Assembly (NCBI GenBank): GCA_038064835.1
Contig: JBBTSD010000010.1
Span: 1-61,958, forward strand
Direction of reading: 5' to 3'
Source of the DNA: Patescibacteria group bacterium
Lineage (GTDB): Bacteria > Patescibacteriota > Minisyncoccia > Phycocordibacterales > UBA2100
DNA: 61,958 nucleotides
The position numbers and the translations under genes were made by a program. How positions within the stretch are numbered: position 1 is the first letter of the stretch; each line of letters starts with the position of its first letter. The notes under the pieces are model-generated. The model made no database searches, was not told the origin of the DNA, and was given only the letters and a program-made list of their open reading frames with translations. Positions 1-61,958 of the stretch are shown one piece after another.

Positions 1-1185
<1,185 letters not shown>

Positions 1186-1573
1186 GAAATTCTGAGAACC
1201 GCTGAAATCTACTTTTGTAGATTTCGTGCATGCATGCGCCTACAACGCATACATGCTTGTTTGTGCTGTCTCAATACTGCGCTAGACGCGACAGTACGAG
1301 ACTCACCATGTGCATACTCTGCACACAGTTTCTGTTTTTCGTCGTCTATTTAGTTTTCAGAGAACAGACGCATCAGGCTACAAAAAAAGCCGCTCTCGAG
1401 CGGCAGTCGTTCACACAAGTAAACGAGCTATTTCCGCTCAGGATTTGACTTGTAATTCATTACCATAATGCGTGGAAAGGAGTATATATCCCACCCCCCC
1501 AGGCGTCAATAGCATGTACGAGAATGTGCCTTGGTGTTGCTTCCTGTGGGGCATGATGTGGTACCGTTGCTAT

Positions 1574-2048
1574 ATGGAATTGTCGCTCACCAAGAAGCAG
1601 TTTTGGGCTCTTATGCGCGCAACATACATAGCTGACTGGATGACGAATGCAATCCACTCCAACATGGACGTGGACGGGGATGCGAGTATCAAGGAAGTCA
1701 GGAACCTGGTATTTTCACGCGCGAAAGAGATGGGGTATGGGGCGTACACTGAGTACCATGATGACATTGGCTACTGTGCAACATTGGATATGGATGATAA
1801 TGCTGAGGTTCGGAGTCGTATTGTTACATATGACGAACATGTCTTTTGGGATGAGCTTTGTGAGCAGTTGGGGGGAACGGGATTTTTACCGGAAATATAC
1901 GACTTCTGACATTAAAGCTATGAGCGAGTATGATTACTTTGTGAAGCTTCAAGAATGCATCATTCGCTACGAGCAAGAGTGTGAAGAACATGGTGTCGAG
2001 CAACTTGAAATAGTTGCTCCAACATATGCGCTGAAAGACCCGCGCTAG
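1574..2048 (+). pseudogene. hypothetical protein with its frame broken at a G6 run (1870-1875)
   Basis: ORF 1472..1909 reads ...FWDELCEQLGG. ORF 1647..2048 reads ERDFYRKYTTSDIKAMSEYDYFVKLQECIIRYEQECEEHG... The two join smoothly into one ~158-aa product if one G is removed from or added to the run. The start at ATG 1574 is a guess. No family was recognised. Confidence 0.4.
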
Positions 2049-2301
2049 ATTTTTTATAGAATGCGGATCAAGCGTGAGAGTACACGCGGTACGCTTAGCG
2101 ATTTCCTCAAAGACCGCCTTCTTCCCAGCCCATTCAATCCTATACCGCCCTCCCTCTTCGTCTGCCGCGAGGACCCCTCCCTTCCCGAAATAGCGCTCCA
2201 ACTGCATCACGTCAATCCTGCCATCTGCGAAGATTTCTGGGGCGGCTTTTTTTAAGATCGTTCAACTTCTCTTGAAGTACATCCTCAGTTAGACCATCCA
2301 T
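2049..2301 (-). pseudogene. 5' remnant (~85 codons) of a Type III Mod-like (COG2189-type) N6-adenine DNA methyltransferase gene
   Basis: The minus strand translates as MDGLTEDVLQEKLNDLKK, then a frameshift in an A7 run (plus-strand T7 at 2247-2253), then AAPEIFADGRIDVMQLERYFGKGGVLAADEEGGRYRIEWAGKKAVFEEIAKRTACTLTLDPHSIKN. This fits the conserved N-terminal pattern F.(D/E)GKID...L....(E)ERY.L.W.GK..A......T(L)TL.P...S. No SAM-binding or catalytic region follows. Similarity stops at 2049. Confidence 0.45.
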
Positions 2302-2335
2302 ACACGCATTATTGCATGTGCCCCACGCCCATGCC

Positions 2336-2362
2336 ACAAAAATGAGAAGGTCAGACCTTCTC
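2336..2362 (-). terminator. rho-independent terminator after CDS 2370..3968
   Basis: On the minus strand, GAGAAGGTCTGACCTTCTC forms the stem-loop and is followed by ATTTTTG. Confidence 0.65.
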
Positions 2363-2369
2363 AATTCCA

Positions 2370-3968
2370 TCACTGCGATAGAATATGCGTCTGGGACACC
2401 GGCTCCTCACCTGCCACAACCTCGCGCTCGAGAGTGTCGTACTCGCCGCTTACCTGTTCGGTGCAGATGATCTCCGCCGTACCAGAGAGAGTCACATCGT
2501 CGATACCGTCGCCGTTTATGTCATCATACGACGCGTCCAGTTTGTCGCCCTTGTACACCTTCCCGCACGATGGATAGCCGCCGTATTTCGGATACCCGCC
2601 GGGCCGCCACACATCATCATTGTAGATATCGACCGCGGGCACTTCCAATAGCGGCACCAATTCACTCTCTCCGACTCGATACAGGTGCAAGCTACCGTAT
2701 CCGCGGTGCCCCATTCCATAGACTTCCAATAGCGGCTCATTGAAACCCTTGAGTGATATGAACCGCACCGAGAGAATGCCGCTTTCCATCGGGTGTTCAG
2801 AGTTTTCACGAAGCGGGAGCCATCGTATCTTTCCACGCGTGAATCGCCCCACATGTATATCCTCCCACCAATCTTGGTAATCCTCTGTGGCGACAAACAA
2901 CGACCTGTCCTGCGGTGCAAACTGTACATCCAAAGGACCCACATGGGGAGCAGGCGCGGGGTGGAAAGAGCGTCCGTAGTCGCGGTGAATAAGCTCTACG
3001 GCACCAAAGTTGAAAGTGGAAGGAAAAAGAAGAACTAACAATGGGACGAACGACCACAGTTTGACATGCGGCTTTTCTCTCGTATCGATGCCTTTGGTGT
3101 AGATGGACCACACATTGTCCGAATATTCTTTACGCGGAGGACCGTAATGGCGCACGGCTTCTTTCCATGGTCGCCACGCCCGTCGGCCATCCTCAGATCT
3201 AATGTACTGCGCCTTGTGATACAGCCATCGCGTTCCCCACCACACGCTATCCTTTTGAGATTCTACTTTTGCATCGTAACGCAGTGCGATTTGCTTGCCG
3301 TTATGTATCCAACTCTCTATCTGCTCGCCACGCAACACACGCAAGGAGGGATCTCCTTCATTCCCCACTTGCATGATGTTGATGAGACCACTCCCACTCT
3401 TGTAATTACCAACGCAAGACTCCTGATATGACATCGCCTTTACGATATTCGGATCAAGTAATTCGGTTGGAGGGTCGGTGTCTTTTGAGAATTCATTGTT
3501 CCAATACGCCACGGCATCGCGGATAATCTCGTCGTATCGGTTGTAATCTTCCCCATTATGCGCCTGGTACTTCCGTATCTCCGGAACCGTTTCCTGCACC
3601 GGGCGTATCACGATATGGAATGTGAAAATCGCTTTCGCCTTCCAAAAGACAAAACGCCGTTCGACTACCTCTACGGCATACTCGACTTCGGATGTCTCCG
3701 CACTTCCAACCACTAGAATTGTTTCCAACTCCCCCGCATCGGGGTATATACGATCTTTCTCGGTAACGCGTATGCGAATCGGCATCTCGAAAGGTGTCGC
3801 ATCCGCTTCAAATACGCCGAGCCCCATTTCCATGCGCACGAAAGAAATCGGGCGCATGCGTTTCTCAACCACCGATGTATCCCCACCTACAGTGATATCA
3901 ACACGAATATCCCGTCCTGTGGACCACCCGGAATACGAAATACTGCTGAGAGTCACGGAGAATCGCAT
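2370..3968 (-). CDS. membrane-anchored hypothetical protein with an SLT-like lytic transglycosylase motif and an Asp-rich FG-GAP/VCBS-like C-terminus
   Basis: 532-aa ORF. AMSYQESCVGN...GLINIMQVG resembles the SLT E-S...GLMQ signature. There is a central hydrophobic helix, LWSFVPLLVLLFPSTF. The C-terminus contains DDINGDGIDDVTLSG. Confidence 0.55.
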   Translation of the reverse strand: MRFSVTLSSISYSGWSTGRDIRVDITVGGDTSVVEKRMRPISFVRMEMGLGVFEADATPFEMPIRIRVTEKDRIYPDAGELETILVVGSAETSEVEYAVEVVERRFVFWKAKAIFTFHIVIRPVQETVPEIRKYQAHNGEDYNRYDEIIRDAVAYWNNEFSKDTDPPTELLDPNIVKAMSYQESCVGNYKSGSGLINIMQVGNEGDPSLRVLRGEQIESWIHNGKQIALRYDAKVESQKDSVWWGTRWLYHKAQYIRSEDGRRAWRPWKEAVRHYGPPRKEYSDNVWSIYTKGIDTREKPHVKLWSFVPLLVLLFPSTFNFGAVELIHRDYGRSFHPAPAPHVGPLDVQFAPQDRSLFVATEDYQDWWEDIHVGRFTRGKIRWLPLRENSEHPMESGILSVRFISLKGFNEPLLEVYGMGHRGYGSLHLYRVGESELVPLLEVPAVDIYNDDVWRPGGYPKYGGYPSCGKVYKGDKLDASYDDINGDGIDDVTLSGTAEIICTEQVSGEYDTLEREVVAGEEPVSQTHILSQ

Positions 3969-4026
3969 ATACGCAGTTTACATCACATTGCTCCGACAAT
4001 GCGACAAAGACGAGGACATGCACAGT

Positions 4027-4055
4027 TTAAAAATGTGAAGGTCAGACCTTCACAT
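4027..4055 (-). terminator. rho-independent terminator after CDS 4079..6718
   Basis: On the minus strand, ATGTGAAGGTCTGACCTTCACAT forms the hairpin and is followed by TTTTAA. Its core, GAAGGTCTGACCTTC, is the same as in the terminator at 2336-2362. Confidence 0.65.
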
Positions 4056-4078
4056 TCCTTCTCACCGTTACAATATCT

Positions 4079-6718
4079 CTACAGTCCGTAGGTCCACTCG
4101 ATGATGCGGTAATTTGTATGCGGAGGTTCTGTTGATCCAGAGGTCGTTGTCCCAAATTTGAACCAGTTCATAAAATCAGCGAGGTCGTCACCGAAGGTCC
4201 GTGTCTCAAAGATAGCAACAAAGAATTGTTCGGCGAGTGTGCCGGTGATGCCGTCTGGAAAGTTTTCTTCACTAACCGGATCAAACCCCAGCGAGTGCGC
4301 AAAGGCTTCTGTTGAGCTTCCGAGTGTGCCGCGGAAAAGGATGCCCCATCGTGAGGCACTGGGGTGAATGAAGCCTGAAAGATAGGTGCATGCCGGTCCT
4401 GCCGGTGTGTATGATGTATTCGGTGTAATAGCAACTGTCTGTGGCGAGCAGTACCAGCCGGCGCTTGCTATGCCTGTGCTGTTTTCTCGTCCCGGTGTGC
4501 CGTGTATGGAGTTGCCTGCAGTATCTGACGCGCTCTTGGTATAGCCGTCGTTGCTATGCCATGAGGAGGAGAGGGTGCCGTCGGTGGTGCCTAGAGTGCG
4601 TTCCATAGATATGGTGCGTTCGGTTACTCCTTTCTCTGGGGATGAATTAACGCTAATTGTAAGGGAGCCTGCGCACCAACCACTACAGGTGGCGACAGTG
4701 GGTGTTTGATCAATGAGTACGGTGCCGTTCGTGAGTCGGACTTCCTCTCCGCTGTCCGACAAAGTATCAAACGGGTTCTCGTATGAGTGGTCGGCTGTTG
4801 TGGAGTCTGCTGTTCGTTCGATCAGATAGATATCGGTGTTGTTGTCTGTGTTTGCAGGCGGAAGTGTGCCGGAGAGTGTGAAGGTGGGGGTGCCATCTGT
4901 GGTGGTAATAGAGAGGGCGCTCATGTCTAGGGTGTACGGGGAGAGGTTCTTGAGCTCGATCCATTCACTGGTGCCACTTGCTGTAGTGCCAGACCAGGCT
5001 ACTTCGTTGATGATGAGTGGTTGGCTGATGGTGGTGAGTGTGATGGGGGTAGAGGTGGCGGTGTTTCCTGCAGAGTCTCTGGCGATTAGGGTCAGTGTTG
5101 AGGTGGCGTTTGTGGGAAGGATGATGGTTGTACTGGTTGCGGTGGTTGATGCCATCAGTGTCTCTCCCTGATATATCTGGTGCTGGGTTGCGTCACTATC
5201 GTCGTTCCATGTTGCGGTGACGGTGTTGCCAGGGACAAGGCAGAACAGTAGAGAGAGTGATGATGCACACTCTGTGATGGTGAGTGTGGGGGTTGTTGGT
5301 GGTGTGGTGTCGGGGGTTGGAGGCGCTTCTGGCTCTGCAGTCGGTGCGGGTGGCGCTTCGGGTGTGGGTGTAGGTGCGGACACAACTGAATTCTCTGACG
5401 ATGCTACTGGCGCATAAGGACTCCCTCCTCCGCCACTGCCACCCCACGCCCCATCTCCTGCGGTGAATCCAGTGGTAGGGGGTGTGGGAATGGGGAGTGG
5501 TGCGACAAGGGTTGGTGGAACAGGTAGGGGGATAGAGGCAACGGGGACAAGTTCTGGCAAAACAGTAGCGCTCGTTGCTTCGTTTCTTGTAGTGGGTGCA
5601 GGTTCTGGGCTGGCCGCATCCGGAATGGCAGATTCTCCTTCCGCTATGGGAAAACCCGTACTTGGCTGTTGTGGTCCTGATTCGCTTGAAAATGGTGCTG
5701 TGGTTTCCACTCCTCCATCGAGCGCGGTGATTGCTGAAGCAGGTTGATTTCTGGATAGCCCTGCTATGCGATTGCCGAGGAGATTCACCAGGTGTCCTCC
5801 TGTTGTGATGATGGGCTCTGCAATGGTGCTTCCCACACGGTGTGCGAGGGCAAGAACGGGTGTCGCAAGTTGTCCAGCAGGATCACCGACGAGGAAAGCG
5901 ACCTTCTTTGCGTAGTACAGGGCGGTGCTCTCTGGTGGTGGGATGCAGGGCTGACTGGCGTCACGGGTGGGCTCTGCTTCAAGGTGTGACAAGAGGAAGG
6001 CGATCGTACCCGCAATGTCAGTCGGCTTTTCTGCGAGGTATGAAGTGCTGATGCCGTGTCCTGCCCATTCACTTCCCTCCTCTGTTGGATTTCTGGGAAT
6101 ACTGGTGTTTGCAGGGAGTGGTTGAGGGTAGCCTGATTCCTTTGCTGTCTGACGTACTTCTGCAATGACTGCGTCGTTTGCATTGGTGAGGTATTTACCG
6201 TGTCCGGCTACATAGCTTGCAGGAGTTGCGATGTTGTATACCGCAAGTGATTTGGCGGGTACACCCCGCTTGATGAGATAGTCGTAGAGTGCGTTTGCAT
6301 AGAAGGTGCCCTGCGAGTGGCCGAGTATTAAAATCTTCTGTGTTTTCACTTCGTTTGCTAGTTGTTTTGCCATGGTTAGTAGATCAAAGTCCTCTTCAGT
6401 CTTCCCTTCTGACTCCCAGGTCTTTTGCAACATTGATTTCAGCACATCGCCGATACCGCCGAGGTGGGTGGGGTTGTAGGCGAGGTGAACAGATGTTTGT
6501 CCTGACAGAACAGACTGTTTGTCAGAAAACACATCTGCAAGGGTTTTTCTATTTGCTCTTGCAGTATCCTCGTCTGTAAATATTCCGTTTATGTAAACAA
6601 CTGCAAACCCTTCAGTGGTGCATATGTTTGGGCCAGCCACCAGTCTCGTTGGCAAACTCATGAGCACTGCTAGCAGAGCGAGGCCACCCACCGCAATTGC
6701 CTTCGTGCTCCTGCTCAT
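4079..6718 (-). CDS. secreted multidomain protein: lipase-like alpha/beta hydrolase, Pro/Thr-rich linker and lamin-tail domain (LTD)
   Basis: The signal peptide MSRSTKAIAVGGLALLAVLMSLP starts at ATG 6718; the 44 upstream ORF residues overlap the preceding gene and are unlikely to be coding. The nucleophile elbow is ILILGHSQGTFYA. A long P/T/A linker follows. The LTD signature is LIINEVAWSG...SEWIELKNLS...GEEVRL. Confidence 0.75.
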   Translation of the reverse strand: MSRSTKAIAVGGLALLAVLMSLPTRLVAGPNICTTEGFAVVYINGIFTDEDTARANRKTLADVFSDKQSVLSGQTSVHLAYNPTHLGGIGDVLKSMLQKTWESEGKTEEDFDLLTMAKQLANEVKTQKILILGHSQGTFYANALYDYLIKRGVPAKSLAVYNIATPASYVAGHGKYLTNANDAVIAEVRQTAKESGYPQPLPANTSIPRNPTEEGSEWAGHGISTSYLAEKPTDIAGTIAFLLSHLEAEPTRDASQPCIPPPESTALYYAKKVAFLVGDPAGQLATPVLALAHRVGSTIAEPIITTGGHLVNLLGNRIAGLSRNQPASAITALDGGVETTAPFSSESGPQQPSTGFPIAEGESAIPDAASPEPAPTTRNEATSATVLPELVPVASIPLPVPPTLVAPLPIPTPPTTGFTAGDGAWGGSGGGGSPYAPVASSENSVVSAPTPTPEAPPAPTAEPEAPPTPDTTPPTTPTLTITECASSLSLLFCLVPGNTVTATWNDDSDATQHQIYQGETLMASTTATSTTIILPTNATSTLTLIARDSAGNTATSTPITLTTISQPLIINEVAWSGTTASGTSEWIELKNLSPYTLDMSALSITTTDGTPTFTLSGTLPPANTDNNTDIYLIERTADSTTADHSYENPFDTLSDSGEEVRLTNGTVLIDQTPTVATCSGWCAGSLTISVNSSPEKGVTERTISMERTLGTTDGTLSSSWHSNDGYTKSASDTAGNSIHGTPGRENSTGIASAGWYCSPQTVAITPNTSYTPAGPACTYLSGFIHPSASRWGILFRGTLGSSTEAFAHSLGFDPVSEENFPDGITGTLAEQFFVAIFETRTFGDDLADFMNWFKFGTTTSGSTEPPHTNYRIIEWTYGL

Positions 6719-6719
6719 A

Positions 6720-7439
6720 TCAGTTTGGGAGTGAGTCAAGTAAAACATCACAATCGGACATCTTGATACCATCTCCATAACCGACCATGAATTTGTAAGT
6801 CTGCTGTTTTGCACTTGTTCGATCGGGAGTATTAAGTACCAGCGCATCAATCTCCTTCAAAACAGGTTCCCTAAGTGCCCGCGCTTTTTTTGATGCCGAA
6901 TTTCCTAAATCAATTTCTTCTTGATTCCATTCATGCAAAGGTTTGTCGTTCGGTTGGCCAGTTTTGTCTTCTGGAAACGCATCCCAGATACAGCCTGACC
7001 CTCTATCAACCTCCTGCAACGCAGCCACCAGTGTCGTGCTTTCAATCACTTCTGTAATCTGGCTCTGCAACGCCTGCGCGTACTGCAATTGGGCGGCGCG
7101 GATTCGGGCTGATTGAGGGTGGCGACGCCAGATTTCTAATTCCACATCATCACGCACACCGTTATTGTTGGCATCAATTCCTGCAACAGTCTTGTTGTTC
7201 TTTTTTACATCAGGTACGGGTGGCAGATTCTTTCCCATCACCATATCCATGGTTACTTTTCGTGCGTGGATTCTCTCTACTGCTTCTGGAGCGACATACC
7301 ACTTGTATATCATCATCAGCACTCCGATTCCATACAACACCGCCGCCACAATCAAGACCCACTTCAAAACTTTTTTTGCTTTGTGCCAACCACTGGAATC
7401 ACCTTCACCCAGCTGCCTCTGGGGCATCTGTTCATTCAT
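6720..7439 (-). CDS. N-terminally membrane-anchored hypothetical protein
   Basis: 239-aa ORF with TM helix VLKWVLIVAAVLYGIGVLMMIY. Its stop (TGA, 6720-6722) lies 1 nt from the start of the downstream gene (6718). Confidence 0.7.
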   Translation of the reverse strand: MNEQMPQRQLGEGDSSGWHKAKKVLKWVLIVAAVLYGIGVLMMIYKWYVAPEAVERIHARKVTMDMVMGKNLPPVPDVKKNNKTVAGIDANNNGVRDDVELEIWRRHPQSARIRAAQLQYAQALQSQITEVIESTTLVAALQEVDRGSGCIWDAFPEDKTGQPNDKPLHEWNQEEIDLGNSASKKARALREPVLKEIDALVLNTPDRTSAKQQTYKFMVGYGDGIKMSDCDVLLDSLPN

Positions 7440-7497
7440 GTTGCGATTTTAGCATTCTAACGGGGCCATGCAACAGTAGAGAGAGTTCTCAAAAAAA

Positions 7498-7788
7498 TTA
7501 AAGCATCTTTAATGCCTTCCAAATTTCGTCCTCGGAAATACCGTGCGCCAGGAATTTCTTGAAAACCTTTCCTTTTACTTGGTGACTCATACCTTCATAA
7601 AGCGTAGTGATTACACTTTGAGGATTATCGCGGGATATTTTCGGATTGCGCACGACATAGTGCGATGTGCCTCCGCTAGCGTGCGTTACTGGCAGACCAA
7701 GCCTCCCTACTGCAGTGCACCATTGTGCAAGGCTGGTATTGCCAAGTCCTTTAAACAAATCGAGTCGCTCAATCTTTTGCCCTGACAT
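7498..7788 (-). CDS. HicA-like toxin (putative)
   Basis: 96 aa. The GGTSHYVVRNPK ... KGKVFKKFLAHGISEDEIWKAL pattern resembles HicA (GSHH..hP ... lk.aGis.eef). The gene lies 15 nt downstream of a HicB-like gene. Confidence 0.5.
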   Translation of the reverse strand: MSGQKIERLDLFKGLGNTSLAQWCTAVGRLGLPVTHASGGTSHYVVRNPKISRDNPQSVITTLYEGMSHQVKGKVFKKFLAHGISEDEIWKALKML

Positions 7789-7803
7789 ATAGGCGAGCCG
7801 GTC

Positions 7804-8127
7804 TTATGCGGGACAAAGCCTGTAGGCTGGAGCATCTGCATTTCTAATGGCACCAATTTCTCTATTGGTAGGAGTTATATCAAAAACGGCATGAATGGCA
7901 TCTCGAATTCTGCTCTCTATCTCTTCTTGTGTGGGGTTTGCGCGATTTCCGCCAGTAATAATTCCTGGAATCTCTTTGCACTCTGCATGCCAACCATCTA
8001 CCTCTTTCTCTATAGCAAAATGTAAAATACCTCCGACTTTGCGGATTTCTTCATTCATTTTCTCAACTGCGGCATGATCTTTTGCCCACTGACCATTACC
8101 AAATATGCCACTCAATTTCCAATCCAT
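7804..8127 (-). CDS. HicB-like antitoxin (UPF0150 fold, putative)
   Basis: 107 aa. FAIEKEVDGWHAECKEIPGIITGGNRANPTQEEIESRIRDAIHAV matches the HicB N-domain pattern (dGgy.Aevpe.PGc.tqG.t.eEa..n..eAi). Confidence 0.5.
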   Translation of the reverse strand: MDWKLSGIFGNGQWAKDHAAVEKMNEEIRKVGGILHFAIEKEVDGWHAECKEIPGIITGGNRANPTQEEIESRIRDAIHAVFDITPTNREIGAIRNADAPAYRLCPA

Positions 8128-8300
8128 AGATTAATGATACTACCCTTGCGCCATAGCACTGTCCAGTGTGTGAATAAGTGCCAGTGTTATTTTCTTTAGC
8201 ACCGCTCTCCAAAGACTATAATCAACCACCCCGCCCAAAGGGGCGCGGTAAGGCTACACCAATCATTCCAGACACATAGCACAAGACTCGCCAAACTGTT

Positions 8301-8603
8301 TTATATATATCTATAGTTGTGGTCCGGATTGGCATGATCAACAATTCCAAGCGGATATGTATCTTCGTCTTTTTTCATGTGCATATTCTGTGCCTCCTCT
8401 TTAGAAATTTCCCTCTGTAGCAAAAAGTGAGTAACTCCATGCTTCTCTATTACCTGATATATTTCCCAACCCTGGATACCCAGCCTGCTAAGACCGTCTA
8501 TTATGCCTTCCCACATTTTATTTGGATCACTTCCAAACTTGCCGACAAACCTTTCTGATTCGTGTGTCCTTACACCATATTCAAAATATTTCATATACTT
8601 CAT
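8301..8603 (-). CDS. hypothetical protein
   Basis: 100-aa ORF that looks AT-rich by eye. No motif was recognised. Confidence 0.5.
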   Translation of the reverse strand: MKYMKYFEYGVRTHESERFVGKFGSDPNKMWEGIIDGLSRLGIQGWEIYQVIEKHGVTHFLLQREISKEEAQNMHMKKDEDTYPLGIVDHANPDHNYRYI

Positions 8604-8752
8604 TGTATTGAAGTGAAGAGCCTAAACAAGTACACCGTTGCAACCCTTGAAGGGTGGTTATGCATCTACGGCCGAGTAGGGTCCCGCGGGGGGGTCAATG
8701 GATAGTTTCCTTGCATCTCATACACAGAGCCCCCGTAATGGGGGCTCGTCGC

Positions 8753-9415
8753 TCACCTAAAGATGAGCGGGGTCGGGTCGGGGCATTTTCGCACCCATAG
8801 TGCGCGGTCGGCGGGTTTTACATAGCCATCCATATCGCGGGAAAACTTTTCCCAGTCGGTCACATCGTCAATGTCAGCGAAAAGTTGGAGGTGCAAATGT
8901 GGCCGCCAAAAACCATTCTGTTTTTTTGTGCCGACGGAACCAATGAGCGTACCTGCTGGCGCATACCAATTGCAGAGGTACGGAGTCTCACCAAGGTGGG
9001 CATACAACAACGCATGCTTTTTCCAATTCAGAAGAAACACTGCAATTACATGTTTCCCCCAACCACCCACAAGCGGCGTGTCGTCACCGACATATACCAC
9101 ATCACTATCGGCAACAGACAACACTTGTGTCCCCGCCTCGACATTGAGGTCGATCCCGGTGTGGAGCCAGAGCTCATTTTTTTCGAGATAAGTCCCCCGA
9201 CGGATGACATCGCGATTCTCCATCCACCCGCCATACGACCAATCGATACCCAGGTCGTGGTGATGCGCCCGCACCATTTCGTGTGTCGCATCTGGATCGG
9301 TGAATGGAAATGGATTTCCAGGATCGACTTCATGTTCGTAGAGCCATGAATCTGCTGCGATGTTCAGATTGGCGTACCCAATCCGTTGCGACATAAGCTT
9401 CTCGGAAAAAATCAT
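8753..9415 (-). CDS. M23 (LytM-type) peptidase family protein
   Basis: Motifs: HTGIDL, GGWGKHVIAV, YAHLGE and PHLHLQLF (the M23 HxH signature). The start is moved to ATG 9415, which is preceded by the Shine-Dalgarno sequence AGGAGGAGAGGAAA. The ORF-track start at 9457 has no ribosome-binding site (RBS). Confidence 0.75.
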   Translation of the reverse strand: MIFSEKLMSQRIGYANLNIAADSWLYEHEVDPGNPFPFTDPDATHEMVRAHHHDLGIDWSYGGWMENRDVIRRGTYLEKNELWLHTGIDLNVEAGTQVLSVADSDVVYVGDDTPLVGGWGKHVIAVFLLNWKKHALLYAHLGETPYLCNWYAPAGTLIGSVGTKKQNGFWRPHLHLQLFADIDDVTDWEKFSRDMDGYVKPADRALWVRKCPDPTPLIFR

Positions 9416-9501
9416 TTTCCTCTCCTCCTTGCTCCGCGCGTACAATACTGGATGCATATTCGTTTGTACAGAAAAACCGGCACATACATGTGCCGGTTTG
9501 T

Positions 9502-11322
9502 TTACGCTTCCAGTTGTTGCAAGGCAACAAGTTGTGCGTAGATTCCATTATCTGCGATCAACTTTCGATGGTCGCCTATCTCACTGATGTGCCCCTCGTC
9601 GAGCACAATAATGCGATCTGCCCGCTTGATAGTCGAGAGACGATGCGCGATCGCGATAATCGTAATGTCGCGTTCTTCACGCAACTTGTCGATGAATGTT
9701 TGCACCACGCGCTCAGACGCCGAGTCCAAACTCGCAGTGGCTTCATCGAGAATCAGCACACGAGCACCCGATAGTAGTGCTACATACGCACGCGCAATAC
9801 CCACACGCTGTCGTTCGCCACCCGAGAGTCGCACTCCGCGCTCACCCACCTGGGTATCAATACCCAGCGGAAATCGCTTGGTGTCGGCCAGAGTTTCTTC
9901 GAGGCAACTTGCCTGAATCGCCTGCGTGACGAGTCGTTCGCTGACATCGGGACATCCGTACACAACATTGTGGCGAATCGTTCCTTCAAACACCTCGACA
10001 TCTTGCGGCACGCACGCGCACCGCGCGCGATACCAATTACGGTTGAAATTTCGAATATCGGTATCGTCCAGACACACAGCGCCTTCTGCGGGATCAGAGA
10101 CGCGCGCAAGCAAGTTTACAATCGTGCTTTTGCCCGCCCCGCTCTTTCCCACAAAGGCAACCATCTCGCCAGGCTCGATAGTGAAATCTAGCGCTTTGAG
10201 CACCGGCGCATTACGCCCTGGATAATGGTGTGTCACTTTTTTGAACGCGATTGTTCCATGCACTTGTCGGGGTACCGAGGCGTCGTCTGGCGAACAAACA
10301 TCTGGCTCTTCGAGCAACAATTTGTGCATCCGCTCTGCCGCAACCAGGTAGCGCAGCATCCGCGTATACACCTGCACCACGCCCCACAGACTCTGGAGCA
10401 TGACACTGCCGGTAGCAAAGACATAGGCGACCGTTCCCACCGTTGTCCACCCGAGAGTGACAAAGTAAAAGCCGGCCGCGATGGTTGCCGTAAAACCGAT
10501 AGCGATAACCGCTTCCATCGCAAAGAAGTATCTCTGAAGCCGAATCGACGCCTCGATATCAATGTCGTGCATTTCCGCACGAACCGCCTGATGCGTAGAC
10601 CCTTCCGAAACTTCCCTCACATACGCCTGAACCGTGCGAACATTCACAATCGACTGACAAAACAGCCCGACAGAATGCTCCTTCCGTTCTTCAAAGCGTT
10701 CCCACACGCTGTAAAAGCGCGAGTAGCATTTGAGATTTAGCCAGACATAGACTCCGATAGGCAGCACTAGCATGAGCGCGAAGCGCCAGTCGATACAGAA
10801 CAGAACGATCAGGTTAATACCAATATAGGCGAGTGCAGGTAAGAGCATCCAGAAAGTGTCAGCCACCATGGCCACCAACCTCTCGACACCCTTATTCACC
10901 TTGGCAATTTTCCGACCGGTATTTTCGCGATCGTGGTACCCCGTGGAAAGCTCCAGAAGCTTCTTGTGCGCCATCACAGGCCACTCGTTCTCGAGGCGAA
11001 TAACCGCTTTCAAAAAAAGTGGTTCCTGCACAAAGCGTCGTATAGCAACTGAAGCCAGACGCAATACGAGCATAAGACTCATCAGGATGATGAGTAGTGT
11101 GCTCATTGCCATTCCTTGTTGCGTCAGCCTATCCACTATCTCTTTAAAGATAAGCGGCACCCCTAGACCGAGAATCTCAGCCACAACCAACGCGATACCA
11201 GCACTCACAAGGCGCGGATGCTCTGATACCGAAAGCTTCCATAATGTCTTTGCACCGCGCACAAAGTAATTGACTGTTTGATCGGCTATGTCTGGGTCTT
11301 TGTCCCATTCAGTGTCTGCCAT
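9502..11322 (-). CDS. ABC exporter, fused permease and ATPase (MsbA-like)
   Basis: Six-TM N-terminal half. Walker A is GKSGAGKST, the ABC signature is LSGGERQR, and Walker B is ILILDEATASLD. The start is moved to ATG 11322 (MADTEWDK), preceded by GAAGGAG. Confidence 0.9.
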   Translation of the reverse strand: MADTEWDKDPDIADQTVNYFVRGAKTLWKLSVSEHPRLVSAGIALVVAEILGLGVPLIFKEIVDRLTQQGMAMSTLLIILMSLMLVLRLASVAIRRFVQEPLFLKAVIRLENEWPVMAHKKLLELSTGYHDRENTGRKIAKVNKGVERLVAMVADTFWMLLPALAYIGINLIVLFCIDWRFALMLVLPIGVYVWLNLKCYSRFYSVWERFEERKEHSVGLFCQSIVNVRTVQAYVREVSEGSTHQAVRAEMHDIDIEASIRLQRYFFAMEAVIAIGFTATIAAGFYFVTLGWTTVGTVAYVFATGSVMLQSLWGVVQVYTRMLRYLVAAERMHKLLLEEPDVCSPDDASVPRQVHGTIAFKKVTHHYPGRNAPVLKALDFTIEPGEMVAFVGKSGAGKSTIVNLLARVSDPAEGAVCLDDTDIRNFNRNWYRARCACVPQDVEVFEGTIRHNVVYGCPDVSERLVTQAIQASCLEETLADTKRFPLGIDTQVGERGVRLSGGERQRVGIARAYVALLSGARVLILDEATASLDSASERVVQTFIDKLREERDITIIAIAHRLSTIKRADRIIVLDEGHISEIGDHRKLIADNGIYAQLVALQQLEA

Positions 11323-11598
11323 TCTTTTTTCTCCTTCTGTCAAAGATCGAAACACCTCGCTTGAGAGCGAGGTGTTTTCACATCATTTCCAAATTATTAC
11401 TGGGAAATGGTACAAATACTCCTCGCCCTCCACTCAATGCCAAAAACCAGCATCGAGATATATGAGCGTGCGTGCGCAAAAATCCGCGTAGGGAAAACGC
11501 GCAGTAATATTGAAAATTGTGTGTATGTCGTCATATAGATTCGCCGTATTTGGAGTGGCGTATTTGTATTATATTCCATTACACAAAAAAGTCAAATG

Positions 11599-11630
11599 CA
11601 AAAACCTCGCCCGGTTGGGCGAGGTTTTTG
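11599..11630. terminator. bidirectional hairpin terminator
   Basis: CAAAAACCTCGCCCGGTTGGGCGAGGTTTTTG has an A-run and a T-run flanking a 9-bp GC-rich stem. It lies downstream of the minus-strand CDS 11768..12463. Confidence 0.7.
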
Positions 11631-11767
11631 CTGTGGCTACCGTCTCTAGGACTTATTAAATTGGATGCAATTCGAGGCGCGCGAGCGAAATAGTGTGAGC
11701 CATATATTTTATATGGTGAACACTATTTTGCGATGTGCAACGACGAAGTGCGCCAATTTCATAAGTC

Positions 11768-12463
11768 CTATTGGTGACCACCCATTTCCTTGCGAAGCTT
11801 GTCAATATAACTTGCGGCAGCGTCTTTACCGCCCATGCCAAACGCGAGTCCGAATGCAATCGAAAGACCGATTACGATTCCGGTGAAAAGCGTCTGAGCG
11901 AATTCGGCAGCGATCCCAATCTGGGAAAGCGCCGCGAGAAGCGCGATGAGCCAGATGGCCCAGCGCGTAATACTCCCCACCAAGTGCACCGCGCGAGCGC
12001 CTGCAGCACGAGCTGAAGCAACCACGAGATTCTTAGCGAGCTCTGCCACCACCGCGGCGAGGATAAGGATAAGTACTGCGGCAACGATTTGCGGCAAGTA
12101 CACCAACACCACGCTTTGGAGGACGACATTCACCTGAGTCAGACCGAGGATTTCGAGCGAAGCCATGAGGAACACCACAATGATGAACCATTTGACCATC
12201 TCGCCGATAAAACGGCCTGAATTAAGTGAGAATCCGCCTTTGGTAACGAGCTCTTCAATACCAGCAGTTCGCAGTGCATCGTCAAGCCGCAAAGCTCGAA
12301 CAATTTGCACCACAAAGCGACCGGCGATTGAAGCGATAACCCAGCCAATGATAAAAATCACGACCGAGAAGATGAGGTTGGGGATGAAGTTCACGGCGAT
12401 GAACCAGAGATCCTGGAGCGACCGCTGGAACACATCTGCCCATTCTGCAACTATCATAACCAA
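11768..12463 (-). CDS. conserved-TM-helix (mechanosensitive-channel-related) membrane protein
   Basis: 231 aa and polytopic. It has repeated amphipathic/TM units and a C-terminal AFGLAFGMGGKDAAASYIDKL, which is typical of the TM_helix repeat family. Confidence 0.65.
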   Translation of the reverse strand: MVMIVAEWADVFQRSLQDLWFIAVNFIPNLIFSVVIFIIGWVIASIAGRFVVQIVRALRLDDALRTAGIEELVTKGGFSLNSGRFIGEMVKWFIIVVFLMASLEILGLTQVNVVLQSVVLVYLPQIVAAVLILILAAVVAELAKNLVVASARAAGARAVHLVGSITRWAIWLIALLAALSQIGIAAEFAQTLFTGIVIGLSIAFGLAFGMGGKDAAASYIDKLRKEMGGHQ

Positions 12464-12573
12464 GGTATTTTTTAAACTATAAACGAATATGTATTCGACC
12501 CTTGCTCACAATTGTATCACCCTGTCACAGCCACCCCTGTCTCTAAATGCACACAATGTGGATATGAAAATTA

Positions 12574-13200
12574 TCAAAAAACCCCAATTTTATTAAGTAA
12601 AATATGATGTGGATAATCAAGAAGGTCGCGCAGTAGCTTGTCGTGCACATCGAGCCGGTAGAAAAAATCTTTAGACGAGAACGCCGCATACCGCACCTCT
12701 CTTCCTTTTTCTGTTTCAATTGCTTTGAGTGCTTCCTGAAGTCGTCGTTCCCGTATGTCATCCGCGACTAACAGCATATCGATTCGCGTTACCTGATCGT
12801 GCGTACCCATAAAATCACCTGAAACTACGACCAGCTTTAATCTACCGACCTCTCGCAAATGCTTCACAATGCTGTCATCGGTTTGCATTTTTGTACTCCG
12901 GACAAACGAAATAAGTGGTTGTGCCATGGCAAAGTCGCGGTCCAGACAGAAGCCTGAACGCACACTCCTTGGTAAAGCGACGCCTCCCCTGCTTTTACCT
13001 TGTACGCGACACTCTTTTATGACCCCGATTTTCGTCAGGAAACGGATTTCTCGACCCAGTATTTGGCCATTTTTAGCCTTTACTCGCTCTTTAATCTCTT
13101 TTGCCGAAAAACACTTCTCCGGAGAGGCGAAGGCAAGAAATCTAAGGACGCCTGCCCGTATATGGCTTCCCAGTATGAGCGAGAGAAAGTCTTCTTCCAT
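12574..13200 (-). CDS. hypothetical protein, N-terminal winged-helix-like
   Basis: 208-aa ORF. The N-terminal segment IRAGVLRFLAFASPEKCFSAKEIKERV looks like a wHTH. Function is unknown. Confidence 0.55.
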   Translation of the reverse strand: MEEDFLSLILGSHIRAGVLRFLAFASPEKCFSAKEIKERVKAKNGQILGREIRFLTKIGVIKECRVQGKSRGGVALPRSVRSGFCLDRDFAMAQPLISFVRSTKMQTDDSIVKHLREVGRLKLVVVSGDFMGTHDQVTRIDMLLVADDIRERRLQEALKAIETEKGREVRYAAFSSKDFFYRLDVHDKLLRDLLDYPHHILLNKIGVF

Positions 13201-13257
13201 AGCGCCGGCATTGTAGCATGTACACTCAAATTTTAGTCAGGTCATTCTTGTGGCAGC

Positions 13258-13281
13258 AAAAAAGCACCGAAAGGTGCTTTT
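13258..13281 (-). terminator. terminator after rplL
   Basis: AAAAAAGCACCGAAAGGTGCTTTT has a 6-bp stem and GAAA loop flanked by A and T runs. Confidence 0.7.
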
Positions 13282-13302
13282 GTGCTACTGCATACCAGTA
13301 CA

Positions 13303-13722
13303 CTATTTAAGTGTAACCTTCCCACCTGCTTCCTCGATCTTTTTCTTCCATGCTTCTGCATCTTCTTTTTTCACTCCTTCTTTCATAACTACTGGAACTC
13401 CTTCTACCATATCCTTTGCTTCCTTAAGTCCAAGGCCCAGAATTTCCTTTACCACTTTAATGACAGCAATCTTCTGTGCACCACCTTCGGTCAACTCCAC
13501 AGTGAACTCACTTTTCTCCTCTGCCACTGCAACTCCCGCGCCCTGTGCAGCTACCGCAACTGCCGCAGCTGAAACACCAAACTTCTTCTCAAAAACTTTA
13601 ACCAAAGCATTAAGCTCGAGCACAGTCATCTTTTCAATTTGATCAACAATCTTTTTCTGTTCTGCAGTCATCTCTACCTCTACTTCTGAGGCTGGCGCCG
13701 CAACCTGTGTTTCGTCAGTCAT
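13303..13722 (-). CDS. rplL: 50S ribosomal protein L7/L12
   Basis: Contains [26 protein letters not shown], an Ala-rich hinge and [20 protein letters not shown]...EAGGKVTLK. The true start may be the internal Met at 13671. Confidence 0.93.
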
Positions 13723-13748
13723 ACTATTTTTTTATTACCACTAATGAA

Positions 13749-14249
13749 TTACGCTTTCTTTTGAGCGATTTGGTCGAGTGCGACAACAAACCTCTGGATT
13801 GGCGAATTGATAACATTCGCAAACATACCGCGGAGTACTGTCATTGTCGGGATGGTCGCCACTTCGAGAATTTGTTCTTTTCCTTGAATTTTTTCCTCAA
13901 AAATTCCCCCAAGAATGGAAAAGCGCTCTGCACCAAATTTCTTCATGAACACATGCAATTCTCGTGCAGGTGCTGTCGTATCAGTGCCGCCCGTTGCGTA
14001 TGCAACAGCAACTTCACCCCCCAGCTCGGGGACCGAGCCTTTGAGTCCACTCTCGTTCAACGCCTTGATGATGAGTGTCTTCTTTGCAACGAAGTACGCA
14101 ATGCCCATGTCGCGAAGCGAACGGCGCATTGCTGTCTCATCAGCAACGGAAACCCCTCTGAAGTGTACGAACACTGATGGATTCCCTCCCTTGAATGCCC
14201 CTACCAATCGTTCAAGGATTGCCTTCTTCTGTATTTTTGTTTTTGCCAT
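13749..14249 (-). CDS. rplJ: 50S ribosomal protein L10
   Basis: The 166-aa product begins MAKTKIQKKAILERL...VFVHFRGVSVADETAMRRSLRDMGIAYFVAKKTL and lies immediately upstream of rplL. Confidence 0.9.
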   Translation of the reverse strand: MAKTKIQKKAILERLVGAFKGGNPSVFVHFRGVSVADETAMRRSLRDMGIAYFVAKKTLIIKALNESGLKGSVPELGGEVAVAYATGGTDTTAPARELHVFMKKFGAERFSILGGIFEEKIQGKEQILEVATIPTMTVLRGMFANVINSPIQRFVVALDQIAQKKA

Positions 14250-14451
14250 GTTTTATACCACATCCCGTGAAAGGAGTTCTAATAATCCTATTCCTGGACT
14301 CGCGTAAACGCAGAGAGTTCGACCTCGGCGAGTCTGACACCTGCCCTGCAGGTTGCCCGCTGTCTTTAGCCCAGTCGCAACACCATAGCAGTGCCCCGAC
14401 CGTTCGTCAATTACCCGCTTCATAACTTCTGACACCCGCTGATGGGATAGA

Positions 14452-14610
14452 TTATCTTTCTTCCGTAGGTGCTGTGACAGCGGCTGTTTGTTCGGGAGAA
14501 CCCTTCGGGTCGTAGTAACTAATAGCGATTGTTATAGAGAAACTGACAACCAACATCGTGGTAAATCCAAGCAGGAAGTGGAGGAATGATTCGTTGAGAA
14601 AATTACGCAT
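14452..14610 (-). CDS. small (52-aa) putative membrane protein, not in the ORF track
   Basis: The minus strand translates from ATG 14610 as MRNFLNESFLHFLLGFTTMLVVSFSITIAISYYDPKGSPEQTAAVTAPTEER, ending at TAA. It has one clear TM helix and starts 7 nt after the TPR gene stop. Confidence 0.35.
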   Translation of the reverse strand: MRNFLNESFLHFLLGFTTMLVVSFSITIAISYYDPKGSPEQTAAVTAPTEER

Positions 14611-14616
14611 GCAACA

Positions 14617-15372
14617 CTACTTTTGCAGTAGTTTAATTTCTTTTTCAAGCATCTCGAGGGCCTGAATATTAGCAGCTTCCTTGGCATTGTCCCGAGCCAT
14701 GACAAAATATTTGAGAGTATTTACCTTGTCCTTCTTGTCGTCGCGATAGTATGCGGCAAGAGCGAGAGGCAAATTAATTGATTTGGGCGATTGTTTTATA
14801 CCCGCAAGCAGTGTGTCTACAGCAAGAGTCGTATTCTGCTTGTACGAATAACGGTAGAGTTCGTGCAGTGCCATGTAATAAAGCTCTTGGACAGGATCAA
14901 TTTCTATCGCCTTCTTGAAGTACTCTTCTGCCTTTGGAAAATCCTTGAGCGAGAAGTGGTACAGATAGCCGAGGTTGTAGATACTTACCGCATTCTTTGG
15001 TGCGGCGGCAACCAGGTACTCCCATGTCTCTCGAGCGCCTTCAAAGTCGTCAATGACTTTGTATTGAAGTGCTAGATCGAGCCAACTACTTACCTCTTCT
15101 GGGTTTGCGTGAATCGCATCTGCAAGTTTGTTTATATTGTCTGTCACTTTTTTGCGCGCGTCTTTTTGCATGTAGTCAGGGAAGACCAACTTGCGTGGCA
15201 CTTTGGGGGCAACTATATCGGCGTTTTCAATCTTGGGAGTAAACGAAGCCCCTGTCACTGATATTTTCTTTTCATCAAGGGCTGTCGCCCCACCTTGAAC
15301 AAACCAGAAAGCAACCCCTCCGGCAATAACAGCGCATATCGCGCCCCCAACTAACGCATATTTTCCATTCAT
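14617..15372 (-). CDS. membrane-anchored TPR-repeat protein
   Basis: N-terminal TM helix ALVGGAICAVIAGGVAFWFV. TPR-like units include YNLGYLYHFSLKDFPKAEEYFKKAIEIDP. Confidence 0.75.
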   Translation of the reverse strand: MNGKYALVGGAICAVIAGGVAFWFVQGGATALDEKKISVTGASFTPKIENADIVAPKVPRKLVFPDYMQKDARKKVTDNINKLADAIHANPEEVSSWLDLALQYKVIDDFEGARETWEYLVAAAPKNAVSIYNLGYLYHFSLKDFPKAEEYFKKAIEIDPVQELYYMALHELYRYSYKQNTTLAVDTLLAGIKQSPKSINLPLALAAYYRDDKKDKVNTLKYFVMARDNAKEAANIQALEMLEKEIKLLQK

Positions 15373-15576
15373 AATATGTATTGTAACGATTTCTGTTTCT
15401 TCAGCAAGGAACCTCCTCCCAACGGCCTGATGTTGGACTTACGAAGTCCAACATCAGTATAACAGGGTGTTCTGGCGTTCGGCTTCAAAGGTAAATCCGC
15501 GGTAAATCCGCGAACGGGTTGGAAATGGATGAAAAATGGGTCGGGATGGGTGGGAAATAGATGAGATAGGTAAAAC

Positions 15577-15605
15577 AAAAACCCCTCCTTTCGGAGGGGT
15601 TTTTG
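15577..15605 (-). terminator. terminator after the 1156-aa surface protein gene
   Basis: AAAAACCCCTCCTTTCGGAGGGGTTTTTG is a perfect 8-bp GC stem with flanking A and T runs. Confidence 0.85.
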
Positions 15606-15662
15606 TTGCCAGTGTTCGCCTAAATTGCTTTAGACAAACCTTGTGGCGCTAACTCATCAGAG

Positions 15663-18600
15663 TTAGTTAGAGCGGGTCTGGATCAAGCCGCCTGATGGCA
15701 AGCCTGGAAGACCGTATCCGTTTGACCAGTCAACATCGCGAGCAGCACCAAGTACTGATGTGCCTGTCGAGTTGCCTGCCCATACGAAGTTCGCAGCTAC
15801 TCCACCAATTTCACCTGTGCTGATTGTGGTTGTACCCACATTGTAGCCAGTAGTGAGGCCGGTTGGGTAAGCTGAGTCACCACTCAAGGTTGTTACGTTC
15901 GAGTCACCAGTATCAACTCCTGATACTGCTGCTGTGAGTTCGAAGTAGTAAGTCGTTCCAGCTGGAACCTGAACCGCATTGGTTGTAGGCTCGATCTCGA
16001 ACGCTGTTCCTGAAGTGATAGTTGCTGTGTCACCACCAACCTGACCGCCTGTACCCTGACCAGACATTGGCTGTGAGTACGATGAGTCGGTGTAGCCCTT
16101 AAGACGAACTGTAGTGATTGTCACGCCAGTTGTCGAAGACACAGTGAAAGTAAACTCGTTGATGCCCACTGGGCCTGCAGAGTTTGCTGTCACTTTGAAG
16201 CGCATGAGGCGACCGTCAGCTGCACCATTCGTTGGAAGTGTGTCCAATGCGAATGTTGGGAAGCTCTTGAAGAGTCGTGCTCCTGCTACTCCTGCTGTTG
16301 CACCGCTTTGGATAGTGGTACCAGATGCCTGGCCGCTACCTTCTGCGCTGTTTGGATCGATCATGATCAAGTTTCCAATACCGCCAGCTTCTGCCACACC
16401 GATTGCGGCGAGGTCAGCCTTGAGGGTAAGGAGCTTGTCAGCGTCCTTTGGAAGAACGACTGGGGTCGAGAGGGTTGAAGATGCTACCTGGTCAGTACCG
16501 GTAAAGGTAACTGTTCCTACGAGAGTTGCCCCATCGTAGATATATACCTGTACCAAGTCGCCTGTACCGCTACCTGGTGATCCACCACTGCCTGTCGAAG
16601 TCGCACCGTAAGTTCCGTTTGCGAGCGTCAAACCGAGCTTGTTCAGCACGATTGATTCGTTCGTTGCGCGGAGCTTGATGACTCCCATAGTCACACCGGT
16701 AGTTCCTGCTGCTGCCACCGTGTACGAAGGTGATGACGAGTCAACAGTAACTGCAAGTGATCCTGACGCGATTGTCATGGTGCCGCCAGTGAGGTTACCG
16801 AAGGTCTCGGTGACCGAGACTCCTGAAGTTACGCCGGTTGAGCTCCATGTGTCGCCGCTGTTGATGCTCCACACGAAGGTGCCCGAGATGCCAGAGGCAG
16901 CGTTGCACTTAAGTGAGAGTATCTTGACCGTACCCTTCGTTACCGTAAGGGTGTTGTCGAAGTTGAAGGTAGTAGCTGTACCAGTCGATGAAAGAGATGA
17001 AGGCACATTTGAACCAGTGTTGAGCTGGGTTGCACCGTCAAAGATTCCACACGAGTTGAGGTTGGCTACTGTACCTGTCAAGCGAATCGGTACCGCAGAG
17101 ATGCGGATATCTTCGCCAGAAGCAGATGCATCAAGCTGAAGGTTTGCGAAGTGCGCACCTTGTGCACCAGCCACGATGTTCTGGGATGAAGGACTGGTCG
17201 AGAGCGATGCTACGAGAGCAGCGGCCTTGATAGTCATGGTGTTCATCGAGAACGATCCTGTCGAGATCGTGATGGTGTTGCCTGAAGTTTGTCCGGTTAC
17301 ACCTGACCAACCTGAAGGAACTGTGGTGACGACAACTGTAGAGTTATTGCTTGCTCCTGAAGGAATCTTGCCCTTGATGGTCCACACTTTGCGGCCCACT
17401 GGGAAGGTAATCGTATCAGTGAAGGTAACCGTACAACCTGTTGTACAGGTTGTAGCCTGGTCGAGAGGTCCTGCAACCACCATACCGTTTGAATCAACAA
17501 TCGAAATGCCGGTGATAACACCGCCCATGTCGGATGAAGTTGCAATCGTGATTGGCATTGAGGTGATCGAAACCGCCTCACCCTTGAAGTCTGTCACGAA
17601 ACCACCGAGTGTCTGGTTAGAGACATTTGCGGCAATGTTTTGTGCTGGAACTTCAACTGCCTTTCCAATAGTTGTTACTGTACCTGGGTTGATTGTTGTG
17701 ACGAAGCCAGTGAACCAAGGCTGGAATGTGCCTGAAGGCGCGATTCCGTAGCTAAAGGTTTGTCCAACGAAGTACACATCAGTGACCTTGTCGAGATCGA
17801 AGTCAACTGTGCGAGAAGCAGAGTTGGAACCGATGAGATCGACTTTGTTGTACACATCGATGCTTGCTCCCTTGACAATCAAGAGACCGCCTGGGAATAC
17901 CGTTGTGTAGTACTTGCCGTCTGCAGAGACAGTTGTTGGGTACGAAGTACCGTCAACGATGGTCACTACATTAGCGAGGTCGACTGCGCTTGCAGTACCA
18001 ACCTGGCGCCAACGGATCGAGAAGAGGCGGAGGTCTTCTGCAGAACCTGCGGTGAAGCGAAGTCCTGAGATTCGTACGCCTGTGTCGCCGATGTTCTTCG
18101 ATTGCGCTGCACCCGGATCAAACGATGATGTTGATGTCGAGACAGAGCCGATCGAAAGCGTTGAGTTGATTGTGTGTGAAGCGCCTGTGATTGGGAGTGA
18201 ACCCGATACAGTGCCGCCTGTGTTCACACCGACAACCGAGACGCCAACAACCTGTCCAGAGTAGGAAGAGAGGCTTGCGGCCATGTTGCCTGCAACTGTG
18301 AAGGTCTTTGACTCACCTGCCGCCATCGTGAATGTATCTCCGACGATTGCCTGGTGGTTTGAGTTGAGAGTCTTGGATGTACCAACCTGCACACTGTTTG
18401 CAGAGTCAACAAGCACAAGGCCTGAGAAAACTGCGTCTTGTGCGAGGCCGGTGCGCTGCACGGTGATTCCGGTCACCGTCACTGCTGCACCTGAACTGTT
18501 GGTGAGTGTGAAGTTGGTGAATGGAACGCGTGATGCGCCCTGTGGTGCGAGCGAGTTGGCTGGCTGTGCGACTGCAGAGACCCAGACACCGCCACCTACT

Positions 18601-19133
18601 GGTGTTGTTGGTCCTGGAGTCACGACTGGTGCCGCAGCACACGCTGCGCTCATCATGTTGGCCTTAGCACGGCTAGCTGCGCCCCAGAAACCGGTGCCTG
18701 CAGAAAGTCCCACTGGTGTGAGAATGTCTGCTGCGTACTTGTTCTGGAACTTGATGACAGCCGCCTTTGTTGCTGGACCGAAAACTGAGGTCTCGTTGCC
18801 AGGTGAACCAGCACCGGTCATCGCGACCTTCGTGTCCATCATTGTGTTAAGGAACTGCTGGATCCACATTACTTCGCCTCCCTTGTCACCCATGACATGG
18901 TTGCGTGTGAATGTTTGTCCGAAGCATGAACTTGCAGCCGGCATCGCGCTTGGCGCTGCACCGATCTGTGTCTGAAGCTGGGCAATTGTTGCAAGCAAGC
19001 TTGCGATCTGAGCCTGGAGGTCGGATGCGGTTTGCGCTTTCACCGGAGTGGCGAATGCAAATGCAAGACCGAACACAAGCGCAAGACCAACAAGAGCTGC
19101 AGCAACTTTTGGTGTTGCTAATGAATTACTCAT
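15663..19133 (-). CDS. giant secreted surface (S-layer-like) protein with an N-terminal peptidoglycan-binding domain
   Basis: Signal peptide is ...FAFATPVKAQ. A PG_binding_1-like segment reads GDKGGEVMWIQQFLN...AVIKFQNKY...GFWGAASRAKAN. About 950 aa of T/S/G/V-rich beta-type sequence follows. Confidence 0.8.
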   Translation of the reverse strand: MSNSLATPKVAAALVGLALVFGLAFAFATPVKAQTASDLQAQIASLLATIAQLQTQIGAAPSAMPAASSCFGQTFTRNHVMGDKGGEVMWIQQFLNTMMDTKVAMTGAGSPGNETSVFGPATKAAVIKFQNKYAADILTPVGLSAGTGFWGAASRAKANMMSAACAAAPVVTPGPTTPVGGGVWVSAVAQPANSLAPQGASRVPFTNFTLTNSSGAAVTVTGITVQRTGLAQDAVFSGLVLVDSANSVQVGTSKTLNSNHQAIVGDTFTMAAGESKTFTVAGNMAASLSSYSGQVVGVSVVGVNTGGTVSGSLPITGASHTINSTLSIGSVSTSTSSFDPGAAQSKNIGDTGVRISGLRFTAGSAEDLRLFSIRWRQVGTASAVDLANVVTIVDGTSYPTTVSADGKYYTTVFPGGLLIVKGASIDVYNKVDLIGSNSASRTVDFDLDKVTDVYFVGQTFSYGIAPSGTFQPWFTGFVTTINPGTVTTIGKAVEVPAQNIAANVSNQTLGGFVTDFKGEAVSITSMPITIATSSDMGGVITGISIVDSNGMVVAGPLDQATTCTTGCTVTFTDTITFPVGRKVWTIKGKIPSGASNNSTVVVTTVPSGWSGVTGQTSGNTITISTGSFSMNTMTIKAAALVASLSTSPSSQNIVAGAQGAHFANLQLDASASGEDIRISAVPIRLTGTVANLNSCGIFDGATQLNTGSNVPSSLSSTGTATTFNFDNTLTVTKGTVKILSLKCNAASGISGTFVWSINSGDTWSSTGVTSGVSVTETFGNLTGGTMTIASGSLAVTVDSSSPSYTVAAAGTTGVTMGVIKLRATNESIVLNKLGLTLANGTYGATSTGSGGSPGSGTGDLVQVYIYDGATLVGTVTFTGTDQVASSTLSTPVVLPKDADKLLTLKADLAAIGVAEAGGIGNLIMIDPNSAEGSGQASGTTIQSGATAGVAGARLFKSFPTFALDTLPTNGAADGRLMRFKVTANSAGPVGINEFTFTVSSTTGVTITTVRLKGYTDSSYSQPMSGQGTGGQVGGDTATITSGTAFEIEPTTNAVQVPAGTTYYFELTAAVSGVDTGDSNVTTLSGDSAYPTGLTTGYNVGTTTISTGEIGGVAANFVWAGNSTGTSVLGAARDVDWSNGYGLPGLPSGGLIQTRSN

Positions 19134-19722
19134 AGTTGAATGTTTGTCTTGTAACTAAACGCGCGCATATTCCTTCGACAAGAATGTGTTTGCGTTTTTG
19201 ACACACTTCTTACGAAGCACATCGTGATCTACAACTGTTAAATGCTATCTCGGAGCGTTTTTTACAACGCCGTGAGTTTAGCAGCAAAGGAAGTTAGTCT
19301 GAATTCTGGCGCTCATCCATACACGGATTTCTCAGCATGCATCCAAAGTATTTTTCTAGGTTACTTGTGCGACTGACGCACAGTAAAAAGATAGACACAC
19401 CTGATTAAAGAGTGTGACTCTTTTGTGCAGTTCTCTATTTAATTTTCAAAGATCCAAAACACTGCACTCATCCATATCATCCTTCCTGTATCAACGGTAT
19501 TCTGAAGCGTACGCCAAAAAACGGCAGTCGCCTCGAGAAGCAGTATACCGTGTAACCAGGTGGTCTTTCCGCAGTCGCGGAGTGCATGTGGATAACCGGA
19601 AAACATCACCCTACTATCACTAGTGGAGCATGCCGACCGGCGCTCAGATGATACGCTCAGATGAAGGTGAAGTCAACCGGAAATACCTCTCGAAAAGGAG
19701 CTATTTCATCTCAAAAACACCT

Positions 19723-20529
19723 TTATGAAAGCGCGTACCGACTCCACCTCTTGTCTCCAAGACGCTTGACAAGGCCGCTTGTTACCAAGGCCGCGAGCTC
19801 ACGCTGAACAGTCTTTTCGCTGCATCCTACGATATATGAGGCCACATCTTTTATACCCAATTCTCGCCCACCTTGGAGCACATCCAAAATCGCCTCTTTT
19901 CTACCCCCATGACCGCCACCAACCATGAGGGCTACCTTTGATTTGTCTACCAATAACACAGGCGATATGGGAAGCGCAGTGTCATCTGGCAAGGCTCCTT
20001 TCTTCTTATCGCTATCTGGCAAAGATGATGCAGGTTGGTTCGTGCGGATACCCTTGCGAGAAAACCCGTCGATCATGAGATCTTCCTTTGAAAGCGGTGC
20101 GTACTCTGCAAGTGGTGTGTGTCGTGCAGAATCAATAAACTGCACCAACTCTTCCACCGCTTGGCAGACCAGATCGGCGTTTTCCTTTGAGACATACCCG
20201 CTGACCGACAAAACTTGTATAAGAGACACCACATGCCTTGCTCGTCCGTACAAACGAAATAATGATGGCGGTTCCCCAGGTGCCCGCAAATCGCTTCTGG
20301 TTTCCAGAATGTCCTTTACCAAACCATTTGTTGCAATTCGTATTTCTTGTCTTATTGGCTCTTCCTGAGAAAGATGCCGTGTGATTATGTATGAGGCAGC
20401 TGATATTCTCTCTGCTTTTCGGAAAGCTCTCTCTGCGTGGATATTCCCACCAAATGCAGGTGTCCTTGAAGACAACATGTCTGATATTGCATGAACGCCG
20501 TTGTCTATTTTTTTGTCTGATTGACTCAT
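19723..20529 (-). CDS. hypothetical protein with a C-terminal winged-HTH
   Basis: 268 aa. The C-terminus GIKDVASYIVGCSEKTVQRELAALVTSGLVKRLGDKRWSRY is DeoR/wHTH-like. Confidence 0.6.
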   Translation of the reverse strand: MSQSDKKIDNGVHAISDMLSSRTPAFGGNIHAERAFRKAERISAASYIITRHLSQEEPIRQEIRIATNGLVKDILETRSDLRAPGEPPSLFRLYGRARHVVSLIQVLSVSGYVSKENADLVCQAVEELVQFIDSARHTPLAEYAPLSKEDLMIDGFSRKGIRTNQPASSLPDSDKKKGALPDDTALPISPVLLVDKSKVALMVGGGHGGRKEAILDVLQGGRELGIKDVASYIVGCSEKTVQRELAALVTSGLVKRLGDKRWSRYALS

Positions 20530-20690
20530 AGAATAGATGGGGAATCAGTTTTCTGAAATGGTCGAAAATCACTCAATGACTCTTTGAGTATACAGCCTTG
20601 CGCCTTATGTCCGCAATGTCCCAGAAAGCAGTCTTCACAGGCCTCCATTAGCCGGCAGACAGAAGGCGTGGTCGAGTATGTCCCCGTGGT

Positions 20691-22949
20691 ATGATTCATC
20701 TAATGGCAAAGAAAAAATCGTCAGCACCAGATGATACTGATTGGGTGCATATAATGCGTTCAGAAAGTTTCCGCGCAGTCGTCGGTATTCTCTGTCTGGC
20801 CATGATGGTTTTTCTGGTGCTCTCCGCTTTTGATATCGGAGGGATTCTGGGAAAATCCCTCTTCCAAGGTCTTTCCTACCTCTTGGGTATTGGCTATGCT
20901 CTCCTCCCCATCTCGTTTTTACTCGCTGCCTACATTTTGTTCAAAGCACATAGCGAACGCACGGTCAGTCCCTGGCAGATCGGTAGCGTGATACTTTTCC
21001 TTTTTGCAAGCCTTACCTTACTCGCCACCATCTTCCCTGGAAAGGGTGGTCTGCTGGGATCAGCAATCTCGACACCACTCGTACACGGTGTCGACTTCCC
21101 TGCTGCGGTCACCTTTCTTCTTGCGTTTATTACAGCATCCCTGATTATCATTTTTGATATACACCCCGGAGCTATATATGCCGGGCTCCGGAAACAGATC
21201 GACGACATGAGCCCCACCGCTTCTGAGCCGGAAACACTAGTGACCAGCGGTGTCGCTGATGCTGACACCGATGACGGCACAGTGCCCGAGGAGGTTCCTG
21301 ATGAAATCGAGGAGAGTACTGAAACTGAAGAGCCCGTCCCAGAGGAAGGTGAGCAAGAAGTATCGATACTCGACAGCAACACGCATCGTGATCGTGGCAT
21401 AGACGGGCGTATCCCCATCGCGTTTGTTCCCGGTGGCGCATACACACCTCCCCCCCTCTCTCTCCTAGGTAAAAATCGTGGCCGTCCTGAGGTTGGAGAT
21501 ATAAAGGCCAATGCAAATCAGATAAAAAGGACACTTCTAAAGTTTGGTATAGAGGTTGAAATGGACGAAGTATCTATAGGACCAACGGTCACTCGGTATG
21601 CAATGAAGCCGGCCGAGGGTGTCCGATTGTCAAAAATTGTTGCTTTACAAAGCAATCTTGAACTCGCTCTTGCAGCATCGCCATTGCGCATGGAGGCGCC
21701 CATACCTGGCAAGTCCCTTGTCGGTATAGAAGTCCCTAATGAGACAAGGACAACACTTGGTCTTGGTCCTATATTGTCCGATGTGTCTTTTACTCAATCA
21801 GACAAGCCTCTTCTTTTTTCTCTTGGCCGGACCATTACCGGGACACCACACTATGCCGATCTGACTCGTGCGCCGCACATGCTCATTGCGGGAACGACTG
21901 GGTCAGGAAAGTCTGTGATGATTCACGATTTGATTGTGTCTCTTTTGTACCGTCAGGGCCCAGACCGGATGCGGTTCATTATGGTTGATCCAAAACGCGT
22001 CGAGCTCACTTTCTACAACAACATCCCTCATCTACTCACTCCTGTAATTACCGACGCAAAGAAAGCAATCCTTGCACTCAAATGGCTGGCGGGCGAAATG
22101 GACAGACGGCTCGATGTGCTTGGCGCTGAAAAAGTGCGCGATATTTCTTCGTACCACGAGACAGTCCTACGCCCCGCGCTGATGGAACACGGCAACGGAT
22201 CGTCTGAAGGCCTCCCTGAACAGATGCCATATATCGTTCTTATTATCGATGAGCTCGCTGATATCATGCAGACATATCCCCGAGAGCTCGAGGCTGGCAT
22301 TGTGCGCCTAGCACAAATGAGCCGTGCCGTAGGAATACACCTCGTACTATCTACACAGCGCCCATCTGTCAAAGTCATTACCGGTCTTATCAAGGCCAAT
22401 ATTCCCACCCGTCTCGCTTTCCAAGTCGCCTCGCAGATAGATTCACGCACCATCCTGGATATGGGTGGCGCCGAGAAACTCCTGGGTGCCGGAGACATGC
22501 TTTTCCTTTCAAGCGAGATGGCAAAGCCTATCCGACTCCAATCTCCCTATGTCACCGAAAGTGAAGTTAAAAATGTGGCAAAGCATATCGTGCGCCAATA
22601 CGCCCATGTATTGACCGATGGCATCGAACTGGGCGACAACTCGTCGTCTGCCGCAGATGTGCTTGGTCTTTCCAGCCTAAACGCGGTCGAGGGCGATGTT
22701 GACGATGACCTGTATGAAGACGCAAAGATGGCCGTTATCGAGGCTGGTAAAGCGTCAACATCGTACATCCAGCGTAAATTGCGTGTGGGATATTCTCGTG
22801 CCGCACGACTCATGGATATTCTTGAAGATCAAGGTGTCATTGGTCCTGCCGACGGTGCAAAACCCCGTGATGTCCTTGTAGGCAAAGGTTCAGGACCTGC
22901 CGAAAGAGACAGTGATGAATCTGTTGATGACGAGGCCTCCGTCGTATGA
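20691..22949 (+). CDS. ftsK: DNA translocase FtsK/SpoIIIE
   Basis: N-terminal TM helices and an acidic linker. Walker A is IAGTTGSGKSV, Walker B is IVLIIDELADIM, and the C-terminal gamma wHTH is ASTSYIQRKLRVGYSRAARLMDILE. Confidence 0.93.
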   Translation: MIHLMAKKKSSAPDDTDWVHIMRSESFRAVVGILCLAMMVFLVLSAFDIGGILGKSLFQGLSYLLGIGYALLPISFLLAAYILFKAHSERTVSPWQIGSVILFLFASLTLLATIFPGKGGLLGSAISTPLVHGVDFPAAVTFLLAFITASLIIIFDIHPGAIYAGLRKQIDDMSPTASEPETLVTSGVADADTDDGTVPEEVPDEIEESTETEEPVPEEGEQEVSILDSNTHRDRGIDGRIPIAFVPGGAYTPPPLSLLGKNRGRPEVGDIKANANQIKRTLLKFGIEVEMDEVSIGPTVTRYAMKPAEGVRLSKIVALQSNLELALAASPLRMEAPIPGKSLVGIEVPNETRTTLGLGPILSDVSFTQSDKPLLFSLGRTITGTPHYADLTRAPHMLIAGTTGSGKSVMIHDLIVSLLYRQGPDRMRFIMVDPKRVELTFYNNIPHLLTPVITDAKKAILALKWLAGEMDRRLDVLGAEKVRDISSYHETVLRPALMEHGNGSSEGLPEQMPYIVLIIDELADIMQTYPRELEAGIVRLAQMSRAVGIHLVLSTQRPSVKVITGLIKANIPTRLAFQVASQIDSRTILDMGGAEKLLGAGDMLFLSSEMAKPIRLQSPYVTESEVKNVAKHIVRQYAHVLTDGIELGDNSSSAADVLGLSSLNAVEGDVDDDLYEDAKMAVIEAGKASTSYIQRKLRVGYSRAARLMDILEDQGVIGPADGAKPRDVLVGKGSGPAERDSDESVDDEASVV

Positions 22950-23350
22950 CCCCGTACCGAGTCAACTGGATTACTGCGCTTATCTTCACCATTTTCTTCC
23001 TTTTGATTTCAGGATATGCCTATTTTGAAGCGCGTACTATCGTGTACGGACCAAAAATAAATTTAGGCCAATTACCAAACACATCACTCTTGGTAACCGA
23101 GCAGCTTATTGCCATTCGAGGGGTGGCGGCGAACATTGTCGAACTTCGTATGAATGGCCGTTCAATCCCCACCACAGAAGCGGGGGCTTTTGAAGAGGTG
23201 CATCTCCTTGCGCCCGGCTATAATGCGATAGTTCTCTCGGCAACAGACAAACTGGGACGAACAACAAAGGAAGTGCTCGAGGTGGTGTACCAAGCACCTA
23301 TCGGCATTCAAAACACGACCTCTTATACACCAAACAAAGCAAATGAATAG
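22946..23350 (+). CDS. membrane-anchored hypothetical protein
   Basis: 134 aa. Its start overlaps the ftsK stop (ATGA). N-terminal TM helix is [19 protein letters not shown]. Confidence 0.6.
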
Positions 23351-23352
23351 TT

Positions 23353-24408
23353 ATGGCAGGAAAAAAAGCAGCCAAGGCAGTAGAAAGCACGACAGTCACT
23401 GAGGCTCTACCGGCCACTTCTGCACCCCGACCAATTGGCAAAGAGATAGAACGAGCTCTCGCCGATATAAAGACGAAATTTGGAGACGAAGCGATCATGA
23501 TGCTGGGCGACCGACCAAAAGTGAATGTGGGCGCAATCCCCACAGGATCGGTGGGTGTTGATTGGGCACTCGGCATTGGCGGTATGCCGCGCGGTCGCAT
23601 CATTGAAATTTTTGGTCCTGAATCCTCTGGCAAGACAACCCTCGCCCTGCATACCGTTGCTGAGGCACAAAAACTTGGCGGTGTGTGCGCTTTCATTGAC
23701 GCTGAACATGCGCTGGACCCCGAATACGCAAAAAAGATTGGTGTCCACACCGAAGACCTTCTGATTTCACAACCAGACCACGGCGAGCAAGCTCTCGAGA
23801 TTGTCGAGTCTCTCGTTCGTTCTGGAAAAATTGATATCATTGTCGTTGACTCTGTTGCGGCACTCACCCCTCGCGATGAAATCGAGGGTGACATGGGTGC
23901 TATGCATGTGGGCAAGCAAGCTCGCCTTATGTCGCAAGCCCTCCGTAAGCTCACAGCGATTGTCGCGAAGTCAAAGACTATTGTGATTTTCATCAACCAA
24001 ATTCGTATGCAAATCGGCGTGATGTTTGGCAACCCTGAAACTACTCCGGGCGGCAAAGCGCTCAAGTTCTACACTTCTGTACGCGTGGATATTCGTCGCA
24101 TCGCCCAGATAAAAAAAGGTGACGAGGTGATGGGAGGACGACACCGCGTAAAAATCGTAAAGAACAAAGTTGCAGCGCCATTCCGCTCGACCGAATTCGA
24201 CCTGATGTACAACGAAGGTATTTCTCGCGAAGGTGAAATACTTGCTCTCGGCGAAAAACTTGGCATGGTCGAGAAGACCAGTAGCTCCACCTACAAATTT
24301 GGCGATCTCTCGCTCGGACGCGGTTACGACGCTGCGCGCACCTTCCTTAAGGAGAACCCTAAAATAAGCGATGCTATCCTAAAGGAGATTCGTGTGAAGT
24401 TGCAGTAA
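23353..24408 (+). CDS. recA: recombinase RecA
   Basis: Motifs: [49 protein letters not shown] and [28 protein letters not shown]. Confidence 0.97.
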
Positions 24409-24566
24409 TACCATCTCCAACTAACCCGTTCCGCCCAAGTACTGAAAATGAGGGCTACGGCTCGGAGAAAAAATCTCACTGTATCTGCGGATATACTTCG
24501 TTTTTTTCTCCGTCGCCTCGCCACTCATTTTCACCACTTAACGGAACGCTTTAGTTGTCGATGGTA
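24409..24566. mobile_element. MITE-like palindromic element, copy 1 (158 bp)
   Basis: Termini are TACCATCTCCAACTAACCCGTTCCG (left) and, read as the reverse complement, TACCATCGACAACTAAAGCGTTCCG (right). The interior is an imperfect palindrome. TAA flanks both ends directly (24406-24408, which is the recA stop, and 24567-24569). Its termini match those of the element at 50351-50506. Confidence 0.6.
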
Positions 24567-24642
24567 TAAGGTTCTTTCGGCAGAGAGCGCAAGATGCCAG
24601 GGGTGGTGGACAAAAACCAATTTCCGCATAAGATTGCTTTCT

Positions 24643-25206
24643 ATGTTGTCCTATAATGAAATCCTGCCCAAGAAAGTCATTGTTATCGACGGTGTTCCCT
24701 ACGAAGTACTGACTTCGTGGATATTCCGCAAACAAATGCGAAAGCCTGTAAACCAGACAAAACTCCGCAATCTAAAGACCGGAGGCACTATCGAATACAC
24801 CTTCCATCAGCCCGACAAGGCCGAGGAAGCAGATCTTGAGAAGCATGTGATCCAGTTTATCTACACGCGCAATGATGAATACTGGTTTATGGATCCTAAG
24901 GATGCAAAGAATCGCTTTGCCCTCCCCGATACACTGGTTGGAGAAGCTGGAAAATACTTAAAGAAGGATATGCTCATTGATGCTGTGTCGTTTGAAGAGG
25001 AGATTATCAAACTGAAGCTCCCGATCAAAGTCGACCTTCTTGTCACTGAAGCGCCACCAAATTTTAAAGGCGACACCGCACAAGGCGCAGTGAAACAGGT
25101 TGTCCTTGAGACCGGCGCGACCATCACAGCCCCCATGTTTATCGAAGCGGGAGAAGTAATACGCATCAATACCGAGACAAATGAATATGTAGAGCGTGCA
25201 AAGTAA
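24643..25206 (+). CDS. efp: elongation factor P
   Basis: MLSYNEILPKKVIVIDGVPYEVL...KPVNQTKLRNLKTGG... is a typical 187-aa EF-P. The ORF-track extension back to 24448 lies inside the palindromic element and is rejected. Confidence 0.9.
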   Translation: MLSYNEILPKKVIVIDGVPYEVLTSWIFRKQMRKPVNQTKLRNLKTGGTIEYTFHQPDKAEEADLEKHVIQFIYTRNDEYWFMDPKDAKNRFALPDTLVGEAGKYLKKDMLIDAVSFEEEIIKLKLPIKVDLLVTEAPPNFKGDTAQGAVKQVVLETGATITAPMFIEAGEVIRINTETNEYVERAK

Positions 25207-25223
25207 TCGCTTGCACGCACGAG

Positions 25224-25251
25224 AAAAGGCCTCCTTCTAGGGGGCCTTTTT
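25224..25251. terminator. bidirectional terminator between convergent efp and the small Cys-rich ORF
   Basis: AAAAGGCCTCCTTCTAGGGGGCCTTTTT. Confidence 0.7.
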
Positions 25252-25256
25252 GCGCT

Positions 25257-25490
25257 CTATCGACCATTGCGTGGCGGCGGCCTCCTGCGACGCACAACAC
25301 GACCGCTACTTGCAGGAACTGGTTTGGCGTGAGACACAATATACGGCCCATCACCACAACGACCGTCATAGTACTCAACCCCTTCTTGATCACATCCGCA
25401 GGTCAAAACAGGACCGTCTCCGCAACGACCGTCATAGTACGCCGGGGCTCCACACTCGCCACAAACATATCTCTGTACATACTCTGCCAT
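25257..25490 (-). CDS. small Cys-rich protein with a tandem YYDGRCGDGP repeat and an Arg/Pro-rich tail
   Basis: 77 aa. The start lies 1 nt after the MaoC stop. The peptide repeat YYDGRCGDGP occurs twice, and its DNA, CAACGACCGTCATAGTAC, is also duplicated ~70 nt apart. It contains 7 Cys. Confidence 0.5.
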   Translation of the reverse strand: MAEYVQRYVCGECGAPAYYDGRCGDGPVLTCGCDQEGVEYYDGRCGDGPYIVSHAKPVPASSGRVVRRRRPPPRNGR

Positions 25491-25491
25491 C

Positions 25492-26064
25492 TTAAGAACC
25501 TTTCTTTACCCGAGGAAACTGCAGTACCGCTTCTCCTTCGAGAACAATTTTCTCACCAACACGACATACACACTCGAACTTGGCTCTCCTCTTCTCTGAA
25601 TCTATTTCGGTGACTATCGCCCGCACGACCACCACATCTCCAATGCGCACCGGCGCCTTGAAATTTAGGGTTTGTGATACATACACAGTGCCTGGTCCTG
25701 GAAAGGTTGTCCCGAAAAGTGCTGAAATGAAACCGCCAGTCAAAAGACCGTGGGCAATTCGCCCTTTGAATATGGTTTTCTTCGCATACCCATCATCCAA
25801 GTGGATGGGGTTTTTGTCACCAGTTGCTTGTGCAAAATTGGTAATGTCTCGCTCAGAAACCGTATGAGAGAGAAACCCTGTACTCCCCTCCTTTAGCTCT
25901 TCGAACGGAATTGAAAGATAAGCTCCGGAGGCTCCTACGGGCCCCAGCTGGTCCGCCACGCCATCAAACCACTGACCGCGGGCGGTGTAGAATGTTCCCC
26001 AAAAACGCAGTGGAGCAGTCAGCCATGCGCTGTACATTTTCCACAGAGTAGTATCCATGCTCAT
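25492..26064 (-). CDS. MaoC-like (R)-specific enoyl-CoA hydratase / hot-dog dehydratase
   Basis: FAQATGDKNPIHLDDGYAKKTIFKGRIAHGLLTGGFIS is the MaoC dehydratase signature. Confidence 0.8.
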   Translation of the reverse strand: MSMDTTLWKMYSAWLTAPLRFWGTFYTARGQWFDGVADQLGPVGASGAYLSIPFEELKEGSTGFLSHTVSERDITNFAQATGDKNPIHLDDGYAKKTIFKGRIAHGLLTGGFISALFGTTFPGPGTVYVSQTLNFKAPVRIGDVVVVRAIVTEIDSEKRRAKFECVCRVGEKIVLEGEAVLQFPRVKKGS

Positions 26065-26154
26065 GCCAAGAACTCCTTTTCTTAAGCAAGGATAGGCTAC
26101 ACGGAAGCCCCTCGCAAGAGGGGCTTCCGTACAAAAGTTTGATACAACTACTTT

Positions 26155-26343
26155 TTACTTTTGCACATATGGCAAAAGCGCCATAAACCGCGCGCGCTTA
26201 ACTGCGCCAGCAACCATTCGCTGTTGGAACGCGGTGAGTCCACTACGCTTGCGACTCATAATCTGCCCGTGCGGAGTCAGAAAACGCTTCAAGACTTCAA
26301 TGTCTTTGTAATCGATATAGGTGATGTCATGTGGCAGTGTCAT
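26155..26343 (-). CDS. rpsR: 30S ribosomal protein S18
   Basis: IDYKDIEVLKRFLTPHGQIMSRKRSGLTAFQQRMVAGAVKRARFMALLPY. Confidence 0.93.
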   Translation of the reverse strand: MTLPHDITYIDYKDIEVLKRFLTPHGQIMSRKRSGLTAFQQRMVAGAVKRARFMALLPYVQK

Positions 26344-26352
26344 ATGTTTTAT

Positions 26353-26826
26353 TTAGAATGGAATGTCATCCGGATTGATTTCGTCGGCTGGATAATCAAT
26401 GCCTGCTGGATTCTCCTCTTTCTTTCCTTTTGCCGAACCGCCTGCGGATGCCTTTGCGCGAGGGGCCTCTCCGCCATCAAAGCTTCCGCCTGCTCCCCCT
26501 CCGGCTTTTGGACCAAACTGTACTCGATCTGCAATAATCTCCGTTTTGTACTTCTTTTGGCCCTCCTGCTCCCAGGTCCTTGTCTGGATACGCCCCTGTA
26601 TAAACGCAGACGCACCCTTCTTGAGATACTGCGCGACAGTCTCAGCCTGACGACCAAATACAACAACATTGTGAAATTCTGGTTGCTCCTGTTTGTTGCC
26701 ATCGCGGTCTTTAAATACACGATTTGTCGCAAGGCCGAAACTTGCTACTTGTATTCCGGAAGGAAGTGCTTTGAGCTCCGGGTCGCGAGTAAGGTTTCCG
26801 TACAAAATGACCATGTTTATGTTCAT
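26353..26826 (-). CDS. ssb: single-stranded DNA-binding protein
   Basis: The OB fold begins MNINMVILYGNLTRDPELKALPSG..VASFGLATNR. A Gly-rich tail ends in the acidic DDIPF. Confidence 0.93.
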   Translation of the reverse strand: MNINMVILYGNLTRDPELKALPSGIQVASFGLATNRVFKDRDGNKQEQPEFHNVVVFGRQAETVAQYLKKGASAFIQGRIQTRTWEQEGQKKYKTEIIADRVQFGPKAGGGAGGSFDGGEAPRAKASAGGSAKGKKEENPAGIDYPADEINPDDIPF

Positions 26827-26844
26827 ATAGTAGGTAGTATACCC

Positions 26845-27378
26845 TTATACTTCTGATACCAAAACATCGATTGCTGCATCAAGCTTTTCTTCTGAAACAG
26901 GTCCTTGCGATTCGCCTTCTGAACGGCGCGGTGATGACTTGATGGTGTCAGTTCGCTTTACCTCCTTGAGCACATGCTGGCGTACCTGCGCACGCATATC
27001 CTCTCGCACAGTCTTAAAGACAAGATGCCTGATGACGCTCTTGTGTGCCTTGAGGGCGATTTCAAGTGTTCCAAGCAATGTGGAATTCAATTCGCACTTA
27101 ATCCACCCGAAATGAGAGTGGTCATAATTGGTGTACTTGCCATTGTTCCAGATAGCAATTGGGAACGACAAGGGCATGCGCTGATGCGCCCCTTCAGCGA
27201 TGAAAGACGCCCCAAGGTCTTCGAGTATCTTCCGTATCTCTGAAACAACCTTTTCAACTTCTGCGCCGTCAATAGTCGGGAGTATGTGGTAGGCGATTTC
27301 GTACACACGCATGAGAGGCGCCTCGACTTCGAGGGTATTTGCCGGAACATCTGCCTTCTTACTTTTTGCCTTAACCAT
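26845..27378 (-). CDS. rpsF: 30S ribosomal protein S6 (extended)
   Basis: Has an MRVYEIAYHILP... S6-like core and sits in the rpsF-ssb-rpsR arrangement. The N-terminal 22 aa may not be translated; an alternative start is at 27312. Confidence 0.75.
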   Translation of the reverse strand: MVKAKSKKADVPANTLEVEAPLMRVYEIAYHILPTIDGAEVEKVVSEIRKILEDLGASFIAEGAHQRMPLSFPIAIWNNGKYTNYDHSHFGWIKCELNSTLLGTLEIALKAHKSVIRHLVFKTVREDMRAQVRQHVLKEVKRTDTIKSSPRRSEGESQGPVSEEKLDAAIDVLVSEV

Positions 27379-27448
27379 AGCCGGAATACTCTACCACAGC
27401 GCCCCTGCCCCATGCAAGCCGCAGATATGGGACTGCCCGCGCGAAGAC

Positions 27449-27832
27449 TTAGAGATTCTTATCCAAAAATTCTTTAAGCGAGGTTATGTCTTTCTTGTCG
27501 TTATCGTAAAAATGAGTATGTATGCCAACGGAATTTGCACTCTCAACTGCCTTTGGGTTGTGTTCAAAGTAGACGACTTCATCCTTGGTCAGACCAAAAT
27601 GTTCGAGCATTTTTTCGTAGTATTTCGGGTCGGTTTTCTCTGGAGTGTGTTTCAGAGAAAAGACCTCGTAGGGCATCTTATCGAGGCCAAAAGTCTTGAG
27701 CTGTTCATCATTTGCGCCAGTCAGAATGATTTTCTTGTTTGGGTAGTTTTCAAGCAGAGAATACATCTCATCAAACACAAGCCCTGTATCAGAGACAAAG
27801 CAGTCCACTGCATCCACCAAGATTGTTTTCAT
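27449..27832 (-). CDS. HAD-superfamily hydrolase (small)
   Basis: The start is moved to ATG 27832 (MKTILVDAVDCFV, HAD motif I DxxD-type). The C-terminal half is HAD-like. Confidence 0.55.
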   Translation of the reverse strand: MKTILVDAVDCFVSDTGLVFDEMYSLLENYPNKKIILTGANDEQLKTFGLDKMPYEVFSLKHTPEKTDPKYYEKMLEHFGLTKDEVVYFEHNPKAVESANSVGIHTHFYDNDKKDITSLKEFLDKNL

Positions 27833-27924
27833 GTTCTGACTATAGCAAGAAACCTCTATTTTTGCGATTTGGCGGCATGTTATACTCCGAGCATTATTAG
27901 AGATAGGGCTAATGCCCCAAAAGT

Positions 27925-28467
27925 ATGAGTGAGGCACATCATCAAAATCGACCCAGTGTTTCCGAATCTCTTGTTCGGCATGAAATAAAAGAGGGCATCG
28001 AGGCTATGGGTGATCTGGGCGCATCTGTTGTTGAGCACATTGACTTCACTTCCGTTGATATCGAGACATTAAAACAAAAGGTGTTGCCATTTTTGGGAAT
28101 GGCCTCAGCCGCAATAAATGCTACTGATTTCAAAACAGCTGTGGGCGGACACCAAGCATACCTGTCAGAACACAGGAAAAGTATCGATGAGGGTATTTCA
28201 CTTTCTCGCAGATGGCTCATCAGCATCATTGTATCCAACTTGACGCAAATACTATCTGGCCAAGCCGGTTTAACCGTGGAGGAATTTTCAAAAAGCATGA
28301 GGTCCAGTCTTGAATCGCCATCCGATTCAAGCATTGTCACTTTAATGAGTCTCCTGCAAGATGAAGTCGAGTACACAGATCATGACGCACCGCACGCATT
28401 GGCAAAAGCAATTGGAGAACAGTTTTTGAGTACATTAAAAGAGAAGGCCAACATCCCCCGCAGCTAG
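27925..28467 (+). CDS. hypothetical protein
   Basis: 180-aa ORF with protein-like composition. The antisense ORF 27942..28376 looks less protein-like. Confidence 0.5.
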   Translation: MSEAHHQNRPSVSESLVRHEIKEGIEAMGDLGASVVEHIDFTSVDIETLKQKVLPFLGMASAAINATDFKTAVGGHQAYLSEHRKSIDEGISLSRRWLISIIVSNLTQILSGQAGLTVEEFSKSMRSSLESPSDSSIVTLMSLLQDEVEYTDHDAPHALAKAIGEQFLSTLKEKANIPRS

Positions 28468-28655
28468 CAAATCTCTGTCCGTCCAAGTAATTGATAATTG
28501 AGTTCATCCTGGTGCCACATTCATAAAATTTTGTCCTGAGAAAACCGGAGAATCGCGAGCGAGGCGAAGGAAAAAATACTGTGGCAATGCAGGGGCATTG
28601 GCAAGGAATTTTTGCCGAGCCGCAGCCGCGATTATGCGGTTTTATGGACAAAATT

Positions 28656-29450
28656 TTATGAATGGGGTACTAGGCCAAAAACTCGGCGGGCGTTTACGAG
28701 GAGTTGTTCAGCAATCTGCTCTGGGTCGGCAGACCGTATCGCTGTTATCGAATCCACTATATGAGTTACGAAAGCCGGTTCGTTCCGCTCGCCCCTATGA
28801 GGTATCGGTGTTGCGTAAGGCGCGTCCGTTTCGCTCAAAATCATGTCGAGCGGGGCTTCTCGTACCACTTCTTGAGTTTCGGTAGCAAAAGTTATCACTC
28901 CGGGAAATGCTGTGGTAAAACCGATAGCCCAATACTGACGAGCAATCGCGAGAGGTGCCGTAAAGAAATGTGAGTTCCCACGCACGCACGCACCATGTCG
29001 TGTCTGCGCACTCTTTAGCATACCGAGCGCATCGTCATGCGCATCCGCCGACCCTTTTCCCGGACGCACATGGAGCATTAGCGGGAGATTGTGCTCTACA
29101 GCAAAAGCGATCTGCGTTTCAAATACTTTTTTCTGGCGATTTTTCTCTGCCTCATCGGCCCCGCGAAAGTAGTCGAGTCCGCACTCACCCACCGCTACCA
29201 CACGAGGGGTGAGTAGTGATGCGTACGCATCACTATCAAATCCATCCAGGGTATCCACCGGATGTTGCCCAATAGTCGCCCACACATCGGGGTGCGCCCC
29301 AGCTAAATCAACAGCGCTCTTTGAAAGCGCGTAGGTGGTACCCACGGTGATGGTGGCAACGCCGCGCTCGCGCATCCGTGCAAGCATCGCATCGCGATCA
29401 GAGTAGTAGCGCTCATGATGTATGTGGGAATGAGTGTCTATGAAGCGCAT
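28656..29450 (-). CDS. tatD: TatD-family metal-dependent hydrolase
   Basis: MRFIDTHSHI... ECGLDY ... LMLHVR ... SETDAPY motifs. Confidence 0.88.
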   Translation of the reverse strand: MRFIDTHSHIHHERYYSDRDAMLARMRERGVATITVGTTYALSKSAVDLAGAHPDVWATIGQHPVDTLDGFDSDAYASLLTPRVVAVGECGLDYFRGADEAEKNRQKKVFETQIAFAVEHNLPLMLHVRPGKGSADAHDDALGMLKSAQTRHGACVRGNSHFFTAPLAIARQYWAIGFTTAFPGVITFATETQEVVREAPLDMILSETDAPYATPIPHRGERNEPAFVTHIVDSITAIRSADPEQIAEQLLVNARRVFGLVPHS

Positions 29451-29455
29451 GTTGG

Positions 29456-30907
29456 TTACACTATTTCCTTGCGTGGGAAGAGTGATGGTGGCATTTTATT
29501 CTCGAGAATCGCTCTCTTGATTATCTCGCTTGCTGTTGGCAAAAGCGGATTCAGTATCTGTGCGATCTTGTAAAGTTCTGTGACGGCTTCGGAAATCAGC
29601 TTCTTGCCTTCCGTGGGGTTTTCCTTAACCACAGCAAAAGGTTTTGTGTCGGTAATTGTTTTGTCCAAAGACTGAATCTTGCCCCACACAAAATGCGCGG
29701 CGCCATTTATGTCGTATCGATCCATACTGTCTGTGTACTCTTTTGGAAAATCGTCGGCACCTGGTCGATCAATAGGCATCTCTAAGTGTGTCTCGGCAAG
29801 CTTCATAACCCGAGCAACCAGGTTACCAAGACCATTTGCCAAGTTCCCGGTGTATGCCTCGTGAAAACGCTCTTTGGTAAAATCACTGTCTTCGAATACA
29901 GGCATCTCGCGCACGATGAAATACCGCAGAGCATCCGCGCCGTACTCTTTGATAAAATCAGTGGGGCTAATGACATTCCCCAGTGTTTTTGACATTTTCT
30001 GCCCTCCAGAGATAACATACCCATGGACAAACAAATGTGTCGGCAGTGGCACGCCAGCGGAAAGCAGGAAAGCTGGCCAGTAAATGGCGTGGAAGCGAGT
30101 AATCCCCTTCCCAATTGCGTGTATGCGAACACTTTCTTCTGCCGCCCAAAATTTTTGGTACGCATCGCCTTCGTCCGCATATCCAAGCGCATTTATGTAA
30201 TTTGAAAGGGCGTCCACCCAGACATACATGACCTGTCCTTCGTCACCAGGTACGGGCACGCCCCAATCACGCGCCCGGGCGCGACTGCGAGAAATGGATA
30301 TGTCTTCAAGACCGCCGCGTAAGAAAGAAAGCACTTCGTTCTTACGGGATGTGGGAATAATCCGCACTGTGTCCGTTTCGATTGCCTGTATTAAACGGTC
30401 CTGATAATTCCCTAGTTTGAAAAAATAGTTTTCCTCGGCCACCTCTTCAAGTTTCCGTCCTGGATGTTCAGGGCACTCTCCGTTTACTAAGTCTTTGTCG
30501 GTTTTAAACTCTTCGCACCCCACACAGTACAAACCGCTGTACGACTTTTTAGTTATGTCTTCAGGTTTGAATGCTTTCCACAACTTTTGCGCACCTCGTG
30601 CATGCCTGCTGTCAGCAGATGTTCTAATGAAATCATTGTTACTTACCGAAAGGTCTTTGAGCAAATCTGAAAAAAGTTGTGCGTGCCGATCAACATAGCT
30701 CCGCACCGGCTCACCTTCCTCTTCAGCCTTGAGCACATTTTTGAGGGCATTATCGTCCGTCCCTGACAGGAAGTACACCTCGTTCCCCACAAGCGCGTGA
30801 TAACGAGCTATTACATCGGCTTGTACAGCCTCCATGGCAAAGCCTATATGCGGGGCGGCATTCACATACGGAATAGATGTTGCTATGAAATAGGGCTTTT
30901 TGGACAT
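29456..30907 (-). CDS. metG: methionine--tRNA ligase (short form)
   Basis: The HIGH region is PYVNAAPHIGFA and the KMSKS motif is KMSKTLGN. A CxxC zinc knuckle (YCVGCEEF) is present. Confidence 0.93.
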   Translation of the reverse strand: MSKKPYFIATSIPYVNAAPHIGFAMEAVQADVIARYHALVGNEVYFLSGTDDNALKNVLKAEEEGEPVRSYVDRHAQLFSDLLKDLSVSNNDFIRTSADSRHARGAQKLWKAFKPEDITKKSYSGLYCVGCEEFKTDKDLVNGECPEHPGRKLEEVAEENYFFKLGNYQDRLIQAIETDTVRIIPTSRKNEVLSFLRGGLEDISISRSRARARDWGVPVPGDEGQVMYVWVDALSNYINALGYADEGDAYQKFWAAEESVRIHAIGKGITRFHAIYWPAFLLSAGVPLPTHLFVHGYVISGGQKMSKTLGNVISPTDFIKEYGADALRYFIVREMPVFEDSDFTKERFHEAYTGNLANGLGNLVARVMKLAETHLEMPIDRPGADDFPKEYTDSMDRYDINGAAHFVWGKIQSLDKTITDTKPFAVVKENPTEGKKLISEAVTELYKIAQILNPLLPTASEIIKRAILENKMPPSLFPRKEIV

Positions 30908-30952
30908 AGATACATTAGCGACGGGCAGTACACGCTACCTGACTGCAGATAG

Positions 30953-32011
30953 TCACGCAACTGGCGGGCTCGCTTCTCTGTTGCCACGACGGGCATCAAT
31001 ATCGCTAATGAGCTCTTGAACAATGGCCGCCATGGGCGCAGAAAGTAACATCCCCAGGAATCCTGCAAGCTTGGCACCGATAATAAGCCCTAAAATAACC
31101 ATAAGTGGTGGCACACCAACCACCTTGGTCACCACCAGTGGGTAAATAAGGTGGTTTTCGAATTGCTGGATGATGACATACAGGAACACGACACCGATTG
31201 CGAGAGTAACGCCGCCGTCAGTAAGTGCGATGGCAATAGCCGGAATCGAAGACAGTGTTGGGCCAAAAAGCGGGATAATTTCGAATGCCCCAGCCACCAC
31301 CGCGAGCAGAAGTGCATGCTTGATACCTAGAATGGTTAGGCCCAGGTATACCAACACCCCGACCACAAGCGCTAGGAGGAGTTGCCCTTGCATCCATAAT
31401 CCAATTTTGTATTGAGATCGACGCCACAAATCCAGTATGTACGATTCGTGCTTTGCCGGAGTGACAATCTTGAGAAAGTCTTCGATACCCTTTTCTTGAA
31501 GCGTGAAATAGAACGAAAAAACAAAAATAAGTATCAAACTCATGACCCCTCCAAATACAGAGCTCGCCGCTGAAAATGCGTCTTGTGAGAAATTCTGCAC
31601 CATACTGCGCGTCTGCTCAACAAGATCTTGAAGTGCCATGCCTGTACCGCTCGCCGAATTGAGAAGTGGCACATACTCTCCTGGTGCGCGGGCGAATGTA
31701 TCGGCGTATGTTGAAAGCGAAGCCACTAGCGTTGCAACCTCGGAGAGTAGCAACGGTAGAAAGAAGTAGAACAAGCTAACTGCACCTGCCACAAATGTGC
31801 CGTACACAATCAACACGGCAGCAACTCGGGGAATGCGTTTTCGCATAAACCACTGCGCAGCAGGTTCTATAGCCGACGCGATCACAATCGCCGTCAACAT
31901 GACAATAACCAAATCGGATAATTCGTACAGAAGCCAGGCACCCGCAAGAATCAGAAGCGTCTTTACAATCGTTGCAGAAGTGATGGATATGGAAAAGTTT
32001 TTTTCTGGCAT
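30953..32011 (-). CDS. AI-2E family (PerM-like) transporter
   Basis: Polytopic membrane protein with typical AI-2E topology and a GAFEIIPLFGPTLS motif. The start is moved to ATG 32011. Confidence 0.8.
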   Translation of the reverse strand: MPEKNFSISITSATIVKTLLILAGAWLLYELSDLVIVMLTAIVIASAIEPAAQWFMRKRIPRVAAVLIVYGTFVAGAVSLFYFFLPLLLSEVATLVASLSTYADTFARAPGEYVPLLNSASGTGMALQDLVEQTRSMVQNFSQDAFSAASSVFGGVMSLILIFVFSFYFTLQEKGIEDFLKIVTPAKHESYILDLWRRSQYKIGLWMQGQLLLALVVGVLVYLGLTILGIKHALLLAVVAGAFEIIPLFGPTLSSIPAIAIALTDGGVTLAIGVVFLYVIIQQFENHLIYPLVVTKVVGVPPLMVILGLIIGAKLAGFLGMLLSAPMAAIVQELISDIDARRGNREASPPVA

Positions 32012-32161
32012 GTTACTAGCATAGCATGCGCTCTGTCTATACAAAGAAAAGTAACTTCTCTCAGATGTTCTCAAGAGGCCACCAGAAACCTTACTTCTGG
32101 TGGCCTCCGATTCGGGGGTGTGAGGGGTTACAAAGAAAGAAGCCCCATCATAGGGCTTCAA

Positions 32162-32971
32162 TTAGCGGCTAATAAGCCGTTTAGTGAGGTTTACATCAGC
32201 AAGGAGCTCCTCACTGTTCCTCAACTTTCTCACAATACGGTACCAGGATGTGGGCACATCAGTTACTGTGGGCGCGACTGTACGCATCCACTCCATATGA
32301 AGTCCGACATCCCCCGTGTGTGGATTACGCCTCGTATAGTGAAGAATCTGGCAGTTCTTCATACCCGCCCTTCCCCCATCAGCAAAATGCTCGCGAGCAA
32401 ATTCTTCCGGGGTCATGTCTTCGTACAAAATACGAAGTGCCCAGAGCACCTCTCCGTGAGCGACGAGCAAAACCCGCTTTCCTATATATTCGCGAGCAAA
32501 CCGATCGCGCATGATTTCAAGACGCACACACACATCGGAGAGCCGTTCGCCTCCGTGTGGACGAAAGAAGTACGGTTCCTCATGTCGCTGTTGCAAAGCG
32601 ACACGAAAGGCTTCGAGACGACCCTTTTCGGTCATTTGTGTAAGAATGCCCCAGTCCCGCTCGTGCAAGTAGGGGCTTACCTCCCACAATGCACCAGGCA
32701 AATCTAAGTATGCGGCACTTTCTCGTGCGCGTACAAAACCCGAAACAAAGTGGGCGTCAAAAGGCGCCTCTGCGGTGAGATGTTTTTGTATCCATGTGGA
32801 CGCGACCCTTACCTGCTCAACTCCCTTGTCGGTCAAGCGAAACTGCGCATCCTGTCGCCGAAGGAATTCGGGCGTGAAGTCACTGTCGTCAGCATGGCGC
32901 GACCGACGGGCGGCCAAGTTTATCTCTGATTCTCCATGTCGCATAGCGACAATGTCGATGGGCATCGGCAT
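32162..32971 (-). CDS. histidine phosphatase (PGAM-like) family protein
   Basis: The RHG motif is VAMRHGESEINL. Also FVSGFVRARESAAYL, and a second His in LLVAHGEVLWAL. Confidence 0.8.
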   Translation of the reverse strand: MPMPIDIVAMRHGESEINLAARRSRHADDSDFTPEFLRRQDAQFRLTDKGVEQVRVASTWIQKHLTAEAPFDAHFVSGFVRARESAAYLDLPGALWEVSPYLHERDWGILTQMTEKGRLEAFRVALQQRHEEPYFFRPHGGERLSDVCVRLEIMRDRFAREYIGKRVLLVAHGEVLWALRILYEDMTPEEFAREHFADGGRAGMKNCQILHYTRRNPHTGDVGLHMEWMRTVAPTVTDVPTSWYRIVRKLRNSEELLADVNLTKRLISR

Positions 32972-33020
32972 CTAAATCTCCTCGTGTCCGGTGCCACAAT
33001 ACGCACCCAACGGATTCGCG

Positions 33021-34391
33021 TCAATGAGAAAGAATATCTACTAATTCAGTACTTGCGACCCGTCTTTGTGCACCCGAGTCGCGCTCTCGCACGGTAACGG
33101 TGCCGTCTTCGAGTGTCTGGAAATCAACAGTGACACAGTAGGGAGTACCAATTTCGTCCTGGCGGCGATACCTCTTACCAATGTTTCCATTATCGTCAAA
33201 TTCGCACATCATAGACTTCTTGAGGATATTGAAGACCTCGCGCGCTCTGCTTACCAACTCAGGTTTGTTTTTTAGGAGAGGAAACACTGCAGCTTTCTTG
33301 GGCGCAAGTCCGTAAGGGAGCTTGAACACGACGCGTGTCTCACCGTCCACCTCGTCTTCGTGGTAAAACTCAGCAAGCACGGCAAGGAATGTACGGTCAA
33401 CCCCGACTGATGTTTCAACAATGTGGGGGATGTATTTCTCGCCGGTATGAGGATCGGTATACAGAAGATTTGCCCCAGAATACTCTTGGTGCTGGGTAAG
33501 GTCGTAGGAACCTCGTGCGTGAATCCCTTCCAGTTCCTTGAAGCCAAACGGGAATTTGTATTCTATGTCCCATGCCGCTTTCGCATAGAAAACGAGATTT
33601 TCATGCTGATGCCAGTTAAGATTTTTTTCGTCGAATCCGAGGTCGAGATAATACTGCCATCGTTTCTGCTTCCAAATATCATACAGATGCATCGCTTCGT
33701 CTGGGTGCGTGAACAACTGCATTTCCATTTGTTCGAATTCGCGTTTACGGAAAATATATTGGCGTGGTGCAATTTCGTTTCGGAACGCTTTCCCCACCTG
33801 GGCAATACCGAAAGGTACCTTCACACGCGTTGTATCTACAACATTTTTAAAGTTTATATAAATCCCCTGGCATGTTTCCCCGCGTAAGTAGGTAGGCTCT
33901 TTAGTCCAATCGTTTGCAAAATTTCCAAGATTTGACTGCACGAGCAGATTAAATTTACGCACTGCGGTAAAACTCTTTTTGCCACAGTGCGGACAAGAAA
34001 TTGTAGAGCGATGCGCGTCAAAAATTTCATTTATTTCCTCGTCGCTCATTTTTTCATCAGCAAATGCGCCAGCGGCCTCGAGCAAGTGATCGGCACGCGA
34101 TCGTGTATGACATTCTTTACACTCCACCAATGGATCAGAAAACCCCCCGACATGCCCTGAAGCAACCCATACTTTTGGATGAGTAAAAATAGAGCTGTCC
34201 AGCCCCACGATATTGTCTTCTTCTTGAACCATGGCTTTCCACCAGGCACGCCGAATATTGTGCGCCAACTCTGCCCCGTACGGACCATAATCGTATACCC
34301 CTGTGAAGCCACCGTAGATCTCGGAGCTGGGATACACGAATCCACGCCGTTTTGCAAACGCTACTAGTGTGTCCATGGTGAGATCTTTCAT
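33021..34391 (-). CDS. glyQS: glycine--tRNA ligase (alpha2 dimeric type)
   Basis: RRGFVYPSSEIYGG...YDYGPYG, class II motifs, FRNEIAPR and VETSVGVDR. Confidence 0.93.
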   Translation of the reverse strand: MKDLTMDTLVAFAKRRGFVYPSSEIYGGFTGVYDYGPYGAELAHNIRRAWWKAMVQEEDNIVGLDSSIFTHPKVWVASGHVGGFSDPLVECKECHTRSRADHLLEAAGAFADEKMSDEEINEIFDAHRSTISCPHCGKKSFTAVRKFNLLVQSNLGNFANDWTKEPTYLRGETCQGIYINFKNVVDTTRVKVPFGIAQVGKAFRNEIAPRQYIFRKREFEQMEMQLFTHPDEAMHLYDIWKQKRWQYYLDLGFDEKNLNWHQHENLVFYAKAAWDIEYKFPFGFKELEGIHARGSYDLTQHQEYSGANLLYTDPHTGEKYIPHIVETSVGVDRTFLAVLAEFYHEDEVDGETRVVFKLPYGLAPKKAAVFPLLKNKPELVSRAREVFNILKKSMMCEFDDNGNIGKRYRRQDEIGTPYCVTVDFQTLEDGTVTVRERDSGAQRRVASTELVDILSH

Positions 34392-34453
34392 AGGGGTGAG
34401 TGTTTATGATACCTGTTTGCAGAAGACAAGCAAAGTGACCCGTATAGGGTTTT

Positions 34454-36415
34454 CTATTCAACCACAGCAGCTTCGAGCGCTGAAAAACCCTGGTCATCGA
34501 GCAGGTTAGTGTTTACCGCAGGATGATCCGTCTGAGTTACTGCGGTGGTGAACACATCTACCCCCTTGAAGGTAAGTGCACGGATTATTTCCGGTTGCTG
34601 ACCCACCTGACTCGACGACGGTGTAAATCCAACTGCAAATGCTACCTGCCGGGGCGGGACCGTCCCCACGCCCGCGCTTTGTGTAATATCCCCCACCGTC
34701 CACGATATAGTCCCGTCGAGCGAGTTGAATGTGATGCGCTCTTGGGCTGGGCTATACACACCAATCCATCGGACATAGGGCGGTAGCTCTGCGGTAACTA
34801 CTGCGTCCTTTATTTTGTTCGAGGTGTTTAGAAGGGTCAGCACCACTGCATAGGTCGTTTCTTCATTTACCTTTGGCGGCAAAGGTCCTACGCTCCCAAA
34901 CGGGTTTGAGTAGTAAAATCCTTGTGCAATAAGTTTTACATTTGATGCGAGCTTCAGTGTCTTGGTTACAGACGATTGAAGTGTTTCCGGAACCGACGAT
35001 TCGGCAATACGCTTGCCCGCCGCATGCACTGCAATATCGACAGCTGCCTCGCGCACCGATGCGATATCGCTTTCGGGTGGGACTTGAAACGAGAACGATA
35101 CTGTTCCTCTCTCACCTGGTTCGAGTACTTCGAGTACCCCGCGAGTTGTGGATTTATCAAACAAAATCGTGTTGTCGGCAGAACGATAGAAGCCATCAGG
35201 TGTCTTGACGCTTCCTTTGGCAACAGGCAGACCCGACAGGCGCGCCACAATGACTGCGTTAGTAATAGGTGTGGTCAGGTTATTCACCCACGGAATACCG
35301 ATAGTTACTGTGTCCCCTGCAGATATAACTCCCGCCTGCCCGTCGTTGGTGATTCTATTAACCAAAATGTCGAGACCTATGAATGGTCGTTCTATAACAA
35401 TCCGATGCACAGATTCTGCTAGAACAATATCTGTTTGTTTGTTTGTTTTCAGCTTTCTAGTGCCAGCCCGTGCACGGAATGTCCGATCATCACCTGCCTG
35501 TCCGGTAATTGTTCCGCGCACCGAGATAATTTTCTCGTCACCAGGACGAATATCTCCAAGCTCCCACACATCCCCATGAGCAGGTTCTGGTGTTCGTGAG
35601 TCGACGGTAAATCCGAATGGATATTCCATCTCAAGCAGCGCGTCCTTGAGCACTGTATCCGACCCTGAAGTCACTTTGGTGGTAAGGAGTATGCGCTGTC
35701 CTGGTATTGCCTCCTTGTTTGCCTCGAGCGAGAGCGAGAGCGGTGACGAGGAGAATGTAAACGGATACTCTTGTGGTGCAACAAAAATGGCACCTGAATT
35801 CGCAACGCGATACTCAAGTTCAACATGCACTAACCCTCGCGCGCTTTCCTTGCCGATAAATACTGCAGATACAGTTCCTTGGCGGCGCCCACCAGGCTCA
35901 ATACTGCCAAGAGCTATCCGTTGCTGTGGTAAATCGGTTATAAAATCTGTAGGCGAACGAGTGCCGTCAGGATATTTTACAATCAGATCAGCAAGCTCGA
36001 GCATGGCTTGATTACGGTTTACTACCGATATCTGCAACTCTGCTGGTTCGCCACCCACCACAAACGCAGGGCCACGCACACTGATATCGATATTACCCGG
36101 TGCGGCAACTGTTCCTCCTGACCCCACGGTGAAGTAATAAAAGAATATTCCCGCTGACCCGATAAAGAATACAACCGAACCGATGAGCGACCACCACAAT
36201 ACCCTGTTTGCCGCGGCTATAACCTTTGGGGCAAGTGTTGTCCCTGATACTCCAGCATCATGGTCTTCCCACTCGGAGGGCACACCGTAATCGATCGGTT
36301 TGAGCTCGCGACGAGGTCGTGTACGAATACCCTTTGAGAGAGCCCGAGAGTACATGGTCTGTCGAAGCTCGCGAAGTTTTTCGCTACGCGTAATATCTTC
36401 CTCATTCTCGAACAT
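34454..36415 (-). CDS. large membrane-anchored hypothetical protein
   Basis: 653 aa with a single N-terminal TM helix (VLWWSLIGSVVFFIGSAGIFFYYF) and a beta-rich ectodomain. Confidence 0.7.
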   Translation of the reverse strand: MFENEEDITRSEKLRELRQTMYSRALSKGIRTRPRRELKPIDYGVPSEWEDHDAGVSGTTLAPKVIAAANRVLWWSLIGSVVFFIGSAGIFFYYFTVGSGGTVAAPGNIDISVRGPAFVVGGEPAELQISVVNRNQAMLELADLIVKYPDGTRSPTDFITDLPQQRIALGSIEPGGRRQGTVSAVFIGKESARGLVHVELEYRVANSGAIFVAPQEYPFTFSSSPLSLSLEANKEAIPGQRILLTTKVTSGSDTVLKDALLEMEYPFGFTVDSRTPEPAHGDVWELGDIRPGDEKIISVRGTITGQAGDDRTFRARAGTRKLKTNKQTDIVLAESVHRIVIERPFIGLDILVNRITNDGQAGVISAGDTVTIGIPWVNNLTTPITNAVIVARLSGLPVAKGSVKTPDGFYRSADNTILFDKSTTRGVLEVLEPGERGTVSFSFQVPPESDIASVREAAVDIAVHAAGKRIAESSVPETLQSSVTKTLKLASNVKLIAQGFYYSNPFGSVGPLPPKVNEETTYAVVLTLLNTSNKIKDAVVTAELPPYVRWIGVYSPAQERITFNSLDGTISWTVGDITQSAGVGTVPPRQVAFAVGFTPSSSQVGQQPEIIRALTFKGVDVFTTAVTQTDHPAVNTNLLDDQGFSALEAAVVE

Positions 36416-36471
36416 GTCTCCAGTATATCAAGCGTGAAGGCAGTAAAATGACTTACATGGAACAGCGCACA

Positions 36472-37041
36472 TTACAAATTCGTTGCGGTCAGCGCACCGT
36501 TTACCCGGGCAGCCATATCTATCCGAGCAGCCCGAACTGTTTGCATATCGGTTTCGGTGTAAAGTGCATGGGCAAACAAAGCTTCGGTGAGACCCTCTTT
36601 CGAGATGTACCCTAGTGCATAGAGCATGCGTGTCACACACAGGAGCTCGGTATATGCTCGCACAGCGTCGGATCCGAGCGTCTCCCGAGCATTGACCAGT
36701 GTCTCGAAGAGATAGTCGTTACGGTCTTCTCCATGAACGAGGCGCAAGAGGAGCGAGGTAATCCTTGAAAACATTTCGGCATCTGCGTACGCAAGTGGCG
36801 GACAGACGAGTGCACTGCTCCCTACCAATCGCCACCCACGCTTTCCTTTCACGAGCGAAACCGAACTTCGCGCAAAAGTGGCCAGGCCATATCGCAGACG
36901 CGACGATTCGCGTCGTGCACTACTCGCACGGGCGCGCACCAAACCAAAGTCACGAGTGAAAAGGACGAACACTCTGTCTGCGTCTCCATACTCGCGAGCG
37001 CCCAACACAAGCGCTGGTGTGGTGTATTTTTCGTAGGCCAT
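36472..37041 (-). CDS. recO: DNA repair protein RecO (short)
   Basis: TTPALVLGAREYGDADRVFVLFTRDFGLVRARASSARRESSRLRYGL fits the RecO N-terminal OB pattern. Confidence 0.7.
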   Translation of the reverse strand: MAYEKYTTPALVLGAREYGDADRVFVLFTRDFGLVRARASSARRESSRLRYGLATFARSSVSLVKGKRGWRLVGSSALVCPPLAYADAEMFSRITSLLLRLVHGEDRNDYLFETLVNARETLGSDAVRAYTELLCVTRMLYALGYISKEGLTEALFAHALYTETDMQTVRAARIDMAARVNGALTATNL

Positions 37042-37053
37042 ACTACGACCATG

Positions 37054-37344
37054 TTACTCCATGTGCCCACTCGGATACTGAGTACGAAGATCGGACAGGA
37101 AGTCGTCGAGCGCTTCGCGAGTGTCTTTTTGTATACGCATGGCAACCTCGCGACACGCCTGCACAAATTCTTCGGTAGTACCAAATGCCTCGGCGCGTTC
37201 GGCCAAACGCGCCATGTCAGCCTCATATTGTTTGTCGTAGGCACCGATGATGGCATCGACTGCTTCATTTATATCAGCAAGCTCGACGCCGTGCTTCTCG
37301 ATAACCTCGTCGATCATCTTTTTCAGGTCTTCAGGGTTTTGCAT
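37054..37344 (-). CDS. hypothetical helical protein
   Basis: The start is placed tentatively at Met39 (MQNPEDLKKMIDEV) of the 134-aa ORF. The longer ORF overlaps the upstream ORF by 128 nt. Confidence 0.4.
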   Translation of the reverse strand: MQNPEDLKKMIDEVIEKHGVELADINEAVDAIIGAYDKQYEADMARLAERAEAFGTTEEFVQACREVAMRIQKDTREALDDFLSDLRTQYPSGHME

Positions 37345-37723
37345 AGCGTGTTTCAACACCAGTGAGACGCGTTTCAACCACCGAAGCCTTTCGTTTAATT
37401 GCATCTGCCAGTGCTCCAAAAAACTCACTGGTATCAGCGACTGTTTTTGAGACCGCACCTTTCAGCATTGGAGCGTTACTTGGGGACGCAATGCGCGCCG
37501 CACCTGCTATCCCAAGGTACCCTGTATTAACGACAATGCGTAGTGCACTCAGAAGAGTTGTTCGCGCAAGAACCCCCCGCGAATCTCGATATTCTCGCTC
37601 GATGGTTGCAAGCGCCGCTTGAACGATTGGATCTGCCAAACGCCCACTGATTTCCGCTTTTATAGTAGGGACATCTTTCCCTGTCCTCCAGTCATCAACG
37701 ACTTTATTTATACCTTCTCCCAT
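37331..37723 (-). CDS. hypothetical protein
   Basis: 130-aa ORF immediately downstream of ileS. Confidence 0.45.
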   Translation of the reverse strand: MGEGINKVVDDWRTGKDVPTIKAEISGRLADPIVQAALATIEREYRDSRGVLARTTLLSALRIVVNTGYLGIAGAARIASPSNAPMLKGAVSKTVADTSEFFGALADAIKRKASVVETRLTGVETRYAKP

Positions 37724-37727
37724 CTGT

Positions 37728-40700
37728 CTATTCTAACATCAGATTTTCGCCTCCAAACGAAATAGTCCCCACCTGGGCAACCCGTGCGAGTTCGGTCCGT
37801 GCAAATTCAATACTCTCTCGCATACTTTCCGGAACCCGCAAGCGCGCCGGCTCCCCCGGCTTCAAACCCTTCTTTTTGCGTAGGTCTTGGACCGTACGCA
37901 GTACATCGCGCACTTCTCCCTCTCGCCTTAATTCGTCTGAAATGACTGTATCCAAACGCGCCGCATCTGCACTCTGTGTATCCACTACTACCTCTTTTAC
38001 ATTGAGCTCATCCTTCACAAGACCTAGCAGTTGTTCCGGAACAGCTGTTTTTATAGTGACCGATTGCAGAGGCTGACGGACTTTGATATTTGCTGCCGCC
38101 CGTGCTTCGAGCCCTACTGAAATAAGAAGCCGGATTTTTTTCATCTCCGCCAATAATTTTTGTTGGTCATTTGAAAGTGGCGTACTAGCAGGCCAGTCTG
38201 CAAGATGTACGCTCTCTTTCTCTCCCCCGAGTTCACGATAGATGTGTTCCGCCACAAATGGCATAAATGGCGCCGTAACTTTGGAAAATTCTCGCAGGAC
38301 ATAATGCAGTGTCCCCAACGCCGACGCCTTGTCAGTTTCGTCTTCCCCTTTCACCCTGTCGCGCGACCTGCGCACAAACCATGTTGAGAGGTCGTCGATG
38401 AAGTCTGCAAGCGGTCGTGCGGCACGGTCAACCTGGTACGCATCGAGAGCTCCTGAAACGGTGACGATGAGTTCTTGTAGCCGAGCAAGTATCCAACGAT
38501 CAAGGACCTGCGCACTCTCTCCAGACGGGGTGTGCGGGTATTCGCGGAACAGATTGTAAAACGAGAGTACATTAAGGAGACGGCCATTATTTTTCTTCAG
38601 AATCTCGTCTACCACTTTCTCGTCAAAATTTTTCGAAGCCCCCGGCTCGTTCACGGTAAACATCCAGTAACGAAGCGCGTCCACACCATACTTTGGAATC
38701 ATATCCCACGGCTTGATGACATTCCCGAGCGACTTTGACATTTTCTTGCCCTTGTCATCAAGCAAATGCCCGAGCGAAATGACATTTTTGTACGACATCC
38801 CTCGTCCCATCAAAACACCAATCGCATGAAGTGTGTAAAACCACCCGCGCGTCTGGTCGATTGCTTCAGAAATAAAGTCTGCAGGGTACCCCTTACCATC
38901 AACCCATTCTTTGTTTTCAAATGGGTAATGATCTTGGGCAAATGGCATGGCACCCGAGTCGAACCATACATCCATGACTTCCTGTATGCGCTCGTACTCT
39001 TCTCCTTCGTGAACGAGCTTTACTTCGTCGATAAACGGACGATGTACATCACATTCATATTCAGCGTTGTGTGGTAGTGGAGTAAAATCAAGCGTGCGAA
39101 TTTCTGCTGTTTTGAGGTAACTGTTTTTAACAATCTGAAGCGCTCGCTCTTTTGAAGCGCCTTCGGCCACAGCCGCGGCCATCCAAGTAGTATCTCCGTG
39201 CGCCACGATAAAGACCGTTTCGTTTTTATGCGATGCGTCAATGGTATAGAGAAATTCGCCAACACGACGGCGCACATCTCCCACACTCTCGCCACCATCC
39301 GGCTTGTTCTCAAATACAGAAGGTGTGTCTGGAAATGCCTGGTTGTACTCTTTGAGAGTTTTTCCCTCATAACTCCCGAGTGCAATTTCGGTCAGCCGCT
39401 TGTCGGTAACTACCCTCTCTGAAGGTACCCCCAGAACTTCAGCGACAATTTTTGCAGTCTCTTGAGTTCGCGTGAGTGGTGACACATAAATATAGTCGAC
39501 TTTCGGACCCTTGTAGGCAGTGGCAGCTGCACGAACTTCGTTCTTCCCTTTCTCGGTCAGCGAAATCTTCTTTGCAGGATCGGAGCTCAAAATACCTGAT
39601 GCATTTGATTCTGCATCACCATGACGCATCATGAAATACTGATTACTGGAACGGTTCGCCATTTTTTCACGGAGCTCCGAGAGAGACCCGACTACTAACA
39701 TTTTCCCTGTTTTGGAAAGCCAGATAGGTAGCGGTGTTCCCCAATAACGATTCCGACTTATCGCCCAGTCCTTTACTTCTTTAAGCCACTCTCCAAAACG
39801 CCCGTCGCGAATGTGCGCCGGTTCCCAGTGGATTTTTTGATTCTCCGTCATGAGCTCTGCACGGAGAGCCGACATACGGATATACCAGGAATCACGCGCA
39901 TAATAGATGAGCGGTCGCTTGCAACGCCAACAATGCGGGTACGCATGCGTTGTTTCTTCGGTTTTGAGCACCTTATCACCAAGCGCAACAATCACTTTCT
40001 CGTTCGCGTCCTTGACGAACACACCGGCAAATTCAATCACCGCATCGATAAATTTCCCTTCCTCATTCACCAAATGATGTTTCGGGAGACCGACCTTTGT
40101 GCCCATGTCGAAGTCTTCGGCACCGTACATAACAGCGGTATGCACAACTCCGGTACCGTCTTCAGTAGTTACAAAATCAGCAGCATATATCTTGTATGCA
40201 TTAGGAAGTTTGTCTTGTTGCTCTTTAGGAAGCGAGTCAACTAGATACGGAAAAAGAGGTTCATACACGCGCCCCACCAACTCACTCCCCTTTTTTTCTG
40301 CAATCACCGTAGCTCCTGCCAACACTGAAAGTCGTTCGGTTGCAACCCATATTTTTTTGTCAGCAATCTGTGTGAGTGAATATGAAATTTTATCACCTAC
40401 CGCGAGCGCCACATTCCCAGGGAGAGTCCACGGCGTTGTCGTCCACGCGGCAATATGTTCGTCGGAGTCGCGTAATTTGAAAGCCACGAATACCGATGTG
40501 TCAGTTACATCTTTGTATCCATCGGCAACTTCATGGGAAGACAATGGTGTGCCGCACCGAGCGCACCAGGGCACAACGCGGTAGTCTTTATAGAGAAGAC
40601 CTCGTTCGTGTACTTTTTGTACGATATGCCATACCGACTCTATGTATTCGTTTGCAAAAGTAAAATAGGTTTGTGAGTGATCAACCCAAAATCCAATACG

Positions 40701-41102
40701 GTCTGTAAAATCTTTCCATTCCCCGATATAGCGCAAAACGCTTTCCTTGCACTTCGCATTGAATTTTTCAACACCGTAGGCCTCGATATCCTTTTTGTTT
40801 TTTAGACCCAGCTCTTTTTCGACTTCAAGCTCGACAGGAAGTCCGTGCGTGTCCCATCCCGCTTTTCGGCGCACGCGAAACCCCTGCATGGTTTTATAGC
40901 GCGGAATAAGGTCTTTGAATGCGCGCGCTTCCAGGTGGTGAATTGCAGGATGGTTGTTTGCCGTTGGTGGCCCCTCATAGAAGACAAAGTCGCCTGCAGG
41001 CGCCTCTCTCTCGAGAGACTTTTTGAATATATCGTTTTCTTTCCAAAATTGTAGAGTCGCCTCCTCGCGGAGCGCTGTTTCACTCTTTGGTTTCTCTTCC
41101 AT
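37728..41102 (-). CDS. ileS: isoleucine--tRNA ligase with an inserted histidine-phosphatase domain
   Basis: The HIGH region is PPTANNHPAIHH. Editing-domain motifs TTTPWTLPGN and GTGVVHTA are present, along with WAISRNRYWGTPLPIW and the KMSKS motif. It is 1124 aa, about 190 aa longer than usual, because of an in-frame PGAM-like insert at residues ~487-680. Confidence 0.93.
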   Translation of the reverse strand: MEEKPKSETALREEATLQFWKENDIFKKSLEREAPAGDFVFYEGPPTANNHPAIHHLEARAFKDLIPRYKTMQGFRVRRKAGWDTHGLPVELEVEKELGLKNKKDIEAYGVEKFNAKCKESVLRYIGEWKDFTDRIGFWVDHSQTYFTFANEYIESVWHIVQKVHERGLLYKDYRVVPWCARCGTPLSSHEVADGYKDVTDTSVFVAFKLRDSDEHIAAWTTTPWTLPGNVALAVGDKISYSLTQIADKKIWVATERLSVLAGATVIAEKKGSELVGRVYEPLFPYLVDSLPKEQQDKLPNAYKIYAADFVTTEDGTGVVHTAVMYGAEDFDMGTKVGLPKHHLVNEEGKFIDAVIEFAGVFVKDANEKVIVALGDKVLKTEETTHAYPHCWRCKRPLIYYARDSWYIRMSALRAELMTENQKIHWEPAHIRDGRFGEWLKEVKDWAISRNRYWGTPLPIWLSKTGKMLVVGSLSELREKMANRSSNQYFMMRHGDAESNASGILSSDPAKKISLTEKGKNEVRAAATAYKGPKVDYIYVSPLTRTQETAKIVAEVLGVPSERVVTDKRLTEIALGSYEGKTLKEYNQAFPDTPSVFENKPDGGESVGDVRRRVGEFLYTIDASHKNETVFIVAHGDTTWMAAAVAEGASKERALQIVKNSYLKTAEIRTLDFTPLPHNAEYECDVHRPFIDEVKLVHEGEEYERIQEVMDVWFDSGAMPFAQDHYPFENKEWVDGKGYPADFISEAIDQTRGWFYTLHAIGVLMGRGMSYKNVISLGHLLDDKGKKMSKSLGNVIKPWDMIPKYGVDALRYWMFTVNEPGASKNFDEKVVDEILKKNNGRLLNVLSFYNLFREYPHTPSGESAQVLDRWILARLQELIVTVSGALDAYQVDRAARPLADFIDDLSTWFVRRSRDRVKGEDETDKASALGTLHYVLREFSKVTAPFMPFVAEHIYRELGGEKESVHLADWPASTPLSNDQQKLLAEMKKIRLLISVGLEARAAANIKVRQPLQSVTIKTAVPEQLLGLVKDELNVKEVVVDTQSADAARLDTVISDELRREGEVRDVLRTVQDLRKKKGLKPGEPARLRVPESMRESIEFARTELARVAQVGTISFGGENLMLE

Positions 41103-41149
41103 GGTGTCATCCTAACAAACGCGCCATTTTTTGGTAGTCACCATGATGA

Positions 41150-41189
41150 AGACCGAAAAGAAAAGCCCCCGGAAATTTCCGAGGGCTTT
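41150..41189 (-). terminator. terminator after the vWA gene
   Basis: On the minus strand, AAGCCCTCGGAAATTTCCGGGGGCTT is followed by TTCTTTTC. Confidence 0.6.
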
Positions 41190-41196
41190 ACGCAAA

Positions 41197-41928
41197 TTAT
41201 GCAGCCGCGATAGTCGCGACAGACTGGCTGACCTGGTTCAGTGCACGACGCACCTCGCGCGGATCAGCCTTTGGGGTGAGAATCTTCGAGATTCCCATCG
41301 CCCCGAAGAGGCTCGTATACCGGCCGACAGCTGATTCGTCTTCGGCGGCACCGATGCCGGTGATGTAGTCACCCTCGCTGATGATTGCGGCGAACTCGGG
41401 CGGCGAACCACTGTCACCAGCGGGCTCGTCATCCGTGAGGATGATCATTGCCACAGTGGTTTGGATTCCCTTGTCCCTCTGGACCTGCGCTTTCGCATGA
41501 AGGTCTGTGAGCAAGACAATCGAGTCGTGCACGATCGGGGTATTCGCCCGACCAGCCGCATAGGAATCGACAGCGTTCTCGGGAATGTCCCGAATCATGC
41601 CGTCGAAGTAGACATCTCCTTTGAAGCCGACACCCTTGATGTAGAAGTCGGCCCCTTTGGCGCCCCGAAAGGCGTTGATCGAGAGGGCCAGTCCTTCACG
41701 GATGGCGCCCTCCAATCCCCGGCCGGCAATAGATCCGGAGTTGTCGGCAAGAATACCGACAATCACCAGACGATCACGATTGGGCTGGACCAGCCCCCCT
41801 CCTACAGGAGTGGTGCTGCTCCCAGCGCGCTGACCGACTCGCTGGTAGTCCACCGGAGGTGGCGCACCTGCGCCAGAACCGGGAGCCTTCAGGAACTTGT
41901 CGAGGTCGACATGTGGTGCGTTGCTCAT
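41197..41928 (-). CDS. von Willebrand factor A (TerY-like) protein
   Basis: The MIDAS motif is DNSGS (ILADNSGSIAG), with downstream Thr (ANTPIV) and Asp (IILTDDEP). Its start overlaps the kinase stop (ATGA). Confidence 0.8.
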   Translation of the reverse strand: MSNAPHVDLDKFLKAPGSGAGAPPPVDYQRVGQRAGSSTTPVGGGLVQPNRDRLVIVGILADNSGSIAGRGLEGAIREGLALSINAFRGAKGADFYIKGVGFKGDVYFDGMIRDIPENAVDSYAAGRANTPIVHDSIVLLTDLHAKAQVQRDKGIQTTVAMIILTDDEPAGDSGSPPEFAAIISEGDYITGIGAAEDESAVGRYTSLFGAMGISKILTPKADPREVRRALNQVSQSVATIAAA

Positions 41929-43037
41929 GCTACTTTCTCCTTGGGTTGGGTTTCAGTCTGTCCGCGCGCCGCGACCGGCGTGCGATCTGCCCGTGCCTGC
42001 GGCACGGGAGATTCTACTGACCCGAACAGATTTCTGTCAGGCACAAATCGTTCACCATCGACGAACATGCGCTTGAATGCGTCATGGAACGGCGCAGGGA
42101 TTTGATTGAGTGGTCGTGCAGTCGCCGGGTATTTCACCGACTTATCGAAGACCGTGACCCGCCCCATAATTCGTTGAGGAAGATCCATGCCGTCAATAGT
42201 ACCTGCGTAGGGATCTGTGTATGTGAGCATACGCATGGCGATAACCATGAAGCTGTACCAATCGGTCAGTTCGGCGTGGGGTGCCACCAGGCAGAACTGC
42301 GCACCCAAGGGTGGCGTTACTGCCCAATGGTAGATATTCCCCGCCAGTCGTTTGAGGAACAGTTTTCTCAAGATGTGGGCAGTAACACGCCCAATCCCCT
42401 TCAAAATAGCCCTGCCATACTTGCCGGCTCGATTCGGATTGACCGTGCCGATTATTTCCGGCGCAGTGAAGCGTGGAGTAAATGCACGGCACAGAAACCC
42501 CGCATACTGCATCGAGTCGATCTCGATGAAGTGCGGCACCGCTCCTTTCCGTGAGACGATTACATTGAACTCATTTAAGTCACCTACAACCATGCCCTTC
42601 TGGTGAAGGGCACTGATCGTGTCGTGCATCTTGCCGAGCACTTCAAGCGCATACCCTTGGGGCAAATGCGCCTGAGGGCTCGTCATCGCGTCGATGGTAT
42701 ACCCGTCGACAAACGGCATGATATACCCCATCACAATCCCACTGGGGATTACGAGAACAGCGCTTGGCTGAACCACATTTTCGGGAAGCCCATCCGGAAT
42801 CTTGAACAGCTTTTGTTGCATGTCCGCAATACGGACCTTTGCCGCTTCCTGGAGCGGCTCCTGGCCGACGAGTTCGTCGCATCCGGGTGTATGGAATACT
42901 TTCGCGACAAGTCCCGGCTTCAAGCGATATACAACCGCCTCACCACCGCGACCGACCTCCTCAAACCTTCCTTGTTGCCATGAGGTAACCTCAACGCGGG
43001 GGATCTCTCCCATGTGTCCATCTCCTTTCTCAGACAT
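41925..43037 (-). CDS. atypical Hanks-type Ser/Thr protein kinase
   Basis: The Gly-rich loop is VGRGGEAVVY, followed by VAKVF (VAxK). The catalytic loop is VVGDLNEFNVIV (D..xxN) and the metal-binding motif is IEIDS. Its start overlaps the PP2C stop (TAATG). Confidence 0.75.
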   Translation of the reverse strand: MSEKGDGHMGEIPRVEVTSWQQGRFEEVGRGGEAVVYRLKPGLVAKVFHTPGCDELVGQEPLQEAAKVRIADMQQKLFKIPDGLPENVVQPSAVLVIPSGIVMGYIMPFVDGYTIDAMTSPQAHLPQGYALEVLGKMHDTISALHQKGMVVGDLNEFNVIVSRKGAVPHFIEIDSMQYAGFLCRAFTPRFTAPEIIGTVNPNRAGKYGRAILKGIGRVTAHILRKLFLKRLAGNIYHWAVTPPLGAQFCLVAPHAELTDWYSFMVIAMRMLTYTDPYAGTIDGMDLPQRIMGRVTVFDKSVKYPATARPLNQIPAPFHDAFKRMFVDGERFVPDRNLFGSVESPVPQARADRTPVAARGQTETQPKEKVA

Positions 43038-44257
43038 TACTTCTGCGACACTTTGGGTGGGGTGCCACTTTGTGGTGGATTCACCTTTTGTGTCGGTGGC
43101 GGTGCTGGAGGTGGAATGTAACTGACGATGTCCATTCCAACTGTCTGCAAGACGCGCACCATCCAGGTATCGTCAGAGGCAACGAATTTGTCGGCAAGCC
43201 GATTTCGTAGACGAGTTACCTCGTCCATCAATCGCTTGATGTCTTCAGCGGCCTTTCGCTCCGCCACTTCGCGGACTTGGCGCACACTTTCTGTACTACG
43301 CTTCGCAACCTCTATGTCTTCTCGCGACCTCTTGAGAGAAGCCTCGAGTCGATCGTTTTCTCTTTCGAGATCCTGGAAGTCAGTGCGTAGAGTTGCCAAC
43401 TCGCTCATGGTCGCATCAAAGCGACCTCTGAGCTCGGCAACCTCGTTCCGCTCCGCCTCGAGACGCATTTGCGCCTCGTTGGAACGCAGAATAAGTATGG
43501 TGGTATCGTCGCCGCACTTGCCAAAGGCAAATGCACCGTTGACAAAGCGCTCGGTCGCCTGGCTATCGAGCCAGCTCCTGAGCGCCCCTTCCTTCATCAA
43601 TCCCGGATGGTAGATACTCTCGTCGCCGATGAGCGATTCAACACCATCGGTACCAACGACTATACCTTTTTGTACACTTCCTAAACTGACTTCTGCAACC
43701 GGCACGAGTGCCAGATGCTTCTTCAGCTCGTCGGTGTGATATCCGGTCTTTTGGAGAAGTGCGTAGCCCAGATAGGGCGGCGCATTCAGCGTTGCGAGCG
43801 GCGGATCCATGTAGGTCGTTTTGCCATCAATGGCAAAAACGCCGTCTCCACACGCAGCGATAACGACCTGGTCATCGTAGGTCACCACCACAAGAGCGGT
43901 GAACAACAGATAGTCAGCGACCACCTGCTCGAACTCGGGAACACTGGACTCAGTCTTCCCGGTCAGCGTTTGCGCAATTTTGCGCAATTCATTTAGCGTG
44001 GCGCGAGTAATCCCCGGCCAATTGAGACTGACCCCGGCAGTATGATTGACTTGGCGCAGAACCTCTCCTGCGATAATGCGTGCGCCGATAGTGGCGCCCA
44101 CATCAGTGTGCGGACGAGAGCCACAGCCATCGCACAAAACGGCAACAATGCCATGATCGTGCTCGACGGCCGTGTACGCATCTTGGTTATTCTTCTTTCC
44201 ACCCTGTCCAGGCAGAACATGATCTGATCCAACGACACTTTCGATCGCGTAGTGCAT
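43037..44257 (-). CDS. PP2C-family Ser/Thr phosphatase with a C-terminal coiled coil and Pro-rich tail
   Basis: PP2C motifs: KKNNQDAY, AVLCDGCGS, ACGDGVFAIDG and VGTDGV. The C-terminal ~130 aa are heptad-like (EAERNEVAELRGRFDATMSELATLRTDFQDLERENDRLEASLKRS). The tail is PPPAPPPTQKVNPPQSGTPPK. The start is placed at ATG 44257, which has an AAAGGAAA RBS; the ORF-track GTG at 44302 remains possible. Confidence 0.8.
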   Translation of the reverse strand: MHYAIESVVGSDHVLPGQGGKKNNQDAYTAVEHDHGIVAVLCDGCGSRPHTDVGATIGARIIAGEVLRQVNHTAGVSLNWPGITRATLNELRKIAQTLTGKTESSVPEFEQVVADYLLFTALVVVTYDDQVVIAACGDGVFAIDGKTTYMDPPLATLNAPPYLGYALLQKTGYHTDELKKHLALVPVAEVSLGSVQKGIVVGTDGVESLIGDESIYHPGLMKEGALRSWLDSQATERFVNGAFAFGKCGDDTTILILRSNEAQMRLEAERNEVAELRGRFDATMSELATLRTDFQDLERENDRLEASLKRSREDIEVAKRSTESVRQVREVAERKAAEDIKRLMDEVTRLRNRLADKFVASDDTWMVRVLQTVGMDIVSYIPPPAPPPTQKVNPPQSGTPPKVSQK

Positions 44258-44365
44258 CCCATTTCCTTTCTTTTTGATTTTCGAAGAGCTGCGTGTTGCC
44301 ACACAGGTCTGATTGGAACCTACTATGATTTTTGCACTGTGTCAAGTTTCCGCCCGCCTTCGCTT

Positions 44366-44420
44366 AGAAGCTGTCTAAATCTTTCCCCCTGTCAGGAAAC
44401 CTAGATTTTAGACAGCTTCT
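44366..44420 (-). terminator. long hairpin at the argS stop, upstream of the PP2C operon
   Basis: AGAAGCTGTCTAAA (44366-44379) pairs with TTTAGACAGCTTCT (44407-44420), forming a 14-bp perfect stem. The 27-nt loop contains an inner TTTCC/GGAAA pair. There is no clear U-tract. Confidence 0.45.
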
Positions 44421-46090
44421 TACATCTTTTCAGGCGCTGAAATACCGAGGAGTTTTAGACCGTTTTTAAGTGTTGCACGCACAGCACAAACAGTCGCGAG
44501 CCTGTCCGCAATCACCTCTTTCTCACCGTCAAAAATCCGTTCCTGTGCGTACCATGCATTGAAGGCGCTCGCGACTTCAATGATGCTGTGAGCAACTAGG
44601 TGTGGTGCATATTCTCGTGCGCCCCGCTCGGCACTACCAGGAAACCTCAACAGCAATCGCTCCACCAACCGCGTATCAGTGTTGGCCATGCGTAGTGGTA
44701 CAACACCCTCTTGCACACTGCGCTCGATAATTGCCGAAGCGCGGGCATGCGCATACTGCACATAGGGCCCGGAGTCGCCATCCAAGGTAAGCGCTCGCTC
44801 CTCGTTAAAAATCATATCTTTCCCGATTTCTTGGCGAAGCACCTGGTACTTGATTGCCCCCACTGCAACCTGTTCAGCAAGCTTTTCAAGATCATCTGCC
44901 CGTGTGTCTTTGGCACGCACATGAGCGCTCACGATCAAATCAGAAAGGAGCCCATCGCCCGTGACAATATTCCCGGTGCGCGAACTCATTTTTCCGCTTT
45001 CGAGGCGCATCATGCCATGGGCCACATGCGTGAGTTTGCGCGCAATGTCAGGATAGATACATTCCATTGCTTTTTTCAATACTTTAAAATAGTCAGTAAC
45101 TTCGTTCGCTGTCACAATAAGCAGCGCACTTACATCCGGGTAGTCCTCTATTTTCATCTGTTCAAGTCCGAGCTCTTTTGCTTCGTAGGTGGGCAAGCCT
45201 TTGGCGTTCAAAAACACACGCGTATGCAAGCCATGCTCTTCCCCACGAAATACCCGAGCCCCTTCAGATTCGGGAAACACTTCGGGGTGTGCCAGCACAA
45301 TTTCTTTTCCCCGCGGGCCGGTAACACTTTCAAAGTAGTAGTGATCAAATCTGGTGCCGAGCGTACGGTACAGCACCTCGAACGCATCAAGGGATTTTTG
45401 TCTACCTTCGTCGTATAAATTGTTCAACACCTTATCGCTTCTCTCGAAGAGTTTTGTATTTATGGCATCAATCTCTTTTTTTATTAATTCGTCTTCTTTG
45501 TACGCCTGTGCTCCTGTTGCGTATGCCTTGCCGAAGTCGGCGACTGTGCTTGCCTGGATTCCCAACTTCTGGATTCCCCAGATAGCGCATGCCACATGTA
45601 CACCCGTATCTCCTTGGTAGTTTGCTCGTACGACCTGTGCACCATTGTTTTCAATAAGCCGCGCAAGTGATTCTCCAATCGCATTACTCATCAGGTGTCC
45701 GATATGGAACACTTTAAATGGGTTTGGATCGGTATATTCCACCATGACCCGCTTTCCTGTAAGAGTGCCGCCACTACCCCAAGTATCTGGGGTTTGTACA
45801 ATCTTATTTATAGCTCCTGCGTTATATTCCTGTGAAAGCCAGATGTTTACAAAACCTGGACCAGCCACTTCACTCCGCGCAACACCTGGGCATCCTGCAA
45901 GTCCTTCACTTAGTTCTTGAGCAAGGACCTGAGGCGATATTCCTGCTTCCTTTCCGTATATAAGCGCCGCGTTTGTCATGTAATCACCATGCGCGATATC
46001 TGAGGGAAAATTGACTACCGGATTAGCAGTCACACCACGCTTCACAAGCACCCCACAAAGCGCTTGTTGTATCGAGTCCCGAACTGTCAT
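44420..46090 (-). CDS. argS: arginine--tRNA ligase
   Basis: YTDPNPFKVFHIGHLMSNAIGE is the HIGH region. MSSRTG is the KMSK-equivalent. The C-terminal DALR anticodon-binding domain contains YVQYAHAR. Confidence 0.93.
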   Translation of the reverse strand: MTVRDSIQQALCGVLVKRGVTANPVVNFPSDIAHGDYMTNAALIYGKEAGISPQVLAQELSEGLAGCPGVARSEVAGPGFVNIWLSQEYNAGAINKIVQTPDTWGSGGTLTGKRVMVEYTDPNPFKVFHIGHLMSNAIGESLARLIENNGAQVVRANYQGDTGVHVACAIWGIQKLGIQASTVADFGKAYATGAQAYKEDELIKKEIDAINTKLFERSDKVLNNLYDEGRQKSLDAFEVLYRTLGTRFDHYYFESVTGPRGKEIVLAHPEVFPESEGARVFRGEEHGLHTRVFLNAKGLPTYEAKELGLEQMKIEDYPDVSALLIVTANEVTDYFKVLKKAMECIYPDIARKLTHVAHGMMRLESGKMSSRTGNIVTGDGLLSDLIVSAHVRAKDTRADDLEKLAEQVAVGAIKYQVLRQEIGKDMIFNEERALTLDGDSGPYVQYAHARASAIIERSVQEGVVPLRMANTDTRLVERLLLRFPGSAERGAREYAPHLVAHSIIEVASAFNAWYAQERIFDGEKEVIADRLATVCAVRATLKNGLKLLGISAPEKM

Positions 46091-46107
46091 GGACCTATTG
46101 TATACGC

Positions 46108-46140
46108 AAAGACCGCCACTTGTGTAGTGGCGGCTCTTTT
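46108..46140 (-). terminator. hairpin terminator after tmk
   Basis: The GCCGCCAC/GTGGCGGC stem is flanked by A-rich and T-rich runs and overlaps the tmk stop. Confidence 0.55.
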
Positions 46141-46822
46141 ATGAAAAATCACATTGGAGTCGCACCAACTCCCACACTTTTTCATGAATAGCTTCCGGCG
46201 GGAGCAGTGCTCCTTCTGGAGCACATTCAACTACTTGCCACGCATCTTTCCGCGCAGAAGCAAGTTCGCGATAGCATGCCGCAACTCGCGCTTGATAAGA
46301 CATGTCTGCCTCATGCTGGTCTTTGGCCCCTTCCGCAATGTATGTCCGTGCAGCTTTTTGCTCCACCAACCTGAATGAAACCTCGACTGGCACGGAGAGA
46401 TAGAGTACCAATGTTGGCACCGGCATTCGTATCTCTTCATGTTCGACTGCTTCCACAAATTCAATGTAACGCTGTCGCTCGTCCGCATCTGCTATTTTTG
46501 CCGCGCCGTAGGCGAGATTGCTTGATATATAACGGTTACAAATAACAATATCTGCATCCGCCAATGCCGTCCTCATCTCGTCCCGCGCAGCTGCACGATC
46601 AAGCATGTATGGAATTGAGGCGAGGTATGGCGATGTCGCCAGAAAATCTCCATGCCGACCTGCGAGCACATCGCCAATAAGTTTTCCCGTGCGCTGACCA
46701 TAGCGAGGAAAATCAAACACTGTTGCTTTCAGTCCCCGTGCATCGCACCGGCTGCACAATAAAGCAACTTGCGTTCCTTTGCCTGCACCATCCGCACCGT
46801 CGACAACAATTAATCTGCTCAT
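46139..46822 (-). CDS. tmk: thymidylate (dTMP) kinase family
   Basis: The P-loop is VVDGADGAGKGTQ. The DRY-equivalent is CNRYISSNLAYG. A LID-region Arg is present. Confidence 0.85.
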   Translation of the reverse strand: MSRLIVVDGADGAGKGTQVALLCSRCDARGLKATVFDFPRYGQRTGKLIGDVLAGRHGDFLATSPYLASIPYMLDRAAARDEMRTALADADIVICNRYISSNLAYGAAKIADADERQRYIEFVEAVEHEEIRMPVPTLVLYLSVPVEVSFRLVEQKAARTYIAEGAKDQHEADMSYQARVAACYRELASARKDAWQVVECAPEGALLPPEAIHEKVWELVRLQCDFS

Positions 46823-46831
46823 AGTGTTCTC

Positions 46832-47386
46832 CTAGTCTCGCAGTAGTATATCGGCTAGTGAGTTGATTGCGCGAACACTATCATCGTGGTCATTGTGTGG
46901 TGCACGCATAAGAAATGCACGGTCAGTGACAGGGGTCGCGTCGCGCACATGTCGTGGATCATCGTCAACAAACACATTCGCACCGCGAATGTACTCGACC
47001 TTACTTTCATTGTGTCCAACACCCACGCACTCAAGTGGCGTCCCATGAGCAACAAGCCACCGCTCTGCATCCCTCAACATATCTCCCGTGCGTGCGGTCA
47101 CTACGCGTACCTGCACACCTTTTTCAGTCCACAGCGCAATGGTTTCTAATGATTCGGGATACGGTGCCAACTCTTGGATCGACAGAGGGTTCGTATATGC
47201 CTCGTTTTGTATATCACGATATTCATTGAGCGTGAGCGAGCTCTTCCCTGCTTCTATGCGGCCACTAGATAATTCGCCAGGTTCCACTGCGCGAGCGAGC
47301 ATTCGTTCAGCGATAGTTTTTTTAAGTGCCGCCGTGTCCGCGATGACGCCATCAAAATCAAGAACGATAAGGTGATTCATATTCAT
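46832..47386 (-). CDS. HAD-family 5'(3')-deoxyribonucleotidase-like protein
   Basis: Motif I is LDFDGVIAD, with VVTAR and VFVDDDP also present, and a C-terminal FLMRAPHND resembling NT5C/YorS-type enzymes. The start is placed at ATG 47386, because the ORF-track start is a TTG. Confidence 0.55.
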   Translation of the reverse strand: MNMNHLIVLDFDGVIADTAALKKTIAERMLARAVEPGELSSGRIEAGKSSLTLNEYRDIQNEAYTNPLSIQELAPYPESLETIALWTEKGVQVRVVTARTGDMLRDAERWLVAHGTPLECVGVGHNESKVEYIRGANVFVDDDPRHVRDATPVTDRAFLMRAPHNDHDDSVRAINSLADILLRD

Positions 47387-47428
47387 ATATTCATTAAAAC
47401 ATAGGACGGCCACCAAAGTGGCCGTACC

Positions 47429-48088
47429 CTACCCGTCTAGCCCCACATACTTCAGATTGCGGAACAACTCGGGCCGAAGGTTATTGTAGCGCTCTTCCCG
47501 CGGCGGCTTCGTATTCACAACACGCACCTGATCCCACTCATGAAGATCTGTAGGAAACCGTGCTGTCACTGGTTCCACAATAACCGTTTCAAGTGTCGTG
47601 CCAATCTGTTTTGCAAGATACATGCGATGTACCCCATCCAGCAAAACCCACCCACTAGGACCGCATTCGACAATAGGAGGCACATAATGCGCAATTGCCG
47701 ACACTCCTGTCTGTGTCTTTCCATAGGCAATACATGCCCCGAGTTTCGCCATGCCTCGTGCGACACAAAATGCACCGAACGACGCCTCGAAGCCTTCGAG
47801 AAATTGCTGGTACTTGCTTCGTTCGACAAATGTCTGCCCCAGACGAACAGCATGCGGGTCTACTCGAAGCGTAGTGATACGCGCGTGTTTGTACACATCT
47901 CCTCGCCCATCTGCAAGCGGCACTGCACACATTACTGCACGCAGATAATCGCGGCGCATAGGTTGAACACTTTCGATACTTGCGAGTTGACGCAATGACA
48001 CCACCTCACTACACTCTCCCGTTGTATGCGGGAGTACAGCAAGTCGCACCCGTGCAAGAAACTCATCTATGGGGATTGGATCAAACAT
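47429..48088 (-). CDS. ParB/Srx-fold domain protein
   Basis: The C-terminal half, YVPPIVECGPSGWVLLDGVHRMYLAKQIGTTLETVIVE, matches the ParB-like nuclease/NTPase core (P.iv....g.y.llDG.HR..A....G....v.v). Confidence 0.5.
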   Translation of the reverse strand: MFDPIPIDEFLARVRLAVLPHTTGECSEVVSLRQLASIESVQPMRRDYLRAVMCAVPLADGRGDVYKHARITTLRVDPHAVRLGQTFVERSKYQQFLEGFEASFGAFCVARGMAKLGACIAYGKTQTGVSAIAHYVPPIVECGPSGWVLLDGVHRMYLAKQIGTTLETVIVEPVTARFPTDLHEWDQVRVVNTKPPREERYNNLRPELFRNLKYVGLDG

Positions 48089-48198
48089 GTCCTGCCACCT
48101 TGTACATATACCTGCGCACAGTGTGGGTGCATATACACCCTGCTTCTAGACAACACCGGTTGCCTCAAGCGGACTTGACTCAAATCTGACCAGCGCGT

Positions 48199-48888
48199 AT
48201 GTATACTACATCTATGGAAATGCACATGATCCAACGACACATACTCCGTAGGCTCGCGTCTCACAAAACACTGCGTTATGGCGAAATGAAACCAGCCCAC
48301 ATCGAAGGCAACCAATTCAGCTACCACCTCAAGACCCTTATTCGTCTTGGTTTTGTTGCACACAAAGATCGCGGATACAACCTTTCTACCAAAGGTGTCC
48401 ACTACTCAACCCAGGTCAATTTCGAACATTTTTCGGTGCGTATCCAACCAAAAATAGCCACGCTTATTGTCTGCAAAAACAACGCGGGAAAATATCTTAT
48501 ATACACAAGAAACAAACAGCCGTTCATTGGTATGGACGGATTTCCGTACGGGAAGATCCACCTAGGGGAACGGATTGCCGTTGCCGCCAAGCGCGAGCTG
48601 CAGGAAAAAATCGGCATCAGTGCAAGGCTTGCTCACAAAGGAATGATGTATTTGGCAGTTACTGATCATGCGGGCGAAATGATTGCACACACCTTGTTCC
48701 ATGTGTTTTTGGGAACGACCGACAAAAACGGGGCTTCTACAGAATCCCCCTTGGGCCGTATCCGCTGGCTCAGTGAAAAAGAACTCCTCGCGCAGAATGT
48801 TATGCCCGGTGTCCCTGAGGCACTTAAGATGGCAAAAAGCACTTCGCGCTGCTTGGCATTTGAAGAATACGAATTCCAAGAAGGATGA
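48199..48888 (+). CDS. winged-helix + Nudix hydrolase fusion
   Basis: The N-terminal wHTH is ILRRLASHKTLRYGEMKP...NQFSYHLKTLIRLGFV. The Nudix box is GKIHLGERIAVAAKRELQEKIGI (Gx5Ex7REUxEExGU). Confidence 0.8.
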   Translation: MYTTSMEMHMIQRHILRRLASHKTLRYGEMKPAHIEGNQFSYHLKTLIRLGFVAHKDRGYNLSTKGVHYSTQVNFEHFSVRIQPKIATLIVCKNNAGKYLIYTRNKQPFIGMDGFPYGKIHLGERIAVAAKRELQEKIGISARLAHKGMMYLAVTDHAGEMIAHTLFHVFLGTTDKNGASTESPLGRIRWLSEKELLAQNVMPGVPEALKMAKSTSRCLAFEEYEFQEG

Positions 48889-48977
48889 AGGGCACGCGAT
48901 TCGTCCAGCGTAGTTACCTTGCGTGAACAAGGTGTGCGCCGTAGAGTGCGCACAGAAAATCTTTGAAAGGACAGATC

Positions 48978-49868
48978 ATGTACTTGCCGTATAGAAAGCG
49001 TACGCCCGATACTCAGTACCAGGAAGCACTCCGCTTCATCATGAAGTGTGGGGATATCCTAGAAACTCCGCAAGATGTACCTGCGCGCACCTGCTTCGGG
49101 GTATCGCCCCCTCTTGTGTATTTCCTACACAACGGTGCGCCCATCATCACCGAACGACAGATGGGATGGCGCGCGCCGATTGGTGAGATGTGTGCATTCA
49201 TCAACGGTGTGCAGGACTTTGCGGTGATGAAGTCGGAGTTTGGTGTTCCCGCTCCTTTTTGGGAGCCATGGGTGACCGAACAGAAATGCGCAAAAGTCGG
49301 TGCAGAGACAGGTCATTTAGGCGACGCCTCGTATGGACCGGCTCTTGCCGCATTCCCGATGTCTGACGGCCGCACTTTTGACCAGTTTGCCCATGTGGTG
49401 AACATGCTTTCGGACGCAAAGCTCCGGAAGCGACGCACCATCTATGCAACCGCTTGGATTCCATTCATGAATGGGTGGGGTGGAAACCAGCGTGCGGTCG
49501 TATCACCATGTCATGGCTTCATTCACTTTCGTGCCATTGGTAACAAACTTGACCTTGTGTCATGGCATCGCTCGGCTGATATGCCACTCGGTTTCCCGAA
49601 TGACATGATTGCATACACCGCGCTTCTGCTTGCGGTGGGACATCTCACCAAGCTCGCACCTCGGCGCATCATCTTTCAGCTGAGCGATGCGCATATCTAC
49701 GAGAATCAGGTCGAGGCGGTCCGCACGCTCGCGTATTCTGAGCCGCGTCGTCTGCCAACACTGACGCTGGTGCATGATATTCAAAACCTGCGCGAGCTCC
49801 GGAGAGAACATTTTGAACTCACGGACTATCACCCACACGCTCGGATGAACATCCCCACATCTGTGTAA
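48978..49868 (+). CDS. thymidylate-synthase (ThyA) family enzyme with Asp at the Asn177-equivalent position
   Basis: It aligns without gaps to E. coli ThyA from Cys146 to Tyr181: SPCHGFIHFRAIGNKLDLVSWHRSADMPLGFPNDMIAY. Cys146, Arg166, Ser167, Asp169, Gly173 and Pro175 are conserved, and position 177 is Asp. Also conserved: RRTIYATAW (R126/R127), FWEPW and DAHIY. The start at ATG 48978 follows an AAAGGA RBS. Confidence 0.85.
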   Translation: MYLPYRKRTPDTQYQEALRFIMKCGDILETPQDVPARTCFGVSPPLVYFLHNGAPIITERQMGWRAPIGEMCAFINGVQDFAVMKSEFGVPAPFWEPWVTEQKCAKVGAETGHLGDASYGPALAAFPMSDGRTFDQFAHVVNMLSDAKLRKRRTIYATAWIPFMNGWGGNQRAVVSPCHGFIHFRAIGNKLDLVSWHRSADMPLGFPNDMIAYTALLLAVGHLTKLAPRRIIFQLSDAHIYENQVEAVRTLAYSEPRRLPTLTLVHDIQNLRELRREHFELTDYHPHARMNIPTSV

Positions 49869-49877
49869 GGAGGATAT

Positions 49878-50333
49878 ATGACCGTCAACTTTGACCATGC
49901 GCGCGACGACGAGCAGCGCCGTCGCATGCAACGCGCACTCGACACTGGAGAATGTCTCTTGTGTCGCGAAAATATCGAGCGCTACCATGACCGTCCAATT
50001 CTATTGGAGGGCGCCTACTGGCTTGTAACTGAAAATGCTTTTCCGTACGAAGGCGCAACACTGCACCATTTGGTGGTGTATACCAGGGGTCATGAAACTG
50101 ACTTTCGTGCCATACCCCCCGAGGCATGGACAGAGCTCCAGGTACTACTTAGTTCTGTTGCCGACACACACGGTGTTTCAGGTGGCTCGCTCGTGATGCG
50201 CTTTGGTGACACGAAAATCACCGGCGCCACATTGGCACACCTGCACGCACATCTCATTGTCGGTGAACCTTTCGCAGACAAACGAAATGAATCTCTTCGT
50301 GTAAAAGTTGGATACAAGAAGGCCTCGGGATAA
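49878..50333 (+). CDS. HIT-family nucleotide hydrolase/transferase
   Basis: The histidine triad is AHLHAHLIVG. A perfect AAGGAGG RBS lies 6 nt upstream. Confidence 0.8.
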   Translation: MTVNFDHARDDEQRRRMQRALDTGECLLCRENIERYHDRPILLEGAYWLVTENAFPYEGATLHHLVVYTRGHETDFRAIPPEAWTELQVLLSSVADTHGVSGGSLVMRFGDTKITGATLAHLHAHLIVGEPFADKRNESLRVKVGYKKASG

Positions 50334-50346
50334 TCCGAGGCCTTTT
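50321..50346 (+). terminator. terminator overlapping the HIT stop codon
   Basis: GGCCTCGGGATAATCCGAGGCCTTTT. The TAA stop (50331-50333) sits in the loop. Confidence 0.8.
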
Positions 50347-50350
50347 CTTA

Positions 50351-50506
50351 TACCATCTCCAATTAACGCTCCGACACTAATACATTCTTGAATTTTGAGC
50401 GAGAAACGAGTCGGAGCGCAAGTCATATCGAGATATGGCGAGCGCGAGACGAAGTTTTGCAGCCTAAATTCAAGAATGTATGTGGGATGGCTAATTGGAG
50501 ATGGTA
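50351..50506. mobile_element. MITE-like palindromic element, copy 2 (156 bp)
   Basis: Termini are TACCATCTCCAATTAACGCTCCG (left) and, read as the reverse complement, TACCATCTCCAATTAGCCATCCC (right). An inner inverted pair is ACATTCTTGAATTT (50382-50395) and AAATTCAAGAATGT (50466-50479). TTA flanks both ends directly (50348-50350 and 50507-50509); the second is the stop codon of the minus-strand deaminase gene. Confidence 0.6.
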
Positions 50507-51370
50507 TTACACCACATACACAAGCTCTACACCCGCGCTCTTCAGTACATCAGGGGTGTTAAGCCCGTAACTTCCAGAACTGAAGAAGAGTTTCTTGATA
50601 CCTGCGCGTGCAACAATCTTGGCGCACGGTTCGCATGGGAATGTGGTGATATGAAGGTCACACCCTTCTGTCCGCACACCTCTGCGTGCCGCCTCGGCAA
50701 CAAGCACCGATTCGGCATGTTCGGCAGTGCTCGTCTCGATCATCTGTCCGCTTTTAAAAAGCGACCGAGGATCGCCATACACATAGGGCATTTGTTCATG
50801 AGGCACATGTGTATTATGTGCAACTAAAAGCACTTCCCCATCTCGACTCAAGACAGCGCCTACTTGCCGCCACCAATCGCCGCTTTTTACGGATTCGCCA
50901 CCCGCAATCTTGAGAAGCTCTCTGTCACGGAATGCGCTTGAGACAGTGAAGTCCGCAACTAGTGATGCGTCTTCTCGTGCCTGTACGCGCTGTCTATCGA
51001 ACCGCAGGAAAAAAGGTGAGAAAGACACTACTTTTCCGGGAAGGAATTTCTCGGCAAAAGCGTGCGACACATCTTCGTCCGGCATGGTAACGAGAGATGT
51101 GGATGCCTGGATCAGTGGGATTGTTTCTTCGTCGAGTACGCACACCGCAATCCTTTTTGAAAGAGTGCCGAGAGCTCGTGCCATTACTTCAGTTGGCACA
51201 GCCCGTACGACATCTTTCCGCACCACATATTCCAACTCGACACCAAGGTGCGAGACAATATCCGGCAACAGCAGATACAGTGTTTTGAGAGAAAAACCGC
51301 ACTGCTCGATGAACCGCATGTACCCACGATGAAGCACCGGCACATAGGCAATAGCAACGGTATCACTCAT
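50507..51370 (-). CDS. dCMP deaminase (CDA fold) with an unrecognised ~130-aa N-terminal domain
   Basis: The C-terminal zinc motifs are TAEHAESVLVAEAARRG and TTFPCEPCAKIVARAGIKKLFF. The N-terminal segment IAYVPVLHRGYMRFIEQ may be a degenerate HxGH nucleotidyltransferase-like motif. Confidence 0.8.
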   Translation of the reverse strand: MSDTVAIAYVPVLHRGYMRFIEQCGFSLKTLYLLLPDIVSHLGVELEYVVRKDVVRAVPTEVMARALGTLSKRIAVCVLDEETIPLIQASTSLVTMPDEDVSHAFAEKFLPGKVVSFSPFFLRFDRQRVQAREDASLVADFTVSSAFRDRELLKIAGGESVKSGDWWRQVGAVLSRDGEVLLVAHNTHVPHEQMPYVYGDPRSLFKSGQMIETSTAEHAESVLVAEAARRGVRTEGCDLHITTFPCEPCAKIVARAGIKKLFFSSGSYGLNTPDVLKSAGVELVYVV

Positions 51371-52011
51371 GTCGAATCTCCTTCTTTCTTTCCACTTACC
51401 GTCGAAAGCGTATCTTGAAGAATGCGCGGGATTTCATCTTGGAGACGCTTGGCGAAAGCCTCGAGCCCATCAATCATCATGAGCCGCAACCGTGCTGTTG
51501 TACCCTTCTGTGACTGTGCCTCAAGCACATGAAGTTCACCACAGTACTCCTTCATGCCTTTGATCTCGTCCTCTTTATGTTCGCTTGTGTGCGACACAAT
51601 GAGCACGTGCGGGCGAACCGCCTTGAGCAGTTCCCATTTGGGTGCGTCAACGTGTTTGAGCACCACCAGATTTACATACCGCAAGTGCGCAAGCATCACC
51701 ATTCGTTCGTCTTCACCAACGATTGGGCGAAACTTGCCTTTGCGTTTCTTGACCTTGGCGTCTGAGTCAACACCGACCACCAAAAATGTCCCGCGCTCGC
51801 GCGCTCGCGACAGGTACTCAGCATGTCCGGTATGGACCAAGTCCCATGTACCCGATGTGAGCACAATCTTTTGACCGAGCATCTTCGCGGCTTCCACAAT
51901 GCGGGCAACCTCGTCGATATCTCGTTTGATGCGCTCTGCGCAGTTTGCCTCGGTACCGAGGACACCGCCATAAACGCCCATGCGTCCATGCTCCTTTTTC
52001 ACAACACTCAT
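51367..52011 (-). CDS. cytidylyltransferase-family (TagD / RfaE-domain-II-like) nucleotidyltransferase
   Basis: LTSGTWDLVHTGHAEYLSRARERGTFLVVGVDSD is the (T/H)xGH motif in a Rossmann context. Its stop overlaps the deaminase start (ATGA). Confidence 0.75.
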   Translation of the reverse strand: MSVVKKEHGRMGVYGGVLGTEANCAERIKRDIDEVARIVEAAKMLGQKIVLTSGTWDLVHTGHAEYLSRARERGTFLVVGVDSDAKVKKRKGKFRPIVGEDERMVMLAHLRYVNLVVLKHVDAPKWELLKAVRPHVLIVSHTSEHKEDEIKGMKEYCGELHVLEAQSQKGTTARLRLMMIDGLEAFAKRLQDEIPRILQDTLSTVSGKKEGDST

Positions 52012-52132
52012 AGCTTCTCCTTAGATAACACGCGTATGCCCTTGCACACAAAGTCAAATTCATTGTACTCAAGTGTTCTTCCCCTAGACGCGCTCCTGCG
52101 CTACCATACCGAAAGGGACGGAGAGCAAGTCA

Positions 52133-52633
52133 ATGCTTCATGGTAAAAAAATCTCGATTATTGTCGCCTGTACTCCTGCGTGGGTTATTGGTTACAAAAA
52201 CACGATTCCCTGGAAAGCGCCTGCTGACCTTGCTCGGTTCAAACGCCTTACCATGGGCCACGATGTGGTGATGGGGCGTACGACATACGACTCCATTATC
52301 GCGAAATTAAAAAAACCACTTCCTGGGCGCCACACCATTGTGGTGACTCGGAATAGCTGTCTCGGCAGTAACACGGACCGTACCATTGCACATTCGTTTG
52401 ATGAAGCTGTTTTGCAAGCCCGAGGCGACGAAGTGTTTGTTGCTGGAGGTGCCGAGATATACAAGTTGGCACTTCCCCACGCCGACACCCTGCATCTCAC
52501 GCTCGTCTATACAAAAACTTTAGGCGATACGCACTTCCCTTGGTGGAACTCTGATGAATGGCATCTTGTCATCGAGCGCACTGATCCTGGAAGCACTCCG
52601 CAGACCAAATACATTCAGTACAAACGAACCTAA
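52133..52633 (+). CDS. folA: dihydrofolate reductase
   Basis: ISIIVA...VIGYKNTIPWKAPADLARFKRLTMGHDVVMGRTTYDSI...RHTIVVTRN...VFVAGGAEIY. Confidence 0.9.
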   Translation: MLHGKKISIIVACTPAWVIGYKNTIPWKAPADLARFKRLTMGHDVVMGRTTYDSIIAKLKKPLPGRHTIVVTRNSCLGSNTDRTIAHSFDEAVLQARGDEVFVAGGAEIYKLALPHADTLHLTLVYTKTLGDTHFPWWNSDEWHLVIERTDPGSTPQTKYIQYKRT

Positions 52634-52640
52634 CAACGCA

Positions 52641-52667
52641 AAGGCCGGGTATGGTACCCGGCCTTTT
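52641..52667 (+). terminator. terminator after folA
   Basis: AAGGCCGGGTATGGTACCCGGCCTTTT. Confidence 0.8.
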
Positions 52668-52812
52668 ATGCGTATTCACTTTTACAGAACCGACGGAATT
52701 GGATGTATTTCAAGGCGCGAGGAAGTGATTTTCGCAGGCGTACTGCATAGTACGACGGAGAAAATCAACGACCGAAGCAACGAAGAAAGACTCCAATTCC
52801 ATCGGTTCTGCG

Positions 52813-53235
52813 TTATTCAACATCAATACCCATTGAGCGCGCTGTACCCGCGAGAATCCTTTTCGCAGCGACAAGCGAGCCAGCGTTGAGATCCTCCATT
52901 TTTTCTTGCGCAACCTGCGTCAACTGTGCGTCGGTAATCTTCCCGGCCTTTTCTGCAGGGGTGCGCCCTGAACCTTTTTCTTTACCGATTGCTTTGAGCA
53001 AGAGTCTCGAAGCTGGTGGCTTCTTGAGAATGAAAGTGAAAGTGCGATCTTCGTAGATAGTGATAAGCGCCGGAATGATGTTCCCCATCAACTCACGCGT
53101 CTGCGTGTTGAATTGGTTGACGAACTCGCCAATGTTGATTCCGGTCGGGCCAAGCGCAGTACCTACAGGTGGCGCAGGAGTTGCCTTGCCGGCAGCAATC
53201 TGCAATTTCACCATTTTTGTTATTTTCTTTGCCAT
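52813..53235 (-). CDS. rplK: 50S ribosomal protein L11
   Basis: MAKKITKMVKLQIAAGKATPAPPVGTALGPTGINIGEFVNQFN... Confidence 0.95.
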   Translation of the reverse strand: MAKKITKMVKLQIAAGKATPAPPVGTALGPTGINIGEFVNQFNTQTRELMGNIIPALITIYEDRTFTFILKKPPASRLLLKAIGKEKGSGRTPAEKAGKITDAQLTQVAQEKMEDLNAGSLVAAKRILAGTARSMGIDVE

Positions 53236-53259
53236 ATGTTTCTGTTAAGGAAAATTTGT

Positions 53260-53805
53260 TTAAATCCTCTGCACTTGGTCTGCTTCAAGCTCTACCGGAG
53301 TCTCGCGGCCGAACATGGGGACCATCACCTTAACCTTTCCGCGCGCCTCGTCAATCTCGCCGACTTTTCCTTCCAAATCCTTGAAAGGGCCGTCGATAAT
53401 CAACACCGCGTCGTCTGGCATAAGATCGATGGTGTGTTTTGGCGAATCGGTGTTCATACGCGAGAAAATAGAGTCTACTTCCTTTTTGGAAAGTGGGACC
53501 GCCTGATTTGCAGTACCAACAAAACCTGTCACCTGTGGTGTGTTGCGCACCACACTCCACGCGTCGTCTGTAGGGACCATGTCTACCAACACATATCCTG
53601 AGAGAATTTTCTCACGAACCTCTGCTTTCTTCCCCCCTTTGATACGAATCTTTTTTTCGACAGGCACCACCACATCAAAAATTTTGTCCTTCATGCCAAA
53701 AGATTCTGTCCGCTGTCGTAAGTTGCGTGCAACTGCATCTTCATAACCTGAATAGGTGTGCACCGCGTACCACCCTCTTAATGCGCCATGTACTTGTTTT
53801 GCCAT
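53260..53805 (-). CDS. nusG: transcription termination/antitermination factor NusG
   Basis: The NGN domain contains WYAVHTYSGYEDAV. The KOW motif is IIDGPFKDLEGKVGEIDEARGKVKVMV. Confidence 0.93.
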   Translation of the reverse strand: MAKQVHGALRGWYAVHTYSGYEDAVARNLRQRTESFGMKDKIFDVVVPVEKKIRIKGGKKAEVREKILSGYVLVDMVPTDDAWSVVRNTPQVTGFVGTANQAVPLSKKEVDSIFSRMNTDSPKHTIDLMPDDAVLIIDGPFKDLEGKVGEIDEARGKVKVMVPMFGRETPVELEADQVQRI

Positions 53806-53811
53806 ACTAAA

Positions 53812-54099
53812 TTATTCAATACCTGTTACATCAAATGTAGGGATAGTGGGGGCAGGCGGCGTAGTTGTCGCGTCGATAGTCACCGGATCAAGAGTAATTG
53901 CGGGTGGCGTTTGGTTTGTAGAACTGAGAAATTCGCCAAGCCCTTTAGTGAAGACGAAGTCGAAAAACCCGAGATAAAACGCGACGATAATCGATACTCC
54001 GATAACCAAAGCTGTGTAGGTGATGGTTTGTGCCTGTGTTGGCCACGCAACATGGTTAAGCTCACCCCTCGTGTCTTTAATATATTGTGTAAAGCTCAT
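53812..54099 (-). CDS. secE: preprotein translocase subunit SecE (with C-terminal extension)
   Basis: FTQYIKDTRGELNHVAWPTQAQTITYTALVIGVSIIVAFYLGFFDFVF, located upstream of nusG. Confidence 0.85.
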   Translation of the reverse strand: MSFTQYIKDTRGELNHVAWPTQAQTITYTALVIGVSIIVAFYLGFFDFVFTKGLGEFLSSTNQTPPAITLDPVTIDATTTPPAPTIPTFDVTGIE

Positions 54100-54314
54100 A
54101 TGTGATTGATGCTTGCCGATTTTAACTTATTTCTCTTGTTTTCCTAGCCAAAAACGCCCCTTGGGCGCCTCGTATTTAGTATGATACACCCACGCACAGA
54201 AAAGTCAATTGTACTACGAAGCGGTACCTGACACCATTTTCACTTAATTAAGTAAAAATTTTTCCGCAAAAGATGCTATGATTTAGCAATTATTATCAAT
54301 AAAATGCGTAAAAT

Positions 54315-54710
54315 ATGTTAGGGAGTGAGCCAATACCAGCTAAACGATGGCAATTCGATGAATTTGATCGCGGCGCCAAGATGCCACCAGATTTGGACAA
54401 GGAGGTGAGGGGGTTGGATTATGAGGTCACCATGACCAGAGAGAAATTTGCCAACCGGGAAAGAGATAATGGCGGTGGGTTTGATTATGTCGAACATCTA
54501 AAGCATCATGGGGAGCTTATGCAACTGTGGAACAAAGTTCATCAGAGATTGAATGTACTCGGATACCCAATCACCATGCAGCATCTTGTTCCTGCATTCA
54601 ATTCAATTAATTTAGCAATAGTTCAACATGATCAAGCAATGGATTGGGTTAGAAAAGAGGAGGAACAAACTGGAAAAAGATGGGATGGGCATAAATTAGT
54701 TCAAAAATAA
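54315..54710 (+). CDS. hypothetical protein (AT-rich orphan)
   Basis: 131-aa ORF in a locally AT-rich stretch (by eye). No motif was recognised. Confidence 0.45.
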   Translation: MLGSEPIPAKRWQFDEFDRGAKMPPDLDKEVRGLDYEVTMTREKFANRERDNGGGFDYVEHLKHHGELMQLWNKVHQRLNVLGYPITMQHLVPAFNSINLAIVQHDQAMDWVRKEEEQTGKRWDGHKLVQK

Positions 54711-54865
54711 TTTGAATGATTTTCAGTAGAAAGCATTAAATATACCCAAAGATCACCCGCAGGTAAAACCTGGAGAGAGCGTCGTATGGTACCGTTTTTC
54801 TGTTTTCTTGGACCCGCTAGGCTGTCATGCGTGAGCTTCAAATCACTCGACCGCTCGGGTAAAAC

Positions 54866-55468
54866 TTATTCAGCACATGCCCCATCCCGACACCCAAGTG
54901 TCTTTCGCGACTTTGGATCGGGTTCCACAGCTGTTGCACCGTTGAGAAGTCCTCTAACCCGCTCCCTGAGCTGTTCGGAATTGAGAGGTCCGCGGTTGTG
55001 ATAAATGATTTTACCCATGGCATCGACAAATAATGTTTCGGGCATGACATACCCACCGATGGCCCGATACCACTCGTCGTTGTTGTCGTAGAGGTAGGTA
55101 ATCTCGCCCACTGCTCCTATCTTTTCAAGATACCGTATGGCGCTTTTGTGCGTCTCTGCGCGGTTAATTGCGATGACTTTAACATCTTCTCCAAACTCTT
55201 TTTGCAATGCAACTAAATCAGGAAGTTCTTTGGTGCAATATGGGCACCAGCTCGCCCACGCATTTATCACAGCAGGTTTATTCCCTAGCACATCCTGTAA
55301 AGAAACAGCTTGATTACCAGAGTCCATCAAACGCACATCGGGAATAAGTCGCGTTTCAGGTGTATTGCTTGCACCACCTAGCAAAAGCACCATGCATACA
55401 AGTAGCCCCAGAACAATCACCGGGGCCACTTGTACAAGTATTTTTTTGTACTGCCAGCCTGTCTTCAT
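54866..55468 (-). CDS. TlpA/ResA-like thiol-disulfide oxidoreductase (thioredoxin fold)
   Basis: N-terminal TM anchor. The CxxC motif is NAWASWCPYCTKELP. Confidence 0.85.
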   Translation of the reverse strand: MKTGWQYKKILVQVAPVIVLGLLVCMVLLLGGASNTPETRLIPDVRLMDSGNQAVSLQDVLGNKPAVINAWASWCPYCTKELPDLVALQKEFGEDVKVIAINRAETHKSAIRYLEKIGAVGEITYLYDNNDEWYRAIGGYVMPETLFVDAMGKIIYHNRGPLNSEQLRERVRGLLNGATAVEPDPKSRKTLGCRDGACAE

Positions 55469-55525
55469 ACACCCAGTATCGCACCCTGTAGAGCAGTTGG
55501 AAATGAGTAGTGTTCTCAGTGACCC

Positions 55526-56338
55526 TTACTGAATTTCGTAGGTAATAGTCACTCGCGAGCTGATTTTGTTTTCACCTACTGATAGTTCAGGCGCACCAGC
55601 TCCTCCACTGTCGGACATTGCCATCATTGCAACCTCGCGCTTCATGTAGGGCTGATACCCTCCACCATCTTCGTTGAATCCGACAATACGCACTAGCCGC
55701 ACGCCCAACTGTTGTGCAAGTACTCCCGCTTTTTCCTCTGCATCGTCGATTGCTTGTGCGCGCGCTTCTGCCTGAAGCTCATCCTCTTCGTCGATGGTGA
55801 ATGAAAGGCCGCTCACGCTATTCGCTCCCAACTTTCCTGCTTGCGCTAGAATGTCGCCCGCTTTGTCAGTGTCGCGTACACGCACTTCGATCGTTTCTGA
55901 AACCTGGAAGCCCGTCATTTCTTGTTTGCCTCCTGGACACGGTGCTTTGATACACCGAATTTCAACCCACTCATACTTTGGCTGCACATTATAAGACGAT
56001 GTCTTGATATCCCGGTCTGCAACACCAGCACCTTTTAGATACGCCTTTATGTCGTTTGCTTTTTTAGTAGCGACCGCCTGTGCATCTTTTACTTCCTTTG
56101 CTTCTTCAAGCACTGTAATCGAGAATGACGCAAGATCAGGAACGGCAAACACTTCCCCCTCACCTGATACTGTTATCACATTGGTCGCAGTGGTTCCTGA
56201 CCCAACAAAACGAAACTCTTTGAATGTCTTGAACGAGCTTGCGAGCCCCCAAAGCGCAAGCATGAGAAGCGCGGCTGTGGCGGCCTTAAGAATAATTGCG
56301 GGCGGTACGATATGCAGTTCGCGTTTTTGTATATCCAT
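55526..56338 (-). CDS. SIMPL/DUF541 family periplasmic protein
   Basis: ITVSGEGEVFAVPDLASFSITV...AQAVATKKANDIKAYLKGAGVADRDIKTSSYNVQP. Confidence 0.75.
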   Translation of the reverse strand: MDIQKRELHIVPPAIILKAATAALLMLALWGLASSFKTFKEFRFVGSGTTATNVITVSGEGEVFAVPDLASFSITVLEEAKEVKDAQAVATKKANDIKAYLKGAGVADRDIKTSSYNVQPKYEWVEIRCIKAPCPGGKQEMTGFQVSETIEVRVRDTDKAGDILAQAGKLGANSVSGLSFTIDEEDELQAEARAQAIDDAEEKAGVLAQQLGVRLVRIVGFNEDGGGYQPYMKREVAMMAMSDSGGAGAPELSVGENKISSRVTITYEIQ

Positions 56339-56557
56339 ATACTCTCTAGACGAGACTCATTAATAATTATTACATACAGCATAACCAACACTTCGCCATT
56401 CACAACCCCCTGAGTGCGTACACTACAACAAAGAATCCAAGGCCACATGTGTTTTCCAGAAAGATAGTGACCAAAAGCCCTCTTGGTCCTTTCTTGTTCC
56501 TTTCCTTGACCAGACTCTCACAATGTTGCAGTATGCAATTCAGAAAGGAGTTGCTCG

Positions 56558-57196
56558 ATGGCACAACACTTGTCTATCGAGGAGATATTTTTGACACTCC
56601 TCCGCTCACTGAAACGAGCGCGCAGTCCTGTTGAGGAAACTCGGCTCCGCGCACTCTACAAAGAACAGCGCTACACCGAGATGGTTGGAGTCGTTCGCGA
56701 AGCGCTGAACATTCCCATCGGTCTTCGTGTCGGATATGTAAATTCTGGTGGCGACGAGAGGAATCCCGCTTGGATCATCTTACCCAACCCGATGCCTATT
56801 TTTGGAGGTTCGGAATTCAAAAGACTCGAGGTAACGATGTTTATTCGTCGCTCGTTTATTGCGATGGCGCCGTTCGAAACTATCGTTATTGCGATGGCGC
56901 ACGAGCTTTGTCATATCATTTTGAGTGGTACCCGACACCCTCTGTGCCACGAAGAACGAGCTGTGGACATAACAGCAATGCTCTTAGGTTTTGCAGAGCT
57001 CTACGAGCAAGGCACCACCTTTATCGTGCGAAGACCCACCACCCCAGTGGTACGACCAACAGTCAAAAATCTCGGTGAGAAGTTGCGTGAGATTATAGAT
57101 GCTGCGCGCGGCAAGCGCGGTCATGTGGGATACTTACAACCAGATGAGGTGCGGAAAATGGCACAGGCGGTCCGCATTGCAAGAGCCACCCCTTAG
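56558..57196 (+). CDS. putative zinc metalloprotease (HExxH)
   Basis: IAMAHELCHIILSG carries the HExxH motif. An AAAGGAG RBS lies upstream. Confidence 0.55.
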   Translation: MAQHLSIEEIFLTLLRSLKRARSPVEETRLRALYKEQRYTEMVGVVREALNIPIGLRVGYVNSGGDERNPAWIILPNPMPIFGGSEFKRLEVTMFIRRSFIAMAPFETIVIAMAHELCHIILSGTRHPLCHEERAVDITAMLLGFAELYEQGTTFIVRRPTTPVVRPTVKNLGEKLREIIDAARGKRGHVGYLQPDEVRKMAQAVRIARATP

Positions 57197-57209
57197 GGTG
57201 GCTCTTTTT
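57182..57209 (+). terminator. terminator overlapping the stop of CDS 56558..57196
   Basis: AGAGCCACCCCTTAGGGTGGCTCTTTTT. The TAG stop lies in the loop. Confidence 0.8.
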
Positions 57210-57455
57210 GTCTATCTTACAGAAATAACCTACCTAAATCACAAAACCTCGATATAGGAGATAGAGACCTACAGCGAGAAATACAATCGTGATGGCGTAA
57301 TCGAGCGCTTTTTTTGCCACGGCCTGAAGTGCAATCATCCTCTCATTCTACAATTTTCTCTACTTTCATGCCACACCATTTCCTCCGCGCCGTGGATAAC
57401 CGTTTGGCCCGCGATACTGCTCGCGCAACAGGCCACAATTTGGTATAACAACTTT

Positions 57456-57617
57456 GGACCTCTTCCGAAAGGTCTGATTCACATCCTGGCGTTCTTTTCT
57501 GCCCAGAACTTTGGTTTCGACATCATCATATCCTCCAGATATGATTCAGTCTCCAACCATTCGTCCTGGACAGAAAATATCCGCCACGCATGCGAAAGCA
57601 CCTTTCGGAAGAGGTCC
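57456..57617. repeat. 162-bp imperfect palindrome bounded by an 18-bp perfect inverted repeat
   Basis: GGACCTCTTCCGAAAGGT (57456-57473) is the exact reverse complement of ACCTTTCGGAAGAGGTCC (57600-57617). The interior is partly self-complementary (TGGCGTTCTTTTCTGCCCAGAAC against GTCCTGGACAGAAAATATCCGCCA). It ends 16 nt before tRNA-His. Confidence 0.6.
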
Positions 57618-57633
57618 TTGCCGTGAGGCATAT

Positions 57634-57709
57634 GGTGGTCGTAGCTCAATGGTAGAGCACTCGGTTGTGGTCCGAGTGGTTGTGGGTTCGAGTCCCATCG
57701 ATCACCCCA
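57634..57709 (+). tRNA. tRNA-His (GTG) with genome-encoded G-1 and CCA
   Basis: The cloverleaf was folded by hand. Acceptor: GTGGTCG/CGATCAC. D stem: GCTC/GAGC. Anticodon stem: CTCGG/CCGAG, loop TTGTGGT. T stem: GTGGG/CCCAT, loop TTCGAGT. The extra 5' G lies opposite C73, and CCA is encoded. Confidence 0.92.
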
Positions 57710-57874
57710 GTGAAGCGCAGCGAAACGCAGGGTGATCGAGCACAGTGCCTGCGCACTGTGCGTATGGGACTCGAAGCCCGGAGCCATGTTTTTGTTTTCC
57801 GCAGCGAAGCGAAGGAAAAGCAAAAACGGCGAGGGCCGGCTCGAGGAATTTTCCGTCAGGAAAATTACCGAGAG

Positions 57875-57892
57875 GAGTCCCATCGATCACCC
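57875..57892 (+). repeat. direct copy of the tRNA-His 3' end (18 nt)
   Basis: GAGTCCCATCGATCACCC is identical to 57690-57707 (3' side of the T-loop through C73 and the first C of CCA). Confidence 0.9.
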
Positions 57893-58069
57893 ACGCACAG
57901 TTGACCCCGATGCGATAGCATCGGGGTTTTACTGTGCGTTGTGAGCGTGGGACGAGAAAGGCGGAGGCGCAGGGTCCCACGAAGCGAAGCGGAGTGGGAA
58001 CGCCGAGCCAGGGTCGTGAGCGCATGTTTTCAACGACCAGAGGGAGTATGAAAACAGCGACTCCTGACC

Positions 58070-58087
58070 GAGTCCCATCGATCACCC
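58070..58087 (+). repeat. second direct copy of the tRNA-His 3' end (18-19 nt)
   Basis: (C)GAGTCCCATCGATCACCC is identical to 57689-57707. It abuts the stop codon of CDS 58089..58484. Confidence 0.9.
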
Positions 58088-58088
58088 T

Positions 58089-58484
58089 CTATGACAACGG
58101 CATTGGGGCCACTCCATCCCCTTTGGACAAAAATCCTGCCCACAACGCAACTGCACTAATCGCTACATGCAGTATGTTATCGGCCATGTTCACCACAAAA
58201 AGCCCAGCAGCGCTCCCCATGACAAAGCCAGATATTGTAACCAATAGGTATACAACTCCGAATACTTGGAAATACATACGTGCATATGTAGGGGCCATCC
58301 CTGCAACAAGAAGTGCCACCACGCCAGACAGCAGGTGCACCATGTTATGTAGTGAATCGACTTCGAAAATACCGAGTAAATATCCTCCACTGGTCGCACC
58401 TGGCACAAAACCCAAAACTCCCACCGCCACAAAAATCGCGCCGAAAGCCCATGTTAATTGCTGAACCATATATAGTAGTAACAC
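58089..58484 (-). CDS. DUF4383-like small membrane protein
   Basis: 131 aa with 4 TM helices. GFVPG...LLGIFEVDSLHNMVHLLSGVVAL is typical of the family. Confidence 0.65.
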   Translation of the reverse strand: MLLLYMVQQLTWAFGAIFVAVGVLGFVPGATSGGYLLGIFEVDSLHNMVHLLSGVVALLVAGMAPTYARMYFQVFGVVYLLVTISGFVMGSAAGLFVVNMADNILHVAISAVALWAGFLSKGDGVAPMPLS

Positions 58485-58586
58485 TTAATAGTAAGGACTG
58501 AGCTTCCCTGCCCTACATGGACACGGGCAAAGCCCCCTTACAGCATCCTCTCCCCCCACGAAACAGCAAGAGGCCTCTGTGCACAT

Positions 58587-59141
58587 CTAGCCGCGATACA
58601 TCGGCGGCTCTTCGGTTTTCCCCGCACGGTGATTTGCAAGTCGCGCGAGCGCATACAAGAGCGACGACAGACGATTTAAATAGGCGCGCGTATATTCGCC
58701 CAAAACACGCCCATCTTCGTGAGCGGCAGTGGCTCGGCGTTCGGCTCGGCGCGAAATAGTACGCGCCACATCAAAGAGAGCTCCGAGGCGTGTCGCCCCT
58801 GGGACAAAAAAGCTTTTAATGGGTGGTAGCTCCTGTTCGACCGCATGAATCAACACTTCCATTTTTTTGACACTTTCTTCAGGGATTGTTTTGGGTGAGC
58901 CAGCGAGTTCTGCTTGGGCAGTGAAAAGATGATCCTGGACCTCACGGAGTATTTCTGCCGCGCTTCGCCCTTCAAGGACAAGCGCCCGCGCCTCTTCTTC
59001 TGAGCGACAAAGGCCAAGGAAGGAATTGCACTCGTCGAGTGTGCCGAGTGCTTCCGATGCGACCGAACTTTTCGACATGCGTTGCTTACACCCAAAAGTG
59101 GTGGTTGTACCGTCGTCTCCTTTCCCAGTAAAGAGCACCAT
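58587..59141 (-). CDS. PduO-type ATP:cob(I)alamin adenosyltransferase family protein
   Basis: The N-terminus FTGKGDDGTTTTFG...RMSKSSVASEALGTLDECNSFLGL matches the y.TrtGD.G.T.l..g.r..K...r.ea.G..DEln pattern. Confidence 0.75.
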   Translation of the reverse strand: MVLFTGKGDDGTTTTFGCKQRMSKSSVASEALGTLDECNSFLGLCRSEEEARALVLEGRSAAEILREVQDHLFTAQAELAGSPKTIPEESVKKMEVLIHAVEQELPPIKSFFVPGATRLGALFDVARTISRRAERRATAAHEDGRVLGEYTRAYLNRLSSLLYALARLANHRAGKTEEPPMYRG

Positions 59142-59236
59142 ATCCGATTATTGTAGAGAAAGGTGAGATGAACGCAAGATGAACGCGAAGTTGCAAAGAA
59201 AACACCATCATGTTTCACTCGCTGTAGATACAGGAG

Positions 59237-59896
59237 GTGCAGATGCACACACCCGCGCATATCGGACACTTTTCCGGATGCGAAAATCACGCCGGCTGTT
59301 GGTGCGAAACGCGCCGGTATTTACTGGTTTTTCTTATATCAGTCGGCATCCTAGGTGTTGAAACCGGCGGCTGGTGGCTTTCGGACAGCTTGGCTCTCCT
59401 TGGAGATGCCGGCCATGTCGCGGTAGATATGTGCGCTATGGGAGTTGCTCTCGTAGTAAGTATATTTGTCCGCGTACACCCAGACCGAAATGTGGCTAAA
59501 GTGCGCATGGGTGGGTTTGCTCTTCAAATCATACTTTTGTCACTGGTCGCTGGATTTTTGTTTGTCCATGGGTACGAGCGTGTGGTAGCGCCTGTATCTA
59601 TCGTACCGATACCGCTCTTGGTGAGCGCGGTTGTTGGGGGATGCTTGAATATCCTGCAGGTCTGGATACTAGAGACTGGTGAAAAAAATATCACATCACA
59701 CGGGGCCCGGGCACATCTATTCGCCGATTTGCTCACTAGTGTTGGTGTGGTTGCAAGCGGTGTCGTGATTATGCTCACTGGTTGGCACCATATCGACGGA
59801 ATCGTTTCAATCGGCATCGCATGTTTTATCGTCTGGCAAGTGTATGCGCTTACCCGTCACGCAAAAAATCATTCGCACCATCATGACCATATTTGA
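59237..59896 (+). CDS. cation diffusion facilitator (CzcD-like) transporter, TM domain only
   Basis: Six TM helices. The metal-site motif is LALLGDAGHVAVDM, with HLFADLLTSVG also present and a His-rich C-terminus KNHSHHHDHI. Confidence 0.75.
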   Translation: MQMHTPAHIGHFSGCENHAGCWCETRRYLLVFLISVGILGVETGGWWLSDSLALLGDAGHVAVDMCAMGVALVVSIFVRVHPDRNVAKVRMGGFALQIILLSLVAGFLFVHGYERVVAPVSIVPIPLLVSAVVGGCLNILQVWILETGEKNITSHGARAHLFADLLTSVGVVASGVVIMLTGWHHIDGIVSIGIACFIVWQVYALTRHAKNHSHHHDHI

Positions 59897-59918
59897 AACC
59901 CGCTTATGCGGGTTTTTT
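59897..59918. terminator. terminator between convergent genes
   Basis: AAACCCGCTTATGCGGGTTTTTT. Confidence 0.8.
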
Positions 59919-59919
59919 C

Positions 59920-60282
59920 TCATCCAAAAAAGACAAGTTTCAAGTCCTTCAAAATATTGTCTGCCATCTCTCGTGTACTTAATTTTCCCGAGTGAAGAAC
60001 GGCGGTGTTTGAGTAGTCATTTTCCTCATGGATTTTATACAGCTCGTCCAAGGTCTCTTTTGGAATAAGGGGCTTATTCAATTCAGCATGTCGCTTTGCT
60101 GCACGCTCATCCGTAATAGAGCGAGAGGCTTCAAGACGATATACGAAGAAGTCGGCATTATGCGTTTCCGCTATTTTTTGGAGAGCTTCTACTTCTGCTC
60201 TACTCATTCCCTGCTCAATAATCACATTGATTCCGTTACCCAAATACTCGTGGGCCATCGCATTAACTACTTTTCTACTCAC
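59920..60282 (-). pseudogene. C-terminal fragment of a P-loop (AAA_33-like) kinase lacking its Walker A region
   Basis: INVIIEQGMSRAEVEALQKIAETHNADFFVYRLEASRSITDERAAKRH resembles the central and C-terminal part of small P-loop kinases. No GxxGxGKS/T is present. The frame stays open upstream (SVDHIKRFISEF...) as far as an in-frame TAA at 60337-60339. That TAA ends an unrelated 36-aa ORF (60337-60447, MTTKEEILNEIKRTAKENEGKPLGLSRFQKETRD). Confidence 0.35.
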
Positions 60283-60464
60283 CTCTTGATGAGACCCGAC
60301 TGTCCTAAATTCTGATATAAAACGCTTGATGTGATCTACGGATTAATCCCTCGTTTCTTTTTGAAATCTAGACAAACCTAAAGGCTTACCCTCGTTTTCT
60401 TTTGCGGTTCGTTTTATTTCATTTAAGATTTCTTCTTTGGTAGTCATAGGATTATGCTTGCAGG

Positions 60465-61568
60465 CTAGACTCTTAATATTTTTAGAAGCTCCGAGAATAT
60501 GTAGACACTTTCTCTACCCTGCCCATCATATTCCTTTAATACACCTGCTTCTACAAATTTAGCTATCAGATTATAGGTCGTTCCCTTACTGCTTGCTTTA
60601 ATAGCTTCTCGTACATTTGCAGCCGTTATAATCGGGCTTTTAAAGATAGCGTCTAAAACAGCTATTGCGTGCTGTGATCTTATTTTCCCCACAACATCCT
60701 CTTTCAAGCGCTCGTAGAGTGCCTGTATTTCTTTTGCCATGACAGTTGTTCGTTTTGCTTGAAACTCAACAGCGATAAGAAAGAATTTAAGCCACGGTAT
60801 CCATTCTTGGTCTGTATCTACGGCATGCAAAAGACGCTGATACTCCACCTTGTGTTCTTCAAGGTGATGGCTGATAAACAACACGGGCGTTTGCAAGACT
60901 CTCTCTTGGCACAAGAACAAGGGTATGACGAGGCGTCCAATTCTTCCATTGCCGTCCATGAATGGGTGAATCGCCTCAAATTGATAGTGCGCAACTCCTA
61001 TCCTGACCAATACATCAGTTTCAGCATCTGAGTTTAGATATTTCTCCCAATTACTCATCAGACCAGAAATATCTGTATGCACAGGCGGTATATAATCACC
61101 CACCCTCACTTGCTCTTTTCTAAAGTTTCCACGATCTTTATTTGCTCCTCTCACCGAATCAAGAAGAACACTGTGGGTAGCTTTGAGAAGAGTTTCGGCG
61201 ATAGGACGCTCTTTTAATTTTTTTAAAGCAACACTCATTGCCTGTTCGTAATTCATAACCTCTTTGATGTCTTGAACCTTCCGACTCATCTCTTCTTTTT
61301 CGGGGTTAGCTTTTGATTCATCCAAGGCTTCATATTTGAGAACCTCTTCAAGAGTTGCTCGTGTACCTTCTATGGCTGAACTAGCGACAGCCTCCCTTTT
61401 TCTAAAGGGAGCAATCAAAAGATCGGGATTTGGTATTGCGTCTAAAAATCCTCTTAACTCACCGACCGCCGCGTGAGCGGCAGTAAGCTCTCTCATTAGA
61501 GGTTCATATGAGAGTTTGGGCGGGAGTTCTTTTACCTTTGTTGGTTTTATTTCTTTTGATTCCGACAT
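60465..61568 (-). CDS. Fic family protein (AMPylase/adenylyltransferase-type)
   Basis: The Fic motif is HPFMDGNGRIGRL. A C-terminal wHTH-like segment is present. The gene looks AT-richer than its neighbours by eye. Confidence 0.88.
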   Translation of the reverse strand: MSESKEIKPTKVKELPPKLSYEPLMRELTAAHAAVGELRGFLDAIPNPDLLIAPFRKREAVASSAIEGTRATLEEVLKYEALDESKANPEKEEMSRKVQDIKEVMNYEQAMSVALKKLKERPIAETLLKATHSVLLDSVRGANKDRGNFRKEQVRVGDYIPPVHTDISGLMSNWEKYLNSDAETDVLVRIGVAHYQFEAIHPFMDGNGRIGRLVIPLFLCQERVLQTPVLFISHHLEEHKVEYQRLLHAVDTDQEWIPWLKFFLIAVEFQAKRTTVMAKEIQALYERLKEDVVGKIRSQHAIAVLDAIFKSPIITAANVREAIKASSKGTTYNLIAKFVEAGVLKEYDGQGRESVYIFSELLKILRV

Positions 61569-61598
61569 AATCGTTTGTATTGGACTTACCCCTAGAGG

Positions 61599-61628
61599 TA
61601 GTTCAATATTAGCCTAAATATTGAACTA
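61599..61628. promoter_or_regulatory. candidate operator: 12-bp perfect inverted repeat upstream of fic
   Basis: TAGTTCAATATT (61599-61610), a 6-nt spacer, then AATATTGAACTA (61617-61628). The site lies 31-60 nt upstream of the Fic start. A third half-site, GGTTCAATATG, is at 61641-61651. Confidence 0.3.
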
Positions 61629-61958
61629 GCGCAAGTCCTCGGTTCAATATGTGCATAAAGGCTATTTTAGGGCCTTGTGCCTCTATCAGGCAGGATTATT
61701 CACAATGCTCATTACATTCATTCCTAAACGTATTTAGACGCATTCTATGTGATTCGGTTGGAACCGATCAATTCTCTTTACAGGTCAATACTTTTTCGCA
61801 AAATGCGTTAGTTTTCGTATCCCGAGGACAGGACGCGGTTGGAACCGCCGACAACGCCGACAAGGTCGGATAAAAACGGGAAAACTAGAAAAATTTCTTA
61901 CTCTGTGCGCAGGAGAGGACTTGGTCACAGATAATTTTGTACCCAAAATTTCCGCGAC

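Follow-up and report, generated by a model that had tools for sequence, protein, structure and literature searches.

The isoleucyl-tRNA synthetase (IleRS) encoded in the window – the whole 61,958-nucleotide stretch of DNA analysed here – carries a complete, in-frame histidine-phosphatase domain nested in its CP3 subdomain, and this nested form is the standard IleRS of a large Parcubacteria/Paceibacteria (CPR) clade. We lean towards reading the protein as an essential type-2 IleRS with a PhoE/PspA-like branch-1 phosphatase in CP3 to which it is functionally linked. Aminoacyl-tRNA synthetases (aaRSs) are among the best-studied enzymes, and their catalogued accessory domains (editing, tRNA-binding, GST, WHEP and others) do not include a phosphatase. 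The first-pass annotation knew of no described IleRS with an embedded phosphatase, and we likewise found no description of one in the full-text literature and no phosphatase among the accessory domains listed in AARS Online, a curated aaRS domain catalogue. A major uncultivated radiation of bacteria has, in hundreds of its species, a whole second enzyme inside the catalytic core of an essential synthetase.

The reading frame is unbroken over 1124 aa in the ORF list, as had been claimed, and both halves of the protein are readily recognizable as IleRS (Table 1). The NCBIfam equivalog TIGR00392 (ileS) gives 857.8 bits (cutoff 621.4), with a match that is split in two by the insert, and Pfam reports tRNA-synt_1 (also in two stretches), His_Phos_1, Anticodon_1 and DUF5915. 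The best PDB matches are the IleRSs of T. thermophilus (1ILE) and P. megaterium (8C8W), with E about 1e-230; the alignment to 1ILE extends over Tth residues 13-819, and the full-length AF2 model has a pLDDT of 92.9 and a pTM of 0.87. In the subdomain nomenclature of PMC7191050 and PMC7955072, aa 1-480 comprise the first Rossmann half, the CP core, the CP1 editing domain, CP2, the CP2-3 linker and the N-terminal arm of CP3, and aa 684-1124 comprise the C-terminal arm of CP3 (HRPFID), the second Rossmann half with DVWFDSG and KMSKS, the anticodon-binding domain and the C-terminal junction.

Table 1. Features of the ileS locus, in coordinates of the window; aa numbers refer to IleRS.
Feature	Position	Strand	Basis or remark
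ileS, type-2 IleRS with nested phosphatase	37728..41102	-	single ORF, 1124 aa; TIGR00392; PDB matches 1ILE, 8C8W
IleRS N-terminal part, aa 1-480	39663..41102	-	aligned to 1ILE 13-479; Pfam tRNA-synt_1 aa 16-488
Class I signature, non-canonical AIHH, aa 53-56	40935..40946	-	G/AxHH in 119/120 orthologues
CP2-3 linker, aa 445-455	39738..39770	-	CP3 and insert emerge from linker
Nested histidine-phosphatase module, aa 481-683, linkers included	39054..39662	-	borders from 1ILE alignment
Pfam His_Phos_1 (PF00300), aa 490-657	39132..39635	-	E=6.7e-37
RHG: R493, nucleophile H494 (predicted), G495	39618..39626	-	R 120/120, H 120/120, G 119/120
R545, second phosphate-binding Arg (predicted), SPLxR motif (SPLTR 541-545)	39468..39470	-	120/120
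E572, predicted general acid	39387..39389	-	114 E and 6 D among 120
H635, second catalytic His (predicted)	39198..39200	-	120/120
IleRS C-terminal part, aa 684-1124	37731..39053	-	aligned to 1ILE 488-819; Pfam Anticodon_1, DUF5915
KMSKS, aa 787-791	38730..38744	-	119/120 orthologues
argS (ArgRS), conserved upstream neighbour	44420..46090	-	Pfam; synteny in 55/80 related loci and all free-standing cases
recO, conserved downstream neighbour	36472..37041	-	Pfam RecO_N; synteny

Its class I signature has the swapped G/AxHH form, a trait of IleRS2 that is catalytically active (Brkic et al., bioRxiv 10.1101/2023.01.31.526100). The ileS cutoff, the intact KMSKS motif and the known activity of the G/AxHH motif together predict that the host synthetase is a competent enzyme. 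Models of MupA and MupB (NF000257/NF000258) give 728-742 bits, below their 'exception' cutoff of 1900, and by its sequence the enzyme classes as a chromosomal IleRS2, neither MupA nor MupB. No second ileS is present within the 62-kb window.

Alignment to 1ILE sets query residue 480 opposite Tth 479 and query residue 684 opposite Tth 488, such that an 8-residue loop of CP3 is replaced by about 203 residues (aa 481-683). The first-pass annotation had delimited the insert as 39063..39644, which corresponds exactly to its aa 487-680; the insertion site stands, and the borders are slightly wider than proposed. The added width includes conserved linkers, 'SGNxY' on the N-terminal side and 'FxPLPHNxxYE' on the C-terminal side, with N487 present in all 120 orthologues compared and PLPHN nearly invariant among them; the whole module region is 202-221 aa long in this set. 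T. thermophilus IleRS has four zinc-knuckle cysteines in CP3, all of which are missing from the studied protein in the same alignment, and the fold of CP3 varies between solved IleRS structures (PMC7191050).

That the insert is a complete histidine phosphatase, as originally claimed, is borne out by both profile and structure comparisons. The PF00300 match scores 127.5 bits against a gathering threshold of 21.7 and covers profile positions 2-169 of 194, and an AF2 model of the insert alone has a pLDDT of 95.6. Foldseek places PhoE (1H2E) and PspA (4IJ5/4IJ6) at the top of its matches to this model (E about 1e-13, TM 0.73-0.75, rmsd 2.6 Å), gives a probability of 1.00 for PhoE, PspA, dPGMs, TIGAR and CobC, and finds 303 PDB chains at E<=0.001; the top matches – PhoE, PspA, GpgP, CobC and a riboflavin-pathway histidine-family phosphatase – are all branch-1 small-molecule phosphatases or mutases. 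The modelled insert is accordingly assignable to branch 1 of the histidine phosphatase superfamily, with an alpha/beta PGM-like fold. It lacks the C-terminal lid tail of the mutases, and its C-terminus re-enters IleRS. Each of the NCBIfam branch-1 equivalogs (CobC, PspA, dPGM, SixA, acid phosphatase) leaves it below the cutoff, with 83.3 bits against 162.9 for the CobC alpha-ribazole phosphatase model, 70.5 against 350 for PspA, 78.3 against 225 for archaeal dPGM, 42.8 against 74.5 for SixA and 42.4 against 226 for PRK13462.

All four motifs quoted in the annotation are present, and the catalytic positions prove to be conserved across the 120 orthologues (Table 1), as is N500 in 114 of them. 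Mean identity among these orthologues is 41% for the insert and 58% for the rest of IleRS; the insert is the least conserved region of the protein despite the invariance of R493, H494, R545 and H635, and the nested active site has been conserved over deep divergence. The R-H-R-E/D-H set is kept in every complete copy examined – nested, tandem, ValRS-borne and free-standing – with one exception, the first copy in ValRS P0262, in which an Ala is aligned at the position of the acid. Insert and host IleRS also co-diverge (Mantel r=0.43, with none of 999 permutations as high). These patterns suggest that the insert is an active phosphomonoesterase. H494 would be the attacking residue and become a phospho-histidine, with the phosphate held by R493, R545 and H635 and with E572 as the predicted acid.

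The nested architecture is not a peculiarity of a single genome, as it had first appeared to be. PF00133 and PF00300 occur together in all 120 best homologues (52-68% identity), in at least 572 confirmed stretches in GTDB species genomes of Parcubacteria/Paceibacteria, and in 501 representative clusters at E<=1e-30; among the genomes that have it are complete ones of about 0.7 Mb. The annotation had also raised the prospect of a lineage-wide IleRS insertion with a different fold; the insertion is indeed lineage-wide, but its fold is that of His_Phos. The insert has a GC content of 0.483 and the remainder of ileS one of 0.489, and no compositional break was found at the junctions. A chimeric assembly was considered and rejected on these grounds, namely the 120 of 120 homologues, the 570 or so species genomes at least, and the flat GC content across the junctions. 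The nested form leads to errors of annotation; free-standing phosphatases are annotated as 'isoleucyl-tRNA synthetase', and the nested enzyme merely as 'class I tRNA ligase family protein'.

Sister lineages have the same phosphatase subfamily as a separate gene of about 195 aa, located between argS and an insert-less ileS in 7/7 informative contigs; because all seven come from one bacterial class, part of this signal could be inherited synteny. The gene lies 1-41 nt upstream of ileS (L081, L082/83, L084, L089, L090, L091 and L092), and in L092 there are two tandem phosphatase genes, mirroring the tandem nested copies described below. The partner IleRSs belong to at least two subtypes that are 36-44% identical to the studied IleRS. 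Insert-bearing genomes have the order argS-ileS::hp-recO, with an argS-ileS gap below 570 nt in 31 of 55 loci, and no free-standing copy or remnant was found in the insert-bearing loci apart from one divergent His_Phos ORF in L008 (1/80 loci). As a background, a single His_Phos ORF occurs in 80 control valS loci (766 kb), all taken from outside the Gracilibacteria/Peregrinibacteria clade. Because the free-standing gene sits beside ileS in the sisters and the slot is without such a gene in insert-bearing genomes, we conclude that phosphatase and IleRS form a conserved pair, which in the studied lineage is made as a single polypeptide.

Several other features of the locus and its relatives were considered and set aside. 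The free-standing histidine phosphatase at 32162..32971, to which the first-pass annotation had drawn attention, is real (Pfam E=1e-22) but belongs to an unrelated subfamily; it is only 26% identical to the insert, for which reason a recent duplication of it was rejected as the source, and the relevant relatives are those between argS and ileS elsewhere. Nested copies are acidic (median pI 5.5) and free-standing ones basic (pI 9.2), but the phosphatase pI in each locus tracks that of its IleRS and neighbours (GC 0.32-0.36); charge was therefore rejected as a clue to RNA binding, being an effect of composition, and the same effect disposes of electrostatic complementarity between free-standing phosphatase and IleRS. 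A kinase-like, PP2C and vWA-like trio lies just upstream of ileS in the window, and a link to it was rejected as the trio is missing from 80/80 related loci. Membership of a defence system was considered as well, but PADLOC returned no match for either the nested or the free-standing phosphatase.

The association has arisen more than once. Some IleRSs and ValRSs have two to four His_Phos_1 domains per protein, and in the ValRS of Gracilibacteria/Peregrinibacteria 73 of 120 proteins have the domain, almost always at the CP3 site homologous to that of IleRS; ValRS acquired it there independently. Other sites in IleRS are the start of the anticodon-binding domain and the interval between DxWFxSG and DQTRGW, and independent insertions at other IleRS loops occur in an organism without argS-ileS synteny. 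A neighbour-joining tree of 66 domain copies is star-like, with copies grouping by site and host, and gives neither the direction nor the number of captures. The CP3 site shared by IleRS and ValRS could reflect mere tolerance of insertions by CP3, which would weigh against a functional link.

Two independent signs speak for a functional partnership: the alternation of neighbouring gene and nested domain with ileS, and the convergent capture in CP3 of ValRS. CP3, which is a small hairpin on the Rossmann core with a plastic structure, carries a complete phosphatase, and we propose that the separate phosphatase gene has in effect moved into ileS in the studied lineage. The job of the phosphatase would be tied to a class Ia synthetase and not to general metabolism, with neither channelling to the aminoacylation pocket nor a change in aminoacylation chemistry. 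Because it acts in trans, as a single or as multiple copies and at more than one surface loop, direct channelling with the aminoacylation site is unlikely. The first-pass annotation had instead put the phosphatase next to that site and suggested as ligand a nucleotide or aminoacyl-adenylate-type compound or a phosphorylated regulator; the insert sits in the peripheral CP3 subdomain, and the separate gene, the tandem copies and the use of other loops argue against an action on the aminoacyl-adenylate that depends on geometry.

The substrate might be a diffusible phospho-ester, namely a nucleotide or else some phosphorylated metabolite or inhibitor that matters for Ile/Val charging. We hold this suggestion weakly, and rank it ahead of the tRNA 3′ end. 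A diffusible substrate would leave the choice of IleRS and ValRS as hosts unexplained.

It seems unlikely, if deserving of attention, that the domain is a third catalytic site acting on the tRNA itself, where it would clear the 3′ end of tRNA-Ile (or of tRNA-Val in ValRS) of a phosphate, cyclic phosphate or pyrophosphate, such that damaged or toxin-modified tRNA becomes chargeable again. Such repair or proofreading would have its analogue in the CP1 editing site. CP3 arises from the CP2-3 linker (DWxxSRNRYWG), an element that borders the pocket for the 3′ end of the tRNA; its counterpart in yeast IleRS, 453-ARDWNVSRNRYWG-465, lines the pocket to which the CCA end of the tRNA and reveromycin bind (PMC7955072). 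The convergent insertion at the homologous ValRS loop in another CPR class is consistent with such a role, as are the nature of the hosts, which are exactly those class Ia enzymes in which the CCA end already moves between two sites, and the missing lid tail. The E. coli CCA-adding enzyme has a phosphatase (HD) domain for 3′-end repair, and toxSAS/CapRel toxins pyrophosphorylate the tRNA CCA end. However, we know of no branch-1 histidine phosphatase that acts on RNA ends, and the nearest structures all act on small molecules. The nested domains are acidic, with a charge that follows lineage composition, and there is no PADLOC match; a fixed CCA path is also hard to square with copies in the anticodon domain, between DxWFxSG and DQTRGW, or in free-standing form.

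A shade less likely still is a passenger origin, in which a housekeeping phosphatase gene beside ileS was moved by local rearrangement into a permissive loop, retained an unrelated metabolic job and was fixed by drift in a small-population symbiont. The structural variability of CP3 makes it probably tolerant of insertions, ileS synteny is strongly conserved by descent in the class, CPR genomes are small and densely packed with genes, generic metabolic phosphatases are the nearest relatives, and activity in trans would make the fusion dispensable. Chance transfer of a neighbour does not, however, readily account for the independent capture at the homologous ValRS site in 73/120 relatives of a different CPR class, for the additional insertions at other IleRS loops where argS-ileS synteny is absent, for adjacency held across two such divergent IleRS subtypes, or for amplification up to three or four copies, and the background of His_Phos near class Ia synthetase genes is only about 1 in 80.

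A protein phosphatase that reverses an inhibitory phosphorylation of the synthetase or a partner, in the manner of SixA, PGAM5 and Sts-1, and that could counter kinase toxins, is highly improbable. The superfamily has such members, although the SixA match is weak, and phosphorylation by the kinases HipA and HipT inactivates GluRS and TrpRS; a location in cis would provide built-in immunity, and the window has kinase-like and PP2C genes just upstream. That trio is nevertheless specific to the window (0/80 related loci) and so leaves a feature of the whole clade unexplained, the closest matches in sequence and fold are of PhoE/PspA type and not SixA type, and to our knowledge no kinase targets IleRS or ValRS. 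It is barely credible that the domain is catalytically dead and serves as a structural or tRNA-binding module, or that it is an artefact of assembly or annotation: the missing zinc-knuckle cysteines would allow a structural replacement and both linkers are conserved, but the catalytic pentad including E572 is kept in more than 100 divergent copies (with one possible ValRS exception), free-standing orthologues exist, hundreds of independent assemblies, complete genomes of ~0.7 Mb among them, share the architecture, and the junctions in the window show no compositional break.

If the phosphatase is, as we favour, a functional partner of the synthetase, the question raised is which phospho-substrate matters to Ile/Val charging in CPR, and natural versions in both cis and trans exist with which to approach it. 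If the substrate is the tRNA end or the synthetase itself, translational quality control or toxin resistance would gain a new layer; if it is a metabolite, metabolism and translation would be linked in a new way in minimal cells. Were the tRNA end the substrate, a hitherto unknown kind of tRNA repair or proofreading borne by aaRSs would have been acquired convergently by Paceibacteria IleRS and Gracilibacteria/Peregrinibacteria ValRS.

The insert resembles PhoE (Geobacillus YhfR, 1H2E/1EBB) and the phosphoserine phosphatase PspA (4IJ5) in fold, in size and in the catalytic RHG, N, R, E and H, at about 25-27% identity; PhoE and PspA are free-standing, whereas the insert is nested in the catalytic core of another enzyme and has its own subfamily signature, 'GNxY', before RHG. 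With the characterized IleRS2 structures (1ILE, 8C8W) the studied IleRS shares the AIHH/GIHH motif, KMSKS and the full domain order, but its CP3 is an enzyme of ~200 aa in place of a hairpin of ~40 aa, and the CP3 zinc cysteines are missing. An architectural precedent is provided by the CP1 editing domain of IleRS, ValRS and LeuRS, likewise hydrolytic and nested in a connective-peptide loop of the Rossmann fold; CP1 is universal and ancient and acts on an aminoacyl ester, whereas the nested phosphatase has an unrelated fold, would catalyse phosphoryl transfer, is restricted to a clade and is replaceable by a separate gene. Another IleRS family with an extra enzyme domain, NF040702 (ileS_w_GNAT), carries an N-acetyltransferase, and the studied IleRS matches that model through its IleRS parts only (311 bits, cutoff 1999). 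Finally, the bifunctional RNase H/acid phosphatase of the Rv2228c type (NF005567) also joins a CobC-like branch-1 phosphatase to a nucleic-acid enzyme, and the insert scores 82.4 bits against its phosphatase half (cutoff 326), but that protein is an end-to-end fusion with a different partner enzyme, whereas the domain studied here is nested.

The isoleucyl-tRNA synthetase (IleRS) gene of the window, ileS, contains a nested phosphatase domain, and the first-pass annotation, which had read the gene as one uninterrupted 1124-aa ORF with a PGAM-like domain at 39063..39644, is borne out: the interval corresponds exactly to aa 487-680, and every histidine-phosphatase motif quoted there is found in the insert. 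The His_Phos_1 search that it had proposed gives a Pfam match that spans aa 490-657 (E=6.7e-37; 127.5 bits, cutoff 21.7) and lies between two pieces of tRNA-synt_1, with Anticodon_1 and DUF5915 also present, and the NCBIfam ileS equivalog TIGR00392 matches in two stretches (857.8 bits against a cutoff of 621.4). In an alignment to Thermus thermophilus IleRS (PDB 1ILE), window residues 12-480 correspond to 13-479 and residues 684-1004 to 488-819, so that approximately 203 residues (aa 481-683, nt 39054..39662) stand in place of an 8-residue loop. The GC content of the insert (0.483) is close to that of the remainder of ileS (0.489), and the composition profile is flat at both junctions.

Features of the window discussed in the text, with strand and remarks
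Feature	Coordinates	Strand	Remarks
Bacterial 23S rRNA, 5' 1141 positions	1..1180	-	903.9 bits; runs past window start
Free-standing 269-aa His_Phos_1 protein	32162..32971	-	E=1e-22
653-aa ORF	34454..36415	-	no Pfam family
Overlapping pair of small ORFs (130 and 134 aa) between ileS and recO	37054..37723	-	no Pfam match
ileS, one 1124-aa ORF	37728..41102	-	single reading frame
Class I HIGH position, AIHH, aa 53-56	40935..40946	-	G/AxHH in 119/120 orthologues
Three co-oriented genes between argS and ileS	41197..44302	-	window-specific island
tRNA-His	57635..57709		

The insert is confidently predicted to adopt a histidine-phosphatase fold, a conclusion firmly supported by an AF2 model of aa 478-690 (built from 38 sequences; pLDDT 95.6). 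Foldseek matches to this model in the PDB include PhoE (1H2E), PspA (4IJ5/4IJ6), the monomeric S. pombe PGM, a riboflavin-pathway histidine-family phosphatase (9MMH), GpgP and CobC (TM ~0.72-0.75, 20-27% identity), and a PDB sequence search agrees. No phosphatase cutoff is reached among the curated NCBIfam equivalogs, so the substrate is not assignable by homology. Among the best 120 orthologues the insert has a narrow length range (202-221 residues) and is the least conserved region, with a mean identity to the window protein of 41% against 58% elsewhere; R493, H494, S541, R545 and H635 are nonetheless invariant, G495 is kept in 119 and N500 in 114, and position 572 is Glu in 114 and Asp in six. 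The R-H-R-E/D-H set is present in all complete copies examined except the first copy in the ValRS P0262, which aligns Ala with the acid position. These data firmly support selection for the catalytic site, and the insert is predicted to be an active phosphomonoesterase that would work through a phospho-H494 intermediate.

The host enzyme is an intact type-2 IleRS. Among solved structures it is closest to T. thermophilus IleRS and P. megaterium IleRS2 (E ~1e-230), the full-length AF2 model has a pLDDT of 92.9 and a pTM of 0.87, and KMSKS is kept in 119 of the 120 orthologues. The swapped G/AxHH signature of IleRS2 is catalytically competent and confers mupirocin hyper-resistance (Brkic et al., bioRxiv 10.1101/2023.01.31.526100), and from its presence in 119 of the 120 orthologues the clade as a whole is predicted to be intrinsically insensitive to mupirocin. 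The insertion site is CP3, the segment from the DWxxSRNRYWG element to the second Rossmann-fold half, defined as residues 473-534 in Candida IleRS and 459-526 in the yeast enzyme (PMC7191050, PMC7955072). CP3 topology is not alike in the T. thermophilus (with zinc), S. aureus and Candida enzymes (PMC7191050), and CP3 is therefore a plastic element. The yeast CP2-3 linker, 453-ARDWNVSRNRYWG-465, lines the pocket that binds the tRNA 3' end and reveromycin (PMC7955072); its counterpart in the window protein is aa 445-455, and the phosphatase starts about 30 residues further on, at the tip of CP3.

The orthologue survey suggested by the first-pass annotation shows the insertion to be lineage-wide. 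All of the best 120 matches in a collection of 5.8 billion proteins (52-68% identity; 1104-1270 aa; NCBI, JGI, ENA and Logan assemblies) carry PF00300 along with the Pfam domains of IleRS, and those named are Parcubacteria, Paceibacteria, Kaiser-, Campbell- and Zambryskibacteria. GTDB species-representative genomes hold at least 572 confirmed stretches with the nested architecture, the matches listed including Nomura-, Lloyd- and Taylorbacteria, Minisyncoccia and two complete genomes of ~0.7 Mb, and 1.84 billion cluster representatives, searched with a profile, yielded 501 proteins at E<=1e-30. Distances of insert and host are correlated (Mantel r=0.43; reached in 0 of 999 permutations), which fits vertical co-inheritance following an ancient capture. 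That the nested domain is real, ancient and clade-wide is firmly supported.

The same profile search recovered complete proteins of ~190-205 aa that match the phosphatase part only. A search with one of these, P0241, yields 514 relatives (E<=1e-15); the top 120 all fall within 184-215 aa, have PF00300 as their only Pfam domain and, where named, come from Parcubacteria or Paceibacterota. Every informative contig (L081, L082/L083, L084, L089, L090, L091 and L092) has the order argS, phosphatase, insert-less ileS (931-989 aa), small ORF, recO, with the phosphatase stop 1-41 nt from the ileS start or overlapping it by 11 nt; L092 (4501..5682) has two phosphatase genes in tandem. The partner synthetases are of at least two subtypes, which share only 36% and 44% identity with the IleRS of the window. 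In the 80 species loci where the phosphatase is nested, the order is argS, ileS::phosphatase, recO and the conserved 653-aa ORF; in 31 of 55 of them, argS and ileS are less than 570 nt apart, which leaves no room for a phosphatase gene. Among these 80 loci only L008 has another His_Phos ORF, a divergent one (2779..3450; 48.9 bits) lying between argS and the ileS with its insert; for a rough comparison, 80 unrelated valS loci (766 kb) contain one, ~4 kb from valS. The phosphatase is therefore either the immediate upstream neighbor of ileS or within it, a classic gene-neighbor/fusion signal of functional association, and phosphatase and IleRS are firmly supported as a conserved pair, with the limitation that every case comes from one bacterial class. 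We infer that the role of the phosphatase is tied to the synthetase.

The free-standing phosphatase reported elsewhere in the window by the first-pass annotation does exist, flanked by genes for a class II aaRS and an AI-2E transporter, but at only 26% identity to the nested domain it belongs to a different subfamily. Of the three genes between argS and ileS (GC 0.56-0.64 against ~0.48 in their neighbors), one encodes a 243-aa protein that matches no Pfam family and looks vWA-like on inspection, one a protein resembling kinases (weak RIO1/Pkinase; PADLOC PD-T4-6 at 3.7e-7) and one a PP2C_2 phosphatase. All three were considered as an explanation of the nested phosphatase and rejected, as none of the 80 related loci has them, and the island is thus specific to the window; it fills the very slot that holds the free-standing phosphatase in sister lineages. 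The two small ORFs preceding recO have no BLASTP match in the 80 loci, and free-standing-phosphatase loci have a family-less small ORF of 87-178 aa at that position. In most of the 80 loci the 653-aa ORF is conserved and follows recO directly, which makes its product a clade-specific conserved protein. A Fic/DOC protein (60465..61568, minus strand) is a near end-to-end match to the PADLOC anti-phage SoFic model (E=1.2e-110).

Phosphatase copies also occur elsewhere, several representatives having two to four His_Phos_1 domains by Pfam. Tandem pairs occupy the IleRS CP3 site in P0186, P0221, P0225, P0236 and P0264, and copies lie between DxWFxSG and DQTRGW in P0158, P0175 and P0240, and past KMSKS, where the anticodon-binding domain begins, in P0175, P0213, P0240 and P0256. 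These arrangements are reproducible, with the P0175 type on six contigs, the largest of 1.06 Mb. P0175 (L087, 6001..10260) is a 1419-aa IleRS of a different subtype with both phosphatase domains outside CP3, and its neighborhood lacks the argS/recO synteny. Genes nearby encode an SLH-domain protein, DAHP synthase and adenylosuccinate synthase, and the host therefore probably lies outside the Paceibacteria. In ValRS there are four copies in P0121 and two in P0262, and PF00300 is present in 73 of the 120 best relatives of P0262, those named being Peregrinibacteria and Gracilibacteria. In 66 of the 73, one copy or more falls between WCISRQ..WG and DTWFSS, a loop homologous to the IleRS insertion site that holds one to three tandem copies against ~43 residues in insert-less ValRS. 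The ValRS compared here (P0121, P0262 and P0396-P0513, with L088) are from Gracilibacteria/Peregrinibacteria; those with the domain have one to three copies, or four in P0121, mostly within this loop. A neighbor-joining tree of domain copies is star-like, yet copies cluster by site and host.

The first-pass annotation had suggested that the phosphatase could act on a nucleotide or an aminoacyl-adenylate-type ligand. We consider a geometry-dependent action of this kind, on Ile-AMP or ATP bound for synthesis, unlikely, because the phosphatase also comes as a separate gene product, varies from one to several in copy number and is found in four or more different loops. We tentatively rank first a diffusible phospho-ester, since every nearest structure works on small molecules. 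That the substrate is instead the tRNA 3' end is rather doubtful, although CP3 emerges from the CCA-pocket linker and was captured convergently in both enzymes shuttling the CCA end. An unrelated passenger, in a CP3 that tolerates insertions and with synteny inherited through descent, is unlikely and stands third. It is improbable that the insert is a protein phosphatase, for which speak the presence of such enzymes in the superfamily and a weak SixA match, and highly improbable that it is a dead module or artefact, as conserved linkers and the loss of the CP3 zinc cysteines might suggest. A charge difference between nested and free-standing copies was discarded as a clue, being a genome-composition effect, and PADLOC has no match for the phosphatase.

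We found no description of a phosphatase within IleRS or ValRS in the full-text literature, and AARS Online, a curated catalogue of aaRS domains, has no phosphatase domain entered. Nested IleRS are deposited publicly under generic names ('class I tRNA ligase family protein' at NCBI), and the JGI pipeline labels the free-standing phosphatases P0278, P0295 and P0307 (194-197 aa) 'isoleucyl-tRNA synthetase', a name presumably carried over from annotation of the nested form. The architecture – a synthetase bearing an extra nested enzyme domain – is of high interest because of its breadth, its alternation in cis and trans, and its convergence in ValRS. Compared with Thermus IleRS, the window enzyme lacks all four CP3 zinc cysteines. 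Both insert-less partner subtypes retain a short Cys-rich CP3 hairpin.

Follow-up and report, generated by a model that had tools for sequence, protein, structure and literature searches.

Replacement of Asn177 by Asp turns thymidylate synthase (TS) into a dCMP methylase, and Asp177 marks the cytosine-modifying enzymes of phages (PMC8670742); methylases are told apart from hydroxymethylases by criteria that comprise the C-terminal tail and residues W80, W83, L143, D169, E58, and Y94 (PMC6400193). Phage TS homologues with Asp177 make 5-methyl-dCMP (5mdCMP), and the neighbouring enzymes of the dCMP deaminase family are 5mC selective and yield thymidine nucleotides; the sole 5mC-selective phage deaminase to have been characterised takes the triphosphate as its substrate instead of 5mdCMP (bioRxiv 10.1101/2024.12.05.627091). 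With such a preference, a 5mdCTP pool would be expected, from which the modified nucleotide might enter DNA. In this study, we describe a locus, known from its sequence, in which the order found in phage Xp12, methylation and then deamination, would operate in a cellular housekeeping setting.

The DNA analysed here (the window) spans ~62 kb, the portion of the genome visible to the analysis. The best joint explanation, to which we assign a probability of roughly 45%, is that it carries a chromosomal thymidylate synthesis island of an uncultured groundwater bacterium of the Candidate Phyla Radiation (CPR; Patescibacteria, Paceibacteria/Kaiserbacteria-like), in which dCMP would be converted to 5-methyl-dCMP and then to dTMP. 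If true, this methylate-first, deaminate-second route sidesteps dUMP. The island is flanked by argS on one side and rplK-nusG-secE on the other, outside it the window consists of ordinary CPR chromosome (FtsK, RecA, aminoacyl-tRNA synthetases, and ribosomal proteins), and the homologues carry the names Paceibacterota or Kaiserbacteria. The earlier note on this DNA had seen a reduced, symbiont-type genome with a region given over to deoxypyrimidine metabolism, a view that was upheld, and Pfam and NCBIfam profiles and structure models showed that it had named the gene families correctly. An ORF check of the window confirmed the nine ORFs of the note at their coordinates and strands; they are listed here with one inverted repeat:

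46139..46822, minus strand: Tmk, dTMP kinase, 227 aa (PF02223, E = 8e-21)
46832..47416, minus strand: NT5C-like HAD 5'-deoxyribonucleotidase, 194-aa ORF (PF06941, E = 5e-9)
47429..48088, minus strand: ParB/Srx-fold protein (orf219), 219 aa (AlphaFold model and Foldseek)
48199..48888, plus strand: wHTH-Nudix protein, 229-aa ORF (PF00293, E = 3.5e-10, residues 85-201)
48963..49868, plus strand: ThyA homologue of the CPR Asp177 clade, 301-aa ORF (PF00303, E = 5e-43)
49878..50333, plus strand: HIT-family protein, 151 aa (weak PF01230 match; HLHAHLI triad)
50312..50351: hairpin with 17-nt arms (inverted repeat I1, 82% complementary)
50507..51370, minus strand: two-domain deaminase, 287 aa (PF00383 on residues 168-264)
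51367..52011, minus strand: RfaE-II/TagD-like nucleotidyltransferase (NTase; cytidylyltransferase-like), 214 aa (PF01467, E = 2.7e-15)
52133..52633, plus strand: FolA, dihydrofolate reductase, 166 aa (PF00186, E = 8e-45)

The ThyA homologue, whose probable start according to database gene calls is the ATG at 48978 (296 aa), aligns over its full length with E. coli ThyA, C terminus included, and scores under every NCBIfam thymidylate synthase equivalog cutoff. In the 301-aa ORF, the catalytic Cys183 is encoded at 49509-49511, His202 occupies the position of E. coli Q165, and alignments confirmed the Asp that had been reported at the E. coli Asn177 position (Asp214; codon 49602-49604). The 38 nearest clusters carry WHRSxD..G[FL]xND, whereas the next 82 carry QRS.D..N; the 38 Asp177 clusters are monophyletic in a neighbor-joining tree and have in common a set of coordinated pocket changes (L163S, Y164W, Q165H, F176N, and N177D), and their Asn-Asp dyad is identical to that of T4 gp42. 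The homologue keeps the C-terminal tail, W80, W83, D169, E58, and Y94, with a hydrophobic Val at L143, and all TS features required for hydride transfer are retained; His147 is also kept, whereas this position differs in the phage cytosine-modifying TS homologues. FolA-family ORFs are present in most of the Asp-clade loci examined (besides the window, L002-L008, L082, and L100). Substrate specificity is read here from a few residues, and from these the protein is predicted to be a dCMP C5-methyltransferase yielding dihydrofolate (DHF). Because the tail and the Trp/Leu gate are kept and FolA is linked, a methylase is predicted rather than a hydroxymethylase. The proposed equivalence to T4 dCMP hydroxymethylase is weak, since BLASTP places the protein with the TS type (E = 1e-30 against E. 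coli ThyA versus 0.011 against gp42).

The deaminase had been described as an extended dCMP deaminase; the dCMP deaminase domain is indeed present, but the "extension" is a separate nucleotidyltransferase-fold domain. This N-terminal domain (approximately residues 1-150; window positions 50921-51370) is degenerate and has an HxGY motif, and its model (pLDDT 87.6) gave HldC, NMNAT, Fom1 CyTase, and PPAT as top Foldseek matches. The C-terminal domain (positions 50507-50920) contains HAE, PCEPC, and an Asp-clade-specific GSYGLN motif; the nearest solved structures are the T4, PBCV-1, S-TIM5, S. mutans, and human dCMP deaminases, and more than 385 CPR homologues are of equal length. GSYGLN occurs in all four of the two-domain deaminases found at Asp177 TS loci (the basal cases), whereas the other two-domain deaminases have the Tyr one position earlier (114 of 115) and Asp replacing Asn (100 of 115), mostly as G-Y-[AS]-x-L-D. 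The crown Asp-clade loci have a different, single-domain deaminase (eight of eight). The linked deaminases appear to have changed together with the Asp177 synthase, a covariation that amounts to just one or two evolutionary events and is therefore confounded with phylogeny. Together, the Asp177 clade and its covarying deaminases suggest a pathway that runs through a 5-methyl-dC nucleotide.

We postulate that the pyrimidine pocket of the synthase was switched in this lineage from Asn177/Gln165 to Asp177/His165/Asn176 while the TS hydride transfer machinery was kept. The synthase would methylate dCMP to 5-methyl-dCMP, with oxidation of CH2-THF to DHF, which FolA would recycle; the adjacent deaminase, its substrate-side C-terminal motif having presumably changed with the synthase, would convert the 5-methyl-dC nucleotide to a thymidine nucleotide, and dTMP would be phosphorylated by Tmk. 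The tmk gene is close by in the window and lies directly upstream of the Asp-type TS gene in L005, which fits dTMP as the end product.

The island is made of two blocks, A and B, each conserved separately, rather than the single nine-gene cluster first proposed; linkage of the families is conserved within each block, beyond what chance would give, but not across all nine. The ThyA-HIT-NTase(-deaminase-FolA) linkage of block B was found again in 80 related loci, with HIT following ThyA, mostly an Asn177 ThyA, within 2.5 kb in 78 of them and NTase lying no more than 4 kb from ThyA in 67. Near ThyA in these loci, Nudix, ParB/Srx, or NT5C was found in 0 of 80 and a Tmk match in 1, at a distance of 9.4 kb. 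The linkage outlasts rearrangement in the Saccharibacteria-type loci, which are without argS and rplK and in which NTase-deaminase fusions and NTase(CTase)-deaminase-HIT triple fusions occur. Block B (ThyA-like followed by HIT, NTase followed by deaminase, and FolA) is a CPR-wide functional unit, a conserved enzyme module undescribed until now; both this module and the Asp177 change in the synthase are testable leads toward another way of making the T of DNA.

The HIT protein scores 18.7 bits against a profile cutoff of 21.5 and carries a CxxC in addition to its triad; its 150 nearest representatives include 30 DHFR-HIT fusions and 1 HIT-ThyA fusion. The NTase has an intact HTGH motif, its best NCBIfam match is RfaE domain II (109 bits against a cutoff of 181.5), and its PDB matches are ethanolamine-phosphate and glycerol-3-phosphate cytidylyltransferases and HldC. 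These two proteins had been regarded as extras without a role in ordinary thymidylate synthesis; however, given their fusions to DHFR, ThyA, and deaminase, and their synteny with ordinary Asn177 ThyA across the CPR, they are part of normal CPR thymidylate metabolism and not signs of hypermodification. Their linkage suggests that they may help to provide or handle the deoxycytidine nucleotide by bringing dCTP down to the monophosphate used as substrate, so that their net effect would resemble that of Dcd/Dut.

Block A is kept only in close relatives: the Nudix|ParB/Srx-NT5C-Tmk-ArgS linkage was found again in three more contigs from two other organisms. In L094, where Tmk is likewise beside NT5C and argS, a canonical ThyA, a dCTP deaminase family gene, and FolA adjoin block A in place of the module, an arrangement that is a functional replacement of block B. 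Tmk, encoded by the final gene of the minus-strand unit orf219-NT5C-tmk, has the P-loop GADGAGKGT and matches NCBIfam dTMP kinase models below their cutoffs. NT5C has the DxDxV motif (HAD motif I, DFDGV), starts at 47386 (184 aa) in the database gene call for one of two contigs, and has the ParB/Srx gene as its neighbour not only in the window but also in L093, L094/L095, and L098. The 219-aa protein itself had no direct match in Pfam or NCBIfam profiles or PDB sequences, but the best structural matches of its AlphaFold model (pLDDT 94) are ParB/Srx-fold proteins (Foldseek: Atu1540, sulfiredoxin, ParB-CTP, and phage ParB/Srx proteins). It has 58 CPR homologues, DGxHR (D151-G152-x-H154-R155) is invariant in the family, and 24 of 37 homologues weakly match the Pfam "ParB CE domain" (PF24392), of which this CPR-specific family appears to be a distant relative.

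The wHTH-Nudix gene, the first of the plus-strand unit and divergent from orf219, has orthologues 64 to 70% identical at the same divergent position; database gene calls start it at 48226 (220 aa), and its N terminus weakly matches the DUF7347 wHTH (residues 14-68). In its Nudix box, GKIHLGERIAVAAKRELQEKIG, Lys replaces the last catalytic Glu of REUXEE in all three orthologues (window, L093, and L094). This degenerate box and the preceding wHTH weaken the suggested correspondence to T4 dCTPase, and the protein may instead be a nucleotide-sensing regulator of block A. Block A would be a lineage-specific unit that manages the dNMP pool, with the Nudix protein probably its regulator.

The enzyme could still be a dUMP-methylating TS, or have dual specificity, in an ordinary pathway in which dUMP from the deaminase is converted to dTMP by TS, with DHF recycled by FolA. 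Synteny and partner genes are shared with the Asn177 loci, the remaining TS catalytic residues are conserved, His147 included, and the deaminase of the window falls into the two-domain family that also includes the Asn-linked deaminases; furthermore, a dUTPase gene adjoins the Asp177 TS gene in L082, L004, and L007, so dUMP is still made there and might still be a substrate. We nevertheless consider this pathway rather doubtful, since Asn177 to Asp is the change classically known to shift specificity to dCMP (PMC8670742), Asp177 is fixed clade-wide with Q165H and F176N, at the residues that position residue 177, and the deaminases are altered in step with it.

If dCMP is methylated, 5-methyl-dCMP might also be phosphorylated and incorporated, as in Xp12, so that 5mC partly or wholly replaces C and T comes from deamination of part of the pool. 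The pairing of an Asp177 TS with a dCMP deaminase family enzyme is that of phages with fully 5mC-substituted DNA, whose characterised deaminase uses 5mdCTP, and both kinases (Tmk here; a dNMP kinase-like gene in L001/L002) and NTP pyrophosphatases (Nudix here; MazG in L006) lie near Asp-clade TS genes. The low GC content of the crown Asp-clade loci (29 to 41%) is a weak pointer in the same direction, confounded by phylogeny, and the window itself has 50% GC. Such cellular DNA modification is improbable, as a dCTP-excluding enzyme is not evident, the Nudix box being degenerate, and neither a glycosyl- or other transferase nor a modification-dependent nuclease was seen among the scanned window ORFs. 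A dedicated T4- or MilA-like pathway to a hydroxymethylated or otherwise hypermodified deoxypyrimidine, or to a small molecule made from a nucleotide, with HIT, NTase, and ParB/Srx as tailoring enzymes, is scarcely credible. Asp177 is also a hallmark of dCMP and CMP hydroxymethylases (PMC6400193), and several nucleotidyl transfer enzymes cluster in the island; however, HIT and NTase accompany Asn177 TS throughout the CPR, the tail and water-excluding gate are kept, the FolA linkage implies DHF production, similarity to gp42 is marginal, and the locus lies in the core chromosome, where synteny is conserved. The modified-deoxypyrimidine reading of the earlier note survives in altered form, as a possible 5-methyl-dC nucleotide intermediate like that of Xp12.

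The NTase gene and the deaminase start share 4 bases, which suggests translational coupling. The hairpin begins inside HIT, at the 3' end of that gene, which stops at 50333; it extends into the convergent HIT/deaminase gap and is a candidate bidirectional terminator.

Synteny rules out one conserved unit for the nine-gene cluster of the earlier note (46139-52633) and divides the island into two blocks. All nine ORFs of that note were found, with the coordinates and strands that it gave, and eight of its nine family names were confirmed by profile searches (Tmk, an NT5C-type HAD protein, a wHTH-Nudix protein, ThyA, a weakly matching HIT protein, a deaminase, a nucleotidyltransferase, here NTase, and FolA). 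Block A comprises the genes for the wHTH-Nudix protein, a ParB/Srx protein (orf219, 219 aa), NT5C, and Tmk; block B comprises those for the ThyA homologue, FolA, and three further proteins:

49878-50333, plus strand: HIT protein
50507-51370, minus strand: deaminase
51367-52011, minus strand: RfaE-II/TagD-like NTase

The island is flanked by argS on one side and by rplK-nusG-secE on the other, and the remainder of the window (FtsK, RecA, EF-P, several aminoacyl-tRNA synthetases, ribosomal proteins, and TatD) is that of an ordinary small-genome chromosome. The homologues belong to MAGs of Paceibacterota, Kaiserbacteria, and other Patescibacteria, and the window DNA occurs in groundwater metagenomes.

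Relatives of all nine proteins were located in 80 loci from GTDB species genomes, chosen around relatives of the ThyA homologue. In 78 of these loci (66 of 67 when loci with enough sequence are counted), the distance from ThyA to an HIT gene is at most 2.5 kb, and in 67 an NTase gene is at most 4 kb away; a deaminase of the window type is present in 35 and FolA in 22. Paceibacteria-type loci hold block B between argS and rplK, as in the window, and Saccharibacteria-type loci have ThyA, NTase, and HIT in that order on one strand. Because the latter keep the three genes together amid different neighbors, the linkage is best regarded as functional and not as inherited position. Relatives of the Nudix, ParB/Srx, and NT5C proteins were found near ThyA in none of the 80 loci, and Tmk was matched in one, 9.4 kb from ThyA. 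In relatives, different genes of dNTP or folate metabolism take up the slot that separates argS from ThyA: those for SHMT, dUTPase, MazG, a nucleotidase of the HD/YfbR-like kind, a dNMP-kinase-like protein, Tmk, and 5-formyl-THF cyclo-ligase. Within the island, the NTase and deaminase genes share 4 bases, and a hairpin that begins inside the HIT gene, at its 3' end, extends into the gap between the convergent HIT and deaminase genes. Terminator-like sites were in modest excess (13, versus 6.9 ± 2.3 in shuffled sequence); a promoter scan gave no excess of promoter-like sites over shuffled sequence, and a scan of the two divergent gaps found no operator-like inverted repeat.

The ThyA homologue (48978-49868; PF00303, E = 5e-43 across residues 18-300) has the catalytic residues Cys146, Glu58, Tyr94, Asp169, His207, and Tyr209 (E. 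coli numbering), which are invariant in 120 homologues. When aligned to E. coli ThyA, position 177 is Asp in the window protein (its Asp214) and in the next 37 clusters, at 53% identity or more, and is Asn in the subsequent 82. The window protein and these 37 clusters also carry His165 and Asn176 and hence are without the Asn177/Gln165 uracil signature; across the Asp clade, the pocket changes are coordinated (L163S, Y164W, Q165H, F176N, and N177D). Neighbor joining of the 69 nearest homologues places the Asp proteins in a single clade, whose sister is the Asn-type group of the Candidate Phyla Radiation (CPR). The window protein falls in a basal subclade; the crown of the Asp clade comprises loci L001-L008. 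The NCBIfam equivalog cut-offs were missed (best score, 125.8 bits versus 327; TIGR03284, 103.4 versus 108.35).

Replacement of Asn177 by Asp is the classical conversion of thymidylate synthase (TS) to a dCMP methylase, and Asp177 is a mark of the cytosine-modifying phage homologues (PMC8670742). The C-terminal tail, the Trp80/Trp83/Leu143 gate, and Asp169 close off the site so that hydride can be transferred, and the hydroxymethylase lacks them (PMC6400193). In the window protein, the C-terminus matches that of E. coli residue for residue, Trp80, Trp83, and Asp169 are kept, and Leu143 is replaced by Val, also hydrophobic. Furthermore, a FolA-family ORF stands in most of the Asp-clade loci examined, which fits dihydrofolate (DHF) as the product of the synthase. 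On the basis of its TS-type relatedness, C-terminal tail, gate residues, Asp177, and linkage to FolA, we predict that the ThyA homologue is a dCMP methylase rather than a hydroxymethylase.

Across the CPR ThyA clade, in Asn and Asp types alike (120 homologues, P0001-P0120), two of the four phosphate-binding Arg residues of E. coli are missing. Arg127 is Thr in the 120 homologues (Ser or Ile in a few), and Arg21, mostly Pro or Gln, is retained in only 14 of 120. An Arg directly preceding Arg126 might compensate for the loss.

The window deaminase has HAE and PCxxC zinc motifs in the alignment, with its PF00383 domain limited to the C-terminal 120 of 287 residues; its closest PDB entries are dCMP deaminases (1vq2, 7fh4, 4p9c, 2hvv, and 2w4l), and the ComEB equivalog cut-off was missed (37 versus 219). 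Its gene lies 639 bp past the ThyA stop, inside the 3-kb distance between an Asp177 TS homologue and a dCMP-deaminase-family gene that serves as a criterion for the phage systems (bioRxiv 10.1101/2024.12.05.627091). The N-terminal 150 residues were modeled with the fold of a HIGH-type nucleotidyltransferase (pLDDT 87.6), the best structural matches being HldC, NMNAT, the Fom1 cytidylyltransferase domain, and PPAT. Its HxGY motif is conserved yet degenerate, and the modeled domain has the appearance of a decayed copy of the adjoining NTase.

The two-domain deaminase is kept by the basal Asp subclade (the window, L082, L100, and L104), and in all four members 'GSYGLN' stands about 25 residues after PCxxC. 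In other two-domain homologues, the Tyr lies one position earlier in 114 of 115 and Asp replaces the Asn in 100 of 115, most reading 'G-Y-[AS]-x-L-D'; the deaminase of L102, a locus whose TS was verified as Asn-type, has 'GYATLD'. In all eight crown loci, the deaminase is of another kind, with one domain and a Cys-rich insert:

L001-L008, e.g., L003:11918-12559 and L005:5467-6681: crown-clade deaminase, 184-213 aa, with CxxC replacing PCxxC

The L005 deaminase is fused to an HD/YfbR-like 5'-deoxynucleotidase. A deaminase that changed alongside the synthase is what would be expected of an enzyme acting after TS, on a 5-methyl-dC nucleotide, although no more than one or two evolutionary events underlie the covariation.

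A parallel between 'SYxxN' and T4 Cd appeared in one HMMER alignment only, hinges on gap placement, and was not relied on. A defence system built on the dCTP-depleting anti-phage deaminase was rejected: the match covers about 55 residues at the zinc motif (PADLOC positions 431-485 of 630; NCBIfam, 58 bits versus a cut-off of 400) without the N-terminal kinase-like region. A phage or prophage origin of the island was likewise ruled out. Its flanks are core genes, and phage ThyA homologues are all at most about 30% identical, with tblastn against phages matching td and not gene 42 (best identity, about 30%). No phage relatives were found for the N-terminal domain of the two-domain deaminase or for the crown-clade deaminase, and the phage match is confined to the C-terminal deaminase domain (about 31% identity to phage dCMP deaminases).

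The HIT protein has the HLHAHLI triad and scores 18.7 bits against Pfam HIT (cut-off, 21.5); its fused relatives score 25-28 bits. By motifs (HTGH and KGTTAR) and profile (PF01467, E = 2.7e-15; TIGR00125, 54 bits versus a cut-off of 27.7), the NTase is a HIGH-motif nucleotidyltransferase, and it misses the cut-offs of the specific RfaE-II and TagD equivalogs. In an exhaustive search, 30 of the 150 nearest 50%-identity representatives of the window HIT protein were DHFR-HIT fusions (among P0304-P0445, 305-337 aa) and one was an HIT-ThyA fusion (P0424, 464 aa, with an Asn-type ThyA and the triad HLHGQLV); tandem HIT-HIT proteins also occur among the relatives. The HIT subfamily that is fused to DHFR and ThyA is the one that adjoins ThyA in the window. 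The NTase is itself fused to the deaminase, with or without HIT, in Saccharibacteria-type genomes.

NTase-deaminase fusions in relatives' loci
L028, L037, L040, L042, L058, L063, L065, L067: NTase-deaminase-HIT triple fusion, ~480-494 aa, just downstream of Asn-type ThyA
L033, L051, L057, L061, L073-L079: NTase-deaminase fusion, 315-321 aa, directly after Asn-type ThyA and followed by HIT

Because they are fused with DHFR, ThyA, and the deaminase, HIT and NTase are tied to thymidylate metabolism, and the fusions suggest a multi-enzyme complex. We found no description in the literature of a TS-HIT-NTase-deaminase module, of DHFR-HIT, or of other such fusions.

A relative's locus lends a functional hint. 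At L094:1357-2788, block A adjoins a second ParB-CE paralogue, with 23% identity to orf219, together with a dCTP-deaminase-family gene, FolA, and a canonical ThyA (Asn177, Gln165, and Arg126-Arg127), and the block B module is absent; the DCD-family gene and the canonical ThyA occupy its place. From the fusions, the fold of the deaminase N-terminal domain, and this gene replacement, we infer that the NTase, deaminase, and HIT protein may jointly supply a pyrimidine monophosphate from a cytidine deoxynucleotide, with a net effect like that of Dcd/Dut. Dcd and bifunctional Dcd-Dut have folds unrelated to those of a CDA-fold deaminase, a HIGH-motif NTase, and HIT, and the proposed equivalence with them comes from gene replacement only.

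Block A, in the order Nudix and then, divergently, ParB/Srx-NT5C-Tmk-ArgS, recurs only in the close relatives L093, L094, and L095, in which the Nudix and ParB/Srx proteins are 58-70% identical to those of the window; the NT5C-ParB/Srx pair occurs with MazG in L098. The Nudix protein matches PF00293; in its Nudix box, Lys takes the place of the last Glu in the window as well as in L093 and L094. Given this conserved replacement and the wHTH domain, a dCTPase like T4 gp56 is unlikely. Since the last catalytic Glu is Lys in three orthologues, the protein is probably a regulator of the divergent operons instead. It resembles the NrtR-type Nudix regulators, which likewise pair a wHTH with a degenerate Nudix box; the wHTH is N-terminal in the window protein, and NrtR has the reverse order.

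Profile and PDB searches gave no direct sequence match for orf219; the ParB/Srx assignment made in the earlier note is supported by the fold model, a motif, and weak Pfam matches of homologues. The best Foldseek matches of the model (pLDDT 94) are all ParB/Srx, at modest E values of 0.005-0.1, and include Atu1540, sulfiredoxin, CTP-bound ParB, and phage ParB/Srx proteins. DGxHR is invariant in 58 CPR homologues (DGVHR in orf219), and 24 of 37 homologues weakly match PF24392 ('ParB CE domain'). With the ParB/Srx superfamily (ParB CTPases, sulfiredoxin, and Atu1540), orf219 shares the fold and the DGxHR motif; it differs in its N-terminal extension of about 100 residues and in having no DNA-binding HTH. 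As a constant partner of thymidylate genes it qualifies only in part, being linked to NT5C in four lineages, with distant homologues in unrelated contexts (L089, L091, and L096). At L091:6428-7660, such a homologue follows a Phage_30_3 (T4 gene 30.3-like) gene, between secA and an esterase gene.

Gene content, synteny, fusions, residue patterns, and covariation together suggest the following pathway. dCTP or dCDP would be converted to dCMP, for which the NTase-HIT unit is the candidate. The Asp177 synthase, judged by its residues, would convert dCMP to 5-methyl-dCMP and DHF, and FolA would regenerate THF. Deamination of 5-methyl-dCMP would give dTMP, a step suggested by covariation and phage precedent, and Tmk would convert dTMP to dTDP. 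The NT5C and ParB/Srx proteins would trim the dNMP pool.

That the Asp177 enzyme is still a dUMP methylase is, in our judgment, rather unlikely in view of its altered pocket. It may nonetheless be one, because His147 is retained, although position 147 differs in phage cytosine-modifying TS homologues (PMC8670742); because dUTPase genes adjoin Asp177 synthases in L082, L004, and L007; and because our view spans 62 kb of the genome, beyond which a second TS is possible. Compatible with dCMP methylation is a 5-methyl-dCTP pool, which would make 5mC in the chromosome a live possibility, albeit a small one; the characterized phage 5mC deaminase acts on 5mdCTP (bioRxiv 10.1101/2024.12.05.627091). 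It is very unlikely that the island encodes a T4- or MilA-like hydroxymethyl or small-molecule pathway. With T4 gp42 and its dNTP set (gp56, gp1, Cd, Frd, and Td), the island shares the Asn-Asp dyad at 176-177 ('RND' in gp42) and the clustering of a deaminase, DHFR, and a kinase; however, gp42 is without the C-terminal tail and the Trp83/Leu143 gate (PMC6400193), both of which the window TS has. Membership of the gp42 family was rejected, the TS C-terminal tail being present and BLASTP matching T4 gp42 over 71 residues (E = 0.011) versus E. coli ThyA over its full length (E = 1e-30). Nor did the T4-type precursor-modification module of the earlier note hold: the Nudix protein has a degenerate box, an ordinary Tmk serves as the kinase, and no DNA glycosyltransferase was found among the window ORFs scanned.

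A bolder proposal, which we hold to be quite improbable, is that a clade of CPR bacteria methylates dC nucleotides first and that part of the 5-methyl-dC pool enters the chromosome, 5mC extensively replacing C in the manner of phage Xp12; in its place, or along with it, the TS/DHFR/HIT/NTase/deaminase module found throughout the CPR would act on a nucleotidyl-conjugated (carrier-linked) pyrimidine and not on free dUMP or dCMP. A carrier-linked pyrimidine would account for the two phosphate-binding Arg residues lost in the whole CPR ThyA clade, as well as for the NTase, as a possible loader of the conjugate, and HIT, as its possible releaser. As a proxy for 5mC, GC content was uninformative: it is 29-41% in the crown loci L001-L008, about 50% in the window, and 25-59% in Asn-type loci, with few loci and confounding by phylogeny.

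The closest known systems to the predicted dCMP methylase and its neighbors are the ordinary ThyA/FolA/dCMP-deaminase route, in fold, cofactor logic, and position, and the phage Xp12-type methylase/deaminase pair, in predicted chemistry. With bacterial ThyA (EC 2.1.1.45), DHFR, and dCMP deaminase (ComEB/DCTD), the island shares the full-length ThyA fold, the catalytic Cys, Glu58, Tyr94, Asp169, Trp80/83, and the C-terminal tail, and it likewise has an adjacent FolA, a dCMP-deaminase-family enzyme, Tmk, and a housekeeping chromosomal position. It differs in Asp177, His165, and Asn176, in equivalog scores below the cut-offs, and in the additional NTase-fold domain of its deaminase; the textbook pathway also has no counterpart of the HIT protein and NTase that are near-constant in the island's relatives. 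Like the phage Xp12-type pair (mSCD), the island has an Asp177 TS within 1 kb of a dCMP-deaminase-family gene and the same predicted chemistry, in which a dC nucleotide is methylated and then deaminated to a T nucleotide. Five of seven phage Asp177 TS homologues tested, plus that of Xp12, make 5mdCMP, and the co-localized dCMP-deaminase-family enzymes are 5mC selective, give thymidine nucleotides, and bypass a second TS (bioRxiv 10.1101/2024.12.05.627091). Unlike that viral pair, the island is cellular, lies in a syntenic core genome, and is conserved across CPR chromosomes. The bifunctional DHFR-TS of protozoa and plants is likewise a physical fusion of thymidylate-cycle enzymes, whereas the CPR fusions involve HIT (DHFR-HIT and HIT-ThyA) or NTase-deaminase(-HIT) instead. 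Two features appear to be new: an Asp177 TS clade in a cellular, housekeeping setting, with deaminases co-adapted to it, and a CPR-wide coupling of TS, DHFR, and deaminase with an HIT protein and an RfaE-II-like NTase.

If the Asp177 clade methylates dCMP, its members would provide the first known cellular case of thymidylate synthesis in the order 'methylate, then deaminate', for which phages and engineered N177D/N229D mutants are, to our knowledge, the only examples so far. Such a route would avoid the dUMP/dUTP pool and would raise the issue of 5-methyl-dC nucleotides reaching DNA. Independent of the TS substrate, the near-constant presence of HIT and NTase beside ThyA and their fusion to DHFR, ThyA, and deaminase point to an unrecognized thymidylate step or complex in a very large uncultured bacterial group; an HIT subfamily and an RfaE-II-like NTase, both with only generic annotation at present, would thereby gain a role. 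The 'GSYGLN' and crown-clade deaminases are candidate 5mC-selective deaminases, of biotechnological interest.

Elsewhere in the window, the isoleucyl-tRNA synthetase (37728-41102, minus strand, 1124 aa) carries a His_Phos_1 insertion at residues 490-657 (E = 7e-37), an architecture also found in a relative (L093:6966-10340), and a separate His_Phos_1 protein is encoded at 32162-32971. Upstream of argS, an apparent three-gene unit (41197-44302, minus strand) encodes a 243-aa protein, a RIO/protein-kinase-like protein of 370 aa, and a PP2C phosphatase of 421 aa with a long coiled-coil and a Pro-rich tail. Four large minus-strand ORFs at 2370-3968, 4079-6850, 15663-19133, and 34454-36415 (532, 923, 1156, and 653 aa), whose Pfam matches are absent or marginal (lamin-tail, peptidoglycan-binding domain), are probably CPR surface proteins. 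A Fic/DOC-family protein is encoded at 60465-61568 (minus strand), and a PduO-type cobalamin adenosyltransferase at 58587-59141 (minus strand) possibly serves a B12-dependent ribonucleotide reductase.

Follow-up and report, generated by a model that had tools for sequence, protein, structure and literature searches.

Wherever cells rely on ThyA, thymidylate synthesis from dUMP is regarded as the universal rule. To our knowledge, the members of the thymidylate synthase (TS) family that act on cytosine nucleotides are found in phages, where they serve DNA hypermodification, and in a few antibiotic pathways, and not in housekeeping metabolism. All verified homologues that modify dCMP or CMP have an aspartate at position 177 (E. 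coli numbering; PMC8670742, PMC6400193, PMC5175136, PMC13326640). As described in PMC8670742, the substitution N177D in the E. coli enzyme, or N229D in that of L. casei, turns TS into a dCMP methylase, and by the accounts given there and in PMC6400193 this exchange swaps E. coli, L. casei and T4-type enzymes between dUMP and dCMP. The logic ascribed to phage Xp12 is that dCMP is methylated and then deaminated to a thymidine nucleotide, with dUMP being bypassed (as attributed to Kuo et al, 1982). The synthases of Xp12 and PaMx74 make 5-methyl-dCMP, their cis deaminases are selective for 5-methylcytosine (5mC) and yield dTTP, and in both phages the genes for a hydrolase, a TS with Asp177, a deaminase and dihydrofolate reductase (DHFR) lie together.

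Other activities of the family have residue signatures of their own. Hydroxymethylases have Asp or Glu at 143, a Ser-x-Tyr motif, no C-terminal tail and a replacement of W83 (PMC6400193), the 5-hydroxy-dCMP synthase of the RB69 gp48 type is marked by D169N (PMC13326640), and Ala167 is the change that admits ribo-CMP to MilA, Ser167 and Arg126 being the deoxyribose-type pair (PMC5175136). The rules for a methylase were taken from PMC6400193 and PMC13326640. All of these rules come from other enzymes, which are at most 33% identical to the one described here.

The window, by which we mean the whole stretch of 61,958 nucleotides that was analysed, encodes a protein of 296 residues with a TS fold (Table 1). 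Its ATG has an AGGA 8 nt 5', and the mechanical open reading frame that contains it opens at a TTG at 48963. PF00303 covers the protein end to end (E 4.7e-43, profile positions 2–265 of 266), and its scores lie below all of the NCBIfam ThyA equivalog cut-offs (at best 125.9 against 327 bits; 103.5 against 108.35 for TIGR03284). A phmmer comparison with the thymidylate synthases of the PDB pairs 'RSADMPLGFPNDMIAY' with 'RSADMGLGVPFNIASY' with zero gaps, and the register obtained with MAFFT against E. coli ThyA is identical. H147, R166, S167, D169, G173, P175 and Y181 are all conserved, so that the ungapped alignment with its anchor residues, as drawn in an earlier sequence-only reading of this DNA, stands. 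The catalytic set of Cys146, E58, Y94, R166, D169, H207 and Y209 is complete, and W80, W83 and the TS-type C-terminal tail are retained. The AlphaFold model has a pLDDT of 96.3 and superposes on the ternary complexes of E. coli TS at 1.3–1.5 Å with TM scores of 0.96–0.97 (0.95–0.97 over the E. coli TS structures as a whole); the rmsd to the E. coli, Mtb and human enzymes is 1.3–2 Å, and the nearest folds are those of canonical TS. With H147 and a full C-terminal tail, the protein resembles canonical TS more closely than do the dCMP methylases verified so far.

Table 1. Features of the synthase locus, in positions of the window.
Feature	Position	Strand	Evidence
ThyA-fold enzyme, predicted dCMP C5-methyltransferase (5-methyl-dCMP synthase)	48978..49868	+	PF00303, AlphaFold, residue table
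Val175 (E. coli L143 position; hydrophobic, a methylase signature) to catalytic Cys178 (E. coli C146; codon 49509–49511)	49500..49511	+	residue table
His197 (E. coli Gln165 position), varies together with D177	49566..49568, CAT	+	alignment of 120 closest homologues
Asp209 (E. coli Asn177, pyrimidine-specificity position)	49602..49604, GAC	+	alignments, residue table
wHTH-NUDIX hydrolase, directly 5' of the synthase	48199..48888	+	PF00293, E 3.5e-10
HIT-family protein, conserved in the TS-HIT-deaminase-nucleotidyltransferase module	49878..50333	+	PF01230, weak
Two-domain 'long' dCMP-deaminase-family protein	50507..51370	-	PF00383, E 3.3e-12; AlphaFold pLDDT 90.7
Deaminase Ser267, aligned with T4 Cd Tyr153	50570..50572, AGT	-	22 residues past the PCxxC Pro, as in T4 Cd
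Cytidylyltransferase-like (HxGH) protein, RfaE-domain-II-like	51367..52011	-	PF01467, E 2.7e-15
Dihydrofolate reductase (folA), would recycle dihydrofolate from reductive methylation	52133..52633	+	PF00186, E 7.6e-45
dTMP kinase (Tmk), step after dTMP	46139..46822	-	PF02223, E 8e-21; NF005923, E 3e-44
NT5C-type 5'(3')-deoxyribonucleotidase (HAD)	46832..47416	-	PF06941, E 5e-9

The departure from canonical dUMP-specific ThyA is at the pyrimidine site. In place of Asn177, which reads O4 and N3-H of uracil, the protein has Asp209, and in place of Gln165, presumably a second-shell residue to Asn177, it has His197. A sequencing error or a lone odd sequence was ruled out, as the aspartate is common to about 40 independent sequences that form a clade. 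The residue at position 176 is Asn, and the sequence-only reading had conceded that its proposal would fall if this residue were the one at the specificity position. No alignment set it there. The spacing R166-D169-G173-P175-Y181 is identical and such a register would require two compensating indels within a helix; moreover, T4 dCMP hydroxymethylase shares the Asn-Asp pair, and the superposition of the model on TS agrees with the register. A histidine at 165 beside Asp177 could in principle bring back the recognition of uracil.

Among the 120 closest database homologues, Asp177 is present in the 38 that are nearest to the query, at 53% identity or more, and the remaining 82 have Asn. By residues 165 and 177 these 120 divide into HD (37), QN (81), QD (1) and KN (1). 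The carriers of D177 comprise the 40 Paceibacteria sequences of an H165/D177 (HD) clade together with three proteins that have Asp177 without His165, namely P0038, which lies inside that clade, L092 and L014. N177 is found in all 155 other members of the family and Q165 in 154 of these; the aspartate is thus absent from the canonical enzymes of the lineage (0/155), and no verified dUMP-specific enzyme with Asp177 turned up. The HD clade is monophyletic in 49 of 50 bootstraps, with the Q165/D177 protein L092 as its sister in 50 of 50. Since L014 groups with an N177 protein (P0055, 49 of 50), a second, independent switch from Asn to Asp is probable in its lineage, and D177 has probably arisen twice within this ThyA family. 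Q180, kept in 151 of the 155 N177 members, is missing from each of the three D177 lineages, the replacement being Ser or Ala in the HD clade, Met in L092 and Gly in L014, and some 20 further clade-specific changes group around the pyrimidine site (163, 164, 171, 172, 176). Alignment and phylogeny agree that D177 marks a clade and co-varies with the loss of Q165 and Q180. Together with the experimental precedent this pocket co-variation gives computational support to the earlier proposal that dCMP, rather than dUMP, would be the substrate.

The dCMP methyltransferase of Xp12 (MT664984 QNN97214), PaMx74 gp52 and the enzymes of Pamexvirus and Bosavirus resemble the window protein in having Asp177, a hydrophobic residue at 143, Asp169 and no Gln165, and in phages of the Xp12 type, as here, the synthase adjoins a gene of the dCMP-deaminase family, DHFR and a nucleotide hydrolase. 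The two enzymes are only 26% identical, however, and the window protein is nested in a cellular N177 family, so that common descent is not indicated. The Xp12 enzyme has Pro at 147, Leu at 165 and a shorter tail, whereas the window protein has His at both positions and the complete TS tail; and, unlike the phage gene, it is on a bacterial chromosome in the housekeeping thyA slot, amid ribosomal and tRNA-synthetase genes. The two-domain deaminase of the window is likewise unrelated to the Xp12-type phage deaminase beyond the catalytic core. On the sequences compared the likeness is convergent and would have arisen inside the cellular ThyA family. A recent phage origin, or a prophage, was ruled out: phage TS sequences reach at most 30% identity to the synthase, there are no relatives of it in IMG/VR, and the genes of the window include RecA, FtsK, EF-P, ribosomal proteins and four tRNA synthetases.

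Canonical ThyA (EC 2.1.1.45), as found in Q165/N177 Paceibacteria and in actinomycetes with the TS-HIT-deaminase-CTP_transf module, shares with the D177 enzyme the fold, the catalytic Cys, E58, W80, W83, Y94, R166, D169, H207, Y209, the tail, the genomic slot and the neighbours. It differs at N177 (to D), Q165 (to H), Q180 (to A or S) and at the further clade-specific positions. The engineered N177D and N229D enzymes have the same single substitution without the second-shell changes of the natural one (H165, A/S180, N176), which presumably tune the protonation of the aspartate and the efficiency. T4 gp42 (PDB 1B49/1B5E/6A9A) also has its experimentally defined specificity residue, Asp179, directly after an Asn (FGFRND against GFPND) and has lost Gln165, to Met. 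It differs in having Asp145 at the 143 position, Ser94-x-Tyr96, Val for W83 and no tail, and in releasing tetrahydrofolate (THF); in the window protein these are, respectively, Val175, Ala117-Ser118-Tyr119, W98 and a tail ending '...NIPTSV'. With Asp177, a hydrophobic residue at 143 and Asp169 (Asp201), it has the residues of a dCMP methyltransferase. Asp201 also sets it apart from the D169N 5-hydroxylase, and Ser199 and an Arg at 126 set it apart from MilA and BcmA, which have Ala167 and Lys126. We therefore predict from these residues a reductive dCMP methyltransferase and not a hydroxymethylase.

The gene order ArgS ... TS-HIT-deaminase-CTP_transf-DHFR-L11-NusG-SecE is common to N177 and D177 genomes. 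As it occupies the same slot of the cluster as the canonical gene, the D177 gene is a positional orthologue of housekeeping ThyA. No second TS is present in any of the compared loci, and no ThyA or ThyX besides the synthase was found among about 55 scanned open reading frames of the window or in the 9.6 kb past its right end. Of about 85 related loci, nearly all have the HIT gene beside TS, with either type of TS, and the cytidylyltransferase-like gene, whose stop overlaps the start of the deaminase by 4 nt, is conserved beside the deaminase. The sequence-only reading had placed folA directly next to the synthase; it lies 2.3 kb downstream, with three other members of this conserved cluster in between. 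DHFR is retained at D177 loci (L001, L008, L010, L011, L089, L092) as it is in the Xp12 and PaMx74 clusters, and SHMT, often part of the thymidylate-cycle cluster in relatives, also stays in D177 loci. Retention of DHFR fits a methylase, as a hydroxymethylase releases THF and has no need of it, and, with the hydroxymethylase signatures absent, it lends weight to the earlier suggestion that 5-methyl-dCMP would be the product.

The NUDIX gene has a homologue (44% identity) only at L092, which is the second basal D177 locus; about 75 N177 loci all lack one. In the phage 5mC clusters the equivalent place is held by a pyrophosphohydrolase or HAD hydrolase, and the NUDIX protein is a candidate (d)CTP pyrophosphohydrolase that could supply dCMP. 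The NT5C-type deoxyribonucleotidase may dispose of dUMP or other dNMPs. A known anti-phage defence module was set aside, as PADLOC gave no defence match for the TS, HIT and nucleotidyltransferase proteins and its dCTPase model fits the deaminase core over 55 residues only.

The long deaminase has a Rossmann-like N-domain (residues 1–160) and a zinc deaminase domain (HAE 218–220, PCEPC 245–249). The nearest folds to its model are the dCMP deaminases of T4, S-TIM5, S. mutans, PBCV-1 and human; the N-domain had no match to Pfam, NCBIfam or PDB profiles, and the fold search mostly returned matches to the deaminase domain. Tyr153 of T4 Cd, Tyr457 of CDADC1 and Trp128 of the Xp12 enzyme adjoin C5 of the substrate, with Tyr153 facing the 5-methyl group (PMC12088426), and Ser267 and Tyr153 both lie 22 residues after the PCxxC Pro. 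This position is Tyr in 66 of 66 N177 loci and S, S, S and W in the four D177 loci with a long deaminase (Fisher 1.1e-6), these four coming from two lineages and representing two independent events. The residue after the PC of PCxxC is Pro in 62 of the 66 N177 loci and in none of the four. From the deaminase of P0165 (S267/A247) a D177 synthase was predicted to adjoin it, and one was found there. The Trp is in the L014 deaminase, as in the Xp12 5-methyl-dCTP deaminase. The greater part of the clade has exchanged its deaminase altogether. Five more HD species have, in place of the long deaminase, a short one of another type, which is in no N177 locus and whose only phage relatives are weak ones, Gordonia phage dCMP deaminases at 28%. 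Both T4 Cd and this short (HD-B) deaminase, encoded for example at L001:11978–12550, have Tyr at the C5 position. The deaminase of the window is predicted to act on the product of the synthase, a 5-methyl-dC nucleotide, the direction of the change in specificity being unreadable from sequence as Tyr alone does not exclude 5-substituted substrates. A thymidylate route through the deaminase and free of dUMP, as had been put forward from the letters, is supported by this co-variation at the C5-contact residue.

It would seem likely, with a probability of about 0.6, that the pyrimidine pocket of the synthase now suits cytosine instead of uracil and that, in this lineage of Paceibacteria, dCMP to 5-methyl-dCMP to dTMP has taken the place of the canonical route. 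From residues, fold, clade structure, synteny and co-variation we infer substrate and product, the direction of flux and the deaminase substrate. dCMP would bind with Asp209 reading N3 and N4, Cys178 would attack C6, and the methylene of 5,10-CH2-THF would be moved to C5, where hydride transfer would reduce it, the products being 5-methyl-dCMP and dihydrofolate. The DHFR of the cluster would regenerate THF, relatives also having SHMT in the cluster. The deaminase, with its altered C5-facing residue, would then convert the 5-methyl-dC nucleotide, as mono- or triphosphate, to a thymidine nucleotide and Tmk would take over, so that the net path would stand in place of dCMP to dUMP to dTMP.

The synthase might instead be an ordinary or dual-specificity enzyme that methylates dUMP, in which His165-Asp177 stands in for Gln165-Asn177 and the deaminase changes are unrelated drift. 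The intact canonical catalytic and folate-site residues, including H147 and the C-terminal tail, the canonical TS as nearest folds and the occupation of the housekeeping locus together with DHFR would all fit this, as would the dUTPase genes, classic suppliers of dUMP, near three of the D177 loci (L010, L089, L092). We consider it unlikely, given that N177 is invariant in the 155 other members, that N177D switches the substrate of E. coli, L. casei and T4-type enzymes, and that L092, L014 and P0038 show His165 to be no prerequisite for the aspartate. It would also leave unexplained both the change at the deaminase C5 contact (4/4 D177 against 0/66 N177 loci) and the exchange of the deaminase in five more species. 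The dUTPase adjacency is itself neutral, being ancestral synteny common to 25 N177 loci.

A dCMP methyltransferase could also mainly feed 5-methyl-dCTP to replication, with 5mC replacing much or all of the genomic C and the deaminase diverting a part to dTTP. The gene set does mirror the hydrolase, TS(D177), deaminase and DHFR of Xp12 and PaMx74, in which the cis deaminase uses the triphosphate; a NUDIX (window, L092) or CYTH-like protein (L001), either of which could be a dCTPase, is encoded 5' of the synthase at D177 loci only, and the Trp of L014 matches the Xp12 deaminase. The same genome, however, has a C5-cytosine DNA methyltransferase (PF00145; L095:2775–3914, 5.7–6.8 kb past the right end of the window), which would have nothing to act on were all C 5mC from the start. 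There is no AT drift (the window is about 50% GC), a phage-type dedicated dNMP kinase was not seen, and the C-domain of the deaminase is nearest to monophosphate deaminases, all of which makes this quite improbable. That D177 Paceibacteria would be the first cells in which a modified base is put in place ahead of replication, with a large share or all of their genomic C as 5mC and dTTP drawn from the same pool by the deaminase, we hold to be very doubtful; were genomic C to be 5mC, it could shield the DNA of an episymbiont from its own or host nucleases. Another modification of cytosine, by a dCMP or CMP hydroxymethylase (T4 gp42 or MilA type) or an RB69-type 5-hydroxy-dCMP synthase, is highly improbable, for while all such enzymes have D177 and Ala167 is present in 19 of 38 HD-clade members, the window protein not among them, the published signature residues at 143, 167/126 and 169, the absent Ser-x-Tyr, the retained W83 and tail and the conserved DHFR all speak against it.

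Returning to the route through 5-methyl-dCMP, thymidylate is probably made in this way in one lineage of CPR bacteria, ultra-small cells from groundwater. The best reading is that a route previously known only in phages here has a cellular, independently evolved counterpart; the precedent of Xp12 and PaMx74 makes it less novel in kind than the sequence-only reading had supposed. If true, a core pathway would have been rewired in cells with dUMP bypassed entirely, and the family would hold a natural stepwise series, from an N177 ancestor through D177 alone and D177 with H165 to replacement of the deaminase, in which the order of two consecutive enzymes is swapped via co-evolving specificity residues. 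L014 with P0055, and L092 with the HD clade, form natural control pairs. The lineage would also offer cellular 5-methyl-dCMP synthases and deaminases tolerant of, or selective for, 5mC, which could be useful for methylome sequencing, and the question is raised of whether some CPR bacteria have pool-derived 5mC in their DNA. In a library of 1.84 billion proteins, eight other clusters combine D177 with a hydrophobic residue at 143, and their viral relatives are at most 42% identical.

The ThyA-fold protein gives an end-to-end match to the thymidylate synthase family (PF00303, E 4.7e-43). In a phmmer search against PDB sequences 'HRSADMPLGFPNDMIAY' pairs gaplessly with 'QRSADMGLGVPFNIASY' of solved thymidylate synthases and alignment with E. 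coli ThyA in MAFFT gives the identical register, bearing out the ungapped alignment of the sequence-only reading, with an aspartate at position 177 (E. coli numbering). Cys146, His147, Arg166, Ser167, Asp169, Gly173, Pro175 and Tyr181 are all kept, Glu58, Trp80, Trp83, Tyr94, His207 and Tyr209 are also retained, and positions 165 and 176 are His and Asn respectively. It is Asp177 that occupies the specificity position, as had been claimed; Asn176 was ruled out as the true specificity residue because the flanking anchors are equally spaced and T4 dCMP hydroxymethylase has the same Asn-Asp pair, in which D179 has been proven to determine specificity (PMC6400193). The AlphaFold model, built from 61 homologs, has very high confidence (pLDDT 96.3) and its nearest solved structures are the E. 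coli, M. tuberculosis and human enzymes (rmsd 1.3-2 Å, TM 0.95-0.97 on target).

Within the superfamily Asn177 denotes dUMP as substrate and Asp177 dCMP or CMP (PMC8670742, PMC6400193, PMC13326640, PMC5175136). A hydrophobic residue at 143 shuts out water and makes hydride transfer possible, giving a methyl product and releasing DHF (PMC6400193, PMC13326640). Hydroxymethylases, which release THF, have Asp or Glu at 143 and a Ser-x-Tyr motif, and have lost Trp83 and the C-terminal tail (PMC6400193); Asn at 169 (D169N) marks the 5-hydroxy-dCMP synthase (PMC13326640) and Ala167 with Lys126 admits ribo-CMP (PMC5175136). The window synthase has Asp177, Val143, Asp169, Trp83, Ser167 and Arg126, with Ala-Ser-Tyr rather than Ser-x-Tyr and the tail present. 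This is the signature of a dCMP methyltransferase of the reductive type, which is most likely what the enzyme is. The Asp177 loci keep DHFR, consistent with ongoing DHF production. The His165 beside Asp177 may tune the protonation of the aspartate, which has to act as a donor to cytosine N3.

Among the best 120 homologues from 5.8 billion proteins, all named sources are Patescibacteria/CPR metagenome bins. The 37 most similar (at least 53% identity) combine His165 with Asp177 (the HD group, to which the window protein belongs), one has Gln165 with Asp177 and the other 82 have Asn177. With 80 species-representative genomes added there are 40 HD proteins, 155 with Asn177 (154 of them Gln165) and a few Gln165/Asp177. 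The entire HD clade forms one cluster among 1.84 billion cluster representatives (482 bits, the following match scoring 273), and of 542 confirmed matches in 185,579 species genomes only about 5 are HD proteins. The objection that Asp177 could be usual among the lineage's verified dUMP enzymes fails on these counts. Neighbour joining with 50 bootstraps recovered the HD group as monophyletic in 49 and placed the Gln165/Asp177 synthase of locus L092 as its sister in all 50, so that N177D preceded Q165H. The Gln165/Asp177 synthase of locus L014, on the other hand, pairs with an Asn177 enzyme (P0055) in 49 of 50, and a second, independent Asn-to-Asp switch is the most parsimonious reading. Further positions discriminating HD from Asn177 proteins (163, 164, 165, 171, 172, 176 and 180) concentrate at the pyrimidine site; Gln180, present in 151 of the 155 Asn177 proteins, is lost in all three Asp177 lineages. 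No phage protein was more than 30% identical to the synthase and no relative was found in IMG/VR; the N177D change arose inside the bacterial ThyA family.

Position 167, Ser in the window protein and all Asn177 relatives, is Ala in 19 of 38 Asp177-clade synthases (among P0002-P0037), a MilA-like substitution that accommodates a 2'-OH (PMC5175136). Within the top 150 library representatives, eight further clusters at 50% identity (P0291, P0297, P0298, P0299, P0307, P0313, P0333 and P0349) also combine Asp177 with a hydrophobic residue or Thr at 143 and Asp169; the contigs carrying some of them are as long as 380 kb, and viral relatives of P0349 are at most 42% identical.

The window is cellular, encoding RecA, FtsK, EF-P, L7/L12, L10, L11, S6, NusG, SecE, the Met-, Ile- and Arg-tRNA synthetases and one of class II, and is 100% identical to contigs from Hainich groundwater metagenomes. 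In Asn177 and Asp177 relatives alike, ArgS lies on one side of the synthase and L11-NusG-SecE on the other. Behind the synthase come genes for a HIT protein, a dCMP-deaminase-family enzyme, a cytidylyltransferase-like protein and DHFR, and SHMT, Tmk or dUTPase is often close by. This common slot, with its neighbours, makes the Asp177 gene the positional ortholog of canonical ThyA. None of the related loci examined has a second synthase and locally, in the approximately 55 window ORFs and 9.6 kb past the right end, there is no further ThyA and no ThyX; a distant thyX elsewhere in the genome is possible. The module of synthase, (DHFR), HIT protein, long two-domain deaminase and cytidylyltransferase-like protein (window 48978-52633) is conserved in about 75 genomes (L003-L087), including those of many CPR phyla as well as actinomycetes: Streptomyces phyllanthi (L067), Actinomadura spongiicola (L061) and Actinocorallia populi (L081). 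The window nucleotidyltransferase stop and deaminase start share 4 nt (51367-51370).

A winged-helix and NUDIX protein adjoins the synthase only in the window and L092 (7829-8506), the two basal Asp177 loci (44% mutual identity), and in none of about 75 Asn177 loci. Its weak NCBIfam matches include the pyrimidine (d)NTP pyrophosphatase NudG, and making dCMP from dCTP is a plausible candidate role. The slot upstream of the synthase holds a CYTH-like gene in L001 and a pyrophosphohydrolase or HAD hydrolase in phage clusters.

The strongest new evidence is co-variation of the long deaminase with the synthase. The closest folds to its zinc domain are the T4, S-TIM5, S. mutans, PBCV-1 and human dCMP deaminases; the N-terminal domain, predicted to have a five-stranded Rossmann-like fold, matches no sequence family in Pfam or NCBIfam and no PDB sequence. 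Beside Asn177 synthases position 267 of the deaminase is Tyr in 66 of 66, and PC in the PCxxC motif is followed by Pro in 62 of 66. Beside the Asp177 synthases of the window, L089, L092 and L014, four loci representing two independent events, position 267 is Ser, Ser, Ser and Trp and the residue after PC is Glu, Val, Ala and Ala respectively; the deaminase of L088, beside the Asn177 sister of L014, has Tyr and Pro. Ser267 occurs in five of 120 database homologues, in no case together with Pro247. One of these, P0165 (94-kb contig, only 44% identical to the window deaminase), served as a prediction test: an Asp177 synthase was forecast from the deaminase residues, and the previously unseen neighbouring synthase has Asp177. 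Counted from the Pro of PCxxC, position 267 and Tyr153 of T4 dCMP deaminase share an ungapped offset of +22. In the structural study of CDADC1 this residue faces the substrate C5, Tyr457 clashing with the 5-methyl of 5-methyl-dCTP, and its counterparts are T4 Tyr153, PBCV-1 Trp121 and Trp128 of the Xp12 5-methyl-dCTP deaminase (PMC12088426). By this register, every gain of Asp177 went with a change at the C5-facing residue of the deaminase, to a small Ser or to Trp as in Xp12. A deaminase only feeding dUMP to an unaltered synthase would have no reason to co-vary, whereas one needing to accept a 5-methyl product would. As T4 shows Tyr at the C5-contact position to be no bar to 5-substituted substrates, we infer the direction of the specificity change. 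The cluster of the larger HD subclade (five species genomes) has lost the long deaminase, and its place is taken by a divergent short deaminase of another kind (HAE ... WCCxxCW). This short form is absent from all of about 75 Asn177 loci, and its only phage relatives are Gordonia phage dCMP deaminases (~28% identical).

We therefore favour, with a probability of about 0.6, a route from dCMP through 5-methyl-dCMP to a thymidine nucleotide and Tmk. The synthase would methylate dCMP, with DHF recycled by DHFR, the neighbouring deaminase would convert 5-methyl-dCMP to a thymidine nucleotide and Tmk would take over from there. Canonical dCMP deaminases already accept 5-methyl-dCMP, and in the Xp12 system the logic of methylation then deamination is workable, at the triphosphate level. 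A synthase still using dUMP, or having dual specificity, seems unlikely; the active site is strongly ThyA-like and dUTPase is retained, but the co-variation of the deaminase would be left unexplained. Despite the phage parallel, it is improbable that 5mC is channelled into DNA on a large scale, as there is no AT drift in the window and the genome also encodes a C5-cytosine DNA methyltransferase, which bears on whether genomic C could be fully methylated already. A hydroxymethylase or hydroxylase, which does not pass the signature tests, is very improbable. The DNA methyltransferase gene adjoins an unannotated 263-aa gene, possibly as a restriction-modification pair.

The closest functional system to the route through 5-methyl-dCMP is the Xp12/Pamexvirus pair of dCMP methylase and 5-methyl-dC-nucleotide deaminase, described in infected cells as 'a new thymidylate biosynthesis' (1982) and extended to metaviromes in 2021-2024 (PMC8670742). 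Like the verified Xp12 dCMP methylase, the window synthase has Asp177, a hydrophobic 143 and Asp169; Gln165 is lost in the Xp12 enzyme and T4 gp42 and is His here. Unlike the phage enzymes it keeps His147 and the full C-terminal tail, and is the most ThyA-like cytosine-type enzyme among those compared. It matches the Xp12 enzyme at every testable signature, yet lies outside the phage clade (26% identity) and is an independent derivative of a bacterial ThyA. In the literature found, Asp177 homologues come only from phages and two antibiotic pathways (MilA and BcmA, both hydroxymethylases); this limited search gave none as a housekeeping enzyme, which is absence of evidence and not proof. Methylating then deaminating already has precedent; what would be new is a cellular lineage swapping the order of two core steps, with intermediates of the change still extant, which if true would surprise specialists.

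Coordinates of the synthase, its neighbours and other features (window positions unless a locus is given)
Feature	Position	Strand	Description
Separate His_Phos_1 gene	32162-32971		
421-aa protein	43037-44302	-	Long C-terminal coiled coil and Pro-rich tail; upstream of ArgS
219-aa protein	47429-48088	-	Between NT5C nucleotidase and NUDIX gene
Winged-helix and NUDIX (wHTH-NUDIX) protein	48199-48888	+	Directly upstream of synthase
Synthase ORF	48978-49868	+	296 aa; AGGA 8 nt upstream of ATG
Synthase position 177	49602-49604	+	Asp, GAC
Long deaminase	50507-51370	-	287 aa; Rossmann-like N-domain and C-terminal zinc deaminase domain
Deaminase N-terminal domain	50891-51370	-	Residues 1-160; conserved Y-x-P-V-L-H-x-G-Y, P-D-E-D and L-R-W-D
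Fic/DOC-family protein	60465-61568	-	367 aa; near right end of window
C5-cytosine DNA methyltransferase	L095:2775-3914		PF00145, 379 aa; same genome, 5.7-6.8 kb past window position 61958
Short deaminase	L001:11978-12550, L005:11921-12562, L008:8663-9220, L010:5464-6678, L011:11852-12460		Extra Cys/His-rich insert

The 219-aa protein has a DGVHR motif that recalls ParB/sulfiredoxin-fold nucleotide-binding proteins; neither Pfam, NCBIfam, PHROGs nor PADLOC assigns it to a family, and the related loci lack a homolog. Residues 490-657 of the isoleucyl-tRNA synthetase (1124 aa, 37728-41102, minus strand) are an inserted histidine-phosphatase domain (PF00300), and the relatives L001, L003, L004, L005 and L088 have the same insertion annotated.
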